A model generated the notes under the pieces. That model saw only the letters and a list, made by a program, of their open reading frames with translations. It made no database searches and was not told the origin of the DNA. This document shows, piece by piece, positions 1 through 64,000 of a stretch of DNA of 64,000 nucleotides (position 1 is the stretch's first letter; each line of letters begins with the position of its first letter). Where the stretch lies: contig CAXXGO010000006.1 of the NCBI GenBank assembly GCA_963666835.2, forward strand, positions 544,001-608,000, written 5' to 3'. Origin of the DNA: Phycisphaerae bacterium. Its GTDB lineage: Bacteria > Planctomycetota > Phycisphaerae > UBA1845. The position numbers were made by a program, and so were the translations under genes.

Positions 1-1014
1 CTTGAAGCGCAGGGGCGTGCGCGGCTGACCGGGTTACGGCTGGCCCGGGTCCTTCGAAAAAGCGGCGCAGAGATCGTCCACGCCCGCAATACGTGCTGCT
101 GGGCCGACGCGCTGCTTGCCCGGTTGTTTCTTCCGGGTATCCGTCTTGTTCTGGGGTTCCATGGACTGGACAACGGTGAACTGTTCTCTGTTCGGCAACG
201 GCGGCTGGCCCGTTGGGGTATACGCCTGGGGGCACGGTTCACCAGCGTTTCCGAAGCCGGTCGGCGGCAGTTGCAGGACCAAGCAGGGGTCCCCCCCCAC
301 CTTGTCGAAGTGATCGCCAACGGAGTGGATCTGACGCGATTCTCTGTACCCCAATCCACCGCCCGGCGTCGTGTGCGGCGAGTTCTGCGCTTTGGCGAAT
401 CGGATCTCGCGGTAGGGATCGTCGGCTCCCTGAGCGCGGTCAAAGGCCACAAGGTGCTCTTGGATGCTCTGGTTCGAGCTTCGGCGGCGGTGCCTTCGCT
501 TACGGCCTGCATCGTCGGCGACGGTCCGCAGCGTTCATCCCTCCAAGAGAAGGCCCATTCCGCGGGTTTAGCTGATCGGGTCCGATTCACCGGTTGGCGC
601 GAAGGCGTTGCGAGGTTGTTGCCGGCTATGGACCTCTATGTGTGCAGCAGCCTGTCCGAGGGGATGAACAACGCCTTGCTGGAGGCTATGGCCTCGGGAC
701 TTCCGGTCGTAGCGACGGACGTGGGAGACAATGCCCGCGTCATCCGCGACGAGGTGGACGGCCTGATCGCGGCACCCGGTTCCATCGAGTCGCTGGCAGT
801 TGCAATAGTGAGACTTGCCCGGGACTCCGGCACACGCCGGGAGTTCGCCGTGGCCGCCCGCCGGCGGGTCGAGAGCTTCGATTTCCGGCAAACCGTCGCC
901 GCGTATGAGCGTTACTACGGGGACCTCCTCAATCCCCGGGGAGCGCTAGAGGGTGAGGCACCGACCGGCACGCCGGATAGAAGCGGTCCCAAGAGCCTCT
1001 CGTTGGCAAGATGA
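1..1014 (+). CDS. Glycosyltransferase family 4 (GT-B), 5'-partial
   Basis: Frame is open from base 1 (LEAQGRAR...IVHARN). GT4 motifs: IANGVD, VGSLSAVKGH, VGDGP, SLSEGMNNALLEAMASGLPVVATDVG. Confidence 0.92.
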   Translation, partial: LEAQGRARLTGLRLARVLRKSGAEIVHARNTCCWADALLARLFLPGIRLVLGFHGLDNGELFSVRQRRLARWGIRLGARFTSVSEAGRRQLQDQAGVPPHLVEVIANGVDLTRFSVPQSTARRRVRRVLRFGESDLAVGIVGSLSAVKGHKVLLDALVRASAAVPSLTACIVGDGPQRSSLQEKAHSAGLADRVRFTGWREGVARLLPAMDLYVCSSLSEGMNNALLEAMASGLPVVATDVGDNARVIRDEVDGLIAAPGSIESLAVAIVRLARDSGTRREFAVAARRRVESFDFRQTVAAYERYYGDLLNPRGALEGEAPTGTPDRSGPKSLSLAR

Positions 1015-1444
1015 TCAAGCGACGTCCGTCCCGGCGAAGGTTATGGGACCATTTCCCTGGGGAATCACCTCACTGCGGTGGCGGGGGGTGTTTCGAATAT
1101 AGGGACCATCACCTGCCGTTCGGCGAGCCCACCCGCTGAGTCGGCTGTGGGGATCCCATCGGTAGGGAGGGCGCTCGGAGGGTCCGGTAATGCAACCTGT
1201 AATTTGGTCCGTGCGGTCCACCTGCAAGACCGTCCGTCCTTAAGCCTCAAGCGCCCCTCGTTCGCGTCCGAAAAGACAAGTGTACGCGGTTTCTCCGCGC
1301 GGACTGCGCGGGGAGTTACGCGCTGTCGGCTGGCCCGATATGAGCCTTCTGCTGAAAGGTGGGAACCTCGACGGCAGTGTAGTTAGCGCGGGTTATCGGC
1401 GCCGCGACGGCGCATCCGTTTCTCTGGAAGAGACAGGATAAGCA

Positions 1445-3319
1445 GTGACAAAGCTAGGGCATATATCAGACCCTACCCGTGGGCAGGATGGCGGAGTGCC
1501 ACCGCAAACGGAGCGTGCACAGGAAGACGATCGTCCATTTGCGGAGATACGGCGCAACCTGCAAGATGGGTTGCGGATGTTGTCTCTGCACCGTTGGACG
1601 TTCTTCATCCCGTTTTGCATCGTGACCAGTGGAGCGTTCATCTTAAGCCTCTACTACCCGCGAACCTACTCGGCCAAGACAAGTTTCGAGCGGCGCAATG
1701 ATCCGATTCTTGCGGATCTGTCTCTGTCTCAGGGAGCCGCTACGTTTAAGCTGTTTAGAACGACTATCGGACGGGATCTTACTTCGACGGAGCACATGAT
1801 CGAAGTCGTCGAGAACCTGGGGCTCACCAAGGATTTCGAACGTGACGAAAACGGAGAGCTTACTCCCGCGTCAATACGCCAGCGGACCGGTTTGGCCCAC
1901 ACCCTTGGAAGCGGGATCCGAATCACCACGCGAACGCCCAACGAACACACCGACATCGTCAACATCAAATACACCGGTCCCGATCCGAAGATCGGGAAGA
2001 AGCTCCTCGACGAGGTGAAGGCCACTTACATTCGCCGCACGATGGAATGGGTCCAGCAACATCTCGAAGGTCTGCGGGATTACTACGTCGCGGAGGCCGC
2101 TGAAGCACTGAAGAACTTGCGAGCTGCAGAAGCCGCCCAAACGCAATTGCGACTCGACAATCCGTTCTTGAACCCCCAGAACCCCGGAGCCATTTCGGGG
2201 AGAATCTCCCAGCTTGAACTAACCAAAAGCGAGCTGGTTCGCCGCCGCCGCGAGTACATGGCGGACTTGGAAGCGCAGCGTCAGATGCTCGCATCGGTGG
2301 AGTCTCAAATCGAGGCTCAAGGGGCCAAGATCGAGCGAGACCGGGAACCCGTTGAGGTGGTCCACTACAGTCCGCAGGCTCGGCGCCTCTTGGAAGAGAT
2401 CGCCGAGATCGACTCGAAAATCGACGAACTCAAAGTCACTCGGGGAATGACCGACGCCCACCCGGAGATCCAAGAGATGCTGACCTCTCGGCGATGGCGG
2501 GAGGCCGAGCTAAGCGAGCAGCAGGTTCACGACCACGAAACGGCGGTCACCAACGTCGGTTTGGACGCGGTATCGGCGGGGACAGCCGAAGCGGTGATCG
2601 AATTGACGGGTCCTTGGCAGAGCGATCGCGCCCGCATCCTTGCGCAGATTGCCGCCCAGGAAGCCAAGATCAAGGAAACCGACATTAGTATCGAGTCCAA
2701 CAAGCAGGAGACGGATCAGCTCAATGATGCAATGGCCCGGATTTTCGATCTTCAGGAGGCGTTTGCCGACGCCGCAGACCGGGTTTCCGATACCCGCCGA
2801 GAGCACTCCAACGTGACCTCGATTCTCGCCCGAATCGAGCCGGCTATAAAAGCCAACGAGCAGGACAGGCTACTGCACTGGTCGATAGGGGAGCCGGCGC
2901 AGGGGGGGATCGTGCCCGTCAACCCCAAGGCTCGAACGGTGGTTCTGCTGGCGCTGCTTGCCGGAATCGCCGCCGGGGTCCTGTTTGTTGTTCTGGCGGA
3001 AGTGCTCGATCACGTCTACCGCAGTTCCGGACAGGTGCTCCGCTCGCTCGGTTTGCCCATTCTCGACGCTGTTGACGAGATCGTGACATCGCAGGATCGC
3101 CGCCGAATCCTCGTTCGCAGAACGGTGATTACACCGTTGTTGTTGGTTTCTTGCCTCGGGTTCACCGGGGCCGCAGGAGCCATGGCCTACCTGAGCATCC
3201 AGCGACCACAGACTTACGGTCGAGTTCAGGAGATCCCGCGCGCGGCGCTCGACGCTCTGGTTGGGGAGACCCAGGTGAACCCCGTGACGTCGGAAGCTCC
3301 GGGAACCACGCCGCCGTAA
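1445..3319 (+). CDS. Polysaccharide chain-length determinant (Wzz/GumC/Wzc-N-like), no kinase domain
   Basis: N-terminal TM then YSAKTSF, long coiled coil with TDAHPEI, C-terminal PVNP + TM + EVLD...LGLPIL. Follows a GT4 gene. Confidence 0.85.
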   Translation: MTKLGHISDPTRGQDGGVPPQTERAQEDDRPFAEIRRNLQDGLRMLSLHRWTFFIPFCIVTSGAFILSLYYPRTYSAKTSFERRNDPILADLSLSQGAATFKLFRTTIGRDLTSTEHMIEVVENLGLTKDFERDENGELTPASIRQRTGLAHTLGSGIRITTRTPNEHTDIVNIKYTGPDPKIGKKLLDEVKATYIRRTMEWVQQHLEGLRDYYVAEAAEALKNLRAAEAAQTQLRLDNPFLNPQNPGAISGRISQLELTKSELVRRRREYMADLEAQRQMLASVESQIEAQGAKIERDREPVEVVHYSPQARRLLEEIAEIDSKIDELKVTRGMTDAHPEIQEMLTSRRWREAELSEQQVHDHETAVTNVGLDAVSAGTAEAVIELTGPWQSDRARILAQIAAQEAKIKETDISIESNKQETDQLNDAMARIFDLQEAFADAADRVSDTRREHSNVTSILARIEPAIKANEQDRLLHWSIGEPAQGGIVPVNPKARTVVLLALLAGIAAGVLFVVLAEVLDHVYRSSGQVLRSLGLPILDAVDEIVTSQDRRRILVRRTVITPLLLVSCLGFTGAAGAMAYLSIQRPQTYGRVQEIPRAALDALVGETQVNPVTSEAPGTTPP

Positions 3320-3378
3320 CCGGTGTCGGTTGTCAAACCGCTTGCCCCTGCGCCGACCCGCGTATGGACGGAAAACCC

Positions 3379-4962
3379 TCAGACGGACTCAGCTTCGTCG
3401 GCCTTCTGGGAGGCGGGGAAGAACACTCGTACAACGGTCCCCTTGCCGACGGCGGATTCCACCAGAGCATGCGCATGGTGCTGGCGCAAGATACCGTGGA
3501 CCGCGGCGAGCCCGAGGCCGTGCCCTTCCACCTTCGTTGTGAAGAACGGGTCGAAGACGCGCTGGATGGTGGATTCGTCCATTCCGCAGCCGTTATCTGC
3601 GACGGCCAGCTCGACATAGCGCCCTGCTTTGGCACCGTGCGGAGTGCATCGCAACGCTTGTGCCGCGGTAAGGTCCGTCAGTTGGGTCGTGATGCAGATT
3701 ATTCCCTTTCCGGAAATCGCGTGGTAGGCGTTGAGGCACAGGTTCAGCAGGATCTGTTCGACTTGGCCCTTATCGGCGAGGATCGGGGGGAGCCCCTCCG
3801 CGAGCTGCAGGTCAAGCTGGTCCCTTCCGCCAATAGACGAGCAGATCAGCTTGAGGGCATCGTACACTATGGCGTTCAATCCGGCGGGAAGAGGATTGTA
3901 GCGCCCGGTTCGAGCGTATCGGAGCAGGTGGCCGATGAAGTCCCGAGCCTGAAAACCGGCGTCTTCGATGGACTCCAATAGTGCCAGCGCTTCGTCAGAG
4001 AGCCCGTCTACCGAGCGCAGCAACGCCGCATTGCCGAGGATTACCGCGAGTGAGCTGTTGAAATCGTGAGCGACCCCGCTGGCCAGCACTCCGAGACTCT
4101 CGAGCTTCTGCGACATGCGCAACTGCAGTTCCATAGCCTCGCGAGCCGAGACGTCTACGGCCATAGAGCAAACTCGCTGAATCCGACCGTCCGCGTCGAC
4201 CAGACGCGCTATGAACCACTCACAGGTTAATCTCGTGCCGTCTTGCCGCACATTATCGGCAACAAAGCGGTTCGACCCTGTGCCCGTAGCCAAGCCGGCC
4301 CACACCGTGCCGGGCGCCGACGCTTCTTCTGCCGGAACGATCAACTCGTTCGGCGTCTTACCGAGCGCCTCAGCACGGCTGTAGCCGAAGAGCTGCTCCG
4401 CCTCCGGGCCCCATTCCATGACGCGGCAATCGCCACCCCAGACAATGTGCGCCAACGGCATCTCATCAGTGCGAGTCTGCAGGTTGCCAAGGACCTTGTG
4501 GGGACGATCGCCCGCCTGCCGCAGATCTGCCTTCCTCTCTATCCCGTCGGAGACGTCCCGCAGCGAGATTATGATATGACCGTCACCAAGGTCTGCGGCC
4601 CGCGCCTCGACGGTAATCCGTCCCCCGTCTTTGCGGGTTATAGGAACCTCTACCGCCCGCAGTTTATCGGCCGTCGAGTCCCCGGGCCCTCCCGCCGCGC
4701 TCCAAAACGGTGTCGACGGAGTCAGATCGGAAAGCCGTTGGCCGAGCAGCTCCTCCTGTGAATATCCGAGCAGCTCGCGTGCGGCTTGGTTGGCCATAAC
4801 GAGACGGCCCGCAGTGTCGGCGATCAGGATCGCTTCGCCGAGCCGCTCGAAAGCCAGGCAAAGGTCCAACCCGCTCGGCACAGCAGGCGATTCCACCGGC
4901 TCTGCAGTGCCGCTCGGCCTGCCCGGTCCCTGTGAGCTCTTAGCCGGTTGGGGAGTGTCCAT
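3379..4962 (-). CDS. PAS-PAS sensor histidine kinase (no receiver domain)
   Basis: Two PAS domains, H-box QKLESLGVLASGVAHDFN, N-box QILLNLCLNA, DNGCGM, FDPFFTTK, GHGLGL. Start placed at ATG 4962 (uncertain). Confidence 0.9.
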   Translation of the reverse strand: MDTPQPAKSSQGPGRPSGTAEPVESPAVPSGLDLCLAFERLGEAILIADTAGRLVMANQAARELLGYSQEELLGQRLSDLTPSTPFWSAAGGPGDSTADKLRAVEVPITRKDGGRITVEARAADLGDGHIIISLRDVSDGIERKADLRQAGDRPHKVLGNLQTRTDEMPLAHIVWGGDCRVMEWGPEAEQLFGYSRAEALGKTPNELIVPAEEASAPGTVWAGLATGTGSNRFVADNVRQDGTRLTCEWFIARLVDADGRIQRVCSMAVDVSAREAMELQLRMSQKLESLGVLASGVAHDFNSSLAVILGNAALLRSVDGLSDEALALLESIEDAGFQARDFIGHLLRYARTGRYNPLPAGLNAIVYDALKLICSSIGGRDQLDLQLAEGLPPILADKGQVEQILLNLCLNAYHAISGKGIICITTQLTDLTAAQALRCTPHGAKAGRYVELAVADNGCGMDESTIQRVFDPFFTTKVEGHGLGLAAVHGILRQHHAHALVESAVGKGTVVRVFFPASQKADEAESV

Positions 4963-5470
4963 AACCCCATCATACCAACCCGCGTAACGCTTGCGACCGC
5001 ACAAGCGGGGCACCTGGAGTTTGTGCCTCGTCCGGCCGATTGAACGGCAAGTTTCACCGTACAATCGGTCATTTCCCGGTCAATTTCCTTGACCGGCTGG
5101 AGCAGAATCACTATTCTGGTAGTTCTCGACGAGGAGGGTGTTATGCGCGCCGGGGTCGTTGGGAAGCGGGTCGGCGCGGTTTGTACGGCGATGCCGCACG
5201 GGCGGCGGGCTCGTACGAGGGGTGTGGGTATGAACAACGGTTGTCACGGTCATTCCGGCGGAGTGTTCCGCGATGGTCGGTTCTACCCCGCAAGCGCCCT
5301 TTCTTGTCCCACCTCAGCACTTTCATCTGCAGTATCGGTGCCGCATACGCGTCAGGGGGGACGGCGGCTTGGGAGGATGTTATCGACGCAGTCGTCAATT
5401 CAGGCCGATGTCGGATCGGCACCAGGGCGGCTAACACTAGACCAGGATTCAACACCTGAGGGAGGGACAC

Positions 5471-8400
5471 ATGCGCTCGTTTAGATCGAGCCTCGGTTTG
5501 GCCTTATGTGCATTGGCGATCGCGCTGCTCGGTGGCAGCCCCGTCGCCGGCGCGGTTTGGGTCGGCATGGCTAGCGATGGATCAGCCGTCGTGGAAGAAC
5601 TGGCCGTTTCCGAATCGCCGGCAGTAACCGTGCGCGGGTACGACGACAGCGGGATCGACGTAGCCATAGCGATTCCAGGAATTGCGTTCTCCGCCGAGAA
5701 GACCAAGGGCGGGGAGTTCGTCAACGTGGATTGGACGGAAGCCCCCCTGACGGGTGAGGTTGGTACGCCCGGTCTGCCCGTCGTTCGGCGGCTATTCGTG
5801 GTGCCGAATGGAATGACGGCGACCCTCGAGGTATTCACCGGCGAGAGCCTGGTTATCGATGCGGACGTCACGGGAATTGCGCTGCCGGTCAAGCCGGTCC
5901 AGCCGCCCATTCCGAAGCTCCCGGGCGCCCGGGAGAACGCGGTCTTCGTCATGGACGCCGCATCGTACGCGGCCGGTGCCAACATGCTCCCCGAGCGCGC
6001 GGTCATCCAGGACCTGGGTATCGTCCGCGGGCAGCATCTTATGCTTCTCGAAGTACGCCCGGTCGACTACACCCCGGCAGCCAATGTGCTGACGTTCTGG
6101 CCGGACCTGCAGGTCGAGATCAACTTTGAGGGTGAAGCGGCTCCGGCCAGCGCCTTGTCGGCTATGCCCGGGCTGAACCGCATCGTGCTCAACCCGCAGC
6201 AGGCTCAAGGCGGTACTCGCGGCGACGGCAATTACCTGATTATAACCGGGACGAACTTCGAGACGGATATCGCCGGTTTTGCAGCGGCCAAGGCCGCCCA
6301 GGGATTCACCGTGACCACTCATGCCGTATCCCCGGGAACCTCAAGCAGCACCATTAAGTCCTACATCCAGGGATTGTGGGGCACGGCCGACGCTCCCGAG
6401 TACGTTCTGCTCGTGGGTGATACTGAGACGATCCCGGCGTGGACGGGTTCCGGAACCGGAAGCCCGGACACGGACATCCAATACGGATGCATGGACGGGA
6501 GCAGCGATTGGTATCCCGACATCGCCATCGGGCGTTTCCCGGTGGATAACGCCACGGAGTTGCAGACCATCGTCGACAAGACTCTGTATTACGAGAACGG
6601 TCCGCTGGCCGACCCCACGTACAAGAAACGCGCCGTTTTCATGGCTTCGGTGGACAACTACTCGATTTCCGAGGGGACCCACAATTACGTGATCAACACG
6701 CACCTGGATCCGAACGGTTTCGTGTCAGATAAGCTATACCAGGTAACGTACGGCGCGGACACGGACGACGTCATCAACTCCTTCAACGACGGACGTTTCT
6801 TCGGCGTCTACAGCGGGCACGGTGGAACGTACTCTTGGGGTGATGGCCCGCCGCTGAGCCAGACTCAGGTAAGAGATCTGACCAACGCGAACATGTACGC
6901 GTTCATCTGCAGTTTTGCCTGCATCACGGGGACCTACACCGTGGACGAGTGCTTCATGGAGACCTGGGTCCTGACCGATAACGGCGCCGTCACGGCCTGC
7001 GGTTCCTCGGTCAACAGTTGGTGGGATGAGGACGACATCCTGGAGAAGCGCCTATTCGATGCCATCTTCGACAACGCGGATGCGGTGAAAACGGAAGCGG
7101 GTCCGGTGTACAACGAAGCCAAGCTGCGCTTCCTCGCTCACTTTGGCGCCGATTCGGATACCCGGCGGTACTTCGAGATGTATAACCTGATGGGTGACCC
7201 GGCATTGGGTCTTCCGGCGGCCTGTTCGGACGCCGGCGAGCTGCAGGTGGGGCAAAGCAGTTATGCATGTGAAGATACCGTCGAAATCGAGCTGACGGAC
7301 TGCGGTCTGAATCTCGACGACGGCGTGGTTGACACCGTTGATGTGACGATCTCTTCGGATTCGGAAGCAGCGGGCGAAGTGGTCACGTTGACCGAGACCG
7401 ACGGGGCTTCGGCGCAGTTCCAAGGCTCCATCGCGGTCAGTGTGACGGACAGTGCCGGCGTGCTGCTCATCGCCGAGAACGACACGATAACGGTGACCTA
7501 CATCGATGCTGATGACGGTCAGGGCGGAACCAATGTGGTGGTGACCGCTACGGCGGGGGTCGACTGTACGCCGCCGGACATCTCGAACGTACGTACCACG
7601 GTGGTGGAGCCGCGTGACGCTACGGTGGCCTTAGATGCTAATGAGCCCGTGCGGGGGACAGTCAATTACGGCTACACCTGCGCCAATCTTGCGTGGTCCG
7701 CCTCCGGCAGTGGCTACTCTCTGTTCCCGACCGTTAACCTCTCGGGTCTGCAGGATGACCGGACGTACTACTACGCCGTCGAGGCGGAGGACCAAGCCGG
7801 CAACTCGGTTAGCGATGACGCCGGCGGGTCATGCTATTCGTTCACTACTCCCGAGGTACCCGATTTCTTCACCGAACTGTTCGATGACACCGAGTTTGAC
7901 TTGGCGAACATGTCGGTGGAGTTCGCTCCCAACGGCTCGACCGATTTCTACGATGCCTGCATGGAGGAAGACGTCTTCTCCCTGCCGACCGATCCGGCCG
8001 GGGGCACCACGGTGACGTGGACTTCCGGAACAGACGACGACGGCTATAGCACTATCACCTTGAGCGGTGGCGCCACCGTGTCGATCTACGGAACCGCTTA
8101 CTCGACGTTCTACATCGGTACGAACGGATATATCACCTTTGTTCACGGTGAGACCGGTACGACGGAATCTCTGAGCGTTCACCTCTCCGGTATCCCGCGG
8201 ATCTCCGGCCTGTTCGACGATCTGGACCCCGGCGAAGGCGGAAGCGTGACCTGGAAGCAGCTTGGCGATCGGGCGGTCGTTACCTGGGAGAACGTGCCGG
8301 AGTACAACACCAGCAACTCCAACACGTTCCAGATCGAGATGTACTTCGATGGCACGATCAGGCTCAGCTATTTGGCGATTGCTGTGGAGGACGGTCTGGT

Positions 8401-9199
8401 CGGGCTCTCCGAGGGTGTGGGCATCGATCCGGACTTCATCGAGTCGGACCTTTCCGAGCTGGGCCCCTGTGCCCCGCCGGGCGACTGTGATGATGACGGC
8501 GACACCGACGAGGACGATTTCGCTGTTCTTTGGGACTGCTTCTCCGGTACGGATGGGGGAGTCGGAACCGGCTGCGGCTGCGTCAACCTGGATCGTGACA
8601 ACGACGTTGACTGCAAGGACTGGAACGAGTTTAGGAATCTGTGGACATACGGTGATCCGCCGACGTTCCCGCCGTGCGTTCGCCCGACGGCCGCGGCGGC
8701 AGGTTCGCGGTTCCTGGCGGTGACCCTCACTGAAGGACTCGACCCGGCGGCCATCTTGATTACCGGCGACTCCGCCGATCCGGCCGTAGCGTGTCTGTCG
8801 GTGTACGTACAGACGGATGGAACGCTTGGGCCCGACCCGGTCTTCCAGCTACCGAGCGAATGGGGCACTATCAGTGTCACAGGCCCCCAGATCGGTCCGA
8901 ACACGCAATACGCGGTTCAGGGAGACTACGGGACCGTAGGTAGCCCGATGCTGTCTCAGGAGGAGGAAGTAACCACCTGGCTCTGGGCTGATACCGACCA
9001 CAACCTCGTGGTCAGCATCGCCGACGTGCAGTCTTTGGTTCTGGAGTTCCAGAGTCCCGGCGGAATACCGATCGAGGCGGCGGACCAAGCTAACTGCATA
9101 CCGGATGGGGTCATCAACATGACCGACATCCAGTGGGCGGTCAGTTCGTTCCAGGGCAGCACTTTCTGGGGCGGGCAATGTGCCGCACCGTGCCCGTAA
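5471..9199 (+). CDS. Secreted C25 (gingipain-like) cysteine peptidase with propeptide, FN3-like, NIDO-like and dockerin-like domains
   Basis: RBS GGAGG, signal peptide, propeptide (GTPGLPVVRRL), C25 motifs YVLLVGD, IAIGRFP, YSGHG (His, 6818), SFAC (Cys, 6920), YNLMGDP. Dockerin-like pair GDCDDDGDTD/NLDRDNDVD. Ends ...PCP*. Confidence 0.88.
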   Translation: MRSFRSSLGLALCALAIALLGGSPVAGAVWVGMASDGSAVVEELAVSESPAVTVRGYDDSGIDVAIAIPGIAFSAEKTKGGEFVNVDWTEAPLTGEVGTPGLPVVRRLFVVPNGMTATLEVFTGESLVIDADVTGIALPVKPVQPPIPKLPGARENAVFVMDAASYAAGANMLPERAVIQDLGIVRGQHLMLLEVRPVDYTPAANVLTFWPDLQVEINFEGEAAPASALSAMPGLNRIVLNPQQAQGGTRGDGNYLIITGTNFETDIAGFAAAKAAQGFTVTTHAVSPGTSSSTIKSYIQGLWGTADAPEYVLLVGDTETIPAWTGSGTGSPDTDIQYGCMDGSSDWYPDIAIGRFPVDNATELQTIVDKTLYYENGPLADPTYKKRAVFMASVDNYSISEGTHNYVINTHLDPNGFVSDKLYQVTYGADTDDVINSFNDGRFFGVYSGHGGTYSWGDGPPLSQTQVRDLTNANMYAFICSFACITGTYTVDECFMETWVLTDNGAVTACGSSVNSWWDEDDILEKRLFDAIFDNADAVKTEAGPVYNEAKLRFLAHFGADSDTRRYFEMYNLMGDPALGLPAACSDAGELQVGQSSYACEDTVEIELTDCGLNLDDGVVDTVDVTISSDSEAAGEVVTLTETDGASAQFQGSIAVSVTDSAGVLLIAENDTITVTYIDADDGQGGTNVVVTATAGVDCTPPDISNVRTTVVEPRDATVALDANEPVRGTVNYGYTCANLAWSASGSGYSLFPTVNLSGLQDDRTYYYAVEAEDQAGNSVSDDAGGSCYSFTTPEVPDFFTELFDDTEFDLANMSVEFAPNGSTDFYDACMEEDVFSLPTDPAGGTTVTWTSGTDDDGYSTITLSGGATVSIYGTAYSTFYIGTNGYITFVHGETGTTESLSVHLSGIPRISGLFDDLDPGEGGSVTWKQLGDRAVVTWENVPEYNTSNSNTFQIEMYFDGTIRLSYLAIAVEDGLVGLSEGVGIDPDFIESDLSELGPCAPPGDCDDDGDTDEDDFAVLWDCFSGTDGGVGTGCGCVNLDRDNDVDCKDWNEFRNLWTYGDPPTFPPCVRPTAAAAGSRFLAVTLTEGLDPAAILITGDSADPAVACLSVYVQTDGTLGPDPVFQLPSEWGTISVTGPQIGPNTQYAVQGDYGTVGSPMLSQEEEVTTWLWADTDHNLVVSIADVQSLVLEFQSPGGIPIEAADQANCIPDGVINMTDIQWAVSSFQGSTFWGGQCAAPCP

Positions 9200-9228
9200 T
9201 CGAGCCGGTTGCGGTTGTCTGAATAGCC

Positions 9229-9264
9229 GAAGGGCCGGGGGAGAATCAACTTCCCCGGCCCTTC
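9229..9264 (+). terminator. Hairpin, probable terminator after the C25 gene
   Basis: GAAGGGCCGGGG...CCCCGGCCCTTC perfect 12-bp stem 30 nt after the stop; weak U-tract. Confidence 0.55.
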
Positions 9265-9592
9265 CTCTATGGAAAGCGAGGATCAATGGACGGTCAAGTG
9301 GGCAGGCGGAACACCGGCACCGCTTTGCCGAATACCGAACTCCCATCTGTCGATGCCCCGCCCGCCAAGCGGAACTTCTTAATTAATCGGCAGAGACCGC
9401 GCCACGCAACATGGACAATAGACTGCATATTGGGCTTGTTCGGCGGGATGCACGAAAACCCGGCAATTTGTCAGCCTATGTCGATGTTGTTACAATACGG
9501 TGCTGGTTTTGGTGCCCCTGCCGATTCACCCAGATCGACAGGGCTTGCGCAAGTCGACAATTCGCAACGATGAGAGATTGAGGGGAACGCCC

Positions 9593-11881
9593 ATGACTAC
9601 TTCCGAGAACAGTTGCCGATGTGGTGACAGCGCGTGCAACGTGGGATCCGAACAACCGCCGCGCCGATCTCGGTTCGGACCGTGGCGGGCCGCGGTGTTG
9701 TCGCTGGTCATCTTGCTCATCCTGGTTCACATGGGGCACTTCCTGATCGCCGGTTGGACCTTAACGGTCTTCGACCCGGCGGAGCTGATGAGCTTCCTCG
9801 AAATGGGGCTGATCAACGTCGGGGTCGTCTTCACGGTTGTCCTGATCATCGTAAGCCTGCTCTTCGGACGGTTCTTCTGCGGTTGGGCATGCCACATCAT
9901 GGCCTTCGAGGACGCCACCGCGTGGCTGCTTCGCAAGATTGGTATCACCGTCAAGCCCTTTAGATCACGACTCCTTTGGATCGCGCCGTTTATCGTGATG
10001 ATCTACATGTACGTGTGGCCGCAGGTAGTCCGATTGTGGAAAGGCGAGGGCTTCCCCGCGATCTACACTGAATGGACCACGACGGCGGTATGGGCGGCCA
10101 ACCCCGGCTGGATTGTCTCGGTACTGACACTTCTGACGTGCAGCATTCTCATCGTCTACATCCTGGGCTCGCGCGGGTTCTGTGCCTATGCCTGTCCGTA
10201 CGGGGCGGGCTTCAGCCTGCTGCAGAGGGTGGCTCCGTGGCGGGTGCGGCTTACCGGCGATTGCCACGAGTGCGGACATTGCACGGCGGCCTGCCCGTCG
10301 GACATACGAGTGCACGAGGAGATTCGCGAGCACGGTCAGGTGGTGAGCGGATCATGTGTGCGGGGTCTGACTTGTGTTGGCGTTTGCCCCAACGATGCGA
10401 TCACCCTGAGTGCCGGAGTTCCGAACGTCTTGGGCCGATCTTCGTCGCCGGCAGTTCCGCGGGAGCGCGTTTCGTACGATTACTCCTGGGGTGAAGAGCT
10501 TCTGCTCGCCTTAGCGTTTTGCGGGAGCCTGTTCGCCCTTCGCTCGCACGCCAAGGGCGGTCTATACGATCAAGTCCCGTTTCTGATGGCTCTGGGCTGC
10601 GCGGCGATCTCCGCGGTGATGGCGGTCAAGCTCCTCCGGTTGCTCTACCGCCGCGATGAGGGCGTTCAGAATCTTCGACTCAAGGTCGCCGGCCGGATGA
10701 AGGCGGCCGGGTGGGGCTATGCGGTCTGCGCCGCGGCTGTGGTCATCTTCATGGTACACAGCGGAATGTGGCAGTACCACCGATTGCAGGGCGAGCGTCA
10801 CTTCGCTGCGGTTCCGTGGGACGCGGTCGAGACTTTCGACTCGGAAGCGATAGCCGAAGATGTTGAGAGCGGTATTGCTCATTTCGAGTTCTGCGATCGC
10901 TGGGGCTTGGTTCCGACCTCGCTGGTCAACCTGAAGCTGGCCGGTCTGTACACCTGGGCGGGCCGCCCGGAAGACGCCGAACGGCAGTACGCCCGCGCTA
11001 TGGAGCTTGCCCCCGAAAGCGCTGAGGCGCGATATCACTTCGCCGGCCTGCGGTTAGAGCAGCGGCGTTTCGCCGAAGCGGAGGGACTGCTGCGTGAAGC
11101 GGTTGCCCTGCGACCCGATTTCGCGGAAGCGCATCTGAGGCTCAGCGAGACGCTATACGGACTAGGGGCCGGTGAAGAGGCCGCCGAGGCCTTTGCGGAG
11201 GCGGCTCGTTTTTCCCCGGACGATCCCGCGTTCCGTTTCAAGCTCGGTCTGGTGCTGATGACGCGGGGCGATATGCCCGGCGCCACCGTTGAAATGCAGA
11301 CGGTGGTGGATCTCGACCCCAACCACGCGGGAGCGCACGGCAACCTCGGGCTGCTGTTGATGGGACAAGGGCGCGTCACTGAAGCTCTGGAGCAATACCA
11401 GGCCGCGGTGCAAGCCGCTCCGGATTCCCCGATGGTGCGGTACAACTACGGCAAGGCTCTCGCCGGCGTTAACCGGCTGCCCGAAGCCCTGACCCAGTTC
11501 GAGCAGGCTATTGCCGCCCTTCCCGATTTCGCTGAAGCCCTGCACGATTGCGGCTCCGTGCTGTTTGCGATGGGTCGGGTCGAGGAGGCCGCGGAGCGTT
11601 TCCGCGAGGCTCTGAACATCAATGCCGAAGCTCCGCACACTCACAATGCTCTGGGCTTCGCCCTGACCACCCTGGGGCAGCGGGAAGAGGCGATCGATCA
11701 TTTCCGACAGGCCGTGCGAATCTACCCGGACTTCGCGGAGGCGCATTTTCACCTGTCGGTAGCTCTTCTGCGCGAGAACGACCGAGAGGCCGCCCAAGAG
11801 AGTCTCGCCCAAGCGCACCGGATCGAGCCGATGTACCCGGGGTCGCTCACCGAACTAACCGCCCGGCTATCCGGCGAGTAA
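9593..11881 (+). CDS. Membrane 4Fe-4S binding protein (NapH/FixG-like) fused to C-terminal TPR array
   Basis: GRFFCGWAC, FCAYACPYG, CHECGHCTAACP, CVRGLTCVGVCP, several TM helices, then about 10 TPR units (AEAHxxLG...ALxxxP). Start placed at ATG 9593. Confidence 0.85.
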   Translation: MTTSENSCRCGDSACNVGSEQPPRRSRFGPWRAAVLSLVILLILVHMGHFLIAGWTLTVFDPAELMSFLEMGLINVGVVFTVVLIIVSLLFGRFFCGWACHIMAFEDATAWLLRKIGITVKPFRSRLLWIAPFIVMIYMYVWPQVVRLWKGEGFPAIYTEWTTTAVWAANPGWIVSVLTLLTCSILIVYILGSRGFCAYACPYGAGFSLLQRVAPWRVRLTGDCHECGHCTAACPSDIRVHEEIREHGQVVSGSCVRGLTCVGVCPNDAITLSAGVPNVLGRSSSPAVPRERVSYDYSWGEELLLALAFCGSLFALRSHAKGGLYDQVPFLMALGCAAISAVMAVKLLRLLYRRDEGVQNLRLKVAGRMKAAGWGYAVCAAAVVIFMVHSGMWQYHRLQGERHFAAVPWDAVETFDSEAIAEDVESGIAHFEFCDRWGLVPTSLVNLKLAGLYTWAGRPEDAERQYARAMELAPESAEARYHFAGLRLEQRRFAEAEGLLREAVALRPDFAEAHLRLSETLYGLGAGEEAAEAFAEAARFSPDDPAFRFKLGLVLMTRGDMPGATVEMQTVVDLDPNHAGAHGNLGLLLMGQGRVTEALEQYQAAVQAAPDSPMVRYNYGKALAGVNRLPEALTQFEQAIAALPDFAEALHDCGSVLFAMGRVEEAAERFREALNINAEAPHTHNALGFALTTLGQREEAIDHFRQAVRIYPDFAEAHFHLSVALLRENDREAAQESLAQAHRIEPMYPGSLTELTARLSGE

Positions 11882-12377
11882 GTTTTCGGCGAGGGACCAT
11901 GTCGGGAATAGACCGTGAGGAACGGTTGTAAGGAGATGCGAGGGTGCCCCATCCATCCCGGCGTTTGCGGGGCTGGGACGGTGGTGCCGACTCGCCGCCG
12001 GGATGGGTGGGGGGAAAGCGCCGGTAAGCCGGTGAGGAGTAGTGGATGAGAGAGCCATACGGTGAAGGAATAGCGAACCACACCGACCCCGAGTCATACT
12101 GTGGTGTCCGCAAGGGCATGGCGGGAGCGTTGACAGGGGCACGTGCGGGCCGGCCATTGAGCCGTGAAAGCCTTTTACTCCGGAGTGCCGACGCCGTCCC
12201 CCAAGGCGGAAGGCAACACCGGAGGGCGTCGTTAACGCGAGACGCCTTTCGGACTCCGCGCGGTCTTAGAACCCGAGCACGCACGGAAACTCCTCACGCG
12301 GAACCCGGGAGATCCCGCGTTCGGCCTCGAACATGGCATCGAGGTCCGCAGTGTGAATCCATAGGAGCACGACACTG

Positions 12378-13883
12378 ATGCACGGGCGCGGGAAGTCGGA
12401 CAGGCCCATAGTACCGAAGAAGACTGCGAACAACGGTGATCCCCCGGCGGGGAGGTCGTCCGCGGAGCAGTTGGAGGAAAGGGGCCTGGCCAAGGGCAAC
12501 TCGATTCGACACGACAGGCACCGTACGCAGAGCCGGGATCGTCTGCAAAGCGGGTTGGATCGGGTACGACAGGCAGCGGTAAAGGATAAGGATTTACAGT
12601 TCACCACGCTTTGGCACCATGTCTATGATGTCGCTCGCCTCCGGGAGGCGTACTTGAGCCTCAAGCATGCTTCGGCACCGGGGATGGACGGCATGACATG
12701 GGAGGCGTACGGCAGGGACCTAGAAGAACACCTCTTGGATCTGTCGGCACGTCTACAGCGCGGAGCGTACCGAGCGAGGCCGGTCAAGCGGGTCTACATT
12801 CCGAAACCCGATGGACGGCAGAGACCAATAGGGATTCCCGTGTTGGAAGACAAGATCGTCCAACGGGCGATGACCGATGTGCTCTCGGCTGTCTACGAGG
12901 CAGACTTCCTCGGGTTCTCCTACGGATTTCGACCAGGACGGGACGCCCATCAGGCGTTAAGTGCCCTGACTGTCGGCATCGAGAGGAAGAAGGTGAATTG
13001 GGTGCTGGATGCAGACATTCGTGGATTCTTCGATGCCATAGACCACGATTGGCTGATCAAGTTCGTCGAGCACCGGATCGCAGACCAGCGTGTCGTGCGT
13101 CACGTGAAGAAGTGGCTGAACGCCGGCGTGCTGGAGGACGGGTGTCGAAGGGACACGGAGACGGGGACGCCGCAGGGGGGCAGTATCAGCCCGCTATTGG
13201 CGAACATCTATCTCCATTACGCCTTCGACTTGTGGGCCCGCCAATGGCGACGGACGCAAGCTCACGGAGATGTGATTATCGTGAGATATGCGGACGACTT
13301 CGTGGTGGGATTTCAACAGCGAGAGGATGCCGAGCGGTTTCGGGATGAGCTGACGGATCGCCTCCGGAAGTTCAAGCTGGAGCTACATGCGGACAAGACT
13401 CGTCTGATTGAGTTCGGCCGTTTTGCGTCGACCAATCGCAAGCGAGAAGGCCGCGGCAAACCGGCGACCTTCGAGTTTCTGGGTTTTCGCCACATCTGTG
13501 GCAAGACCCGGCGTGGGAGGTTCACGGTACTACGGCAGACTGTCGCGAAACGACGGCGTGCGAAGCTCAAAGCGATTAAGCAAGAGCTTCGGCGACGTAT
13601 GCATGCCCCCGTCCGAGAGGTGGGCGCGTATTTGCGGGCGGTGGTTCGCGGGTACTATCAGTATTATGCGGTACCGCGGAACTACCCGGCCTTAACGGCA
13701 TTTCGGGATGAGGTTGTCCGTCTTTGGCGCTGGACGCTCCGGCGTCGCAGCGAGAAGACTCGGATTACCTGGGCCCGCATGAACCGTTTGGCCAAGCAGT
13801 GGATACCTGCTCCCAAAATCCTACATCCTTACCCCGACCGACACCTGGCCGTTATGACCCAAGGCAGGAGCCCAGTGCGGTAG
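12378..13883 (+). CDS. ltrA: Group II intron reverse transcriptase/maturase (no endonuclease domain)
   Basis: APGMDG, RVYIPKPDGRQRPIGIP, FSYGFRPGR, DADIRGFFD, GTPQGGSISPLLANIYL, YADD, FEFLGF, then maturase X domain. Confidence 0.95.
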   Translation: MHGRGKSDRPIVPKKTANNGDPPAGRSSAEQLEERGLAKGNSIRHDRHRTQSRDRLQSGLDRVRQAAVKDKDLQFTTLWHHVYDVARLREAYLSLKHASAPGMDGMTWEAYGRDLEEHLLDLSARLQRGAYRARPVKRVYIPKPDGRQRPIGIPVLEDKIVQRAMTDVLSAVYEADFLGFSYGFRPGRDAHQALSALTVGIERKKVNWVLDADIRGFFDAIDHDWLIKFVEHRIADQRVVRHVKKWLNAGVLEDGCRRDTETGTPQGGSISPLLANIYLHYAFDLWARQWRRTQAHGDVIIVRYADDFVVGFQQREDAERFRDELTDRLRKFKLELHADKTRLIEFGRFASTNRKREGRGKPATFEFLGFRHICGKTRRGRFTVLRQTVAKRRRAKLKAIKQELRRRMHAPVREVGAYLRAVVRGYYQYYAVPRNYPALTAFRDEVVRLWRWTLRRRSEKTRITWARMNRLAKQWIPAPKILHPYPDRHLAVMTQGRSPVR

Positions 13884-13940
13884 TCCCGCACGCTGGGATC
13901 TGTGGAGGGGGTCCCGGGTAACCGGGATTCCTACTCCGAC
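13868..13940 (+). ncRNA. Group II intron catalytic domains V and VI
   Basis: GAGCCCAGTGCGGTAGTCCCGCACGCTGGGATC (AGC triad, AC bulge), then DVI stem with bulged A and terminal AC. Confidence 0.9.
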
Positions 13941-14138
13941 ACGGACGAGGATTCGAGAGGGACTCGCGTTTCAATCAGTCCCCCACCCTTCGCCTGGAGC
14001 ATGGTACAAATGATGTAACGGCATCGATATAGGGACGTGATGCTTGCTAGGGAACAACACAGGGCGAAGGATGGGGCACCCGCGCGTTATCCAGTTGGGA
14101 AAATCTCAAGGGCACACAACTAACGGAGGTCGGGCGAA

Positions 14139-14666
14139 ATGGCTGAGAATTACCGGCGAGTTTGCGGCTGTTTAATGGCGTGCGTGGGTTTCTCCACATG
14201 TGGGTGTTTCTTTGCTTCCTACCCCGACGTGTATGATGCTTCCGACTTCGAGGAATTCGAGTTTCGCATAGAGACTGATCCGCCATGTCTGGAGGGCACC
14301 CCTCGGTCCGGCTACTCCCCACTCTGTGAAGCCACGATCAAGCGCGACGCAAGTGGTGGATATGTAGTTGTGTTGGGGGTTCAGACCGAAGAGCAATCCG
14401 ACTCGTCCTACTTACCGGAGCGCGCCCTGACAGAGCAAGAGGCGGAATACATGCTTGCGCTGTTTGACGAGCTACATATCAACCTACATCCTCAGCCGTT
14501 CTGTACGATTCCAAGACTTGGTTCCATGTCGGGCGAGACTGTCTTTCGGTGGGATGATTTTGAGCTGGTTGAGGAGGACTGCGATCGTGCGCGACTGGAC
14601 TGGGGAGACGCTCGCGATATCCACTACTTTCTGTCCAGTCTCCAACCTGATTGGGGTTGCGGGTAG
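14139..14666 (+). CDS. Hypothetical exported or lipoprotein-like protein
   Basis: RBS GGAGG, Cys-containing hydrophobic N-terminus, acidic 175-aa ORF between two REP elements. No recognised family. Confidence 0.6.
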   Translation: MAENYRRVCGCLMACVGFSTCGCFFASYPDVYDASDFEEFEFRIETDPPCLEGTPRSGYSPLCEATIKRDASGGYVVVLGVQTEEQSDSSYLPERALTEQEAEYMLALFDELHINLHPQPFCTIPRLGSMSGETVFRWDDFELVEEDCDRARLDWGDARDIHYFLSSLQPDWGCG

Positions 14667-14781
14667 GCGGAGGGGGTCGTTGCTGCGCAGGTTGAAACGG
14701 ATTAGGACTTCTTGCGGCAGGCCAGAGTATAAGCGAGCCGCCGGTGCCATCCATCCCGGCGTTTGCCGGGCTGGCGCACGT

Positions 14782-14994
14782 GGGTGCCCCATCCATCCCG
14801 GCGTCTGCCGGGCTGGGACGGTGGTACCCGCTCGCCGCCGGGATGGGTGGGGGACGGACGAGGATTCGAGAGGGACTCGCGTTTCAATCAGTCCCCCACC
14901 CTTCGCCCGGACCATCGTACCAATGATGTACCGGCGTTAGTATTGGGGATTGATGAATATTGTGGCATAACAAAGGGCGAAGAATGGGGCACCC
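14782..14994. repeat. 213-bp REP-doublet element, copy B (intact, empty intron target)
   Basis: GGGTGCCCCATCC-hairpin-GGGTGGGGG|ACGGACG...CCCACCCTTCGCC...GGCGAAGAATGGGGCACCC. Extra partial arms near 14746-14774 and 14996-15014. Confidence 0.85.
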
Positions 14995-15044
14995 GCGCGA
15001 AGGATGGGGCACCCCCTTCGACGTCGGAATGCGAGGAACCAGCG

Positions 15045-15848
15045 ATGGGTTATGATCTGAAAGACCGCGTTGTGTTGATTACCGGGGCGTCCGGTGGTAT
15101 TGGGCGGGCGTGTGCGGTTGAGTATCACCGGGCGGGTGCGCGGGTGGTGGCCACGGCGCGGTCGCTCGATAAGCTCGAAGCCCTGGCCGCCGAGATCGGC
15201 GGCGACCGCATCGCAGCTTTTCCTTTGGACGTTACCAAGCCGGCCGAGCGCGAGGCGGCCGTGCGGTTCGTCGAAGAGCGGTTCGGCCCAGTCGAGGTCC
15301 TGGTCAACAATGCGGGGTGGGCGAGTTTCAGCTCGGTAGCATGCACGCCGCCGGAGCACATCGAACAGATGGTCCAACTCAACTTCGTCGGCCCGATCGC
15401 GCTAACCCAAATGGTGCTGCCCCGGATGCTCTCACGTCGAAGCGGCCAGATCGTCAACATCTCGTCGGTGGTGGGGAACCAGACCATTCCACGGATGAGC
15501 ATATACAGTGCCACCAAAGCGGCATTAACGTCTCTGAGTACCGGGTTGCGGATGGAATTACGCGGCAGCGGGGTGGACGTAATCAACGTGGCCCCGGGCT
15601 CAACCAATACCGATTTCTTCGACGCGGCCGGCAACGTAAATGTCAAGGCGGTCCGGTTCGCACGTTCGCAATACACGCCGCAGCGCGTTGCCCGCGCGGT
15701 GGTCAGCTCCTCACGCCGCCGCCGGCGCGAGGTGACGCTAACCGCCGAGGGCAAGACCATCTCCGCGATCCGCCGCGTTTCGCACCGGCTGGCCGACCTG
15801 ATCATGTATCACACGGCCAAGCACGCGATGCCGCCGGATAAGAGCTAG
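15045..15848 (+). CDS. SDR family NAD(P)-dependent oxidoreductase
   Basis: TGASGGIG, LVNNAG, NISS, YSATK. Start moved to MGYDLKDRVV with GAGG RBS. Confidence 0.92.
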   Translation: MGYDLKDRVVLITGASGGIGRACAVEYHRAGARVVATARSLDKLEALAAEIGGDRIAAFPLDVTKPAEREAAVRFVEERFGPVEVLVNNAGWASFSSVACTPPEHIEQMVQLNFVGPIALTQMVLPRMLSRRSGQIVNISSVVGNQTIPRMSIYSATKAALTSLSTGLRMELRGSGVDVINVAPGSTNTDFFDAAGNVNVKAVRFARSQYTPQRVARAVVSSSRRRRREVTLTAEGKTISAIRRVSHRLADLIMYHTAKHAMPPDKS

Positions 15849-15936
15849 GGCCGCACCCGGTTTGTCGGCACAGCGCGTGTCAACTACAATCCCGCTCGGG
15901 AGTGCCAACGGCAAGCCGAACAGCGGCCGGTAAGCG

Positions 15937-17367
15937 ATGATGAACCGAAAAACCGTCTACCTCGAGACCATGGGCTGCCAGATGAACGTGCTCGACAGCG
16001 AGCTCGTTATGGGACTGCTGCGCAAAGCCGATTACGAAGCGACCGACGACATGACCACCGCCGACTTGGTGCTGCTCAACACGTGCAGTGTGCGCGATCA
16101 CGCGGAGCAGAAAGCCTTTTCTCGCTTGGGCAGTCTGCGCCGGCCCAAGCTCGCCAAGCCGGACATGGTCATCGGGGTTATCGGATGTATGGGTGAGCGC
16201 GATCCCGACGGGATCTTCGAGAAGATGCCGCATGTGAATCTGGTGTGCGGGCCGGCCGAGCTGAACAAGCTGCCGGCCATGATCGAAGAGGCCCGCACCG
16301 GGGGCAAACGGCTGATAGCCCTGTCGCAGGCATGGTCGCGTAAGAGTACCCCGCTGCAGCGGGCTTTGGAGTTCGACTCGGTGGAGGCGCTCGATCAGTC
16401 GCGGGCCCCCGCTTTGCCGGATAGGGTGAGTCAGTCTTATGTTCGCGTTCAACGCGGGTGCGACAAGTTCTGCTCGTTTTGCGTGGTCCCGTATACCCGA
16501 GGTCCGGAGCGGAGCCGCCCGCCGCAGCAGATCATCGATGAGGTGAAGTCCCTGGCCGATCATGGTGCCAAAGAAGTGACGCTTCTGGGGCAGACTGTCA
16601 ATAGCTACGTGCATCAGGAGAGCGGGCGTCCGGTTCGGTTCGCGGAACTGCTGGCCCGGGTCAGCGAGGTGTGGGGCATTGAGCGGGTTCGGTTTGTCAC
16701 CAGCTATCCGGGTGATTTCACGGACGACATTCTCGAAGCGATGCGTGATCTCCCCAACGTGTGCGAGTATTTGCACCTTCCGGTGCAGAGCGGCAGTGAC
16801 GCGGTGCTCAAACGCATGCACCGCCAATATACCGTTGGTGAATACGACGATCTGATCGCTCGTGCGAGGCAGTATGTGCCGAACATCACCATTGCCAGCG
16901 ATTTCATCGTCGGCTTCTGCGACGAGACGGATGAGGAGCATGACGCCTCCGTGGCACTTATCGAGCGGTCGCGTTTCAAGAACATCTTCGTGTTCAAGTA
17001 TTCGGAACGACCCGGTACGGTGGCCGGCCGGCGGATTCCGGACAACGTCCCGGACGAGGTGAAGAGGCGGCGCAATGTGGAGCTTCTTGCGGTTCAGGAA
17101 CGAATCTCCGCCGCCCACAATCAGACCCTGATCGGCGACACGGTGGAGGTACTTGTCGAGGGTTTCAGCAAGGCGGCGATGAAAGCCCAGGAGGCGGAAC
17201 AGTCGCGTGGCGCGGAGATCGGCTGGCGCCAATCCGACCAGCTAATCGGCCGCACGCGCGGTGATCAGATCGTTGTCTTCCCCGGCGCGACCAACCACAT
17301 CGGCAGTCTCGCAACCGTTCTGATCACCGATGCCACCGCCCTGACCCTCCACGGCACTTTGCAGTAA
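15937..17367 (+). CDS. miaB: tRNA-2-methylthio-N6-dimethylallyladenosine synthase MiaB
   Basis: ETMGCQMN, NTCSVR, radical-SAM GCDKFCSFCVVP, LLGQTVNSY, HLPVQSGS, C-terminal TRAM-like domain. Confidence 0.93.
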   Translation: MMNRKTVYLETMGCQMNVLDSELVMGLLRKADYEATDDMTTADLVLLNTCSVRDHAEQKAFSRLGSLRRPKLAKPDMVIGVIGCMGERDPDGIFEKMPHVNLVCGPAELNKLPAMIEEARTGGKRLIALSQAWSRKSTPLQRALEFDSVEALDQSRAPALPDRVSQSYVRVQRGCDKFCSFCVVPYTRGPERSRPPQQIIDEVKSLADHGAKEVTLLGQTVNSYVHQESGRPVRFAELLARVSEVWGIERVRFVTSYPGDFTDDILEAMRDLPNVCEYLHLPVQSGSDAVLKRMHRQYTVGEYDDLIARARQYVPNITIASDFIVGFCDETDEEHDASVALIERSRFKNIFVFKYSERPGTVAGRRIPDNVPDEVKRRRNVELLAVQERISAAHNQTLIGDTVEVLVEGFSKAAMKAQEAEQSRGAEIGWRQSDQLIGRTRGDQIVVFPGATNHIGSLATVLITDATALTLHGTLQ

Positions 17368-17495
17368 AAAGGGGTCGGGAGTCTTTTTTGGGGCATTTGC
17401 CGGCGGTGGGGACTTCTGTTGACGCCGCGAAGACGTTTGATAAGGCTCCGCAACGAGAAACGTGCCCAAAAAAGACTCCCGACCCCTTTTTACTG
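17362..17495. repeat. REP-like doublet (31-bp perfect inverted repeats)
   Basis: CAGTAAAAAGGGGTCGGGAGTCTTTTTTGGG (17362-17392) and its reverse complement (17465-17495). Overlaps the miaB stop. Confidence 0.85.
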
Positions 17496-17628
17496 TTGAC
17501 GCTGGCGGGGCCGGTGAGTACGATCCCGGCCCTATTCCGTTCGATTCGGGGGGTAGCTTGGCAGAGCGCCGCTCCGACGAGTTCAGTTGCAAACGTCTCT
17601 TGGTCCCGGCATGAAAGGGCCCAGCATT

Positions 17629-18933
17629 ATGTTCAAAGACCTCACGCCGCCATCGGACGGCTCCCGCATCACCATGACCGCCCAAGGTCTCGACGTCCCC
17701 AACCGGCCAATCCTCCCGTTCATCGAGGGGGACGGGACCGGACGCGACATCTGGCGGTCGGCCGTGGCGGTTCTCGACGCCGCCGTGAAACTGGCCTACG
17801 GAAACGAACGCAGCGTAGCCTGGTTCGAGGTCTTCGCCGGACAGAAATCATACGACCGCTTCGGTACCTGGCTGCCGGATGACACAGTACAGGCATTTCG
17901 GGACTATCTGGTCGGAATCAAAGGGCCGTTAACCACCCCCGTCGGCGGCGGGATTCGGTCTTTGAATGTGGCCCTGCGGCAGATGCTCGACCTGTACGTC
18001 TGTCTGCGCCCGGTACGCTACTTCACCGGCGTACCTTCCCCGGTGCGCCGTCCGGAACTCGTGGATATGGTCATCTTCCGCGAGAACACCGAGGACATCT
18101 ACTCCGGCATCGAATGGGCTGCGGAAACGCCCGATGCCAGGAAGGTCATCGCGTTCCTGCAAGATGCCATGGGCGTAGACAGAATCCGCTTCCCCGAGAC
18201 GAGCGCAATCGGGATCAAGCCGGTCAGCAGGGAAGGCAGCAAACGCCTGATCCGCGCGGCTATTAACTACGCCATCGCCAACAACCGCAGAAGCGTAACC
18301 CTCATGCACAAAGGCAATATCATGAAGTTCACCGAGGGGGCCTTCCGCGATTGGGGTTATGAACTGGCCGAAGGGGAGTTCGCCGAGCGAACCTACACCT
18401 GGCTGCACTGGGAGCGAACCAGGCAAGACCAGGGCGAAGAGGCCGCCAACACCGAACAAGAGCAAGCCCTCGCCGCCGGCCGGGTCCTCATCAAAGACGC
18501 CATCGCCGATATAACCCTGCAACAGGTGCTCACCCGCCCCAGTGAGTTCGACGTGATCGCGACCTTGAACCTCAACGGCGACTACGTCTCCGATGCTCTG
18601 GCCGCTCAGGTCGGCGGGATCGGCATCGCCCCCGGCGGGAACATCAACTACGACACGGGCCACGCCATCTTCGAAGCCACCCACGGCACCGCTCCCAAAT
18701 ATGCCGACCTGGACAAGGTCAACCCCGGCAGCGTGATCCTGTCGGGCGAGCTGATGTTTCGCTATCTGGGCTGGACCGAAGCAGCCGACCTGATCATCAA
18801 GGGCATGGACGGAGCCATCGGCGCCCGCGAAGTCACCTACGATTTCGAGCGCCTCATGCGCGCCGAAGGCATAAGCGCTACCCTGCTCAAATGCAGTGAG
18901 TTCGGTCAGGCGGTTATCAAGCACATGAGCTGA
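17629..18933 (+). CDS. icd: NADP-dependent isocitrate dehydrogenase
   Basis: [69 protein letters not shown]. Confidence 0.97.
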
Positions 18934-18975
18934 ATAACATCCGGTAGAGACGCCCCTCGCTGCGGCAATGCCCGG

Positions 18976-20391
18976 CTATCGTGACACTTGTACGCCCGGC
19001 AGTTCGGTTATTAAGAACCGGGCGATTCGTTCAGCGACAACCTCGTGTCCGTCCGGGGTCCAGTGTTGATCGTACGTGAAGTAGGTTTGCCTGCCTCCGG
19101 CAACTGCGGTACGTAGCGGAGCGGTCACGCTAAGAAACGGAATGGACTCCCGTCGGCACCATTCTTCGATTACCGCCTCCCGGGCATCGAGGCGCTGACG
19201 CAGGTTGGCCAGAAACTCCGCTGCTTCCGGCAGGTCCTTTTTATATCGCAGTTTCATGAACGCCCGGACCTTGGCCGCATCCAGCCGGTCCGCCACCAGC
19301 GGCAGCGCAACGTGCGCTTTCAGCGGGGCAAACGCGACGATGAACTGAATGCCGGCGTCTTGGCACAACTTGTTCATCTGGGCGAGCTGCCCGCGCGGAT
19401 TGTACCAGTGTTTGTCGCTTTCGAATTCCGCCCGGCTCTCGTAGAGATCGCGAAGCTGCTTCGGCGCAAAGGCGTAGTGCTTGGCTTCGGGCCCTTCCGG
19501 GATGGCCAGCGGCAGCCAGTCCAGCACCTCCACCCCGCGAACCGGACCGTCCCGGTTGATCGGACCGAACGTATCGATCATGAACCGGTCGGCGGCCTGC
19601 AGGATAACCGAACGCTCGACGTATTCCTTCAGCCGCTTCGACACACTGGGCGACCGCCGCTTCCGATCGCTCTTGGCCGATCGGAAATCGTTGCCCTCGT
19701 ACAGCAAACATACCACGTATCGCGGCTTCAGCGCCAGACCATGTTCCTTCAACGATTCCAGATAGTGAAACGGGTCGTAGCCGGACATGCCGAGGTTGTA
19801 TACCCTCAGCCCGCTCCGCCGCCCCAGCTCGACCGGCCAGACGTGATCGTCGGACACGCCCGATCCCTCGGCAAAGGAATCACCGAGCACCACTACATCG
19901 TACTGCTCTTCGACATCCCGATTACGGTAGCCGCGCTCGTCGGTGTGCAGTTGGCAATCGACTTTACCGTACCCGGGCGGGGCGTTCGGGTACGTTCGGC
20001 TGGCCTGCGGCTTATCCTCGAACACCACGTGGAATTCCCCGTTGGGTGGGCGATGGTAGGCCACGCTGTCACGGACGTAGTGCTCGGTTGCCGGCTTGCG
20101 TAGAAGGAAATCCACCAGGACCAACGCCGGCAGCAGAACCAGCAAGGTCGCTACGACCTGGAACCACCGCTTTTTGTACGTCGCTCCCGTGGACCAATCG
20201 ACGTAGAAGCTGATCAGCGAAACGATGAACACGCCCACAATCCAGGTGAAGTGCGTTCTCGAGTACCGCCCCAGCATCACGTGCCGGTCGCGGGCGATCT
20301 GTTCGACGACGTCGCTGGGAATGATCCACAGCGCCAGGTTCGTAACGATGACGATGGCCAGCCAGATCTTCTGTCGGGGAATCAGCTTCAT
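18976..20391 (-). CDS. Membrane-anchored SGNH/AlgX-like protein (possible polysaccharide O-acetylation)
   Basis: Three N-terminal TMs, LGDSFAEG, NLGMSGY, YEGND, DQHWTPDGH. Start MKLIPRQK. Confidence 0.75.
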   Translation of the reverse strand: MKLIPRQKIWLAIVIVTNLALWIIPSDVVEQIARDRHVMLGRYSRTHFTWIVGVFIVSLISFYVDWSTGATYKKRWFQVVATLLVLLPALVLVDFLLRKPATEHYVRDSVAYHRPPNGEFHVVFEDKPQASRTYPNAPPGYGKVDCQLHTDERGYRNRDVEEQYDVVVLGDSFAEGSGVSDDHVWPVELGRRSGLRVYNLGMSGYDPFHYLESLKEHGLALKPRYVVCLLYEGNDFRSAKSDRKRRSPSVSKRLKEYVERSVILQAADRFMIDTFGPINRDGPVRGVEVLDWLPLAIPEGPEAKHYAFAPKQLRDLYESRAEFESDKHWYNPRGQLAQMNKLCQDAGIQFIVAFAPLKAHVALPLVADRLDAAKVRAFMKLRYKKDLPEAAEFLANLRQRLDAREAVIEEWCRRESIPFLSVTAPLRTAVAGGRQTYFTYDQHWTPDGHEVVAERIARFLITELPGVQVSR

Positions 20392-20734
20392 GTCTCGGTC
20401 CGTCTGTCGAAGCGCGATGCGGCCTCGCCCCTGTCGGCGGACCGGCCGCATTCCGCAGAGCACTCTGCGGAAAACCGACCCCGGCCCATCAGCGGCTCAC
20501 AATCGCATCCGGCGCCCGCACGGACGACCCAGAGGCCGGGTCCGCTGCTTCAGGCCGCGATACTAACTTACCGTTAAGTTCGCGACAAACGCCCCACAGG
20601 TCCGCACCCGGCGGTATCGATCTTGCGAGGCTCGTGGATACCGCAAAGAGCGGGAGGGCGTTATGATAGGGCTCTCCGGCCGGATGGCCGGGGTGAGGAA
20701 TCTATCTTCAGACTGTTTCGTGAGTTAGCAGTCC

Positions 20735-20820
20735 GTTGAAAAAGGGTACAGGCACCTCGCCGAGGGCGCTTCACGGTACGGTAAGTCGGCATCGGCTCGG
20801 AGCCAGTCCCCCTTTTCAAC
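20735..20820. repeat. REP-like imperfect inverted repeat upstream of gltX
   Basis: GTTGAAAAAGGGTACAGGCACC...GGAGCCAGTCCCCCTTTTCAAC. Confidence 0.6.
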
Positions 20821-20843
20821 AGCCTCTTACGCGAGGGTTTGCC

Positions 20844-22349
20844 GTGGCTGACAATGTTACCGACACCGTTCGAGTGCGGTTCGCTCCTTCTCCGACGGGT
20901 TATCTGCACATCGGCGGAGCCCGCACGGTGCTGTTCAACTGGCTGGTCGCGCGCCAAACCGGCGGGACGTTCGTCCTGCGCATAGAGGACACCGACCGGA
21001 CCCGCCACGTCGAGGACTCCGTCGGGAAGATCCTCGACGATCTGCAGTGGCTCGGCCTCAACTGGGACGAAGGACCGAACGTCGGCGGGGACTGCGGACC
21101 ATACTTCCAAAGCGAACGGCTCGACCTTTACAACAAGTACCTTCAGCAACTGCTGGAATCCGGCGAAGCGTACTATGCCCTGGAGACACCGGAGCAGCTT
21201 GAGGCCATGCGCGAACAGGCCCGGCGCGAGAAGCGCAACGTCAACTACACCCGCCCGGATCCGGTCCCGACCATTGCCCAAGGACTCGCCGCGAAGGAGC
21301 AGGGACACCCGGTAGTCATTCGGCTGAAGATGCCGGGCACGGCCATCACGGTTGTTGATGAGATCCTCGGCGAAGTGACCCTGGAGGCGGACCAACTCGA
21401 GGACTTCGTAATCCAAAAGAGCGACGGATATCCGACCTATCATTTCGCGTGTGTGGTCGATGACGCGCTGATGAGGATCACGCACGTGCTCCGCGGGCAA
21501 GAGCATCTTATGAACACGCCCAAGCACATCGCCATCCAGCGGGCGTTGGGCTTTGCCACTCCGCATTACGGTCACATGCCGGTCATCTTCAACATGGACG
21601 GCAGCAAGATGAGCAAGCGGGACAAGGAAAAGGCGCTCAAAGAAGGGCGCCAACCGCCGGAGATAGACGTACACGATTTCCGCGAGTCCGGTTACCTGCC
21701 CGAGGCTTTGTTGAACTTCATCTCGCTGTTGGGCTGGTCCACCGGCGACGATCAGGAGCAGATCGACGTAGCCGAGACCATCAAACGATTCCGCATCGAG
21801 CGGATCGGCAAAACCAACGCCAAGTTCGATCGCGAGAAGCTTCTGTCGTTCAATACGGACTGGGCGGCGCGGCTTTCATCGGAGCGACTGTTGGAGGCCT
21901 TCAAGGACTTCCTTTCTATCAACCCGAATGTTCCCGCGAATATGACCACGGCCGACGATGCGGTGCTGCCGCGCGTTCTCGAAGTGTGCGCCGGGTTCCG
22001 GACCTTTGTTGACGTTGTCAAGAAGGCCGGGTTCCTTTTCGTGGACGACGACGCTATTGAATACGATCCCAAGGCGGTCAAGAAGGTCCTGGCTAAGAAT
22101 GACGGCGAAGGTTACGCCGTGCTAGAGGCTCTGATACCGAAGCTGGAGGCCGTGACCGACTGGTCGGCCGGTCCTCTGGAGGAGCTGATCAATGGGGTTG
22201 TTGTGGAACGTCAGACCAAGCTCGGCAAGATCGCTCAACCGATTCGGGTCGCCGTCAGCGGCAGTACGATAAGCCCGTCGATCCACGACACGCTTGTTCT
22301 GCTCGGCAAGCCGCGAACGCTGACCCGACTGAAGCAGTGTATGCGCTAA
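20844..22349 (+). CDS. gltX: Glutamate--tRNA ligase
   Basis: RVRFAPSPTGYLHIGG, LRIEDTD, GPYFQSER, THVLRGQEH, KMSKR, anticodon domain. GTG start after GAGG. Confidence 0.96.
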   Translation: MADNVTDTVRVRFAPSPTGYLHIGGARTVLFNWLVARQTGGTFVLRIEDTDRTRHVEDSVGKILDDLQWLGLNWDEGPNVGGDCGPYFQSERLDLYNKYLQQLLESGEAYYALETPEQLEAMREQARREKRNVNYTRPDPVPTIAQGLAAKEQGHPVVIRLKMPGTAITVVDEILGEVTLEADQLEDFVIQKSDGYPTYHFACVVDDALMRITHVLRGQEHLMNTPKHIAIQRALGFATPHYGHMPVIFNMDGSKMSKRDKEKALKEGRQPPEIDVHDFRESGYLPEALLNFISLLGWSTGDDQEQIDVAETIKRFRIERIGKTNAKFDREKLLSFNTDWAARLSSERLLEAFKDFLSINPNVPANMTTADDAVLPRVLEVCAGFRTFVDVVKKAGFLFVDDDAIEYDPKAVKKVLAKNDGEGYAVLEALIPKLEAVTDWSAGPLEELINGVVVERQTKLGKIAQPIRVAVSGSTISPSIHDTLVLLGKPRTLTRLKQCMR

Positions 22350-22373
22350 AAAAGGGGTCGGGAGTCTTTTTTG
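22347..22373. repeat. Single arm of the AAAAAGGGGTCGGGAGTCTTTT REP family
   Basis: Matches the arm at 17365-17390 apart from one extra A. Overlaps the gltX TAA. Confidence 0.8.
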
Positions 22374-22489
22374 ACAAAACCGGGACAAAACCGGGGACGA
22401 CAAAACCGGGACAAAACCGGGGACAGTCACCTATTTACCGGGTCCTTCCGGCATGACCGTCGTATCTTCTCCGCTGACAAAACCCGGAC

Positions 22490-22928
22490 AAAACCCGGGA
22501 CAGTCACCTATTTACCGGGTCCTTTCGGCATGACCGTCGTATCTTCTCCGCTGGCGCGTGGCGTCCTAAGGCGGCCCACGGGTAGCGGGCGGAGCCGACG
22601 GTTCAGCTTATGTTCGAGCTTACTCGAAGAACGAGTCGGTGGCCAGCGGTCGTCCGCGGTGCGTGCATGTGCGCAGCTTGGCGGAGTCGTCCGGGTCGTC
22701 GGGCTCACGCAGGGTTTCCCGCCAACTCTCCGGCTTCCATTCCCTGGCCCAGGCGGTCAGATCGAGTTGGCCGCTGGGGTCCGGCTCGCCGACGTGGGCG
22801 GGCGCGCTTGACCACGAATATCGCCACGGCATGCGAGCCACCTTCGCCCGGACCGGGTTCCGCTCGCCGTACCGCAACGCCCGCCACAGGTGCAACTCGC
22901 AGATAAATAGGTGACTGTCCCCGGTTTT
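22490..22928 (-). mobile_element. 439-bp non-autonomous element E1: REP inverted ends + 3' fragment of a REP-associated tyrosine transposase (RAYT)
   Basis: Ends AAAACCSGGGACAGTCACCTATTT / AAATAGGTGACTGTCCCCGGTTTT. Interior encodes HLWRALRY(G)ERNPVRA...WSSA...GRPLA, frameshifted before SKLE...RRLRPLPVGR. Confidence 0.82.
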
Positions 22929-22933
22929 GTCCC

Positions 22934-23375
22934 TTCGTATCTCCCATGGAATCCGACGCCGATCCCTGGGCCAGGAGATTGGCTCCGGCTCTCCCGAAGC
23001 CGCTTTGTTCCGGGTGGAGATGACAGGATGTCCCACGTTCCTGGGGGACCCTCGTGTGTACATGCCCTGCTCTTAGACCCCGGTGGGATCGGATACGCCC
23101 AACCGATCAAGGCGATCCGATGCTGCCTTCCGTACGGTGTGGACGACGTCGGCTCCCACGAATAGCCCTCTTTCGAGGCTCAATCACACGGCCTGCACAC
23201 TCGCGGTCTACGCTTCGCAGTGCAGGTTACCCGTACACCACGCAAGACTCCCTTCCGGCTGTCGGTCTACTTTGCCGGGCAGGATTGAGTACCCGCCGGG
23301 TCCCGGCGAAAGGTTTCATGCTGTCATCAAGGATCCATGTCGCAATCCTCCTACCCCAGGCTTTCCGTGGCGCAC
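22934..23375 (-). mobile_element. 5' remnant (domain I to about domain II) of a second group II intron
   Basis: Minus strand starts GTGCGCCACGG at 23375. Contains GCGAAGCGTAGAC, ATTGAGCCTCGAAA, GCCGACG...GGAAGGC, GGAACGTGGGA, paralleling 12120-12310. No ORF, DV or DVI; cut at E1. Confidence 0.8.
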
Positions 23376-23905
23376 CCGCATTCCGGGCATACGCCCGATA
23401 CGTTTCCGGTAAGATCATATCCGCAGCCAGCGCAGAGGCCACGTTTGCGCCGATGGCGACGGCGAAGTGGGCCGCGGATGAACGTGACGGCCGGGTAGGC
23501 CGCCAGAAGACACGCAATAACCCAAAGGCACCTGGGCGATACATAAGCGGACAGACCCCATTCACAAGACGGACCCTTTGGGTAGGTGACGTTGAGACCA
23601 ATCACTCGCTCAAAACGCGATCCCTCGCCGAGACCTTCAGATGCCATCCTCGGAGGATAAGCACAGTACGAAAGTGCGTCGTACTGGCATACAGTAACAT
23701 CGAAGTACACCACACCGTTTTCCAAGAGGGAGGCGTCGCACCACCACGGAATGGTTGTCCATCCCTCCACGCTAAACCACGACCCATAGTACCGCCCCAA
23801 CGATCCATAAGACAGACACACTCCGACAAATGCCGTCGACACCGCCCCCAACGTCAACCCAACAATAATGGCAGCGCGCAGCATGCTGAGAATCTCGCGA
23901 ATCAT
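23351..23905 (-). CDS. Membrane protein with C-terminal CxxCGYDLTGN...CPECG zinc ribbon; native tail replaced by intron sequence
   Basis: RBS AAGGAG, two TM segments, RRRHRRKRGLCAGCGYDLTGNVSGVCPECG. Last codons come from the intron 5' end. Confidence 0.8.
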   Translation of the reverse strand: MIREILSMLRAAIIVGLTLGAVSTAFVGVCLSYGSLGRYYGSWFSVEGWTTIPWWCDASLLENGVVYFDVTVCQYDALSYCAYPPRMASEGLGEGSRFERVIGLNVTYPKGPSCEWGLSAYVSPRCLWVIACLLAAYPAVTFIRGPLRRRHRRKRGLCAGCGYDLTGNVSGVCPECGCATESLG

Positions 23906-23973
23906 GGCGTGATCTCCTTGCCACGTTGCGGACAGGCACCAGTAATGGCCACCCCCGTGAAGTCGTACTGGGC

Positions 23974-24412
23974 AAAACCGGGGACAGTCACCTATTTACC
24001 GGGTCCTTTCGGCATGGCCGTCGTGTCTTCTCCGCTGGCGCGTGGCGTCCTAAGGCGGCCCGCGGGTAGCGGGCGGAGCCGACGGTTCAGCTCATGTTCG
24101 AGCTTACTCCAAGAACGAGTCGGTGGCCAGCGGTCGTCCGCGGTGCGTGCATGTGCGCAGCTTGGCGGAGTCGTCCGGGTCGTCGGGCTCACGCAGGGTT
24201 TCCCGCCAACTCTCCGGCTTCCATTCCCTGGCCCAGGCGGTCAGATCGAGTTGGCCGCTGGGGTCCGGCTCGCCGACGTGGGCGGGCGCGCTCGACCACG
24301 AATATCGCCACGGCACGCGAACGACCTTCGCCCGGACCGGGTTCCGCTCGACGTACCGCAACGCCCGCCACAGGTGCAACTCGCAGATAAATAGGTGACT
24401 GTCCCCGGTTTT
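23974..24412 (-). mobile_element. 439-bp non-autonomous element E2 (REP ends + RAYT fragment)
   Basis: Near-identical to E1, with RYVERNPVRA and the same frameshift. Followed by stuttered end copies to about 24489. Confidence 0.82.
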
Positions 24413-25042
24413 TCGCCAATAGGTGACTGTCCCCGGTTTTTCGCCGGTTTTTCCGGTTTTCCCGAATAGGTGATTGTCCCCGGTTTTCCCTCAATCCAGT
24501 AACGCGCGCAATCCGCCCTCCAACGCAGGGAACGACGGTGCGTCCTGCCTGCGGAGTGGGACCCTATCGGTCGGCGCCTACACCACCGGAGGGCGGGCGG
24601 AACGGACCAGGCGACGGACGATCGAGTGGGCCGCAGACGGCCCTGTAAGGCAGTCCCCAAAGACCCGGAGTATCCGGCTGAAGGCAGGCACGGCTAGGCC
24701 GGGGGATACAATCCCCGCGCCTGTTCTTGCGACGGTCTTCTTGAGGCCGCAATAAGGGATCCCTACGCGACCGGTTGCGTGGCAATCCCGAGTCATGCGG
24801 GTACCTCCCTCGCTCGGACAGAGCGGAGCGGGCCTCGCCCTCGCGCCGCATCCATCAAGAGGCATAAGCCCGCGGGATCGCCAGTTTTACCCCGACATGG
24901 AATGCCGCTCAGTGCATTCAGCAGGGCCGGGACCGGTGGTTATCTGGGTCGACGGGAGAGGTCCCCGACAGTACGATGATAAACTGGTGAACATCGTCTT
25001 TGTTCAAGGCTCCCGACATATGCGATCCACAGGAATTAGCCC

Positions 25043-26281
25043 ATGGCCACCATCCTCATCCTCGAAGACGAAACCGGCTGGAATGACGTGGTCACCGCAG
25101 CGATCAGGAATGGCAGCCTGCCGGATTGTTCGGTTCACATCGCACAGACGTACGGACAGGCAGCTAGCCTAATTGAACAACACGGATTCGACATCGCGCT
25201 ATTGGACTACGCACTTCAGCGTTCGAGCCCCGAGAGTGACGGGGCGGGTCTCGACGTGGCGCGCAAGCTTCGGTCTGTATCGCCTGTTGCACTCGTACTC
25301 CTGGTATCCAAGGTCGCCCCTGACAACCTACGTGCGGAGTGTGAGCGACTGGGCGTAACTCTGATCGAGAAGGGGCGACGGGATCTTGTGGATGAGCTCC
25401 TGCGACAGATCCGCAATCGATTACAGCTGGACCAGAAGACCCTGAACAGCCAATGGCTACCGGAGGAGGATACGAACCTGCCGGGAGCATTCGCCGACAT
25501 AGTCTCCAAGAAGGTGATGGCAGAATACTCAGTGTTGCGCAAGGAGCTGCAGGAGCTGCGACTCGCACACGCAGTGTTGGGCGTTCAGCATGACGTCAAG
25601 AGTGTCCTGTGGCTCCCTCGATTTTTCGAGGGTGTCGAAGGCATGCGTGACTCCATCTCCGCTCAGCTCGAACGCCTGCGTACCATGTTCGATCGGTCTT
25701 GTACCGCTGCTAGGGTGGTAAGTAATTCGTACGTGTTCTCGCGCAGAGCGACGTGTGATGTGGCGGGCGTGCTGCGCGAGTTCTTCCCTCCGCAGGCACC
25801 TGGCGAGGTCCAGTACTTATCTCCGCTCATGGAGTGTCGCGCAAACGTGCTCTTAAGAACTGCCGGCATTTCTGATGAGCCCTTGGAAGTACAATGCGAT
25901 AAGAAGCTGATCGAGTTGGCGATTCTGGTTCTTCCCGTCCTGGTTTACCATCTCACGGATATCCGCCTAACTGACGATCACCGGCCCATTGAAGCCATCA
26001 TATCATGCGCAGGGACGCGGACTCGTCGCATGCAGATGACCATAGTCGTGGCGGCCTCAACAACCAGTCTGTCAAACAAGAGCAAGGAGTGCGATTTGGC
26101 CTCGCACTACGTTCACTATACGAATCTGCTGTGTGGCCCCGTTATTCCTTGGGAGGCGTTCGTAAAGGCCTTCAAATACTACGGAGCAGCAGTCTCGTTC
26201 AAGCGGCTAGACAGAGCCACATATATCGAAATCGAACTAGAGGCCGCGTCGGGAAAGGAGAAGTCAGGTGCTCCACTTTAG
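25043..26281 (+). CDS. Response-regulator receiver domain protein with uncharacterised (possibly degenerate kinase-like) C-terminus
   Basis: ILILEDE, FDIALLDYAL, GLDVA, LLVS, IEK; coiled coil then HDVKS. No clear G boxes. Confidence 0.7.
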   Translation: MATILILEDETGWNDVVTAAIRNGSLPDCSVHIAQTYGQAASLIEQHGFDIALLDYALQRSSPESDGAGLDVARKLRSVSPVALVLLVSKVAPDNLRAECERLGVTLIEKGRRDLVDELLRQIRNRLQLDQKTLNSQWLPEEDTNLPGAFADIVSKKVMAEYSVLRKELQELRLAHAVLGVQHDVKSVLWLPRFFEGVEGMRDSISAQLERLRTMFDRSCTAARVVSNSYVFSRRATCDVAGVLREFFPPQAPGEVQYLSPLMECRANVLLRTAGISDEPLEVQCDKKLIELAILVLPVLVYHLTDIRLTDDHRPIEAIISCAGTRTRRMQMTIVVAASTTSLSNKSKECDLASHYVHYTNLLCGPVIPWEAFVKAFKYYGAAVSFKRLDRATYIEIELEAASGKEKSGAPL

Positions 26282-26578
26282 TGCGGAAGCGAGCCATTCT
26301 GCGAGATCCGTACCCCTGCCGGCGTCAGCCTGTCTCGTGGAGGACATTCCAGGTGGTAGTCTCAAGGTTAGCCGGGGTATCCTGTGGTTTGCCACTAGCG
26401 ATAGCTCGAGGGAGATGGTCGCGAGTCCTTCGACGCCCTGAAGCCACGACGGACGATTATGTCAGGTTTCGACGAGCACCTTATCATGAGCGTGATCTGG
26501 ATCTCCCGGATCTCTAGCACGCGAATGGTTCTGACGCTAAACTGGAGCATCAACGGGCACAGTTGAGGAGGCCAGGCG

Positions 26579-27970
26579 GTGGACGTCTTGCTAGGCGCAT
26601 GGGGATTAGGTGACTGGGCACACGCGCGCGGTGGTCCGCGGGGTAATCGCACTCCTGAGCGATCTCGAGTCAATCTGGGGATTCCTCCAATGTCCGCGCG
26701 GTACCCAGGCTGCGTAGAACTGTTCCCATTTCTCCTTTTTGATCATGTCTTCGTGGACAAGCGTTCCTATCAATCCTTGTTGGCTGATGCTGTCCTAGGC
26801 TTTCGAATCTCGAGCAGGAGTAAGGAGATCCTCCAGGAGTTTCACCGGGACGGCATCTTGGTGACTGTGGATTATCTAGATATCCTCTCCGGTGAAGTGG
26901 ACAGGATAGTTGAAGGTGCGGAGGCCGATTTGGACGCGGTTGACCTTGCGGAGTCGATCAGAGAGTCTCGCCGCCTTTGGAGCCAGTTCCTCACTAGCCC
27001 GGGTGGGAAGTTCCATCCCAGACGAGAAGCGGAACTGGACGGTACCCGTTTTGAACTGAGATTGCTGGGGATCCCGCTCGACAAAGCCGAGTTGCGGCGT
27101 AGATCAGCACACGATGTGTACGATGTGAACACGATGGTGGTTCTGTCTACAAAGCTGAGTGCGGCTGTATGTGATTGGCAGATGTATCGACCTTTCTATG
27201 ATCAGAAGATGGTGACTTCGTTCCGCGGGCCGTCATCAGGTACTCGTGCGAACGCCGACATCCTACACGAGAATTTGGACGTCTACTTACCGATGCCTGC
27301 GAGCGCCGAGCTTGAGTCCCTCTATCGAATTCGTGAAGAGAGCGTCTTGAGAGCTTTCCGAGACTACGCAGCGTTTCTCAGGCGTTCGGAAACGGAGTTC
27401 ACACCACAGGCTTTCATCGAATTACGCCGACGACTTCTCGAACTTGGCGAAGGTCCAATATCCCAGATAAGTGTGTTTTCAACTTCGGCTCCCAGCGCGT
27501 CTGTATTCTCCGAGGAGACAGTACGGATGATTGTCAGGGAGGAGGTGGAAAGGCGCCTACAGGAGCAGAGCCATGAGGCCACGCCTCTGCGCCAGCTGTT
27601 TCAGATCATTGGGAGCATACACATGGGCGATACGTACAAAGCGGTACAGGCTGGAACAATGGGCCCGCATACTGGGACGAGCAATGCCTCGTTACAGCAA
27701 ACGTGGATCCAACTACAGGAGCAGATCGACCTGGCGTCCTTGCCGGAGGAGCTCTCCCTGCTACGGACTGCGATGCGAAAGAGGGCCAGCGCGCCAGAGC
27801 ATGACGTTTCAACTGGTGAGATCGGCGCCGCCGAGCGAGCTGCAGAATCCGGCGATGGTGCAAAGGTATTAGAACACCTGCGAAGTGCTGGAAGGTGGGC
27901 TTTTGATTGTGCACGTGAGATTGGGGTGAGCGTAGCCTCCGAAGCACTTAAGAAGTCCCTGGGACTGTAG
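26579..27970 (+). CDS. Hypothetical protein with helical C-terminal domain (QAGTMGP...IDL...AGRWAFD...IGV)
   Basis: GAGGAGG RBS before GTG; 463-aa ORF. Function unknown. Confidence 0.65.
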   Translation: MDVLLGAWGLGDWAHARGGPRGNRTPERSRVNLGIPPMSARYPGCVELFPFLLFDHVFVDKRSYQSLLADAVLGFRISSRSKEILQEFHRDGILVTVDYLDILSGEVDRIVEGAEADLDAVDLAESIRESRRLWSQFLTSPGGKFHPRREAELDGTRFELRLLGIPLDKAELRRRSAHDVYDVNTMVVLSTKLSAAVCDWQMYRPFYDQKMVTSFRGPSSGTRANADILHENLDVYLPMPASAELESLYRIREESVLRAFRDYAAFLRRSETEFTPQAFIELRRRLLELGEGPISQISVFSTSAPSASVFSEETVRMIVREEVERRLQEQSHEATPLRQLFQIIGSIHMGDTYKAVQAGTMGPHTGTSNASLQQTWIQLQEQIDLASLPEELSLLRTAMRKRASAPEHDVSTGEIGAAERAAESGDGAKVLEHLRSAGRWAFDCAREIGVSVASEALKKSLGL

Positions 27971-28243
27971 CGCAGGGACCGGCATTCGACAGATATGCTG
28001 TGGAAGGCTGCCTGCTTGCCAACGGATGTTACGTGTTCAATTCCGTGTGCAGGCGGATCAGCGCGCGGGCGCTGCTGCTCTTCTCGCACACATGGCATTC
28101 CTTTTTCACCGAGGTTTCTGGGAGGGCGGAACGACGCCTCGCCAAGCACGCACGTGCGCCTGTACGCGACGTAAGCGGAGTGGATTCCGTTCACGGGTCA
28201 AACACGCTACGAAAACCCGAGCCGAAGAGTTGGCAAAACCCGG

Positions 28244-28682
28244 AAAACCCGGGACAGTCACCTATTTACCGGGTCCTTTCTGCATGACCGTCGTATCTTC
28301 TCCGCTGGCGCGTGGCGTCCTAAGGCGGCCCACGGGTAGCGGGCGGAGCCGACAGTTCAGCTCATGTTCGAGCTTACTCCAAGAACGAGTCGGTGGCCAG
28401 CGGTCGTCCGCGGTGCGTGCATGTGCGCAGCTTGGCGGAGTCGTCCGGGTCGTCGGGCTCACGCAGGGTTTCCCGCCAACTCTCCGACTTCCATTCCCTG
28501 GCCCAGGCGGTCAGATCGAGTTGGCCGCTGGGGTCCGGCTCGCCCACGTGGGCGGGCGCGCTTGACCACGAATATCGCCACGGCACGCGAGCCACCTTCG
28601 CCCGGACCGGGTTCCGCTCGACGTACCGCAACGCCCGCCACAGGGGCAACTCGCAGATAAATAGGTGACTGTCCCCGGTTTT
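28244..28682 (-). mobile_element. 439-bp non-autonomous element E3 (REP ends + RAYT fragment)
   Basis: Same length, ends, orientation and frameshift as E1 and E2. Confidence 0.82.
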
Positions 28683-29133
28683 AACTAAGCCACACGCGCA
28701 CTCTGGCTCCCGCCAATGCACTGCGGGGGGATATGCTCACTGGTTCCCTGCAACGCCCTGCTCGAGTTCATCAAACTCTCGCCAGTGTAGATACAGCGAT
28801 CGAGCTCGCGCGCTTGCTGAGGAATCTCCGGTATCAAAACGTCCGGCTGCCATTCCGATGTGTCCATACTTCGTATTATGTGCAGATTGCCATTCATCTC
28901 AACATGCACACCGCGCGTCTTCGAATCTAGAGGGAAAGAGGTGGGCTTTTCGCGGGAGGTTCCATCGTACGACCGCGTCATTTCAGAATCGACGCCCATC
29001 CAGCCTCAGGATGCGCTCAGCCAGACCCACTTGTGCCGGCACCGCGCAGACGCGCCTGCCCACCTCTTCCGGGCAGGGGGGCACGGCAGAGGGACGAAAT
29101 GTGCGACAAAGACGCACATCGTTTAAAGATCGC

Positions 29134-29163
29134 GGCAGGTCTCGTTCCTCGACGCTGCCCTAC
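29134..29163 (-). repeat. GTAG-type REP unit
   Basis: GGCAGGTCTCGTTCCTCGACGCTGCCCTAC; same family as four copies at 63.0-64.0 kb. Confidence 0.7.
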
Positions 29164-29425
29164 ATGGGCGTCGCCTTTTCTCCAACGTTACTCAGTCGCA
29201 GTCCGCAAGTGCATCCTCGTACCGGTGCGCGGAGCAACGGCGGCCTGGCGCGGGCGCGCACTGGCAATAATCCGGGCTCGGGGCTACAAATAGGCGGGCG
29301 TGCCGGGCGATCTTGACCAGTGTCGCGCCGCGAGGGTGGACAATGGTCAAGTTAGCAGGCTCGCGACGGTAACCGCCCCGGTGGACCGGGTCGGGCGAAA
29401 ACGCTGACTGTGGAGCAGAAGGGCC

Positions 29426-31039
29426 GTGGCCAACTTGTGCATCACCCTCACGGACGGGCGGATGATTCGCCACACGCTCGGCGGCGGGGTCGAGGTTATC
29501 GGGCGGGACCCCACCTGCGAGATTCCGGTGGATGACCCCAGCACGTCGCGCCGGCACGCTCGGTTCACCCCGGCCGCGGGCGGGTATGTCGTGGACGATC
29601 TCGGCAGTAAGAACGGCACGCTCGTCAACGACACGCCCAGCAAATCGCAAATGCTGCGCGACGGAGACGAGATTCTGATCGGCTCGGTACTCGTGGTCTA
29701 CTCCGATTCGCAGCCCGATCCGGCCAGCTCGATCGTGATTTCCAGGGAAAGCGTCAGCCCGGCCACCCGCTACATCACCCGCGACCAGAAACTGAACCTG
29801 CCGCAGCAGCGGCTGGAGATGATCTACGAACTGAGCGAGAGGCTCACCACGCTGCAAGACCGCGAGTCGTTGCTCGATAACGCGATGGACATCTGCTTCG
29901 AGACGCTCCGCTTCGAACGCGGGGCGATCGGAGTGCGGCGGCGGGACGGGCGAATGCTCGACTGGCCCGTTGTTCGCAACCTCCGCGGCAGCGAGGGTGA
30001 GCTGACCATCAGCCATACGCTCCTAAACCGGGCCCTCCAACACGGAGAGCGCGCGATCCTCGCCGATACCGGCGCGGGCAACACCGACCCGACCGTAAGC
30101 ATGGTGCAGCACGGGATCCGCTCGGCCATGTGCGTACCGCTTCACCACCGCAGCGATACGATCGGAGTGATCTACGGCGACCGGATCAGTACGTCCACTA
30201 CGTACTCGACCGAAGACATAGACTTCCTCGCCGGCATTGCTCAGCAGGTAAGCGTTGGACTAATCAACTGCCGACTGCTCGATGAACAACGCGAGACCGC
30301 CCGGCTCCAGCGCGATATCGACCTGGCCCGCACAATCCAGAAAGGGCTGCTCCCGGCATCTCTGCCCCGAACGAATAACCTGCGAATCGCCGCCCTCAAC
30401 GAACCCGGGTTACGCGTCAGCGGCGACTATTACGACGTAATCGAACTCGACGACGGCCGCGTGTGGTGCCTGGTGGCGGACGTTACGGGAGAAGGCCCGG
30501 CCGCGGCGTTGCTCATGGCGAACTTGCAGGCGGCGGTCCGCGTGACGGCCACCGATACGGATGACCCCGCCGAGCTGCTATCACGGTGGAACCACTTGGT
30601 ATATCGCAACACCGATTCGTCCAAGTTCATCACGTGCGTGCTTGCCTTGGTCGAGCCGGATTCGCGCAGAATCAACTTCGCGGCCGCGGGGCACTGCCCG
30701 CCGCTGCTGGTCCGCAGCAAGGACGGCGCGCAAGTCGAGGAGGTCGATACCGAAGCGACTTTCCCGCTGGGCATCGTGGACGACGCGCATTACACAACGA
30801 CTTCGCTGGAGATCGGTCCGGACCCGGCTCTGTTCTTCTGCTATACAGACGGCGTGGTTGAGGCGCTCGAGCCGCAGGGGGGAACGTACGGGTTGGAGCG
30901 CCTGGTCGAGGTTCTCGGCAGCCGGTCTGATCTCAGCGCCGACGGGCTCGTCAAACAGGTCCGTAAGAGCGTCGCCGGGTTCGCCGGAAGCGCCCCGCAG
31001 AGCGATGACATCACCATCTTAGCCGCCCGGATCGGCTGA
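29426..31039 (+). CDS. FHA-GAF-SpoIIE (PP2C-type) protein phosphatase
   Basis: FHA: IGR, SRRHA, DLGSKNGT. GAF: RSAMCVPL, GVIYGD. SpoIIE: SGDYYD, VADVTGEG, YTDGV, DDIT. Confidence 0.92.
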   Translation: MANLCITLTDGRMIRHTLGGGVEVIGRDPTCEIPVDDPSTSRRHARFTPAAGGYVVDDLGSKNGTLVNDTPSKSQMLRDGDEILIGSVLVVYSDSQPDPASSIVISRESVSPATRYITRDQKLNLPQQRLEMIYELSERLTTLQDRESLLDNAMDICFETLRFERGAIGVRRRDGRMLDWPVVRNLRGSEGELTISHTLLNRALQHGERAILADTGAGNTDPTVSMVQHGIRSAMCVPLHHRSDTIGVIYGDRISTSTTYSTEDIDFLAGIAQQVSVGLINCRLLDEQRETARLQRDIDLARTIQKGLLPASLPRTNNLRIAALNEPGLRVSGDYYDVIELDDGRVWCLVADVTGEGPAAALLMANLQAAVRVTATDTDDPAELLSRWNHLVYRNTDSSKFITCVLALVEPDSRRINFAAAGHCPPLLVRSKDGAQVEEVDTEATFPLGIVDDAHYTTTSLEIGPDPALFFCYTDGVVEALEPQGGTYGLERLVEVLGSRSDLSADGLVKQVRKSVAGFAGSAPQSDDITILAARIG

Positions 31040-31194
31040 TAGACCCCGTTCCCAGTACTGAAAACGCCGTCCCGCGGCTCCTCGCACGCCGGGCTAATCA
31101 TTGTAGTCGCGTCATCGGTCTCCGTGCCAAAGACCCGACGAATCTCAGCCGATAACTCTGGCGGTGTCTACAACGCCAGGTCAAGTGCCATTGA

Positions 31195-32739
31195 ATGAGG
31201 GCAGGTTTGATGAATCTACGCGTACCCTTCACCACCGGGCTGATTGCGGTGGCTACCATCACGGTCGTTTGCACGGGCGTCGCGATTAACGGATGCCGCG
31301 TGGATTACGGGGGCCTTTCCGACTCCGACGATTTCCTTGCAACGGGTCGGACCCTGAGCCACTTCACTGCGCTTCAGATAGACCCGCCCAGTGAGGACTC
31401 CGCAGGGCCGCAGTTCGTTGTGGCCGAGGACCTCAACGAGGACGGCATGCTCGATCTCGTCTCTGCGTGGAACCAATCGCAACCCGTGCAGGTACATCTC
31501 CAGCAACGCTCCGCGGAGGGGGAGATTACCTTCGAGACGCTGACGCTCGCCGGCAGCATCCCGGCCGTGGCGGTTGCGGGATTGGCCGTGGCCGACTTCG
31601 ACCAGGACGACCACGTCGACATAGCCGTGCTTCTGAAGGAGACGCTACTGACCGGCCCGCAGTGCATCGACGCCGAGCAACCGGAGGAAGGACTTTCCGG
31701 GCTGATCCTGCTGTACCTCGGTCCGGACGATCCCGCGACCGCCAACCAGGCGCTGGCGTGGGAGGAGATCGAGGTCGGCGCGGCCTTCCTGCAAGGGGCG
31801 GGCAGTGCTACGGAGAGCCCCGAGACCGGAGGCTATACGGCCATGGCTGTCGGGGACATCGATTTGGACGGTGACATGGACATCGTTGCGGCATGGAACT
31901 CCTCATGTGGGGACGACGGTTCGACGGACGTGGTCATATTCACTAACGGCGGGCCGGCGGCGATCTACGATCGGACCTGGACCGCTGAGCGGATTCCGGA
32001 TTCGTTTCCGAAGGGTGATTCCGTCAAGGACATCGGTTTGGGTGACATCGACCGGGACGGTGATCTGGACGTTGTTGCCACCTACCCAACCGCCCCGGCG
32101 ATGAACGTTCGCTGGTACCGCAACCCCGTGACGGATACGTTGGATGATTACCACATTTCCGACGGAGCGTGGCAGGTCGGTACGGTGGCCCAGATCGCGA
32201 CCGGAGCGGACGTTCTCGAATTGTCCGACATTGACTTGGACGGGATTCTGGATGTCGTAGTCCGTTCGTCGGCCGGCAGTGTTATCCAATGGCTAAAGGG
32301 TCCGGAGGGACCGACGACCGCCCCGGTGCGCAGTATTCCCTGGCAGGTGTACACCCTGGCGGAATTCACCGAGCGCACCCCGCAAGCCATCGCCGTCGTC
32401 GATCTTGATCTGGACGGGCAGGCCGAAGTCGTCGCCACCGCCGATGGCGGGCTGGTATGGTTCGACTCCACCCGAGCTCCGACGGTGTACGATCAGTGGG
32501 GCGAAACGCTCATCATCGACGATATCTCGGCCGACGCGACGGATAACTCTCCCGCCACGACCGATCCCAACGTGCAACCGGTTGAAATCGCCGGGACAAC
32601 GTTCATGAATTCGGTTCTGGCCGTGGACCTCGACGGCGACGGAGCCCGCGATCTTATTGTGCCCATGGATCGCGCCGGTTTGAGTGGGCTGACCAACGAC
32701 GCTCTGGTCTGGTTCCGCAACACGCGCTTGGGTGAGTAG
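31195..32739 (+). CDS. FG-GAP/VCBS-repeat secreted or lipoprotein
   Basis: Signal with NGC lipobox-like motif; seven DxxxDGxxD-type repeats. Confidence 0.8.
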   Translation: MRAGLMNLRVPFTTGLIAVATITVVCTGVAINGCRVDYGGLSDSDDFLATGRTLSHFTALQIDPPSEDSAGPQFVVAEDLNEDGMLDLVSAWNQSQPVQVHLQQRSAEGEITFETLTLAGSIPAVAVAGLAVADFDQDDHVDIAVLLKETLLTGPQCIDAEQPEEGLSGLILLYLGPDDPATANQALAWEEIEVGAAFLQGAGSATESPETGGYTAMAVGDIDLDGDMDIVAAWNSSCGDDGSTDVVIFTNGGPAAIYDRTWTAERIPDSFPKGDSVKDIGLGDIDRDGDLDVVATYPTAPAMNVRWYRNPVTDTLDDYHISDGAWQVGTVAQIATGADVLELSDIDLDGILDVVVRSSAGSVIQWLKGPEGPTTAPVRSIPWQVYTLAEFTERTPQAIAVVDLDLDGQAEVVATADGGLVWFDSTRAPTVYDQWGETLIIDDISADATDNSPATTDPNVQPVEIAGTTFMNSVLAVDLDGDGARDLIVPMDRAGLSGLTNDALVWFRNTRLGE

Positions 32740-32775
32740 AAAGGGCGCCGCGGCGGACCCGAAGCAATCGGACCG

Positions 32776-33339
32776 TCAGTCTGTGGGTCCCGCTCCAATG
32801 CGCCGGCTCAAGCGATCATAGAAATGCAGGGCGACGGCCTGTTCGGCCTTCACCACGTCGTCGGCGCCGAGCTGGCTGGCCTGCATCCCCTTCGATGAGT
32901 AATTCGTTCGCGCGATGATGTAAATGTCCGGCTGGAGCCGCCGAGCCAGAGAGGTGGCCCGCAAAACCGCATCTTCGTCCGGAATGGTCAACGCCAGGAT
33001 TGTGGCACTACTGAGCCCGGCCTGCACCATGGTCTCCACCTGGGATATGTCGCCCTCCACGATCCGGCGCCCGAGAGCCCGCTGGGTTGCCACGGCCGCA
33101 GAGTTCCGCTCGACGATGGTGTAAGGAAGACCCGACTGGTCCAGCAAGTCGGCAACGCAGCGGCCCACCAAGCCGAACCCGACGACGATCACCCGGCCGG
33201 CGGATACTCCGCCCTCCGCCGGGCTCTGGGCCGGAGTAACCACCAGCCGCGTTCCCTCCGCCCACTCGGCCGGGCCGTCCAACTGTACCTGGTGATTCCG
33301 GTAGGTAGCGTTATAGGACTGGTTTGACGCAGGATCCAA
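32776..33339 (-). CDS. Stand-alone TrkA-N (RCK, NAD-binding) domain protein
   Basis: VIVVGFGLVG, IVE, VEGD, IIART, LGADDVV. Confidence 0.82.
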   Translation of the reverse strand: MDPASNQSYNATYRNHQVQLDGPAEWAEGTRLVVTPAQSPAEGGVSAGRVIVVGFGLVGRCVADLLDQSGLPYTIVERNSAAVATQRALGRRIVEGDISQVETMVQAGLSSATILALTIPDEDAVLRATSLARRLQPDIYIIARTNYSSKGMQASQLGADDVVKAEQAVALHFYDRLSRRIGAGPTD

Positions 33340-33441
33340 AGGGGGACCTCACCACGCGGCTGCTGGAAACCACATTATCCGCAAGTCGGCATAATGCTCC
33401 CTCGCCAGGTCAGCCGCAACCGAGATCAGGCAGGGTTTTTA

Positions 33442-34836
33442 TCAAGACTTCCGCGAGTACTTCCGGATTGCTTCGCCGACCAGATAGAACGACCCGGTGA
33501 TGCAAATCAAGTCTTCCCGGGTAATGGCGCTGTACGCGATCTGCAGAGCCTCATCGAGCGAATCGGCCACCTGAGCCATCTTCCCACAACGATCGGAGTA
33601 CTCGGCGGCCAGCTCTGCCGGATCGCACGATCGGGGCGAGCCGATCGTCGTGAAGATGATCTTGTCCGCCCCAAGCTGGATCCGCCGGATCATCCCGGTG
33701 ACATCTTTGTCTTTGTGGCAGGCGAAAATCACGATCATCGAGTCGTAGGTAATATGCTGCCCGATACCGCGTACCAGAGCTTCGATGCTGGCGGCATTAT
33801 GCGCCCCGTCCACCAGAATCCGCGGCTCTTCCGAGATCATCTGCATCCGCCCGAGCAGCTTGACCTTCGACAGTCCCTCCATCGCCGCCTGGTCGTCCAC
33901 GGGGAACCCCCGGGACTTCAATACATCGAGCATATTGAGCGCCAAGGCGCAGTTCCGCGCCTGATGCTCGCCGAACAACGGGACGTGAAGATGCTCGAAC
34001 CGGCTGTTCGGTGTGGTCAGGCAGATCCGGGCGTGCCGACCCGCAGACCGTGAGAACTCGAACCGGTAGCTGAAATCGACCCCTTCGTTGGCGAACCGGA
34101 GCGGAGCGTCCATCTTCTTGGCCGCGTCCTGTAACACCGCCTTGACCTCCGGCCGTTGCGGAGAACTGACCACGGGGATCTCCTCCTTGAAGATTCCCGC
34201 CTTCTCCCTGGCAATCGACGCGATGTCCGTTCCAAGCTGGGCGAGGTGGTCGAAGCTGATATCCGTTATGCCGACCACCTCCGGCTTGACTACGTTGGTG
34301 GCATCCAACCGCCCGCCCAAGCCCGTCTCGATGACCGCGATATCCACTTCCTGCAGGGCGAACCAGTTGAGCGCCGCGGCCGTCATGACCTCGAAATAGG
34401 TCGGATTCGGAACCCGGGCCTTTTCCGTAATTGCTGCAACGGCGGAAACCGCTTTCGCAAAAGCGGCTTCGGTGATCATCTCGCCGTCGAGCATGATGCG
34501 CTCACGCACCGAAAGAACGTGTGGAGACGTGTACAACCCGGTCTTCATACCGCAAGCCTGGAGCATCCCGGCCAGCATCGTCGCCGTGCTGCCCTTCCCC
34601 TTGGTACCGGCAATATGAACGGTAGTCAGAGACTTATGCGGGTTTCCCAGCGCCGCCAGCAGCCGGTTCATCCGGGCCAGCCCAAAGTTGTCGGTGTTGT
34701 ACGGAGTGCGCGCGGAGCGCTCGTAGTTCGTCAGAGAGTTTAAAAAGTTCTCCGCTGAGCGAAAAGTACGAATACGCTTCACGAGCGCCTTGGCCTTGGC
34801 GGCCGGCTTCGGTCTGTCGATCGTTGCCCTAGTCAT
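33442..34836 (-). CDS. folC: Folylpolyglutamate/dihydrofolate synthase
   Basis: HIAGTKGKGST, GLYTSPH, PTYFE, ETGLGGRLDATN, DHLAQLG, EKAGI, DGAHN, TGSFYLVG. Confidence 0.95.
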   Translation of the reverse strand: MTRATIDRPKPAAKAKALVKRIRTFRSAENFLNSLTNYERSARTPYNTDNFGLARMNRLLAALGNPHKSLTTVHIAGTKGKGSTATMLAGMLQACGMKTGLYTSPHVLSVRERIMLDGEMITEAAFAKAVSAVAAITEKARVPNPTYFEVMTAAALNWFALQEVDIAVIETGLGGRLDATNVVKPEVVGITDISFDHLAQLGTDIASIAREKAGIFKEEIPVVSSPQRPEVKAVLQDAAKKMDAPLRFANEGVDFSYRFEFSRSAGRHARICLTTPNSRFEHLHVPLFGEHQARNCALALNMLDVLKSRGFPVDDQAAMEGLSKVKLLGRMQMISEEPRILVDGAHNAASIEALVRGIGQHITYDSMIVIFACHKDKDVTGMIRRIQLGADKIIFTTIGSPRSCDPAELAAEYSDRCGKMAQVADSLDEALQIAYSAITREDLICITGSFYLVGEAIRKYSRKS

Positions 34837-35180
34837 AGGCGATGAGTTTACTGAACTTTCAAGATATCGTCAATGCGGATTAATCCGCGGTACCGTCATA
34901 TCCCAGTAACAGCTAGTACGGGACCACACCTGTAACTTCCTGAAAGAGAACAGGTTGCGCCAGTTTCCCTGTTCATGGAGACCCCCAAGCGGGGGCACCA
35001 ACTGCTGAAGAACACGTCACTATTATACGCACTATGGGCCCAAAAGTGCGCAGAGTTCCGTAAAAAACCGTACTGCCCGACATCTGCAGCAGCCTCGCCG
35101 CCGGAGGACAGCCCTCCCGCGCAACGAAATGATGCGCACGCCGGGGGCTCAGATTCGGCCTCGACGGGTACAATCCTGCC

Positions 35181-36278
35181 ATGTTCGATTTCGAAGTCTC
35201 CTATCCCGACTCGAGAACGAGCGTCGTGGTGCGCCCTGCGGTCTTGAGCCAGGTTGGAACGCTGCTCAGAGCCGCCCGCGGGCCATCGGCGGCTCCGCGG
35301 GTGTTCCTGGTCTCGGACACGACCGTTGGTGGGCTCTACGCGGACCGGGTGCTCACCTCATTGCGCAATGCCGGCTTCGTACCGGATGAGTTCCGTATCG
35401 TGCCCGGGGAGGCGTCGAAGAGCCTGCGCGTGGCCGAAGAGGTTTATCGGGCTATGGCCGAAGCGCAACTTGGCCGAGACTCGTTACTCCTCGCGCTGGG
35501 CGGCGGAGTGGTCAGCGACCTGACGGGGTTCATTGCGGCCACGTGGATGCGCGGGGTCCCCTTTGCGATATGCCCGACCACTTTGGAGGCCGATGTCGAT
35601 GCATCTCTGGGCGGTAAGACCGCAGTCAACATACCTGCGGGGAAGAACTTGGTTGGGGCGTTCCACCAGCCGGTCGTCGTCGCGGTCGATCCGGATTGCC
35701 TCACTACGCTCGATCCCAGAGACGTTCGGTCCGGCATGGCGGAGTCTATCAAGCACGGGCTGATTACTTCTGAGGAACTGGTTGCGTGGCACGAGGACCA
35801 TGCAGACCGGATCCTTGCCCTCGAAGGCACGGCGGCGACCGAGCTGATCTTGAAGAACCTTAGGGTCAAGGCGAACGTGGTCACGCGCGATCCCGGAGAA
35901 CAGACCGGGGCGCGGATCATGCTGAACCTCGGCCACACGATCGGTCATGCGATCGAAGCACGTTGCGGTTTTACCCTGCGGCATGGGGAATGTGTAGCTT
36001 TGGGAACACTCGCCTGCGCCCGGCTGTCGGAAAGGCTGGGTTTGCTGGAGAGACCCGTGGTCGACCGTATTGCGCGTTTGCTGGACCGGTTCGGGCTCCC
36101 AACCTCGTTGGGTGTGCCAATCGCCACCGATGACATCATCACGACTCTGCGCCGGGACAAGAAGGCTCGTGACGGGAAGGTGCAGTTCGTGCTACTCGAA
36201 GGTCTCGGCCGGCCTGTTGTGCGTCACGATGTTCCCGAAGACCTTGCGGCGGAGGCCTACGAGTCGTTACTGGATTAG
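35181..36278 (+). CDS. aroB: 3-dehydroquinate synthase
   Basis: PGEASK, GGGVVSD, PTTL, DASLGGKT, KNLVGAFHQP, LNLGHTIGHAIE, HGECVA, DKK. Confidence 0.95.
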   Translation: MFDFEVSYPDSRTSVVVRPAVLSQVGTLLRAARGPSAAPRVFLVSDTTVGGLYADRVLTSLRNAGFVPDEFRIVPGEASKSLRVAEEVYRAMAEAQLGRDSLLLALGGGVVSDLTGFIAATWMRGVPFAICPTTLEADVDASLGGKTAVNIPAGKNLVGAFHQPVVVAVDPDCLTTLDPRDVRSGMAESIKHGLITSEELVAWHEDHADRILALEGTAATELILKNLRVKANVVTRDPGEQTGARIMLNLGHTIGHAIEARCGFTLRHGECVALGTLACARLSERLGLLERPVVDRIARLLDRFGLPTSLGVPIATDDIITTLRRDKKARDGKVQFVLLEGLGRPVVRHDVPEDLAAEAYESLLD

Positions 36279-36287
36279 GGCAGGCGG

Positions 36288-36968
36288 TCAGACATCGACC
36301 TTGCGGGTGACGGGCGCGGGATATGAACCGCAGCGCCCGGGGCTTTCGCAGGGCGCTCCTGCCAGTTCGGCGAACATGCGGGAGAGAAGTTCCATGGGAA
36401 GACCGACCACGTTGGTGAAGCTGCCCGAGATAGTCCTGACGAACGGGTCGCCCTGGTCCTGAATCCCGTATGCTCCGGCCTTTCCCGCCCACGCCCCCGT
36501 ATCGAGGTAGCTCTCCAGCTCCGTGTCGCTCAACAACCGCATGGTTACGGCGGTGGATTCACTGCGGATCAGTCGCCGCCGCTTGGCCGCGTCGAGGATT
36601 GTGACGCCGGTAATCACCTCGTGGGTGGTCCCACCCAAACTGGTGAGGATCCGCCGGGCGTCGGCTCGGTCTCGGGGTTTACCGAATACGGTCTCGGCGA
36701 GAGCGACCACCGTATCGGCGGCAATGACGATTCCCTCATCGAGTCGGTCGGCTACGCTCCGGGCCTTGAAGTAGCTGAGGGCCTCGGCTTGTCGGACAGG
36801 GGACGTTCCTTCGGACAATTGCTGCGGTTCATCGATCTGCGGTGGAGATTTAACAAACTGATAGCCGTGGTCCTTGAGCAAGGCAGACCGTTGCGGACTG
36901 CCCGATGCCAGAACCAGCCGCGTCTTGCCGGACCGCTTGTCACCTTTCGTATCCACAACTTGCCTCAT
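36288..36968 (-). CDS. maf: Maf family nucleotide pyrophosphatase
   Basis: LVLASGSPQR, AADTVV, GKP, HEVITG, KAGAYGIQ, NVVGLP. Confidence 0.93.
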   Translation of the reverse strand: MRQVVDTKGDKRSGKTRLVLASGSPQRSALLKDHGYQFVKSPPQIDEPQQLSEGTSPVRQAEALSYFKARSVADRLDEGIVIAADTVVALAETVFGKPRDRADARRILTSLGGTTHEVITGVTILDAAKRRRLIRSESTAVTMRLLSDTELESYLDTGAWAGKAGAYGIQDQGDPFVRTISGSFTNVVGLPMELLSRMFAELAGAPCESPGRCGSYPAPVTRKVDV

Positions 36969-37092
36969 CCATAGCGAAGCCGCCGATCCCCGTCGACCTT
37001 ACGGCAAGATACCACTGCCGAGACGATCAGGGAACGGCGGCTCCACCGCGCTATTGGATGTCAGCGCGTTTTTTCGGTAGCGGCCAGCGAGT

Positions 37093-37854
37093 TTAGCGCC
37101 GGCGTTTGCGGGTACGAAGGGTCGCAAACGCGCCGACCAGCATCAGCCCCAAAGTAGCCGGCTCGGGAACGGCGACGCCCTGCACCAGGACCAGCATGTC
37201 CTGGTAATCCTGATCGCAACCGGGGTCGAAGGCCATAATGTACGAACCGTCTTTCGCCTGCGGTACGACCAACTGATATCCGTTGGCAGTCCACCCGTAG
37301 ATGTCCAACCCGCTGACATCGAAAGTCACCACGCGGTCACGCTCACCGTTGGAGAAGGCAGCGTTGAGCGGCGCGGCGGTCCAGGCCGTGGGGTTATTGG
37401 AGTCGTCCCCGAAGACTATCCAAGTGGGCGTCGAGAAGCTCAGTGACGAAGTTGCCCCAAAGGTGTTGACCCTCGGAGCGAACTGGGTCTCGGTGGCGCC
37501 GTCCAGCAGCATACCGTCGTAGACCAGTTCCTGCCCGAGCGTGTCGAGGGGGTTTGCGGAGCCGCCCCAGTAATCGGTCAGCAGGGTGACATCGATCTTG
37601 CTCCCGAGCCAGGCATTGTCGAGCATGTCAGGCACCCGGCGCCCACCTGCTCCGCTGTTGAGGTAGTCCGTACTGGTCCAGGCGTAGCCCGGAGCCACAC
37701 TGCTGAGCGCCTGCCAGAGGTCCGGCTCCTGCCCCGACGTAGCGTCGTGGATAGTAGTGAAGACGCTCGCCGATGCCGAATTCGCGATAACCACAGTCAA
37801 GATCCCGACCAATCCCGTACACGCAAACCGCTTAGTGCCCTTCATCTGATGCAT
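37093..37854 (-). CDS. PEP-CTERM sorting domain protein
   Basis: Signal peptide; C-terminus VPEP-ATLGLMLVGAFATL-RTRKRRR preceded by DQDYQDMLV. Confidence 0.9.
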   Translation of the reverse strand: MHQMKGTKRFACTGLVGILTVVIANSASASVFTTIHDATSGQEPDLWQALSSVAPGYAWTSTDYLNSGAGGRRVPDMLDNAWLGSKIDVTLLTDYWGGSANPLDTLGQELVYDGMLLDGATETQFAPRVNTFGATSSLSFSTPTWIVFGDDSNNPTAWTAAPLNAAFSNGERDRVVTFDVSGLDIYGWTANGYQLVVPQAKDGSYIMAFDPGCDQDYQDMLVLVQGVAVPEPATLGLMLVGAFATLRTRKRRR

Positions 37855-38254
37855 TCCTCCCCGCTTATTCGTTCTCGGACAATTCCGAGCCCCCCCCGTT
37901 GACCTGTATCCGGGTTGCTCGCAATCCTAGCCCTCGCGCAGTGAACAAGTCCAATGCCTTTTCCGGCATGGTCCGCCTAACCGCTACGCTTCCGGTGAAA
38001 TGCGGACCCGCCCGCCATTCCACCGATAATGACGTTCATGTGACACCTAAGAGCAGGCATTTGTTGTACCTTATCAATACCAATCGGACGAGTTCGGCAG
38101 AATTTTCCGCCCCGCATATCGGAGGTGGGTATCGGGCCTTATCTCGAGCGGAAAGCGGGCGGACCCGGATTATTCACGAAGTTCGCGTGAATTCGCGCAG
38201 CTCGCTTTAGCGCCATCCCTTGAAGATGGCGTCATGGTAACACAGGGCGCTTTC

Positions 38255-38740
38255 ACGCCAGGGACAAGCCCTGGCGTTACATTGATTCGCGGCCTGCAGT
38301 TCATTCGGGTGAACGACCCCAAGGCAGGTAGGTCGGGCTCAGCCCAATTGTACTAACCTTGGCAGGCGAAACGAGAGAGTCCTCTCTGATGTGTGGATTG
38401 CGTCCCGTCCTAGTACGCCAACGGCGTCGCGTCCTACAGCCCAGGGTTGCCGCGTAGCAGCTACCCTGGGATTACGGTTACATTAAAGATGGACCCCAAC
38501 GATCCCGGAGCGGTGGCGAAACCTCCCGGCCCGATTGCCGTCCGCGGTTTGCGGCTATTCGGGCAATCTATGAAACCGTCCGCCGGCTCTTCGGGACACC
38601 CCCGTAGCGTAGGCTTCCAGCCTGCCTCGAGATCCGCCCTCCTCCGGCCCTTCGGGACGGGAGTACGTGGGGAGCGATCTCACCCACGGGTTCTGCTTCG
38701 CTCCACCCGCGGCTACTTGCCCAAAGTCCCTTCGGGACGG
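38255..38740. repeat. Intergenic cluster of different REP-like palindromes
   Basis: ACGCCAGGG-acaag-CCCTGGCGT (38255), CCCAGGGTTGC...GCTACCCTGGG (38440-38470), GTAGCGTAGGCTTCCAGCCTG, paired CCCTTCGGGAC units. Confidence 0.6.
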
Positions 38741-38798
38741 GTTACCGCACGACTACCTAACAAGGTTAGTACCATTGGGCAGAGCCCGACTTACCGTA

Positions 38799-41700
38799 CT
38801 ACTCTTCCAGCGGTTCGTCCGACGCGAGTTGTTCGGCCAGGGTTCGCTTTGGAGCGCCTTGGACTTTGCTGCGGCGAATGAACTTCTGGGCAAACAGGTT
38901 GTTGGGTACGGCGATCTTCTTGCCCTCCTCGGACCGCAGAGTCGTGAAAAGGAAGTTGATGTCAATCGCTTGGCCCTCCAGGCCTTCGGGTAGGACCTCG
39001 ACCCATTCTCCTACGTTGAAAGGTCGCCAGATAAGAATCACAAACGTCGCCAGGACGTTACTCAGAATACTCCAAACCGCGACGAACCCGATCGCAACCA
39101 TGGCTAGTACCGCGGTCAGAAACGTCCACAGGCTGTCCATCTGGAAGCCAGCTAAGGCCACGATTATCAAGACAACCAGCAGGGCGAGCACCCCGCGCGC
39201 CCAACGCCTTATTATGTTGACGGTGCTAATCGGAAGTCGTCCGGAGGCAAAGAGCGTGTACAGTGCGGCAAAGGCGACGCGGTCGATCATCAGGGCGACC
39301 ACGACCACCAAGGCGCCGAACCCGACCTTGCGCCACGCAAGCCACTCCGACCGGAACGGAATATCCCATGCCCAGAGAACGAGCACGACCGCCGCGGCCA
39401 GTCCCCCCAGACGCACCAGGGCTTTGAGCAGTTTGAACGAATACCGGGTGCGACCTTCGTCAAGGTCTCCCATTCCACCGCCGAACTCGGCCGGGGGCTC
39501 GTCGGAATTCTCCACGGGAAGGCCTACATGCCGGTCGATGACGTCGGCCAAATACTCCGTCGCAGCACCCAGAATAAGAACGATTCCCGTGGCCAGGAGC
39601 AGTCCGGTACCGACAAACGTCACCAGCGCCCCGAATCCCAGAAGCTGTAACAACAGGAGCAGGACGACGAGGATCAAGGCCAGCGGATAGACGATCCATG
39701 CGACCATCATGCCCCAGTGCCGCCGCCGCCCATCGCCAAGACCGAGCACCCGCTCTTTGCGAAGCAAAAAGAGCAGCAACAAGACCAGAAAGCACGCCTT
39801 GTACGTTTCCACAAGAACATCGTGAAGGGCCGGGGCTAAGCCGACCACGCGCAGCAGCAATGGTATCGGCAACGCCACCAGCGAGAGCACGACAAGCATC
39901 GACAGCCACCAGTGGTAATGCCGGGCGACGGGATCGCTGCAAGGAATGGGCCGATGGACCGGGCTGTGGGCCTCGAACAGATGATGCACCAATCGAAGCG
40001 CCGTTATCGCCGCGGCAATTGCGGCGAAGAAAGCCAGCATCCCCATCCACAGAAGGTCATGGCCCAGCACGCGCCACGCCCCGAATACGAGGGCGGATGC
40101 CAGCAGGAGCGGAATCGCCAAATCACCGACCATGTTAAGAGCCATCAGGTTGACACGCATGCTCAAACCGGAGCCGACCGGCGCGCCGTCCGGACGGTTC
40201 TCGCTTTGAACCACAATGTCACGTGCCAGGCGGACGCCTCTTCGCCGGGCGACGCGAAAGAGCAGGAACCCGAGTGCCAGCGACGCGACAATGGCCGACG
40301 CCACCCAGACCCAGTCTCCTGCGGAGGCGGCGGCCAGATCCGCCCGCCCCCCGCGCGCCAGCGCCTGCAACACCTCGCCGTTTTCGACGTCATCGCCAAA
40401 CAGCTCTTCGTGAAAGAGCTCCCGAGCATTCTGCTCCACGTCGGTTTGTAGCTCAGGCTCCGGGGGACGCGCCAGAGCAGCCAGTTCCACCCAGGCTGCC
40501 GACCAGCCTATCCCCATTAGACCGGGATCACGGCTCGTGATGCGCTTCCACCGTAACTGCTGGCCGATGTTCTGCAGGTAGAGTTCGTGCTGCTCGAGAC
40601 CGGAGAGTGCGTCGTTGAGTCGGCCGGCCACGTCCTCCCAGGTCTTAATGGCATCGCGCATTGACTCCTCGAGGCTTGCGCGCAGGTTTGCCACTTCCGC
40701 GTCACGCGGAGCCCTTTCCTGCACATCCAAAGCGGCAAGCTCCGCGGTCAGCCGATCCGTAAGGGAGGAGAATCGTTTTCGCACGTTTTCGCGCACAAGT
40801 TGCAGGTCCTGGGATTCGTCCATGGTGCGAGCGAGTCGCGCGCGGACCATGGCCGGATTGGTGGCGAACTCGGCCCGTTCCGCTTCAAGCTGTCGCTGAA
40901 GCTCGGCAGCCTCTTCGCCGCTGCAGTATCCCAGGGATCTCATCGTGCGATCCCAATAGGTCTTCGAAAGCGCGATTCGTTCAGTAATACGCTCGAGAGC
41001 CCGCTGTGGGAAACGGCGTTGAAGGGCCTCGAGCTCTTCCGGTCGCTGGAAGTAGTGGACCCGGGCCTTCTCTCCGAGCAGTTGCAGATCCAGCAGGGTC
41101 GATTGGATCGGGTCCGTGGTTTGGGCTCGCTCCATTTCCAGGTTCGCGAGCCGGCTTCGGCTTCGGGCCTCGCCGAGCGCTGTGATCCGCCGGTTCAGGG
41201 CTTGCAGTTTCCGGCGGCTGGTCTCCAGTAGGAGCTTGTCCTGTTTACTCAGGAGTTCCGCCTCCTGCCGCTCCATGGGCAGAGTTTCCAACGCCAGCTC
41301 GGCCGTGGCCGATTGCACGTCGAGCCGTTCGCGTTCAAGAAGCAGTCGTCGTTGCTTATCCGGGGCGGCGGCCGCGTGATTGGCATCTGCCCGTTTCCTA
41401 AGTTCTTCCCTCTCCGCGCGCAGCCGGGCCAACTCTGCTTCGAGCTGCTCTTGTTGTTGCCCCAGGCCGCCGGTCAACATTTGCAGCCGGCGAGCCTGGG
41501 TATCCGACAATGTTGCGACCTGAACTTCGAGGTTACCGACTTGGGTGGTAAGCTCTTGGGTTTGCACGTCTCCCGCTGTATCCGGGTCGACTGCTTCGTT
41601 CAGCTTGTCCGTATCGCGTTGGAGTTGCGCCAGCTTCTCGTTCGTCGCCGCCAGATACTCCTCACTCGTCAAGTTCGCGATGCTGGTTCGCAAAGGCCCG

Positions 41701-42008
41701 GAGCGCCCGAGTTGGTTGGCGTACCCCTCCCACGCGCGATACGCGGATTCCTGCAGAGCGCGGACGGCAGTGGCGTTCTCGTCAGCGGGGTCGGGAGGGT
41801 CCCCGGCCAGGAGCGGTCCCAGCTCCGCCATCCGCTGCTGGGCTTGGGCGATGCGGTCGGCGACGTCCTGTTCCGAACGCGGAACTTGTCGCAGAAGCGC
41901 CTCGGAGTACGGCGGCACGGGCGAACCCCCATTCAGCGGTTTCGGCTCCGCCTGCCCGGCGGCCGTAAAAGCCAGTAACGCCCCGACCAGAAAGTTCTGC
42001 AACACCAT
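38799..42008 (-). CDS. Large mechanosensitive channel (MscS/MscK-like) with periplasmic coiled coil
   Basis: Signal peptide, about 500-aa coiled coil, many TMs, C-terminal RPFNVGEWVE...INFLFTTL...VPNN. Confidence 0.88.
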   Translation of the reverse strand: MVLQNFLVGALLAFTAAGQAEPKPLNGGSPVPPYSEALLRQVPRSEQDVADRIAQAQQRMAELGPLLAGDPPDPADENATAVRALQESAYRAWEGYANQLGRSGPLRTSIANLTSEEYLAATNEKLAQLQRDTDKLNEAVDPDTAGDVQTQELTTQVGNLEVQVATLSDTQARRLQMLTGGLGQQQEQLEAELARLRAEREELRKRADANHAAAAPDKQRRLLLERERLDVQSATAELALETLPMERQEAELLSKQDKLLLETSRRKLQALNRRITALGEARSRSRLANLEMERAQTTDPIQSTLLDLQLLGEKARVHYFQRPEELEALQRRFPQRALERITERIALSKTYWDRTMRSLGYCSGEEAAELQRQLEAERAEFATNPAMVRARLARTMDESQDLQLVRENVRKRFSSLTDRLTAELAALDVQERAPRDAEVANLRASLEESMRDAIKTWEDVAGRLNDALSGLEQHELYLQNIGQQLRWKRITSRDPGLMGIGWSAAWVELAALARPPEPELQTDVEQNARELFHEELFGDDVENGEVLQALARGGRADLAAASAGDWVWVASAIVASLALGFLLFRVARRRGVRLARDIVVQSENRPDGAPVGSGLSMRVNLMALNMVGDLAIPLLLASALVFGAWRVLGHDLLWMGMLAFFAAIAAAITALRLVHHLFEAHSPVHRPIPCSDPVARHYHWWLSMLVVLSLVALPIPLLLRVVGLAPALHDVLVETYKACFLVLLLLFLLRKERVLGLGDGRRRHWGMMVAWIVYPLALILVVLLLLLQLLGFGALVTFVGTGLLLATGIVLILGAATEYLADVIDRHVGLPVENSDEPPAEFGGGMGDLDEGRTRYSFKLLKALVRLGGLAAAVVLVLWAWDIPFRSEWLAWRKVGFGALVVVVALMIDRVAFAALYTLFASGRLPISTVNIIRRWARGVLALLVVLIIVALAGFQMDSLWTFLTAVLAMVAIGFVAVWSILSNVLATFVILIWRPFNVGEWVEVLPEGLEGQAIDINFLFTTLRSEEGKKIAVPNNLFAQKFIRRSKVQGAPKRTLAEQLASDEPLEE

Positions 42009-42019
42009 GGCACCTCCCT

Positions 42020-42043
42020 AAAATGGGGACAGTCACCTATTTT
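42020..42043. repeat. Solitary copy of the E1-E3 terminal REP
   Basis: AAAATGGGGACAGTCACCTATTTT, immediately upstream of the MscS RBS. Confidence 0.75.
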
Positions 42044-42465
42044 CGTCGGGCCTCATTCGTCACTGCCACGCCGGGCATACCGACGCCCGTGCGGCATCGT
42101 AGCTGATTCCCGAATCGTTGCGAAACGCATGATAAGCGGTCTCGGGGGACCGGTCGAGATGCGGGATCTGCCACGACACACGGGCGAGTACTAAGGCGTT
42201 CGGGACACTCGTCTGCTCCGTCCGCAGACGAAGTACGTCTCGTGTCTCGACGCTGGTCCGCTGAGCTGCCGGTGTCGCAGGAGCGACTCACTGCGGATCA
42301 TCGATTCTCCGCCTCCCGAGGCGGCAGGCCACCGGGCGGGACTGCGAATCCGCGAGACCCGAGCACGTTGCCGGCTTTCGGCCGTAGTGCCGACCTTGTT
42401 GCACTGGTGGTCGAACCGCCGACACTGGACGCCGGCCCGGCGTCGGGTGTTCGGGGGAGAGCCTG

Positions 42466-43728
42466 CTAATCACATGGATCCAGATCCGACACATCGATAC
42501 CGGCTAAACCTACGGCGGAAGCGTCCTCGTGGATCGCATTACTGATCCAGAGACAACCGGCAGCGTATTCATCACCCCACCGGCTCACCATCACCTCGGA
42601 AGTGCCTACGTCAAGTGCGGTTTCGTTGACCGAGTTAATCCACGCGCTCTCGACGCTGTCGATCTCCGCCCCGGGATCGAGGCCGGTACTGTACCAGCCG
42701 TCGGTCTCGACACCGTCGGTCGAGGGATTGTCTTTGATAACGTGCCACCAGATGGCGATAGTGCCGGTTCCGACGTTCTTGAAGTGGATCTTCGCCAGGC
42801 ACGACTCGTTGCCCGCACTTCCTGAGTAACGCGGCGGGTTCTCGGCGGTTATCTCGACCCACGTCGAGGCGTCGCATGCATCGGCCGAGAAGTTGCCGTC
42901 GCCGTCCGGATCACGGGAATCGATCGGATCTTCATTGTCTTCGTCATCGACATCGTCGCTGCTGGTGTTGTCATTGACGTTATCGTTGGTCGTATCATCG
43001 TTGGCGCTGTCATCCGCGTTGTCGTTATCGTCGTCGTCATTCCCGTTGTCGGATGTGTTATCGTTGTCATTGTCGTTCTGGTTCGTGTTGCCGTCGCCGT
43101 CCGTCTCGTCGAAGCGAACCTGCAGACCGTCGATCAGAACCCGCCCGGTTTGTTTGCCCGTGACCCTCAGGCACAAGTTGAACAGACCCGCTCGCACGGA
43201 TTCCAGCAGGGAGTCCTGGATCTGCATTTCGCTGTCATTCAAGTAGGTCACGTTGTTGCCAAAGCACATGACTTCATAGGTGCCGACCCACACCCCGTCC
43301 TCGCAGGGATTCTCCATGCCCGTGTCACCGATGAAAACGTCAATCAACACCAGAAGATCCGCGGTGCCGTCCTCCCCCTCGTCCCGCTCTCCGGCCGCGG
43401 TGGCCGTCGGCTGCCATTTGCCGGACGTGTCGTTGGGGATGAACTCGACACTCTCAGCGTTGAGAATCAAAGTTGCACCAAGTGGCTCGTCTTCGGGAGC
43501 CTCCGAGAACAGCTGCACGGCGAAAGACTTCTCCACGCCCGGTCCGTCGGCTGCCACGTCGAAGATGCCGTTCCCGCCCAGGGTAATCGAGAAGGTCGCT
43601 CCTCCGATCGTGAATCCTACGGTGGCCCCGCCGTCATCATTCGTCGTGACCGTTACCGTGCATGCGGCTATCAGGCCGACGCCCATGACCACGAGGACTC
43701 CGTAGCTGAGTTTCATGTTGCTGCGCAT
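42466..43728 (-). CDS. Hypothetical lipoprotein with Asp/Asn-rich low-complexity linker
   Basis: Lipobox-like LIAAC, RBS GGGAG, tract NTNQNDNDNDN...NDNVNDN. Start moved to ATG 43728. Confidence 0.7.
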   Translation of the reverse strand: MRSNMKLSYGVLVVMGVGLIAACTVTVTTNDDGGATVGFTIGGATFSITLGGNGIFDVAADGPGVEKSFAVQLFSEAPEDEPLGATLILNAESVEFIPNDTSGKWQPTATAAGERDEGEDGTADLLVLIDVFIGDTGMENPCEDGVWVGTYEVMCFGNNVTYLNDSEMQIQDSLLESVRAGLFNLCLRVTGKQTGRVLIDGLQVRFDETDGDGNTNQNDNDNDNTSDNGNDDDDNDNADDSANDDTTNDNVNDNTSSDDVDDEDNEDPIDSRDPDGDGNFSADACDASTWVEITAENPPRYSGSAGNESCLAKIHFKNVGTGTIAIWWHVIKDNPSTDGVETDGWYSTGLDPGAEIDSVESAWINSVNETALDVGTSEVMVSRWGDEYAAGCLWISNAIHEDASAVGLAGIDVSDLDPCD

Positions 43729-44178
43729 GTTCGTGTTCTCCCAGCGTCTCAACGCGCGACCTACCCAAAGGACGAATTCGGCAACGGCGGCCAAACCCAA
43801 CCGGGCGTAGGAACGCCCGGTCGCTCCGGGCGAGGGGCGCATGGCCACTGCACGATTCTCCGGCAGCGTACCTCGACAGATCGCCGTCTTCAAGCGATAT
43901 TCGCTTACTGACGGAAGTAAGCCGTACACCCGCGAACGGTGCCCCAGCGACGGTTCACAATTGTGCCGCCACGCGCTCCGAGGCCTCCCGGTACGGGCGA
44001 GAGGTTCAGCTCGGCGCCCGGACCGTTCTCTGAAACGGGAGCTTCCGGCTGGACGGGTTGAGCGTAGTCCGCCGGGACGGACTGGATCGAAGCAAGTGAT
44101 GCGGAAGGCCAGCGCGTCAACAGGCGTGCGCACAATCATCCGAGGCGCACGCCTGAAGACCGTTTCTCTCGGTACGAA

Positions 44179-46068
44179 TCAGAAGTCCTGCAACTCTCTC
44201 TCCGGTATCGAGGCGAACTCATCCGATGAATAGCCGGCTTCTCTTTGCTCAGTTTCAAGGTGGCCGCCTACCGGGGCGCCCCCAAGGGCGGCTACTGCGG
44301 TCCTCTTCTTGGCGTTGCGCCTGGATGTTGTCTGCAAACTGACTGACGTGTTTGCTTTGGCTCCTCTGACAATGCCGATGAGTTCGCCCACGATTGCCTT
44401 GACGGAGCCAGCCTGAGCGCTGAGCTCCTCGGCGGCACTGGCCGATTCCTCAGCCCCAGCGGCGTTTTGCTGAGTGACCTTGTCCATCTGAGAGACGGCC
44501 GTGTTGACTTGATCCACCCCCTGAGCCTGTTCCTCGCTGGCCGTGGCAATGCCCTCAATCAACTCGCTGACTTTGGCGACGCCGCCCACGATCGCCTCCA
44601 TTGCGTTGGTACCCTCGCGCGCCCTACTGACGGAATCCTCGATAAGACCGGTGATTTCTCGAGACGCCGCGGCTGCCCGCTGGGCTAAGTTGCGAACCTC
44701 ATCCGCTACGACGGCAAAGCCCTTGCCGTGTTCCCCGGCGCGGGCCGCCTCAACCGCCGCGTTCAACGCCAGCAGATTCGTCTGGAACGCGATCTCCTCG
44801 ATCACCTTGATGATCTTGTTAATCTGGCCCGACGACTCCGAAATCGCTCCCATCGTCTCATTCCCGCTACTGGCGTCCCGGTGAGATTGCGCAGAGAGTT
44901 CGTTGGCCTCCTGAGCTCTGGACGCGTTCGTTCGCGTCATTGCGGTTATCTCCTCCAAAGCGCTGGAAGTCTCTTCCAAGGAGGACGCCTGTTCACTGGC
45001 GCCGGCGGCCAACTGCTGCGAGGCGGTCGATACCTGTTCGGCGGCGTCGTTAACTTGATCCGCTCCGTCGTTCAGCCCGTTGATGATTCGATTAATAGGT
45101 CCTGTGATCGAGCGGGCGAGGAGCAGGGCGAGGATGATCCCGAAAACAATCGCGCCTGCGGAGACACTCATGACTGTCTTGACTGCTCGTTCATTTGAGG
45201 CCTGCAGTCGTGGACCCAACGCGTCCTGGTCCGTCTTGACGGAGAGTTTCACTCCCTCAACCTCCTCGGCGATTTCCGGACCGAGCCTATCCAGCTTATC
45301 CTCAATGAGTTTGTTTCGCGCATTGATGGTTGCGACCAGTTCATTGAACGTATGAGAGTAGGTCTTTTGGGCGTCTACGACCGTAGCCAGCATTCCGCGC
45401 CGCTCGGAGTTTTCGAGGTTTTCATTTAAGATGGTGAGGTTTGCGGCCATCGTCTCTAGTTCCTTATTCACTCTCTCGACCGCCGATGGATCGTTGGTGT
45501 CGAGGAACTTTGCCATATACAGCCGCGCCAGCATCATGTGCCTCATGGCAATGCCGCTCAAATAGGCTGCCGCCAAGTCCTCGTCTTCGTGTGCGGATGT
45601 CATGATGCCGGTCAAATTGTCCTCCATAAGCGGTCCTTTGACATTGAGAACATCGTTGACAAGCGTGTCCCGCTCGGCCATGTACTGTTTGACCTGCTCG
45701 AAAGCTGCGCCGTATTGATCCACCATGTCCTCTGCAGAATCGACCAGGGCCGCCCGCTCGGGTTTCTGGATTTCCGTTTGGGCTTCCGCCATGAACCCCG
45801 CCATCTTTTCGAAATACTCGTCGTACTGTTGTATGTCCTTGTCAGCGCCTGTTATGAGAAAGTCCTTGACGTTCATTCGAACCATGAGCATATTCGCCTG
45901 CAAGCGCCCGCTGAGGTTTGCATCGCGCGCCAGACCGCGATACTCCACAAACCCGTCCTGCGCTTCGTTTAGAGCATTCCAGGATACGACGGATCCGGCA
46001 ACAAGCAAAACCAAGATACAGGCGAAACCTGCGAAGATCTTCATACCTAGCCCGAGGTTCTTCAGCAT
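44179..46068 (-). CDS. Methyl-accepting chemotaxis protein
   Basis: TM-helical sensor-TM, then [40 protein letters not shown]-terminal pentapeptide-like ELQDF. Confidence 0.95.
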
Positions 46069-46900
46069 CGTCAGTAGCTCCCAGAAAGGTCCGGTCGGAC
46101 AGCGTGCGCCGGCCGGTATATGTGAAACGGACAGGCCTTTACAAAACAAGTCACCTAGATAGCTGCAATGGTCGTGCAGGCAGCCGGCAGAACACCGCGG
46201 GAGTTGTCTTATGGCGGCTTCTGCAACGTACTACCCAGCATTTGATTTGATCGGTATCAGCACAGGGAGGCTACAGTAAATGGCGGGCAAAATAATCCAG
46301 ATTAGTGCAACACTGCTTGGGGAAATTGGGAGAAGGCCAGTCTCGCAATAGCCTGGCCGAATAGGAGCTCGCCGTCGACGATCGGGTCTGTATATCCGGC
46401 GTTTTGGTTAGGGGGAACCCTACACCGCAAGGCCGCTCGTTCGACAAGGGTCTTCGGGTTTTTCCCAGCGCGTCAGTCGACGTTGACTTGGTTGCATGGC
46501 AAGACGTGGGGAATTCGGGTTCCAGCGAGCAGGGCTTGGCCACCACGACTCCATTCTACTGGCAGGACAGCTAAACACCTGACATGTCGAAGGCGACGGA
46601 CACCACCGACCGAATTCACGCCCGGGGATCGGTTGCCCGAGACGGCAGCCGGTCGGCCAGTGGAGACGGTCTGTACTAGGCCTGTGTGGTACCGCCCGGA
46701 CGTTTGACTTGCGACATCCAAGCATGATCGGGACGTTCGATGTTATCGGATGGTCGGTTTACCATCGGCATCCGCTGCTGCTGTCTGGAGAAGATAGGCA
46801 CTTTACAAAATAACAGTAAAACTACTTGGATCCGACGGCCGCGGGTGATACACTGAGGGGTTTGCACACCGTCCCAATAAGAGGAGGAGGTGAGGAGACG

Positions 46901-49630
46901 ATGCGCCAATTGGTTTTAATTGCTCTGACCGTTCTGGCAATCACGCCGTGGAGTGTTGCCCAGCAGGCCAAGACGGTTCCCCAGGATGTGCTGGATCGCA
47001 TCGTCGATAACGATCCGAACCCACTTCCGAAGTACCTGACGCCCGCGGAGCGGCTGATCCCGCGGAAGACCCGCACTGCTCTCGAGGTGCTGCAAACGAC
47101 GGCGCCCCCGACGGGAACGGTACATACCCCGGCGGAGTACGAGCTGAACGAGGGGTTGCTGATCAGTTGGGGGTCGTACAACGACGTGCTGACGGCCATG
47201 ACGGTCGGGGTGACCACGGGCGACCCGGACGGCATCATGTACATCCTGGTCAGCGGGGCGTCGGAACAGAGTAGCGCGACCAGCACGCTGACGTCGGCCG
47301 GGGCGGACATGAGCCAGGTGAGTTTCATCACGTACTCGACCAACACCGTCTGGATACGCGACTACGGTCCGCGTTTCATCTTCGAGGACGGAGTGCGGGC
47401 GATAGTCGATCACGACTACAACCGCCCGCGGCCGTCGGATGACGCGTTCCCGGCGTTTTTGAGTTCGCAGTGGGGCGAGCCGTTGTACGACATTGGTCTG
47501 ACCCACGGAGGCGGCAACTTCCATCTGTTCGCCACCGGTGACGCCTTCATGACAGACCTGATTCTGGACGAGAACTCCGGCTGGACGGAATCGCAGGTTC
47601 AAGACCGGTACGCGGATTACCAGAATCTCGATTTGACGATATACCCCGGCTTCCCCACCAGTTTCGATTCGACTCAGCACATCGACATGTGGATGCTCCC
47701 GGTTGGGGACGACGAGGTAATCATCGGGCAGTATTCGAGTTCTGCGGGTCAGCCGTACACGATTACGGAAAACGCGGTAACGGATCTCACGTCGCGCGGG
47801 TACACGGTTCACCGCACGCCGGGCTGGAACTCGGGCGGGACTCACTACACTTACACGAATGCGGTGATCTTCAACGATATCGTGTTTGTGCCGCGCTTCG
47901 GCGGCTCGTACACGACCCCGGACGCCCAGGCTTTGACGGTATTCGAGACCGCGTTCCCCGCGCCGCAGTATCAGGTTATCCAGGTGGATTGTTCGAGCAT
48001 CATCCACGCGGCCGGGGCGATGCACTGCATCGTAATGCACGTGCCGGCGTACGCGGACCCGATTCCGGTCGTCAAGGTGGTTTCTCCGAACGGGGGCGAG
48101 TACCGGACGGTGGGTCAGGAGTATGACATCACGTGGACGGCGCACGATGACGTCGGGATCACCGGGGTGGACCTGTATTATTCGACGGACGGTGGGGCGA
48201 CTTACCCTCACGTTATCGCCCTGGGCGAGCCGGACGATGGATCGTTTACGTGGCTGGTGCCGAATACCCCATCTACGGAGTGCCGGGTCCGGATCGTGGC
48301 ACATGATGCGGACACCAACTCCGGCGAGGACGTTTCCGACGCTGACTTCGAGATCACGCTATACGGCCCGCAGTTGTTCTACGATTTCCCGATGGATACC
48401 AATCCCGGGTGGACCACGCAGGGGCAATGGGCTTTCGGCAAGGCCACCGGCGGAGGGGGAGCCAACGGCGGTCCCGATCCCACGATGGGGAGCACGGGGA
48501 ACAATGTGTACGGATACAACCTCACCGGCGACTATGCCAACGGCATGCCGGAGTATCATCTGACCAGCACCGCTCTGGATTGCACCGGACTGGAGGACGT
48601 CCACCTGGTCTTCCAGCGGTGGCTGGGCGTTGAGACTTCGACCTACGACCACGCGTACGTGCGGGTGAGCAACAACGGCACGGCGTGGACCACCGTGTGG
48701 GAGAACACGGGCGAGGTCGCCGACACCGCGTGGATAGAGATGGACCTGGACATTTCCGCGGTGGCCGATGACCAGTCGACCGTGTATCTGCGTTGGACGA
48801 TGGGTATCAGCGACAGTTGGGAGGTGTATTGCGGTTGGAATATCGACGACGTCGAGATTTGGGCGATCGGCGATCCCGTGGACTGCAACGCCAACGGCAT
48901 CCCGGACAACCTGGACATCGCGCAAGGGACCAGCGAAGACTGCAACGTCAACGAAGTACCCGATGAGTGTGATATTGCCGAAGGGACCAGCACGGACTTG
49001 AACGGCAACACCGTCCCCGATGAATGTGAAGTCAGTGCACCGCTGGCGGCTTCCTGGCCGTACGGTTTCGGCAAGAACCGGTACATATCGCTGGCGCCGA
49101 ACAACAGCGGCGGGGTAAGCGTTGCCTTGCAGATCGAGTTGGAATCCAGTGTGTTCTTCCCGGATTCGGCCGGGCTGCTGGGATGGATCGGGGAGCCGGA
49201 CGGCGAGGGTATCAGCCGGATAACGACCACGCCGTTCTATACCGACGGCTGGCCCGCGATCGTTCATGTTGGAGACTGCTGGATAGTGCCGGCAGCGACC
49301 TATCATGTTCGGGCGACCGCGGATGAGGCCGTTTTTTCCGAAGATCTCGAACTTGATACTGTCTCGCAACCGTCGCCCAAGTACTGGTGCGACGCGGTGG
49401 GCAGTTACATCGGTGATGAATGGACGGGGCCGAACGGGGTGGTGAGCATGGATGACATCATGGCCACCATCCAGATGTTCCAGGCCTCGCCGAGCGCGCC
49501 GCCGCTTGTTTGGGTTGACGTTGATCCGCAGGTCCCCAACAAGGTGGTCAACATGACCGACGTCATGCAGATGGTGGGTGGATTCAAGGGTCTGCCTTAC
49601 CCGTTCAGCGCTCCGGCGGATTGCCCGTAG
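46901..49630 (+). CDS. Secreted agmatine/peptidylarginine deiminase (PPAD family) with Ig-like, beta-sandwich and shared C-terminal domain
   Basis: Strong RBS, signal peptide, PAEYE, WIRDYGP, GGN, HIDMW, YTN, GAMHC; SPNGGE Ig-like domain; ends YPFSAPADCP*. Confidence 0.88.
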   Translation: MRQLVLIALTVLAITPWSVAQQAKTVPQDVLDRIVDNDPNPLPKYLTPAERLIPRKTRTALEVLQTTAPPTGTVHTPAEYELNEGLLISWGSYNDVLTAMTVGVTTGDPDGIMYILVSGASEQSSATSTLTSAGADMSQVSFITYSTNTVWIRDYGPRFIFEDGVRAIVDHDYNRPRPSDDAFPAFLSSQWGEPLYDIGLTHGGGNFHLFATGDAFMTDLILDENSGWTESQVQDRYADYQNLDLTIYPGFPTSFDSTQHIDMWMLPVGDDEVIIGQYSSSAGQPYTITENAVTDLTSRGYTVHRTPGWNSGGTHYTYTNAVIFNDIVFVPRFGGSYTTPDAQALTVFETAFPAPQYQVIQVDCSSIIHAAGAMHCIVMHVPAYADPIPVVKVVSPNGGEYRTVGQEYDITWTAHDDVGITGVDLYYSTDGGATYPHVIALGEPDDGSFTWLVPNTPSTECRVRIVAHDADTNSGEDVSDADFEITLYGPQLFYDFPMDTNPGWTTQGQWAFGKATGGGGANGGPDPTMGSTGNNVYGYNLTGDYANGMPEYHLTSTALDCTGLEDVHLVFQRWLGVETSTYDHAYVRVSNNGTAWTTVWENTGEVADTAWIEMDLDISAVADDQSTVYLRWTMGISDSWEVYCGWNIDDVEIWAIGDPVDCNANGIPDNLDIAQGTSEDCNVNEVPDECDIAEGTSTDLNGNTVPDECEVSAPLAASWPYGFGKNRYISLAPNNSGGVSVALQIELESSVFFPDSAGLLGWIGEPDGEGISRITTTPFYTDGWPAIVHVGDCWIVPAATYHVRATADEAVFSEDLELDTVSQPSPKYWCDAVGSYIGDEWTGPNGVVSMDDIMATIQMFQASPSAPPLVWVDVDPQVPNKVVNMTDVMQMVGGFKGLPYPFSAPADCP

Positions 49631-49886
49631 CTTACGGGTAGATGAAGGGAACCGGCAACGAGTCGATTCCCGCTCGCAGTAGCAAGCGAAGCCTTCCGCG
49701 AGATGCTCGTGTTTCTTTCGGCGGGCCGTCGTAGGAAGAAGGCGGCGAAGCAGGGAGCGCCGCGTATCGGAGTCGTGCGGGTGCGCGTGCAGAGTCACCC
49801 GTACCGGGCGTTTGTGGAAGTCGGCGTATGCCCGCGCCGGAGAGCAAGCCGTCGTATGTTATTCATGCGGCATAGGAGAGAGTCCG

Positions 49887-52817
49887 ATGATCAGCACTAA
49901 TTGCCTCCCCGTCTTTTTGACGAGCATCTTGTTCGCGACTGCGTTATGCGGTACCGGCTTGGCAGACCCGCCATCCTCGTTTGATCTGCGCGACGTGGGC
50001 GGAATCGACTACGTCACCTCAATAAAAAGCCAGACCGGGGGGACATGCTGGACGCATGGAACGATGGCGGCGATCGAAGGCAACCTGTTGATGACCGGCG
50101 CCTGGACGGCGGCCGGCGAAACCGGAGAGCCGAACCTGGCCGAGTATCACCTCGACTGGTGGAACGGTTTCAACGAGCACAACAACGACGACCTTGATCC
50201 TCCGTCCGGCAGTGGGCTGGTAGTCCACGAAGGAGGCGACTATCGCGTGGCGACCGCATACCTTAGCCGGGGTGAAGGAGCGGTTCGGGACGAGGACGGG
50301 CAATCGTACAGTTCACCCCCCTCCCGGTCGGAACCGGGTTACCATTACTACTACCCGCGCGATGTGGAGTGGTTCACGGCCGGGGCGGATCTGAGCAACA
50401 TCGATACGCTCAAGAACAAGATCATGGCCGAAGGAGTCATGGGTACGTGCCTGGCGTACAGCAGTAGCTTCATCTCCAATTACATCCACTATCAGCCGCC
50501 GACCAGTACGATGCTCCCGAATCACGCGGTGGCGATCATCGGTTGGGATGACGATCAGGCGACGCAGGCCCCGCTGGACGGCGCCTGGCTCTGCAAGAAC
50601 AGTTGGGGGTCCGGCTGGGGTAATGACGGCTGCTTCTGGATCTCCTATTACGACAAGTGGGCCGGCCAGGAGCCCGAGATGGGCGCCGTGACCTTCCGAA
50701 ACGTCGAACCGTTCGCCTACGATAACATTTACTACCACGATTATCACGGCTGGCGGGACACGATGACCGGAATCACCGAGGCGTTCAACACGTTCACGGC
50801 CGAGGCCGACGAAACGCTGCAAGCGGTGAGTTTCTTCGTGGCCGCGGACAACGTGACGTATACCGTGCGGATCTATGACCGGTTCGAGGGCGGGGTGCTA
50901 CTGGATGAGCTTTCCAGCACTACGGGTCTGATCGAGTACTCCGGTTTTCACACCATCGATCTGGACAGTGCCGTCGGGTTGTCTGCGGGTGACGACTTCC
51001 ACATTTACGTAGAGCTATCCGCCGGGGGGCACCCGTTCGATCGCACGTCGGATGTGCCGGTTCTGCTCGGAGCGCGATATCGCACGATCGTCGAGTCGGC
51101 GGCCGGGCCGGGCGAGAGCTATTATCATAACGGCTCCGATTGGCGAGACCTGTACGATCATGAGTTTGCCGATTCTTCGTGGGATGGGACGGCCAACTTC
51201 TGTATCAAGGGGTTGGCGGTGGAGAAGGGGCTTTCGGTCACTCCCGACACGGGCCTGTTGGCTGCCGGGCCGGTCGGCGGTCCGTTCGAGCCGGTTTCCG
51301 CCGTTTATGACATAACGAACCAGGACGATCATGCGATCGACTTCGAGGTAACGAAGGACCCTGGGGACACGTGGTTCACGATTACCGGTGACACTACCGG
51401 AAACCTGGACCCGCAGGAGACCGCGCAAATAACCGTCGAGATCAACAGCGGGGCGGACGTTCTGAGCTCCGGAGCGTATAACGGCACGGTGTACATCACC
51501 AACACCACGGATCACCTGGGCGATACGGAGCGTCCGGTGCTATTGGCCGTGGGAGACCCGACCCTGCAATATGAATGGCTTCTCGATACCGATCCCGGCT
51601 GGACCACGGAAGGGCAGTGGGAGTTCGGAATTCCGTTGGGCGGAGGAGGATCTTCCGGAAATCCGGATCCGATGGGTGGCGGCTATACGGGCAGTAATGT
51701 TTATGGATATAACCTGGCCGGCGATTACTCGGTTAACGAACCTGAGCGGCACCTGACCAGTACGGCGATCGATTGCACCGGCCTGCTCAACGTGCATCTG
51801 AAGTTCTGGCGGTGGTTGGGCGTCGAGGAGCCGCGCTGGGATCATGCGTATGTTCGGGTGAGTAATGATGGGACCGATTGGGTCACCGTTTGGGAAAACG
51901 AGGATGAAGTGACCGACTCGACGTGGGTGGAGATGGACTTGGACATCTCGGAGGTGGCCGCCGATCAGGCGACCGTCTATTTGCGCTGGACGATGGGTAC
52001 TACGGATACCGCCGACGTCTTCTGCGGATGGAATATCGACGATATAGCCATTTGGGCGGTGGGTAGCCCGCCCGACTGCAACGACAACGGTATTCCGGAT
52101 CATTTGGATATTTCCGGCGGAACGAGCCCGGACTGCAACGGCAATGGCATTCCGGACGAGTGTGATATCGAGAGCGGGTTCAGCGTGGATAATAACGGCA
52201 ACGATATCCCCGACGAATGCGAGTTGTATCCGCCGGTCGCGGCCGATCCGCCCCACGACGTACTCAAGAACCGGTATTTGTCGTTCAACCCGAACAATAC
52301 CGAAACCGTAGCGCTCCGCGTCGAGATGACCGACAGCACCTTATTCCCGGGCTCTGTCGGCGCGTCCGGATGGGTTGCGGAGCCGGACGGAACCGGACGG
52401 GCCTCGCTTGCTGCGGCGCCGTTCTACAGCTCGGCCTGGCCGGCGCTCGTTCATGTGGGCCATTGCCGGATCACGCCGGGTTCGGAATACGAAGTCCGCG
52501 CCACCGCTGACGGGACCAACTTCTCCGACGCTTTGACGGTCATGACGGCGGACCAGCCGCTACCCAAGGTATGGGCCGACGTCGTGGGACCGTTCGGCAG
52601 TGCAGAGTGGACCGCACCCAACGGTATTGTGAGTATGGACGACCTCATGGCGGCGGTTCAGAAGTTCCAGGCGGTAGCAACAGCGCCACCTTTGACCTGG
52701 GTAGACGTAGACGGCGAACAGCCCAACGGGGTCGTGAATATGACCGACCTCCAGCAGATTGTGAATGCGTTCAAAGGTCAGTCGTACCCGTTCAGTGCTC
52801 CGGCTGACTGTCCATAG
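49887..52817 (+). CDS. Secreted papain-like C1A peptidase with lectin-like domain and shared C-terminal domain
   Basis: PSSFDLR, QTGGTCW (Cys), NHAVAIIGWDD (His), KNSWGSGWG (Asn), ANFCIKG; ends YPFSAPADCP*. Confidence 0.9.
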   Translation: MISTNCLPVFLTSILFATALCGTGLADPPSSFDLRDVGGIDYVTSIKSQTGGTCWTHGTMAAIEGNLLMTGAWTAAGETGEPNLAEYHLDWWNGFNEHNNDDLDPPSGSGLVVHEGGDYRVATAYLSRGEGAVRDEDGQSYSSPPSRSEPGYHYYYPRDVEWFTAGADLSNIDTLKNKIMAEGVMGTCLAYSSSFISNYIHYQPPTSTMLPNHAVAIIGWDDDQATQAPLDGAWLCKNSWGSGWGNDGCFWISYYDKWAGQEPEMGAVTFRNVEPFAYDNIYYHDYHGWRDTMTGITEAFNTFTAEADETLQAVSFFVAADNVTYTVRIYDRFEGGVLLDELSSTTGLIEYSGFHTIDLDSAVGLSAGDDFHIYVELSAGGHPFDRTSDVPVLLGARYRTIVESAAGPGESYYHNGSDWRDLYDHEFADSSWDGTANFCIKGLAVEKGLSVTPDTGLLAAGPVGGPFEPVSAVYDITNQDDHAIDFEVTKDPGDTWFTITGDTTGNLDPQETAQITVEINSGADVLSSGAYNGTVYITNTTDHLGDTERPVLLAVGDPTLQYEWLLDTDPGWTTEGQWEFGIPLGGGGSSGNPDPMGGGYTGSNVYGYNLAGDYSVNEPERHLTSTAIDCTGLLNVHLKFWRWLGVEEPRWDHAYVRVSNDGTDWVTVWENEDEVTDSTWVEMDLDISEVAADQATVYLRWTMGTTDTADVFCGWNIDDIAIWAVGSPPDCNDNGIPDHLDISGGTSPDCNGNGIPDECDIESGFSVDNNGNDIPDECELYPPVAADPPHDVLKNRYLSFNPNNTETVALRVEMTDSTLFPGSVGASGWVAEPDGTGRASLAAAPFYSSAWPALVHVGHCRITPGSEYEVRATADGTNFSDALTVMTADQPLPKVWADVVGPFGSAEWTAPNGIVSMDDLMAAVQKFQAVATAPPLTWVDVDGEQPNGVVNMTDLQQIVNAFKGQSYPFSAPADCP

Positions 52818-52890
52818 ATGGAGAATCTCTACGGAGCGCTTTCTCAGGGAAGTGTGCCCCGGATGATATGTAGAAAGGAATGGAACGAAA

Positions 52891-55800
52891 ATGTACGAGC
52901 CGACCGCTGCCCGAGATGCAAGGTTTCTCCGCATCGTGATGTTGGTCGTATTCGCCGCGGCTCTGGGACGCAGTGCGGGGGCGAGTCAATCCGAGCCGAT
53001 CGTTGTTTCCATGACGATCCCGGCGGAGTCGCCGAAAGTGATCCCGGGTGACGAGGGCAGCGAGTTGCGGGTCGAGGGGTTTGGCAACCTCCATTGCGCC
53101 GGCGAGCCGGCACTGCCCAGCAAGATCTTCGCGATCGGAATTCCCCCGGGGAGCGAAGTCGCCAAGGTGACGTTTGATTTGGGTGCCGAGGTTGTTTTAC
53201 CCGGAACGTATCGCGTCGCTCCGGCCAAGCTCTCGCGGGTCATCGGCGAGGAGGATCCCGCGCTGTACGCCCGAGATCTTCAGCGTTTCAACGAGCGTTA
53301 CGAAGCCGTGTACGGCAGCGATGATGCCTACCCATCGTTGACGGTGGAGCCCGTGCGGCAGGCCGGCTATCGCAAATATGATCTTGTCGATGTGCGGGTC
53401 ACCCCGGTCGCCTATCATCCGAAGTCCGGCCGGCTGAGCTACTACTCCGCTATCACGGTTCACGTCCACTGTGAGCCGGCGTCTGCTCCGAAGCAGGCTA
53501 TCGTGGACAGCCTGGCCAAGAACGAGCGTATTGCCCGGGAGATCGTGGCCAACTACGACCAGGCGGCCGGCTGGCATCCGCAGACGGACGCCGCTGCCAA
53601 GGGGCTGTACGACTTCGTTATTGTCACTTTGGATACTCTGACATCCGCGGTAACGCCGTTGGTTAATTGGGAGACGTCCAAAGGTCGCAATGTAAACGTC
53701 GTCACGACGTCCTGGATCGACGCCAACTACACCGGATACGACCTGGCCGAGAAGATCCGCAACTTCCTGCGGGAGAAGTACCCGTCCGGTGAATGGGGAA
53801 TACAGGATGTGTTGCTGATCGGGCATTACGACGATGTCCCGATGCGGCGGACAGCCCAGGATGTGGGATACGGCCAGCCGGAGACTGACTTCTATTATGC
53901 GGAGCTGTCGCTGCCGGATAGCGAATCCTGGGATTCCAACGGGAACCACCAATGGGGCGAGGACGCCGATGCGATTGACTTTTACGCGGAAGTGAACGTC
54001 GGGCGGATTCCGTGGAGCCAGCCGACTACGGTCGCGAGTATCTGCAACAAGTCGGTGGCATTCGAGCAGAACCAGGACCCCGCGTTCAAGAAGAACATGC
54101 TGCTTCTCGGGGCGTTCTTCTGGTGGGATACCGACAACGCTTATCTCATGGAGGCCAAGATCGATCAACCCTGGATGAGCGATTGGACGTTCACCCGGAT
54201 GTACGAGAAGAATACGGATTATTCGTCATCGTTCGATTGCGACTATCCGCTGCTCAACAGCAACGTAATGTCGGTCTGGCCGACAGGGCAGTACGCATTC
54301 GTGAACTGGGCCGGGCACGGTTCACCGACGTCGACGCACATATACGGTCTGGGAGCCCCCGCGTTTATCGATTCGTCCGATTGCCCCTCGCTGAGCGACG
54401 ACTATCCGGCGATCATCTTTGCGGATGCGTGCAGTAACTCGGACACGGACGATTTGAATATCGGCCAGGCCATGCTGGAGCACGGCGCGGTCGGATTTGT
54501 CGGTGCCACCAAGGTGGCTCTGGGTACTCACGCATGGTCGAGCGGCTATGACGGCTCCAGCCAATCACTCGACTACTTCTTCACTACGTGCGTAACTTCC
54601 GGCGAGTATACGCAAGGTGAAGCGCTGCAGTGGGGTCTGCGAGAGATGTACACCCACGGGCTGTGGGACTACAACAAGTACGAGACGTTCGAGTGGGGCG
54701 CGTTGTGGGGTAATCCGAATCTGCGAATCGGCCCACCGCCGATTATGAAGATTCAACTGCCGGACGGTCCGCCGGAGTATATGGAGCCCGGAGTCGCCAC
54801 GGAGTTTACCGTGCAGATTCAGAGTGGGTCCGAGACCTACGTGCCGGGCTCAGGCATGCTCCATTATCGCTACGACGGCGGAGTGTATCTGACGACTCCG
54901 CTCACCCACAATGTGGCGGATTACTATATCGCCACTCTGCCGGGGACCGGTTGTGCGTCTACGCCCGAGTTCTATATCAGCGCTCAGGGCGACGGGGGCA
55001 GCACGGTGCTCAACCCGGCCGCGGCGCCCAGCTCGGTCTACACCGCAACGGTGGGATTATGGGCTGCGGTTTTCGAGAATCCTCTTGACGTCGACCCCGG
55101 CTGGACTACCGAGGGGCTGTGGGCGTTCGGGCCGCCGACCGGCGGTGGAGGGGAACATGGCGGCCCGGATCCGACGAGCGGCTACACCGGTGATAACGTC
55201 TATGGCTATAACCTCAGCGGTGATTACGAAGATGAACTTACCGTCGAGCAGCATTTGACCAGCGCGGCCATCGACTGCAGCGCAAAGAGCAACGTGAAGC
55301 TGATGTTCCAGCGTTGGCTGGGGGTCGAACAGCCGCGCTGGGATCATGCATACGTTCGAGTTAGTAACAATGGTACGAATTGGACCACCGTATGGGAGAA
55401 TGAGCAGGAAGTCACCGACACCACTTGGCAGTTGTGCGAGTATGACATCTCCTCCGTCGCCGACGATCAGCCGAGTGTATACGTTCGCTGGACTATGGGT
55501 ACTACGGATACCAGTTACAGATACTGCGGCTGGAATATCGACGATGTCGAGGTATGGGCTCTGGATACGTCGTTCGAGACCTGTGCAGACGGCGTACTGA
55601 ACCAGGGCGAAGAGCGCATCGACTGCGGCGGGCCGTGCCCGCCCTGCGAATGCCTGACCGACGAGGAGTGTGGCGACGGGCTCTACTGCAACGGTGGGGA
55701 AGTGTGCGACGTGCTCGGGCACTGCGGATCCGGCGCGTACCCGTGCCCGGGCCAGATGTGCGATGACGCCGGCGACGCGTGCGTGGACATCGCTTGCACG

Positions 55801-57090
55801 ACGGCCCCGGAGTGCGACGACGGACTCTACTGCAACGGGATAGAAACTTGCGTAGGCGATGTTTGCCAACCGGGAACACCGATCGATTGCGGCGACGGCA
55901 TTGCCTGTACGGTAGATTCGTGTGACGAGGTCGCGGACACCTGTGTTAACCTGCCGAGTGCGACGCGATGTGATGACGGCCTGTACTGCAACGGGGTTGA
56001 GATCTGCGATGCTCTGACCGGTTGCCAGGGAGGCGCGGCCATCGAGTGCGGCGATGACGTGGACTGCACCGTAGACTCCTGCAACGAGCTTCTCGATACG
56101 TGCAATAACATTCCCAGCGACGCGGCGTGCGACAACGCTCTGTTCTGTGACGGAGCGGAAACGTGCGATCCGGTGGCCGGTTGTCTGACCGGAGTGGCTC
56201 CATGTGTTCCGGACCAGATGTGTCGCGAGACCGATGACCAGTGTGTCGAGTGCGTAGAGGACAAGGACTGCCCGGACGACGGGGATCTCTGTAATGGAGC
56301 GGAAGTATGCACGTACGCGGGCGATTGTACTCATACGCCGGTCGCCGACTGCAACGAGAACGGCGTGGAGGATGAATGCGATATTCTCGACGGTACGAGC
56401 GAGGACTGTCAGCCGAATGGGGTTCCGGATGTGTGCGATCTCGACGGCGGGGGATCGGCCGATGAGAATGGCAACGACATCCCGGACGAATGTGAGGCTG
56501 AGCCGCCGCTGGCGGCCCCAGCCCCGTACGATATCAGTTACAATCGCTACATCGCATTCATACCAAACAACTCCAGCGCTGTCGCGCTGCGGGTCGAGGT
56601 GACCGGGAGTGTGCATTCACCGGATTCGGTCGGAGTCTTCGGTTGGGTCGGGCAGCAGGGGCCGGATTCGGTATCGCAGATTGTCTCGGAGCCGTATTTC
56701 TCAGATTTCTGGCCCGCAGTGGTGCGCGTGGCCGATTGCCTGATCGTCCCGGCCGCAACGTACTCGATTACCGCGACCACCCAGGGGACGCTCTTTAGCG
56801 AGCCCTTGGAGGTAATGACCACGCCTGCGCCGTTGCCCAAGGCGTGGGCCGATGTAGTTGGCGAGTTTACGGGCGACAGTTGGTCGGCACCTGACGGTTT
56901 GGTGGGTATGAACGACATTATGGCGACTGTCCAACGGTTTCAGGCCGTACCGACGGCTCCGCCGACGATGCAGGTGGATGTCGACGGGCAGACGCCCAAC
57001 CGAGTGATTAACATGACGGATGTGCTTCAGGTGGTGAACGCGTACCAGGGTGAGCCGTACCCGTTCAGCGATCCGGCAGGCTGTCCGTAA
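52891..57090 (+). CDS. Secreted C25 (gingipain-like) peptidase with Cys-rich repeats and shared C-terminal domain
   Basis: Propeptide GEPALP, LLIGH, TDFYYA, VGRIP, WAGHG (54316), DACS (54430), LWGNP; CDDGLYCNG repeats; ends YPFSDPAGCP*. Confidence 0.88.
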   Translation: MYEPTAARDARFLRIVMLVVFAAALGRSAGASQSEPIVVSMTIPAESPKVIPGDEGSELRVEGFGNLHCAGEPALPSKIFAIGIPPGSEVAKVTFDLGAEVVLPGTYRVAPAKLSRVIGEEDPALYARDLQRFNERYEAVYGSDDAYPSLTVEPVRQAGYRKYDLVDVRVTPVAYHPKSGRLSYYSAITVHVHCEPASAPKQAIVDSLAKNERIAREIVANYDQAAGWHPQTDAAAKGLYDFVIVTLDTLTSAVTPLVNWETSKGRNVNVVTTSWIDANYTGYDLAEKIRNFLREKYPSGEWGIQDVLLIGHYDDVPMRRTAQDVGYGQPETDFYYAELSLPDSESWDSNGNHQWGEDADAIDFYAEVNVGRIPWSQPTTVASICNKSVAFEQNQDPAFKKNMLLLGAFFWWDTDNAYLMEAKIDQPWMSDWTFTRMYEKNTDYSSSFDCDYPLLNSNVMSVWPTGQYAFVNWAGHGSPTSTHIYGLGAPAFIDSSDCPSLSDDYPAIIFADACSNSDTDDLNIGQAMLEHGAVGFVGATKVALGTHAWSSGYDGSSQSLDYFFTTCVTSGEYTQGEALQWGLREMYTHGLWDYNKYETFEWGALWGNPNLRIGPPPIMKIQLPDGPPEYMEPGVATEFTVQIQSGSETYVPGSGMLHYRYDGGVYLTTPLTHNVADYYIATLPGTGCASTPEFYISAQGDGGSTVLNPAAAPSSVYTATVGLWAAVFENPLDVDPGWTTEGLWAFGPPTGGGGEHGGPDPTSGYTGDNVYGYNLSGDYEDELTVEQHLTSAAIDCSAKSNVKLMFQRWLGVEQPRWDHAYVRVSNNGTNWTTVWENEQEVTDTTWQLCEYDISSVADDQPSVYVRWTMGTTDTSYRYCGWNIDDVEVWALDTSFETCADGVLNQGEERIDCGGPCPPCECLTDEECGDGLYCNGGEVCDVLGHCGSGAYPCPGQMCDDAGDACVDIACTTAPECDDGLYCNGIETCVGDVCQPGTPIDCGDGIACTVDSCDEVADTCVNLPSATRCDDGLYCNGVEICDALTGCQGGAAIECGDDVDCTVDSCNELLDTCNNIPSDAACDNALFCDGAETCDPVAGCLTGVAPCVPDQMCRETDDQCVECVEDKDCPDDGDLCNGAEVCTYAGDCTHTPVADCNENGVEDECDILDGTSEDCQPNGVPDVCDLDGGGSADENGNDIPDECEAEPPLAAPAPYDISYNRYIAFIPNNSSAVALRVEVTGSVHSPDSVGVFGWVGQQGPDSVSQIVSEPYFSDFWPAVVRVADCLIVPAATYSITATTQGTLFSEPLEVMTTPAPLPKAWADVVGEFTGDSWSAPDGLVGMNDIMATVQRFQAVPTAPPTMQVDVDGQTPNRVINMTDVLQVVNAYQGEPYPFSDPAGCP

Positions 57091-57173
57091 GGGAGCAGGG
57101 GAGGTATCCGGTCGGCACTGGGAGCGTTTTGCCCTCGGGCCTGCCGGGTCCTCGAATGAAAGGAAACGTCACG

Positions 57174-59600
57174 ATGCAACGTATGACCGGTTGTACCAGC
57201 AAGCCTCATTGCAGGGCGTATTGGATTCTGGCAGTTGTCGTTGGGCTCAGTGCGAGCGGGGCCTTCGCGGGTGATTCAGCAGTCAGCCTGACGATATCGC
57301 CCGGCGAATGTCAGATAATCGACACGGAGAATGGGGTGAAGCCCTTTCTGGACGGGTTCGGCTACTCGCTCGTGCCGGGTACCCCGACCTTGCCGTCCAG
57401 GATCTTCGCCATTGCCGTCCCCGCCGGCGCGCAAGTGCAGGCAATCGACGTCGAGATGGGCGAAGGCGTACTGCTACCCGGGGCTTTCGATATCGCTCCG
57501 GCTCCGTTGCCGCGTGTGATCGGGCAGGAAGATCCGACGGTCTATGCCCGCGAAAAGGCGACCTATGACAGCAACTTCACCGCCGTGTACGAAAGCGCCG
57601 ACGCCTACCCAAAGCTCGCGGCGGAGCTGGTCCGCACGGCCGGGTATCGCAAGTATAACCTTGCAGATGTGCGGGTAACGCCGTTCGCCTATCGTCCCTT
57701 GCTGGGTGAGTTGACGTACTATCCGAACGTGACGGTCCATGTTCAGTACGATCTGCCGGATACGGCCCGGGCCGCGATTATCGACGACCTGCCCCGCACG
57801 GAACGGATCGCGCGGGAGATCATTGCTAATTATGACGAGGTTTCCGATTGGTATCCGCGGTCTGCGCGGGCGGGTCGCGGACTCCACGATTACGTCATCG
57901 TCACGACCGACTCCCTGGCCTCGTCCGTAACGTCTTTGGTTGATTGGGAGACATACAAAGGGCGAACGGTCGAGGTGGTAACCACGTCGTGGATCAACTC
58001 CAACTACTCGGGTTATGATACCGCGGAGAGAATCCGCAACTTCCTTCGGGACAAATACCCGTCCGGGGAGTGGGGTATAGAGGACGTGCTGCTCGTCGGG
58101 CATTACGATCAAGTGCCCATGCGCCGCACCGCTCAGGACGAAGGCTACGGAAGACCGGAGACGGACTTCTACTATGCAGAGCTTTCGCAAGCGGACAGCG
58201 ATTCGTGGGATAGCGACGGCGATCGGCAGTATGGGGAGTACAGTGATTCGATCGACTACTATGCGGAGGTCAACGTCGGGCGCATCCCGTGGAGCGATCG
58301 GGATACGGTTCAGCACATTTGCGAAAAATCTGTGGCCTACGAGCAGAACGGCGATCCAACCTATAAGAAAAACATGCTGCTGCTGGCCGCCTACTTCTGG
58401 GCGAATACGGATAACGCCGAGCTGATGGAAGAGAAGACCGCCCAACCTTGGCTGGCGGATTGGACGTTTACCAAGCTCTACGAGAAGAACGGCGATTACT
58501 GGTCCTCCTATGCCTGTGACTACCCGCTTACCCGTGCGAATGTCCAATCGGTATGGCGGAACGGTCAATTCGCATTCGTCAACTGGGCCGGGCATGGTTC
58601 TCCAACCTCGACCCACATTTACGGACTCGGGGGCACGGCCTTCGTGAACTCGTACGATTGCGGATTCCTGAACGATGATTATCCCGCCGTTATTTTCGCG
58701 GACGCCTGCAGCAACTCCGATACGGACGAAACCAACATAGGCCAGGAGATGCTCAGGCAGGGCGCGGTGGGGTTCGTCGGGGCCACCAAAGTGGCGTACG
58801 GCTGTAGCGGCTGGAACAGCCCCTATGACGGATCGAGCCAATCACTGGACTACTTCTTTACTTCGTATGTAACCAGCGGGGACTACACGCAGGGCGCGGC
58901 CCTGCAGCGGGCAATGCGCGAGATGTATACGAATGGGTTGTGGTACTACACCAAGTATGAGACTTTCGAGTGGGGGGCCTTATGGGGCAATCCGAATCTT
59001 AGTATGGATATACCCGACGTGTCGGCGCCTATAGCCGTGGGAGGACCGAAGAACCGTTATGTCTCCTTCGGACCTAATAGTGGCGGAATGTGGACGGCGT
59101 ATCAGGTCGAGCTGACCGACAGCGAGTACTTTCCGGAGTCCCGCGGAGTGCTCGGCTGGGTCGGTGAACCTGACGCCGATGGAATCGCGAGCATCGTTGC
59201 CGAGCCGTATTTCACCGGGGACTGGCCGGAGGTTGTTCATGTAGGTGACTGCCGGATCGTCCCGGCTGCGGTTTACGAAGTCCGGGCGAGCGGGGACGGA
59301 GTAATGCTGACCAACGCGCTGGAGCTGCCTACGATAACCAGCCCGAATGGGAAATACTGGTGCGACTGCGTCGGCCCGTTTATCGGAGAGTGGTCCTGGC
59401 CGGATGGCAATGTGACGATGGACGACATAATGGCCGCCGTTCAGGTCTTTCAGGCCGCGCCGTCCGCCCCGCATGTGACCTGCGTGGACGTCGACGCCCA
59501 GGAACCCAACAAGGTGGTCAATATGACCGACATTATGCGGATTGCTCAGGGATTCGGCGGAGAGCCGTATCCGTTCTGTGATCCGGGTGCGTGCCCGTAG
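57174..59600 (+). CDS. Secreted C25 (gingipain-like) peptidase, minimal form with shared C-terminal domain
   Basis: Close paralogue of the catalytic region of 52891..57090, fused directly to the C-terminal domain; ends YPFCDPGACP*. Alternative start at 57156. Confidence 0.88.
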   Translation: MQRMTGCTSKPHCRAYWILAVVVGLSASGAFAGDSAVSLTISPGECQIIDTENGVKPFLDGFGYSLVPGTPTLPSRIFAIAVPAGAQVQAIDVEMGEGVLLPGAFDIAPAPLPRVIGQEDPTVYAREKATYDSNFTAVYESADAYPKLAAELVRTAGYRKYNLADVRVTPFAYRPLLGELTYYPNVTVHVQYDLPDTARAAIIDDLPRTERIAREIIANYDEVSDWYPRSARAGRGLHDYVIVTTDSLASSVTSLVDWETYKGRTVEVVTTSWINSNYSGYDTAERIRNFLRDKYPSGEWGIEDVLLVGHYDQVPMRRTAQDEGYGRPETDFYYAELSQADSDSWDSDGDRQYGEYSDSIDYYAEVNVGRIPWSDRDTVQHICEKSVAYEQNGDPTYKKNMLLLAAYFWANTDNAELMEEKTAQPWLADWTFTKLYEKNGDYWSSYACDYPLTRANVQSVWRNGQFAFVNWAGHGSPTSTHIYGLGGTAFVNSYDCGFLNDDYPAVIFADACSNSDTDETNIGQEMLRQGAVGFVGATKVAYGCSGWNSPYDGSSQSLDYFFTSYVTSGDYTQGAALQRAMREMYTNGLWYYTKYETFEWGALWGNPNLSMDIPDVSAPIAVGGPKNRYVSFGPNSGGMWTAYQVELTDSEYFPESRGVLGWVGEPDADGIASIVAEPYFTGDWPEVVHVGDCRIVPAAVYEVRASGDGVMLTNALELPTITSPNGKYWCDCVGPFIGEWSWPDGNVTMDDIMAAVQVFQAAPSAPHVTCVDVDAQEPNKVVNMTDIMRIAQGFGGEPYPFCDPGACP

Positions 59601-59761
59601 CACGGACGCGCTGACCGGCAGAAGACCGCAGCGCATTCGTAATAGAGACTGGGCCCACTCTTTCCCCCCGTGGCAAGAGGGGTTGAGTACCGCGCGCGTT
59701 GAACGCCGCGCTTGTTGAGCACTTTGCCTGTCGACAACGGCGGCGACTGAAGGAGTCGACC

Positions 59762-62700
59762 ATGGTGCAGTGGGTAGCTTGGGTTGTCATCGGGCTGGCG
59801 ACCGCGGCGTCGGTGACGGGCGCGGATCCGGAATCCGTGGCCGAGGTCACTACAAGGAGCCCGGACGCGCTAGTCACGGCGAAAGCTGAGTTGCGCGGTA
59901 TTGAACGAACCGGCAGGGTTCGGCAGGATCCGCGGGACATTCCCCGTTTGAAGTGGACTTCGCCGCATGGCGAGCTACCCGGTACGTACGCTGAGTATCT
60001 GCGCCGCCATCCACTCGAGACGGCACGCTACTTACCCGAGCGGACAATGCCGGCCGCACCACCGGCACGGGGAGTCGAGCCCGTAATCCTCTCTATCCTT
60101 GTCGACGCCGATCTGCAACCACTGATCTCCGTTGCGCTGGACGAATACGTTGCGGACCTCTCGGCCGAGGGATATACGGTCCGGGTCGGAAGCGTCTCCG
60201 GCGGCACGCCGGCGGAGATCAAGGGGTGGGTGGCGGGGCAACACGCCACCGGAAGCGACGGAGTGATCTTCATCGGAGATATCACGGCCGCCTGGGCGGA
60301 GGTCTCGGAATCGGTCTTTCCCAGCGATCTGTTCTATATGGATCTTGACGGGCTGTGGGCGGACGAGGACGGGGATGGGGACTTCGAAGTCCATGAGGCC
60401 GGGGCGGGGGACGAGGGCCCGGAGATCTACGTGGCCCGCATGTACGCCCACACTCTCGATTACGACACCGAAGCCAACATGGTCAGCGCGTATCTGGCCA
60501 AGGCCCACGCCTATCGCACCGGTACTCTGACCCAGCCTTGGCGAGGTTTGGAGTATGTCGACGAAGACTGGTACTCCATGTCGGTCGATTTGGAACAGGT
60601 CTACGGCGGTGATGTCGCCCGGTACGATCTCGGGTTCTCCACCACGGCCGCGGATTACCTGGAGAAGATGGATATTGGACAGCATTTCGTCCAGGTGTGT
60701 GCCCACAGCTACTCGGGCGGTCATCACTTCGGCCAACGTCCGACCGAGGCGGCGGCCTATGCCCATGTGTATGTCCACAGCCCGACTGCTCGGGCGGCTA
60801 AGCTGCTGGTCGGCAGCGACGATGGTATCAAGGTCTGGCTGAACGGCGCAAACGTCCTGACCGAGGACGTGTATCAGGGTTGGATAGCGGATCAATTCGA
60901 TGTCGACGTGACGCTTGATGAGGGCTGGAATAGCCTGTTGTGCAAGGTCAGCCAAGCCGGGGGCAGTTACGGGTTCTCGGCCCGGGTGACGGATCCGGCG
61001 TACTCATCGTTTAGCGATCTTACCTATCAAGTGAATGATCCGACGGTCTTCGTATCGCAGGAACAGTTCATTCGCGGTTGGCTGCTCAATGGGTTTCACG
61101 AGGACATCTCGGACAACTTCTGGAGTTATCTGACCACGAACTACCTGGGGACGGATGAGGACAGAATCAACCCAACGGCCGGTGATGTAATGGGCGGTCA
61201 GACTTGGACCCTCTACACGACGGACAGCGGCTATGTCAATATGGATCCCGGCGATGAGCTGAGTTTCGGTGCTTCTTACGCGTTCACCAGAGTGTACGCG
61301 GTGGAGGCCACGAGTTGTCAGCTCTGGCTTGGTTACGACGAAGGCGCCCGGGTGTGGCTGAATGGGGCGGTCGTGCTTACGGACAATCGCTACGGTGATT
61401 TCGAATTGGACCTGGCCAAGATCGATGTGAATCTGACTGCCGGAGAGAACCGGCTGCTCATCAAAGTGTCGGAGTGGGTGGGCCCGCACGGTCTGGCTGC
61501 CCAGTTCCGCCAGGCGGACGGCGGGGCGGTCGCCGGCCTGACGTACGATCCGGACCCGCCGCCGATAAGTTTCATTGCAGACTGGCTCATCAACGGGCCC
61601 TACGGGAATGTCGACGACGCCACCCGGCTGAGCCAGGACTACCTCGGCGATGAAGCGACCGTGACACCCAGCGAGGGCGATCCCGCGGCGTTCGAAGTGT
61701 GGAACCGCCTCTTCGCCACCGGCGCCCCGGTCGACCTGGTTGCCCCTCTGGAACGCGACGGCGGGTGGGTAACCTCGGCCGACATCCAACAACAGGATCC
61801 GCCGGTGCTCTTCTACAATCTGTTCGCGTGCGGGCCCGGCCGGTTTACCGACGACAATTACTTAGCCGGGTCGTATATCTTCAACACGACATACGGTCTG
61901 ATTACGATTGCGTCATCCAAGAGCGGCAGCATGCTCAACTTCGCAGACTTCACCGCTCCGCTTGGTGAAGGCAAAACAATCGGCACAGCCTTTCTCGAGT
62001 GGTTTGACGCCCAAGCCCCGTTCGACCTGTGGGAACGTGAGTGGTACTACGGCATGGTCCTCAACGGCGACCCGACGCTTCGTCCGGTCAAGGCCGGTGA
62101 CCTCGATCGCGACGGCGACGTTGACGCGGACGACTTCGATTCGTTCGTAATGTGCTTCACCGGTACGGGCGGCGGACCGATCGCTCCCGAATGTGCCCCG
62201 GGTGATTCCGATTCCGACGGCGACGTCGATTGTGATGACTGGACCCAGTTTGAGCTATCCTGGACTGAGGCCGGTGCCCCGCCGACACTGGCGGTGTGCG
62301 ACGTTGCCGCTCCGCTTCCGGCCCCGGCACCTCACGACGGTCCTAAGAACCGCTACGTGTCCTTCGCTCCCGCCGCCGGCGAGAATCTCGCGTTCCGCGT
62401 GGAGCTGACGCAGTCGGCGCTGTTTCCCGATTCGACCGGTCCGGTCGGCTGGGTCGGTGCTCCGGATGCCGAAGGGTTGGCACTATTGATTAGTGAGCCG
62501 TATTACACCGACTCCTGGCCTGCGGTAGTGCATGCCGGGGGCTGTGCGGTGACGCCGGCGGCGACGTATCGGATTCGGGCAACGGACGGAGTGGGTGAAT
62601 CCGACCCGCTGGATGTGGCAACGGCCGCAGCCCCGACGCCGAAACACTGGGCTGACTGCGTAGGCGAGTTCGTCGGCTCCTGGGGCCCGCCGAACGGGTT

Positions 62701-62890
62701 AGTTAACGTAAACGATCTAATGGCCGCGATTCAGAAGTTCCAGGCCCTTCCCACCGCCCCGCATTCATCCTGGGTCGACGTAGACGGCGAGACGCCGAAT
62801 CAAGTCGTCAATATGACCGACGTCCAACAGATTCTGAACGGGTACAAAGGCAGTCCGTATCCGTTCAGCGCCCCGGCCGACTGCCCGTAG
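59762..62890 (+). CDS. Secreted C25-like peptidase with inserted PA14-like modules, dockerin-like pair and shared C-terminal domain
   Basis: RBS AAGGAG, GVIFIGD, SDLFYMDLDG, PEIYVARM, CAHS, LFACG, LNGDPTL; GSDDGIKVWLNG modules; GDLDRDGDVD/GDSDSDGDVD; ends YPFSAPADCP*. Confidence 0.8.
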   Translation: MVQWVAWVVIGLATAASVTGADPESVAEVTTRSPDALVTAKAELRGIERTGRVRQDPRDIPRLKWTSPHGELPGTYAEYLRRHPLETARYLPERTMPAAPPARGVEPVILSILVDADLQPLISVALDEYVADLSAEGYTVRVGSVSGGTPAEIKGWVAGQHATGSDGVIFIGDITAAWAEVSESVFPSDLFYMDLDGLWADEDGDGDFEVHEAGAGDEGPEIYVARMYAHTLDYDTEANMVSAYLAKAHAYRTGTLTQPWRGLEYVDEDWYSMSVDLEQVYGGDVARYDLGFSTTAADYLEKMDIGQHFVQVCAHSYSGGHHFGQRPTEAAAYAHVYVHSPTARAAKLLVGSDDGIKVWLNGANVLTEDVYQGWIADQFDVDVTLDEGWNSLLCKVSQAGGSYGFSARVTDPAYSSFSDLTYQVNDPTVFVSQEQFIRGWLLNGFHEDISDNFWSYLTTNYLGTDEDRINPTAGDVMGGQTWTLYTTDSGYVNMDPGDELSFGASYAFTRVYAVEATSCQLWLGYDEGARVWLNGAVVLTDNRYGDFELDLAKIDVNLTAGENRLLIKVSEWVGPHGLAAQFRQADGGAVAGLTYDPDPPPISFIADWLINGPYGNVDDATRLSQDYLGDEATVTPSEGDPAAFEVWNRLFATGAPVDLVAPLERDGGWVTSADIQQQDPPVLFYNLFACGPGRFTDDNYLAGSYIFNTTYGLITIASSKSGSMLNFADFTAPLGEGKTIGTAFLEWFDAQAPFDLWEREWYYGMVLNGDPTLRPVKAGDLDRDGDVDADDFDSFVMCFTGTGGGPIAPECAPGDSDSDGDVDCDDWTQFELSWTEAGAPPTLAVCDVAAPLPAPAPHDGPKNRYVSFAPAAGENLAFRVELTQSALFPDSTGPVGWVGAPDAEGLALLISEPYYTDSWPAVVHAGGCAVTPAATYRIRATDGVGESDPLDVATAAAPTPKHWADCVGEFVGSWGPPNGLVNVNDLMAAIQKFQALPTAPHSSWVDVDGETPNQVVNMTDVQQILNGYKGSPYPFSAPADCP

Positions 62891-63031
62891 CCGCTTCGAA
62901 GGGCACGGTCGCCCCATATAGCACAGGCGTCCGCACTATGTGACGCAGGCATCCGCAGTATGTAACGCAGGCATCCTGCCTGCAATATGACAGATAACGC
63001 TCGCAGCGCAGGTAGGGCAGCGTTGGCGGGC

Positions 63032-63205
63032 GTAGGGCACGGTCGAGGCACGAGACCTGCCACGATGGCCGGCACTTCACGGATTAATCGCTCGCCCTCG
63101 GCATGGACGGGTGGCCCATCGCTTTAGCGGTGGGGGACTCGATCCGCTACAAAGGCCTGCGTCACGCGAAGATCACGGCAGGTCTCGTTCCTCGACCTGC
63201 CCTAC
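63032..63205. repeat. GTAG-type REP doublet (inverted pair)
   Basis: GTAGGGCACGGTCGAGGCACGAGACCTGCC (63032-63061) and GGCAGGTCTCGTTCCTCGACCTGCCCTAC (63177-63205). Confidence 0.78.
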
Positions 63206-63282
63206 AAGCCGGGTGTGACCCGGTCAAACCTTCTCTCTCCATGGCCACGCAAGCGTGGACCATGACCTCCGGCACCTCCTCC

Positions 63283-63867
63283 CTAATCCTCAGCATGGCT
63301 TCCCCCCTTACCAAGGGGGGATTGAGGGGGGTCTTGTTGAGAAGGGGGGCTCCGATAGAGCTGATTCGCGGTCCCATCACGGTATGATTGACGCTTCGGA
63401 CTTTCCGGAACGGCTCCGAGGCCATCTACGCTTGTCACGACGCCGTTTCCGCATTTCGGGCATCGTCCGCTCGTGTTTCCGGTCAGATCGTATCCGCATT
63501 CTCTGCAATGACCGGGCAGGACGCGACCGTAGTAGCGCCGAACGAGCATGGCACCCGCCGCCCCAGCCACGACCAGCGGCCAAAGAGGCAACAACACCAT
63601 AAACCCATTGCTGGCGTTCCGACCTATGTACGGCAGTAGCAGGTAGTCACTCTCCGCCGGCTTCACCACGGACCCAGGAGGCCAATGAGACGGAAAGGGG
63701 GCGAGGTGCAAACCTAGGCCGCCGCCAGCCACCATGAACCCGCCTTGTGCGCCGAAGTAACCAACCTCGTAGACAAGACCGGCCAAAAGCGGCACGAGAG
63801 CGAGGAGACATACCACCAGTCCGGCAGCGATGAGACGTTGGCGTCTTGCCTGGCGGGTCCTGATCAT
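63283..63867 (-). CDS. Membrane protein with CxxCGYDLTGN...CPKCG zinc ribbon
   Basis: TM segments, LPLW, GHCRECGYDLTGNTSGRCPKCG; paralogous architecture to 23351..23905. Start uncertain; tail runs into a palindromic repeat. Confidence 0.72.
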   Translation of the reverse strand: MIRTRQARRQRLIAAGLVVCLLALVPLLAGLVYEVGYFGAQGGFMVAGGGLGLHLAPFPSHWPPGSVVKPAESDYLLLPYIGRNASNGFMVLLPLWPLVVAGAAGAMLVRRYYGRVLPGHCRECGYDLTGNTSGRCPKCGNGVVTSVDGLGAVPESPKRQSYRDGTANQLYRSPPSQQDPPQSPLGKGGSHAED

Positions 63868-63897
63868 TCCAATATCGATCGCCAACGGAGAAGTCTT

Positions 63898-63984
63898 GTA
63901 GGGCAGGTCGAGGTACGAGACCTGCCGCAGTCTTCGCACGACACGCGCCTTCGTGGCAGGTCTCGTTCCTCGACCGTGCCCTAC
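63898..63984. repeat. GTAG-type REP doublet (inverted pair)
   Basis: GTAGGGCAGGTCGAGGTACGAGACCTGCC (63898-63926) and inverse copy (63955-63984). Confidence 0.78.
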
Positions 63985-64000
63985 GAACCCCGTAACGCGG

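Follow-up and report, generated by a model that had tools for sequence, protein, structure and literature searches.

Introduction

In the window analysed here, a stretch of DNA of 64,000 nt, an intron-filled and an empty copy of the same palindromic repeat lie side by side. The arrangement raises the question of what brings a group II intron into such a repeat. The intron may pair with a sequence that the repeat happens to carry, it may recognise the repeat hairpin, or it may simply have been carried along by the repeat.

Results

Boundaries of the intron and structure of the repeat

The group II intron occupies window positions 12014–13940 on the + strand (1927 nt). A preliminary description had proposed that removal of this segment restores a 213-nt element with no target duplication, and these coordinates proved exact. 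The 5' part (11942–12013, +) and the 3' part (13941–14081, +) of the filled repeat join to 213 nt and align without gaps with the intact empty copy at 14782–14994 (+), with 185 identical positions of 213 (124 of the first 130). Comparison of the filled and empty repeats revealed no target duplication at the intron junctions. Each junction has different bases on its two sides, which leaves a single placement of the boundaries. A BLAST search of the genome returned 12 full-length intron copies, 99.9–100% identical; all of them run end to end over positions 1–1927, so the same intron ends are fixed independently. The RT ORF is intact in 11 of the 12. Every copy starts with GAAAGCG instead of the canonical GUGYG; the same start was observed in the relatives L002, L020, L061, L064, and L067, and others have GUGCG or GAGCG. 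The 3' end of the intron reads ...CUACUCCGAC. Among the assembled contigs of public runs, those of the intron showed about 9–20x the depth of the flanks, consistent with about a dozen copies. One contig in X3, which joins 12013 to 13941, was considered as evidence of an empty allele of this locus or of splicing and was rejected, as its shorter side is only 30 nt and another empty repeat copy could be its source.

The repeat is a four-motif palindromic doublet of about 213 nt with terminal inverted repeats, and its consensus motifs form two hairpins. The nhmmer search detected 89 matches in the genome (about 90 copies), 24 of them near full length. The repeat may or may not be a MITE, an element with terminal inverted repeats and a target-site duplication: its ends carry the inverted repeats GGTGCCCCATCC / GGAYGGGGCACC, and no target duplication was visible in the 21 full-length copies. 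In the filled repeat, the 5' part contains the terminal inverted repeat GGGTGCCCCATCC and the arms of hairpin I (11947–11963 and 11996–12012); the 3' part starts with the 3' exon sequence ACGGACG and contains the 3' inverted repeat GGATGGGGCACCC and the empty mirror site B, GTCCCCCACCC (13978–13988), whose target reads on the − strand. The intact copy has an empty site A between 14853 and 14854 and a site B at 14891–14901. With its many intergenic copies and its palindromic units paired as inverted doublets, the repeat matches the description of REP/REPIN elements. The earlier label REP is nevertheless loose because no RAYT gene adjoins the repeats: none of the nine PF01797 (Y1-transposase) loci in the genome has a repeat match within 3 kb. 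By DNA search, the repeat was not found in 29 of 30 relatives' genomes, and the remaining one gave three weak 62-nt matches.

Ribozyme and encoded protein

RF02005 (D1–D4) matched the intron with 169.4 bits (gathering score 49), and RF00029 (DV–DVI) aligned over its full length and fell slightly short of its gathering score (36.9 bits against 40). The features of a six-domain ribozyme are present. Catalytic domain V (13868–13900, +), placed by the RF00029 alignment, contains the AGC triad and ends in a loop of 5 nt, UAGUC (13881–13885); in domain VI (13905–13937, +), placed by the same alignment and by sequence reading, A13933 is bulged and is the candidate branch point. The intron may act as a lariat; in vitro, IIE introns splice by hydrolysis. 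A 5-nt domain V loop is common to IIE and IIF introns (PMC3753933).

The intron-encoded protein (501 aa; 12378–13883, +) has an RT domain, in which the domain IV motif YADD was read from the sequence (encoded at 13287–13298), and a short C-terminal region of about 130 aa beyond it. RVT_1 was the sole Pfam match (E = 1.6e-40), and the same search detected no endonuclease domain in this protein. In phmmer, the RT matched the LtrA, GsI-IIC, and T.el RTs at about 1e-41 to 1e-43.

Insertion sites and their recognition

The flanks at all 12 insertions read GGGTGGGGG|A(C/T)NGA, where the bar marks the insertion point, and nine positions upstream of it are invariant in all copies. The proposal of a dedicated target, which copies in unrelated sequences would contradict, therefore withstood the comparison, as 12/12 copies lie in the same motif. 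Ten copies use site A of the ~213-nt repeat, one the mirror site B, and one a short hairpin variant; by HMM, 11 of the 12 loci belong to the repeat family, the remaining copy being the one in the short variant with the same motif. Flank identity among the ten site-A copies averages 79% upstream and 63% downstream, and this divergence speaks for independent insertions.

CCCCCA (12198–12203, +) is EBS1, as the preliminary description had assumed from its complementarity to TGGGGG. It lies in the terminal loop (12195–12205) of the hairpin 12187–12194/12206–12214, and the Rfam RF02005 alignment and RNAalifold on 30 distinct relatives agree on a terminal loop of 9–11 nt at this place. The hairpin was recovered with compensatory changes, the pair 12192–12208, for example, occurring as CG (23 sequences), GC (4), and UA (3). 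The loop pairs with the intron's own 5' exon at 6/6 positions in 20 of 28 distinct relatives, at 5/6 in seven, and at 4/6 in one, compared with 6/6 pairing in 49 of 752 (6.5%) mismatched intron/exon combinations. In the window the partner is IBS1, UGGGGG (12008–12013, +), in the 5' part of the filled repeat, and it is preceded by a candidate IBS2, GAUGGG (12002–12007, +).

EBS2 and EBS3 are candidates, EBS2 tentatively. CCUUUU (12171–12176, +) lies in a 14-nt 5' bulge (12167–12180) of the domain I d stem, the position from which 6–7-bp exon pairings adjoining IBS1 were found in the relatives L009, L030, and L055. It pairs at 5–6 of 6 positions with −7 to −12 at all ten occupied sites of contig C6; the empty + strand sites downstream of dnaA show pairing of 4 (10 sites), 5 (8 sites), and 6 (2 sites). 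Site A has a U·U mismatch with it at −10. The lineage-wide signal is weak, with runs of at least 6 bp in 8/28 true pairs and 82/748 mismatched pairs. Sorting the sites by −10 to −12 separated 10 filled and 5 empty sites from 0 filled and 15 empty ones (p = 0.0002, post hoc), which is only a hint because the classes were defined from occupied sites. U12266 (+) is the candidate EBS3 and would pair with A+1, the first base of the 3' exon; of the 16 relatives with both ends placeable, 14 have a base complementary to +1 in this column, and +1 is A in 12/12 intron copies. Both candidates may function as such in this intron.

At site A the two arms of hairpin I can form a stem of 17 bp, and the intron enters 1 nt beyond it. 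The DNA fold of the 70 nt upstream of the insertion gave −28.8 kcal/mol. The site had been described as lying directly after the REP hairpin; the position just past the stem holds, but the stem extends so far that IBS1 and IBS2 fall within its 3' arm, so 'after the hairpin' describes the site only in part. For the site-B insertion at C6:1555347, no upstream hairpin covering IBS1 was found. Recognition of the hairpin itself is conjectural.

Class of the intron

The intron is not of class C (IIC), which agrees with the first impression of its RT. It has a 6-nt EBS1 and a candidate EBS2, and its 5' end, GAAAGCGCCGGUAAGCC, departs from the boundary consensus of class C, 5' GUNYGCCNRGCAUGG (PMC4028801). 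The match to the GsI-IIC RT (2.3e-43) was no better than those to IIB or IIA RTs, and sequence reading found no T run after the stem at the insertion site. The En-less RT-X protein and the 5-nt domain V loop are both as expected for class E. Class E introns carry alpha-prime at the tip of a stem-loop in DId3 and an extra bulge in DId3. RNAalifold on the relatives showed the 14-nt bulge and a second hairpin (12219–12252) with a conserved loop 3' of the EBS1 hairpin, which may or may not correspond to these. The ribozyme type is neither RF01999 (class D) nor RF02003 (g3, former F). The intron is IIB-like and probably of class E; among labelled RTs of other classes, the class D reference was the nearest (176 bits).

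Strand bias of the insertions

All ten intron copies on contig C6 lie on the + strand. For the 10-mer GGGTGGGGGA, 10 filled and 26 empty sites were counted on the + strand of C6 and 0 filled and 32 empty sites on the − strand (Fisher p = 0.0011); for the 17-mer CCGGRATGGGTGGGGG|A the counts were 8 filled and 3 empty versus 0 filled and 14 empty, respectively (p = 0.00015), and these occupancy comparisons are not independent, as both kinds of site fall into repeat subfamilies. Of the three empty + strand 17-mers, two lie upstream of dnaA (C6:228812–229291). Downstream of dnaA eight of nine are occupied, and the window copy at 14782–14994 is the sole exact one still empty.

The strand asymmetry on C6 is thus plain, and it fits retrohoming that would depend on the replication fork. 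RmInt1, an intron of Sinorhizobium meliloti, has a lagging-strand preference. The cumulative GC skew of C6 is lowest near 320 kb, from where it climbs to the contig end, and the skew is flat over 0–1 Mb, the region holding eight intron copies, so the replichore assignment there follows from the position of dnaA alone. A second dnaA homologue was found on C3.

Discussion

Weighing the explanations

We put a probability of roughly 85% on the explanation as a whole, namely an En-less, IIB-like intron that homes by RNA–DNA pairing into a multicopy repeat, depends on the replication fork, and has spread in a recent burst. The RNP could instead recognise the extruded repeat hairpin, as class C introns do at terminators and attC sites, with pairing as fine-tuning. 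In ten of the 12 insertions the intron does lie 1 nt beyond a stem of 17 bp, and in one it lies 1 nt beyond a stem of 14 bp; the relative L061 immediately follows a small hairpin, and the 3' arm of that hairpin is the IBS1 of L061. A hairpin holding IBS1 and IBS2 in its stem would conceal them instead of exposing them, however, and the insertion at C6:1555347 has no such hairpin upstream. By eye, the 5' flanks of the relatives are mostly varied with no obvious hairpin, and one relative is apparently inside an RT-like gene. About seven copies of the 11-mer motif lie outside any repeat or hairpin and none is occupied, as hairpin recognition would have it, but at the overall fill rate of 19% this outcome is expected about 23% of the time, and several of the seven are on the non-permissive strand. 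We regard targeting by structure as improbable.

Less probable again is that transcription sets the strand bias, with insertions made or retained only where a co-oriented upstream gene reads through. By a crude measure, a co-oriented stop-to-stop ORF of at least 150 aa lies just upstream of 9/12 copies; the other three have no co-oriented upstream ORF, and long ORFs split about 50:50 by strand along C6, which alone would not place 10/10 copies on the + strand. The pattern would reflect element mobility instead of intron homing if an intron-bearing repeat had been duplicated or transposed, and the copies at C6:726754 and C7:44585 do agree throughout 75 nt of 5' flank and share the intron and the next 5 nt. 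Such passive spread is hardly credible for the set as a whole, as introns that are 99.9–100% identical sit in element halves averaging 79% and 63% identity and occupy three different site types. The asymmetry also persists despite mixed element orientation; in one − oriented element, it is the mirror site on the + strand that is occupied.

Proposed course of homing

RNA-guided homing would proceed as follows. The intron would recognise about 13 nt of DNA, 5'-RRWGGG-UGGGGG|A-3', by RNA–DNA base pairing, with CCCCCA as EBS1, CCUUUU as candidate EBS2, and U as candidate EBS3. It would reverse-splice into the strand serving as lagging-strand template and use replication-fork DNA as primer, so that only the sites on one strand of each replichore become occupied. 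Since the repeat carries the target twice, once per strand, in about 90 intergenic copies, the intron would find many neutral homing sites. Its burst is recent. The intron may in this sense be adapted to the repeat as a safe haven, as had been suggested. We see here a known kind of system, ordinary intron homing at an unusually abundant target.

Comparison with known systems

The closest parallel in behaviour is RmInt1, a class D, IIB-like, En-less intron. As described in the cited sections (PMC4424553, PMC3552965), it has an RT-maturase without an endonuclease domain, recognises its target through EBS1, EBS2, and EBS3, homes into a multicopy sequence (the IS ISRm2011-2), and depends on the replication fork; the present intron shares the first feature and the multicopy target, has candidates for EBS2 and EBS3, and may share the fork dependence. 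It differs in its ribozyme model (RF02005; RF01999 for the class D reference), in a protein identity to that reference of only 33%, in its GAAAG 5' end, and in a target that is a non-coding palindromic repeat and not a transposase gene.

Class E/IIE introns such as Cl.be.I2 and S.me.I4 combine a compact IIB-like ribozyme with an En-less protein; their domain V loop has 5 nt, and EBS1 and EBS2 both lie in domain I d (PMC3753933). The present intron resembles them in all of these, with EBS2 as a candidate. RF02005-type introns occur frequently on the accessory plasmids of S. meliloti, and S.me.I4, a catalogued class E intron, is located on such plasmids (PMC5894124). Class C introns (B.h.I1, S.ma.I2, at terminator and attC stem-loops) likewise insert next to a DNA stem-loop at intergenic multicopy sites and lack an endonuclease. 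They show little sequence specificity, a short EBS1, no EBS2, and an IBS downstream of the stem, in contrast to the 6-nt EBS1, the candidate EBS2, and the IBS within the stem found here.

Intergenic palindromic repeats are also landing sites for ISPpu9, ISPpu10, IS1397, and a group II intron of P. putida KT2440, for which the cited passage reports 2/9 copies as REP-associated (PMC1525189). The REP-targeting ISs are mostly DNA transposons and the KT2440 association is partial, whereas here 12/12 copies lie in the motif, apparently by RNA-guided homing. In a full-text search that covered few subscription journals, the KT2440 association was the sole related item and no paper on systematic group II intron homing into such repeats was found, so one may have been published.

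Meaning of the finding

The locus gives an unusually clean natural record of retrohoming, with filled and empty sites side by side and a young burst. The best sites are nearly saturated on one strand (8/9 downstream of dnaA), versus 0/14 on the other. The intron, compact, IIB-like, and not starting with GUGYG, is a candidate for retargeting trials. We offer, as a speculation that is more probably wrong than right, that En-less IIE-type introns may have repeatedly specialised on REP/REPIN-like hairpin repeats. Such repeats would be accessible through the single-strandedness of the lagging-strand template or by extrusion, EBS1/EBS2 would mimic the 5' arm of the hairpin as RNA, and guides and repeat variants would co-evolve. 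If this were true, REP/REPIN-like repeats would join homing sites, terminators, and attC sites as a fourth class of natural target. Apart from this speculation, the locus shows how an En-less element can multiply without damage to genes by choosing a neutral multicopy repeat.

Structure and class of the intron

On sequence evidence, positions 12014-13940 are a complete group II intron. The region matched RF02005 (group-II-D1D4-6) at 12049-12273 with 169 bits in Rfam, and RF00029 (domains V and VI) aligned over its full length at 13866-13940 with 36.9 bits, slightly below the gathering score of 40. A 501-aa reverse transcriptase ORF occupied 12378-13883 and contained YADD at 13287-13298; RVT_1 was the only Pfam match of the protein (1.6e-40). 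The two flanks, 11942-12013 and 13941-14081, gave 213 nt when joined and aligned without gaps to the empty copy at 14782-14994 (185/213 identical). No duplication was seen at the intron junctions when the filled and empty elements were compared, so the element restored in the preliminary description, equal in length to the intact copy and free of target duplication, was recovered.

The intron started with GAAAGCG (12014-12020) and not with GUGYG. The same start, 2 nt longer than the GUGCG of relatives, was observed in the related loci L002, L020, L061, L064, and L067. Within the RF02005 clade the 5′ ends differed (GUGCG, GAGCG, GAAAGCG, NNAUGCG, GUAGCG, and GAACAG), the boundary of each variant being located from its EBS1-IBS1 pairing.

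Class C can be ruled out from these features, because the intron has a 6-nt EBS1 with an EBS2 candidate, a different Rfam type, a 5′ boundary that does not fit the IIC consensus quoted in PMC4028801, and a protein no nearer to IIC reverse transcriptases than to IIA or IIB ones. The earlier impression of a non-class-C enzyme was thus borne out. Among labelled references (coordinates from the PMC3552965 supplements), a class D intron matched RF01999, Ni.ha.I1 (g3, former class F) matched RF02003, and Sr.me.I2 (g1) matched none, while RF02005 was the type of our intron and of two plasmid introns, one from Burkholderia and one from S. medicae. A 5-nt domain V loop, which our intron has, is given as a IIE and IIF trait in PMC3753933, and PMC5894124 locates S.me.I4, a catalogued class E intron, among the accessory plasmids of S. 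meliloti, on which the RF02005 type was common. From this we infer that the intron is probably of class E. The RF02005 type was very common in the plasmid collection, with its 5′ ribozyme present in 993 records (Klebsiella, 734), and one near-identical intron of this type recurred in plasmid records of Sinorhizobium (106) and Rhizobium (22).

Target repeat element

Iterated nhmmer search of a genome copy with introns excised gave 89 element matches, 24 of them near full length and 70 on contig C6. The ~213-nt consensus had terminal inverted repeats, GGTGCCCCATCC at one end and GGAYGGGGCACC at the other, and carried one motif four times, able to form two hairpins; no flanking duplication was visible around the element. 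The exact target was carried by the two inner motif copies, which face opposite ways: site A reads on the + strand of the element and site B, ~47 nt downstream of it, on the opposite strand. The intron-excised genome contained 70 occurrences of GGGTGGGGGAC: 50 in site A, 9 in site B, and 11 outside the HMM matches, several of these within short hairpins of the same motif. The site-A stem was extendable to 17 bp. Entry directly after the hairpin, as first described, was right in that the intron enters 1 nt past the stem, but IBS1 and IBS2 lie inside its 3′ arm.

The element is indeed multicopy. The preliminary description called it a REP, but it is not one of the classical RAYT-linked kind: the repeat lay within 3 kb of none of the nine Y1-transposase matches in the genome. 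A DNA search did not detect the element in 29 of 30 related genomes, among which the nearest intron relatives showed at most 75% identity. The C6 repeats were clustered in 0-1.2 Mb (50/82 matches within 400-1200 kb), and eight intron copies lay at 320-800 kb, where the cumulative GC skew was also flat. This part of C6 is possibly an origin-proximal plasticity zone.

Copies across the genome

A BLAST search of all 7 contigs of the assembly (6.02 Mb) detected 12 copies spanning intron positions 1-1927, ten on C6 and one each on C7 and C1, with identities of 99.9-100% and five mutually identical. The 501-aa frame was intact in 11 of them; the C1 copy had a 1-nt insertion. All 12 were flanked by GGGTGGGGG^A(C/T)NGA (^, insertion point), and no copy sat in an unrelated target. 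Site A was the insertion point of ten copies; of the other two, one occupied site B of an element in − orientation and the other a short hairpin of 14 bp. In the flanks of the ten site-A copies, identity averaged 79% over the 72 nt upstream and 63% over the 141 nt downstream. Near-identical introns within such diverged flanks show that the insertions are much younger than the host repeats and of independent origin.

C6:726679-728685 and C7:44580-46586 agreed over 75 nt of 5′ flank, the intron, and the next 5 nt, and had nothing in common outside this stretch. Recombination between copies could account for this, as could separate insertions into two half-elements of identical sequence. C7 also carried two 5′-truncated remnants, 69129-69536 (408 nt, 95% identity) and 94469-94516 (48 nt), the latter contiguous with the inverted repeat at the 3′ end of a repeat copy. 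In the window, the 5′ part of a second, unlike RF02005-type intron was observed at 23068-23288 (− strand, 131 bits). At ~21000-23330 (− strand) the reading frame was split into four pieces (147, 102, 109, and 337 aa), and a search for DV-DVI gave nothing there at E ≤ 0.1; this intron looks decayed. Among relatives, L062 (G013:C25 1206-1829) had ~400 nt of 5′ ribozyme directly joined to a ~205-nt 3′ end and is apparently a deletion derivative that lacks the ORF. Judged by eye, the 5′ exon of L067 (G014:C357) resembled a segment of a different reverse-transcriptase gene, so that L067 may sit within the ORF of a second intron.

Exon-binding sites

CCCCCA (12198-12203) occupied a hairpin terminal loop, recovered by Rfam alignment and RNAalifold with 30 distinct relatives, and the stem was backed by compensatory changes. 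The related introns were drawn from 54 loci retrieved with the protein, from relatives' genomes, and from one plasmid. In 28 distinct ones, pairing of the loop with the final six bases of the exon was 6/6 in 20, 5/6 in 7, and 4/6 in 1, whereas loops and exons of different introns paired 6/6 in 49/752 combinations. These pairings establish the proposed CCCCCA loop as EBS1 and show the relatives to be retargeted to other sequences.

U12266 is a candidate EBS3 of IIB type; its column was complementary to exon +1 in 14/16 relatives, and A stood at +1 in 12/12 copies. CCUUUU (12171-12176), in a 14-nt bulge, is a candidate EBS2, pairing 6/6 with GAAGGG (site B, short hairpin) and 5/6 with RRUGGG (site A). 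The same bulge position gave 6-7-bp pairings adjacent to IBS1 in the related loci L009, L030, and L055; the EBS2 signal across the lineage was weak. The repeat subfamily with C at −12 (...CCGGCATGGGTGGGGG^ACGGAT) was filled at 0/5 sites on the C6 + strand downstream of dnaA, as would be expected from a mismatch to the candidate EBS2, but subfamily is a confounder.

Strand bias and homing

The 10-mer GGGTGGGGGA occurred at 90 sites across the genome, 12 of them filled. On C6 its filled/empty counts were 10/26 on the + strand and 0/32 on the − strand (Fisher p 0.0011), and those of the 17-mer CCGGRATGGGTGGGGG^A were 8/3 and 0/14, respectively (Fisher p 0.00015); in both tests the sites fall into repeat subfamilies, which do not count as independent samples. 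Of the three empty 17-mer sites on the + strand, two lay upstream of dnaA (C6:228812-229291), and the third is the window's empty copy. In one − orientation element the filled site was the mirror site, on the + strand, so strand outweighs the choice of site A or B. Cumulative GC skew on C6 had its minimum near 320 kb and climbed to the contig end, being flat over 0-1 Mb. The C6 dnaA was one of two DnaA-family genes, the other lying at C3:138441-138905; the C3 cumulative skew maximum (terminus-like) was near 360 kb.

Reviews (PMC4424553) describe lagging-strand template reverse splicing with fork-derived priming for endonuclease-less introns. Here the intron would reverse-splice into the lagging-strand template, and reverse transcription would be primed from the replication fork. 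The strand pattern fits this route, with the replichore assignment partly inferred. According to PMC7923331, upstream structure has not been reported to play a role in IIB introns, and the present data do not establish one in the targeting of this intron. Of the three target specificities distinguished in PMC4424553 (homing sites, terminators, and attC sites), the present case is homing-site specificity. It is retrohoming of the same kind as that of RmInt1, but while RmInt1 targets an IS, the target here is a non-coding palindromic repeat.

Follow-up and report, generated by a model that had tools for sequence, protein, structure and literature searches.

A 'planctosome' has been hypothesized for Nemodlikiaceae, in which cohesin and dockerin modules tether peptidases. 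The model, as outlined in PMC6461901, comprises author-identified cohesin and dockerin modules, a lamin-tail-domain anchor, and M12B and M14 peptidases. For the diderm Ca. Stygibacter (Cloacimonadota), the account given in PMC8542988 proposes that S8 and C25 peptidases with dockerin tails attach to a scaffoldin. Ruminococcal cohesin families that are invisible at the sequence level are described in PMC13463774 as found only by predicted structure, and PMC5244752 acknowledges dockerins outside cellulosomes whose function is unknown.

The window analyzed here, the whole stretch of 64,000 nucleotides, contained five consecutive open reading frames on the plus strand (46826-49630, 49812-52817, 52891-57090, 57129-59600, and 59699-62890), separated by gaps of 181, 73, 38, and 98 nt. 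An earlier note on this DNA had described five enzymes sharing one C-terminal module and ending in Cys-Pro-stop. Both observations were borne out: every frame ended in CP-stop, and the last 200 aa showed 49-58% pairwise identity with blastp E-values of 1e-55 or lower, far beyond chance. The NRY motif was located at 49076, 52269, 56542, 59052, and 62348, so that the module starts given in the note marked the right sites but lay one codon before the motif. Similarly, the module was C-terminal as described, but ~198 aa rather than ~180 aa long, beginning ~14 residues before NRY. The proposed families (PPAD, C1A, and three C25-like) were supported by Pfam for the first four proteins, while the fifth was only weakly C25, below the cut-off. 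The features are as follows.

46901..49630, plus strand: PPAD/agmatine-deiminase-family enzyme with an Ig-like domain, a choice-of-anchor-J-like domain, and the module (PF04371, E 6e-28; start at 46901 likely)
49031..49627, plus strand: module copy 1 (FN3-like X domain and dockerin-like half, 49370-49627)
49887..52817, plus strand: papain-family C1A peptidase with lectin-like PF18560 and the module (PF00112, E 2e-14)
52224..52814, plus strand: module copy 2 (structure predicted; dockerin-like half, 52557-52814)
52891..57090, plus strand: C25 peptidase of the gingipain family, comprising a propeptide, Cys-rich repeats, and the module (PF01364; GHG and ACS motifs)
56497..57087, plus strand: module copy 3 (dockerin-like half, 56830-57087)
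57156..59600, plus strand: C25 peptidase with propeptide, followed directly by the module (PF01364; start codon uncertain, 57156-57183)
59007..59597, plus strand: module copy 4 (dockerin-like half, 59343-59597)
59762..62890, plus strand: divergent C25-like protein carrying a large insertion; an ordinary dockerin precedes the module (C25 E 5e-4, below cut-off)
62090..62263, plus strand: ordinary dockerin of the DocD class, just upstream of module copy 5
62303..62887, plus strand: module copy 5 (dockerin-like half, 62633-62887)
8663..9196, plus strand: divergent module variant forming the C-terminal end of a further C25 peptidase (5471-9199), with a DocD domain before it

The first protein contained WIRDYGP, HID, and GAMHC motifs, which we take to fit the PPAD/agmatine-deiminase family. 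The two Pfam-supported C25 peptidases of the array matched PF01364 at E 6e-38 and 9e-43, and the divergent one had a ~350-aa stretch between its His and Cys motifs. The variant at 8663..9196 aligned with the module at an hhalign probability of 98.7% (E 2.6e-16). On a quick tree, the five copies in the window failed to form one group (4 changes vs 4.9 shuffled), which suggests that the array simply gathers tagged genes and is not itself the unit of interest; local duplication as their source, though still conceivable, was unsupported by the same tree. The five-gene array was not seen in the five relatives searched, of which one had a PPAD homologue and two a C25 homologue; in one relative (G353) the PPAD and C25 homologues lay far apart.

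A structure model of module copy 2 (pLDDT 96) comprised an FN3-like sandwich (residues 1-112) followed by a unit of two helices that carries the Asp motifs of dockerins (helices at 138-148, 157-160, and 173-183). In fold searches with the whole module, FN3 matches to residues 1-129 (Z 5-6) dominated the results, and the top 50 contained no dockerin or X-dockerin chain, the FN3-like half crowding the list. At the profile level, type II dockerins accounted for seven of the eight PDB matches of the genome module profile (best E 0.0017) and for all seven matches of a more diverse profile, which were weak (E 0.0035-0.12). By convention, a dockerin loop has Asp in positions 1 and 12, with Asn or Asp in positions 3, 5, and 9. 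In the module, Asp occurred at positions 1 and 12 of the repeats in 51/51 and 51/51, and 50/51 and 51/51 members; positions 1, 5, 9, and 12 were kept in both repeats and position 3 in repeat 2 only. The helices at 138-148 and 173-183 followed the loops, giving the duplicated loop-helix arrangement of dockerins in general. Insertions of 10 and 3 residues were present in the loops between positions 4 and 5, and since loop 1 also lacks the position-3 acid, calcium binding may be altered. The dockerin half aligned with DocE, a PF00404-positive class, at a probability of 88% (E 2.8e-6). The PF00404 gathering threshold itself was not reached, with 2/51 members matching at all (best E 0.0014) and 1/23 members in relatives. 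NF041540 was matched below its 29-bit cut-off by 15/23 module members; module scores were 18.7-23.7 bits, and nothing exceeded the cut-off genome-wide. In an Atlas search with the module, the first named clusters were Dockerin_1, one of them dockerin plus FN3 (score 0.80, a lead only). The module is thus likely to consist of an FN3-like domain and a probably calcium-binding, type II-like dockerin, as modelled, probably braced by a terminal disulfide. The suggestion of an Ig-like plus atypical dockerin tag with two spaced calcium-loop/helix units was supported in these respects.

The module was not restricted to this locus: a genome-wide search found 55 full copies, 50 of them at the extreme C-terminus. 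Within the family it was present in 51/84 genomes, as against 0/300 other genomes of the phylum searched, and this unannotated tag comprised 3,180 clusters at 50% identity. One module copy searched against the genome contigs gave a single short and uninformative match of 36 residues (L046). The 55 cargoes included 17 peptidases and one deiminase; the others were propellers, FGE-like, DUF7901, and RHS proteins, cohesin adaptors, or unannotated, with 15/55 having no Pfam family. No cellulase family was found among them by Pfam, so the system does not, on this count, qualify as a cellulosome in the strict sense, which has dockerin-bearing cellulases and a scaffoldin with a CBM. A signal-peptide heuristic was positive for 42/55 tagged proteins, a weak indication given the background of 636/1268 (50%).

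Placement of the module bears on whether it could be a lineage-specific export signal, the alternative raised earlier. In the manner of T9SS CTD/PorU, such a signal would be read by a translocon in the outer membrane and then cleaved off or transpeptidated, for which a C25 enzyme might be responsible. The module's mostly C-terminal position (50/55 here; 135/150 homologues), beta-sandwich, confinement to one family, and diverse cargo would suit such a signal, and the C25 enzymes were weakly PorU-like, with E-values from 1e-6 to 1e-18 and scores far short of the 420-bit cut-off. However, 30/150 homologues had several copies per chain, up to seven in one chain, some copies lay right after the signal peptide, and internal copies occurred within an RHS shell and before CohC, the cohesin-like domain described below. 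No T9SS-CTD model was among the NCBIfam matches of the five proteins at E 0.1, in line with the earlier judgment that the module does not resemble that CTD; a genome search with TIGR04183 and TIGR04189 was also blank, although control genomes were equally blank. An export signal would further leave the dockerin motifs and the cohesin partner unexplained. The internal, N-terminal, and multiple copies therefore disfavor this reading, which we consider very improbable.

Module-bearing proteins were highly mosaic, with many shuffled repeat domains. This would be expected of a stabilizing or calcium-regulated cap that spread by domain shuffling and had no targeting role. Nevertheless, module and IPTL-CTERM tails were mutually exclusive, one read-through frame excepted, and helix-face residues that hardly varied in this genome (Met10 in 42/51 and 50/51; Gln35 in 51/51) changed between lineages, a pattern typical of recognition residues. 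A mere cap consequently appears scarcely credible. Tails were also exchanged between related proteins: for 24/51 tagged proteins, a paralogue had IPTL-CTERM or some other dockerin at its end. For the C1A peptidase of the array, a paralogue of 64% identity encoded elsewhere in this genome carried a different dockerin as its tail, and a 61%-identical homologue of the 57156..59600 C25 peptidase in relative G370 ended in IPTL-CTERM, not the module.

The genome encoded three cohesin classes and at least four dockerin classes besides the module, amounting to about 170 dockerin-like domains (88 of the DocD class) and 47 cohesins. CohC carried no Pfam or NCBIfam family, PF00963 included, and its sequence retrieved no PDB cohesin at E 10. 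Its structure model (pLDDT 93.7) clearly adopted a predicted cohesin beta-sandwich fold: ranks 1-19 of the fold search were all cohesins (Z 10.0-13.4, rmsd 2.4-3.0 over 124-144 residues), the next non-cohesin scored Z 9.0, and Foldseek gave E 7e-7 to cohesins. An Atlas search with CohC returned matches below 0.9, one of them a cohesin cluster at 0.84. A second class, CohA, was not matched to CohC by hhalign (probability 0.8%) and had type II cohesins as its best PDB matches (E 8.8e-9).

The phylogenetic profiling suggested earlier for finding a cohesin partner pointed to CohC. Over the 84 family genomes, 50 had both CohC and the module, one the module only, six CohC only, and 27 neither, counts that are inflated by kinship and in-chain fusion. 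The module was located within 1.2 kb of short CohC genes in 13/20 loci, as against 1/20 for tandem CohA genes, and CohC shared a chain with the module in 37/150 top homologues. Module copy number followed genome size (rho 0.89) more closely than CohC number (0.76) or CohA number (0.69). Where standard modules were few or absent, as in three genomes, a related dockerin variant was often directly followed by CohC.

With respect to anchoring, the TIGR04174 cut-off for IPTL-CTERM was passed by three CohC proteins and one protein with two CohA domains, and both architectures recurred in relatives. Two to four tandem CohA domains with IPTL-CTERM were found in 18/20 loci; such scaffoldins occurred in 18/84 family genomes, all module-positive and none module-negative. 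An exosortase-H-like gene adjoined an IPTL gene (score 64.5, below the XrtH cut-off of 86). The genome thus appears, judged by sequence, to encode the surface-anchored cohesin proteins of a cellulosome-like system.

These scaffoldins bring CohA forward as the partner instead, the module being a dockerin for type II-like CohA while CohC binds another dockerin class. The type II matches on both sides, the presence of CohA in 49/51 module-positive genomes, and the textbook-like tandem CohA-IPTL-CTERM scaffoldin would agree with this. Classical adaptors carry a cohesin together with a non-cognate dockerin, so that CohC-module fusions could mean that the two do not bind, and the absence of CohA from module chains (0/150) fits the same logic. 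Nevertheless, CohA occurred without the module in 18 family genomes (both 49, module only 2, neither 15) and in 5/16 sampled genomes of other families, and its profile followed XDocB (agreement in 24/25). Moreover, CohA genes in the genome had DocD within 5 kb in 5/9 cases and module genes in 0/9. CohA as the partner is accordingly held to be improbable, though to be taken seriously. The module and XDocB did not align, and a full-length CipA-type X-dockerin nature of XDocB was unsupported, since its dockerin part alone matched the PDB.

Surface retention might also dispense with cohesins, the module attaching through calcium to envelope polysaccharide, the S-layer, minerals, or itself, with CohC merely co-travelling. 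A protein with up to seven modules and no detected cohesin (P0003), the excess of dockerin-like domains over cohesins, and the non-cellulosomal dockerins acknowledged in PMC5244752 are consistent with this. Yet the tight genomic and neighborhood linkage of the module to CohC, including its position after the variant dockerin in the three module-poor genomes, argues against it. A surplus of dockerins over cohesins is normal in cellulosomes. We therefore regard cohesin-free retention as distinctly unlikely.

On balance, we favor, as probable but far from secure, a C-terminal tag that docks secreted proteins onto the surface-held, predicted cohesin-fold CohC. Cargo would be exported by Sec through an N-terminal signal peptide, as hydropathy suggests. 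Calcium would occupy the two Asp-bounded loops and present the two helices, which the X domain and the probable terminal disulfide would brace. The helices would then bind CohC, as co-occurrence, fusion, and neighborhood suggest. CohC would either have its own IPTL-CTERM/exosortase anchor or be held by adaptors of the observed CohC-DocE and CohC-CohA-XDocB architectures, whose other dockerins may bind tandem CohA-IPTL-CTERM scaffoldins. Chains combining CohC and the module, or several modules, could extend and cross-link the assembly into a cellulosome-like surface coat that degrades proteins and other polymers, mediates adhesion, and may display toxins. The module is best read as a lineage-specific X-dockerin tag of a multi-tier, exosortase-anchored cohesin-dockerin surface assembly rather than an export signal. 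The cellulosome-like proteolytic complex first proposed thereby gains a candidate cohesin-fold partner and putative surface anchors, but is not purely proteolytic, with 17 peptidases among 55 cargoes.

More speculatively, in this one family of Phycisphaerae, CohC plus X-dockerin proteins might polymerize head to tail and multi-dockerin proteins cross-link them into a self-extending extracellular meshwork rooted by exosortase-anchored cohesins, a possibility we would rather doubt. It is just as doubtful whether the three cohesin classes are orthogonal and sort the roughly 170 dockerin-tagged proteins into a digestive, adhesive, and antagonistic coat. The cargo of such a meshwork would include an RHS toxin with a signal peptide and the module inserted in its RHS shell.

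The loosely drawn planctosome idea thus becomes a named parts list of a dockerin tag, a cohesin family, conserved adaptors, and candidate exosortase-anchored scaffoldins. If the binding holds, a large set of hypothetical proteins from an uncultured lineage would be explained, IPTL-CTERM proteins would gain a concrete role, a cohesin-dockerin assembly would serve protein-degrading, adhesive, and antagonistic cargo in a diderm, and new orthogonal pairs would become available for designer enzyme complexes.

Among known systems, the closest were the type II X-dockerins of clostridial scaffoldins (2b59_B, 4wi0_B, 4u3s_B, and 5g5d_B) and the enzyme-borne type II dockerin 2y3n_B. The module shares with the X-dockerins a beta-sandwich followed by two Asp loop-helix repeats, and aligns with them at the W-x-x-D start, N-x-x-D, and Phe-ended helices. 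It differs in its FN3-like X domain (by fold search), loop insertions, and Tyr-Pro-Phe...Cys-Pro end, and sequence similarity to type II dockerins was weak (E 0.002 or worse); against the CipA/ScaA X module, the last ~30 residues of the sandwich aligned weakly. Furthermore, it is borne by ~55 cargo proteins in a diderm, whereas the clostridial X-dockerin sits on one scaffoldin. The GC-type dockerin NF041540 is likewise a C-terminal variant on many proteins and aligned over model positions 3-64 of 67, but its model is without an X domain and the best module score was 23.7 bits vs 29. The T9SS CTD (TIGR04183) is also a C-terminal tag on gingipain- and PPAD-family enzymes; the module is over twice as long, has dockerin motifs, and can be internal or repeated. 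Stygibacter, as presented in PMC8542988, differs in having one large tandem-cohesin scaffoldin, a CTD anchor, and dockerins detected by InterProScan. The ruminococcal cohesins of PMC13463774 resemble CohC in structure-only detection, but are described there from gut Firmicutes with carbohydrate enzymes. With the planctosome, as outlined in PMC6461901, the assembly shares Phycisphaerae-related cohesin and dockerin modules, peptidase cargo, and anchor and adaptor tiers. It departs from that outline in its unannotated tag and main cohesin, IPTL-CTERM anchors, broader cargo, and three cohesin and five dockerin classes in this genome. The module and CohC, although without Pfam or NCBIfam annotation, likely belong within the known cohesin-dockerin kind of system.

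The five plus-strand ORFs, their catalytic families and the common Cys-Pro-ending module described in the earlier note proved to be real; they are listed here with other window genes.

46826-62890, plus strand: five enzymes ending in the module (PPAD/deiminase-family, C1A, two C25 and one divergent C25-like).
5471-9199, plus strand: a fourth C25 peptidase, with DocD (another dockerin class) and a divergent module variant at its C-terminus; about six variants of this type occur in the genome.
12378-13883, plus strand: a stand-alone reverse transcriptase (PF00078, E 1.6e-40).
42466-44139, minus strand: a probable lipoprotein without annotation, containing a low-complexity linker rich in Asn and Asp; its neighbors are a long MscS-family gene (38799-42008) and a methyl-accepting chemotaxis gene (44179-46149).

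Catalytic motifs of the respective families were found in all five enzymes; the fifth protein was a weak, interrupted C25. Over their last 200 residues the five proteins were 49-58% identical. The module was covered by no Pfam family in a scan of these proteins, and NF041540 touched it below cut-off only.

A profile built from the five window copies and iterated once retrieved 55 full copies plus fragments from the source genome, showing that the module is not restricted to this locus. The anticipated strictly C-terminal location was mostly borne out, with 50 of the 55 copies ending within two residues of the stop codon and 40 terminating in Cys-Pro. The five non-terminal copies were located in two RHS-cassette ORFs, before a domain of the cohesin-like class CohC, before a 127-residue domain, and in one apparent two-stop read-through ORF. 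A single ORF at L005:5520-10265, with an internal IPTL-CTERM (an exosortase-type anchor tail) and an extended tail beyond the module, looks like two genes merged through lost stop codons, possibly by assembly error. In a quick tree, the window copies did not cluster.

The predicted model (pLDDT 96, pTM 0.90) agrees with the Ig-like plus dockerin-like layout proposed earlier: a beta-sandwich matching FN3 domains in a fold search (middling Z of 5-6) was followed by helices at 138-148, 157-160 and 173-183. The C-terminal 86 residues contained two repeats in which Asp occupies positions 1 and 12 and Asn positions 5 and 9, both loops carrying insertions. Four residues (three Asp and one Phe) were invariant across lineages, while positions 10-11 drifted. 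Profile searches against PDB sequences returned type II dockerins as 5/6, 7/8 and 7/7 of the matches, each weak, and the dockerin-like half aligned to the genome's Pfam-positive dockerins of class DocE (probability 88%). By score the module belonged to neither PF00404 nor NF041540. Judged from sequence and model, it probably works like an X-dockerin; the dockerin and type II definitions follow PMC12484212.

Peptidases (C25, C1A, C10, M1, M10, M43, S8 and trypsin) represented 17 of the 55 tagged proteins according to Pfam. The non-peptidase cargo among all 55 comprised one deiminase, FG-GAP, BNR, PQQ and SBBP propellers, and FGE-like, DUF7901, RHS and lectin proteins; 15 had no Pfam family at E 1e-5. 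The RHS protein at L023:7386-14153 (minus strand; G000:C1:1482366-1489136) combined a signal-peptide-like N-terminus with a module inside the RHS shell, and orphan RHS C-terminal cassettes with differing tips lay downstream, an arrangement suggestive of a polymorphic toxin that is exported by Sec and displayed through docking. The proteins P0003, P0001 and P0004 carried 3-7 module copies each, with Asp/Cys-rich repeats in between, in the manner of an inverted scaffoldin.

Paralogous stretches for 24 of the 51 C-terminally tagged proteins lay in proteins whose tail was IPTL-CTERM, DocD, DocE or the dockerin class XDocB, although some of these matches run via CohC or via accessory domains that both proteins have. 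Clear swaps were seen for the window C1A enzyme, which shares 64% identity with a DocD-tailed paralogue, and for a tagged propeller protein sharing 62% with an IPTL-tailed one. In two relatives, a homologue of a window C25 ended in IPTL-CTERM (G370), and that of the PPAD kept the module (G353). Given these swaps, the module appears from sequence to behave as one among several interchangeable surface-retention tails. The earlier note had alternatively proposed an export signal; the repeated, N-terminal and internal copies argue against a cleavable one.

Three cohesin classes were found in the genome. Searching from PF00963 seeds yielded CohA, which had 13 domains and matched PDB cohesins at E 9e-9, and the small class CohB, which had five; CohB, seen at L062 (G000:C6:1340067-1342043) and L058, consists of cohesin-like domains with a weak relationship to CohA (hhalign probability 35%). 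CohC (29 domains, 26 ORFs) matched no family or PDB sequence, and its predicted fold is that of a cohesin. It was joined in one chain with the module (9 proteins), IPTL-CTERM (3 over cut-off), CohA-XDocB (4) or DocE (4), or it stood alone. The genome also encoded 88 DocD, 11 DocE and 11 XDocB domains and 68 IPTL-CTERM-like tails, one adjoined by an exosortase-H-like gene; L100:20-2641 holds an IPTL-CTERM gene with an exosortase-H-like gene after it, together with another membrane protein that matches exosortase weakly. A conserved family (L061:9745-11256 and L151-L170) with 2-4 tandem CohA plus IPTL-CTERM (18/20 loci) is a candidate exosortase-anchored scaffoldin. A CohC-CohA-XDocB adaptor of ~900-1100 aa was conserved in the source genome (L051, L053, L054) and G012, G015, G017, G019, G020 and G022. 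XDocB is the second X-dockerin class found here without annotation; it bears an additional EF-hand-like tail and was present in 25 of 40 relatives.

CohC emerged as the likelier candidate for the co-occurring cohesin sought by the earlier note. Among 84 genomes, module and CohC were both present in 50, module alone in 1, CohC alone in 6 and neither in 27, against 49, 2, 18 and 15 for CohA, in counts where kin are non-independent, fusion inflates co-occurrence and copy number follows genome size. Twenty short CohC ORFs, drawn from 20 genomes, were chosen by length from match lists before their neighbors were seen; 14 were CohC-DocE adaptors and 13 had a module within 1.2 kb, compared with 1 of 20 tandem-CohA loci (18 genomes), or 2 counting a more distant one. 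Counting against CohC, the tandem CohA-IPTL scaffoldin was found in module-positive genomes only. On balance, CohC rather than CohA is probably the partner. In the relatives G004, G011 and G017, CohC was plentiful, the standard module was scarce or missing, and C-terminal CohC often directly followed a dockerin variant; many large proteins there (L067-L096) had such ends, which would permit head-to-tail chains.

Building on the directly observed module, fold predictions, motifs, architectures and distributions, we propose that cargo exported via Sec would be docked by a putatively calcium-binding module onto CohC. Exosortase would anchor the cohesin proteins at the surface, and the assembly may include adaptor tiers and polymerize.

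Of 84 other genomes from the same family, 51 carried the module; it turned up in none of 16 genomes sampled from the order's other families and in none of 300 elsewhere in the phylum, where only 10 candidates per genome were scored. In a representative library, 3,180 clusters matched at E 0.001; of the 150 best homologues, 135 had a C-terminal copy and 30 several copies. The host is likely Phycisphaerae, since one homologue carries a Phycisphaerales label from its source and the nearest Atlas clusters are Planctomycetota.

Among the openly available papers covered, no account of the module, CohC or IPTL-anchored scaffoldins was found. Cohesins invisible by sequence are reported in Ruminococcus (PMC13463774), and cohesin-dockerin peptidase assemblies have been proposed for Nemodlikiaceae (PMC6461901) and Ca. 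Stygibacter (PMC8542988).
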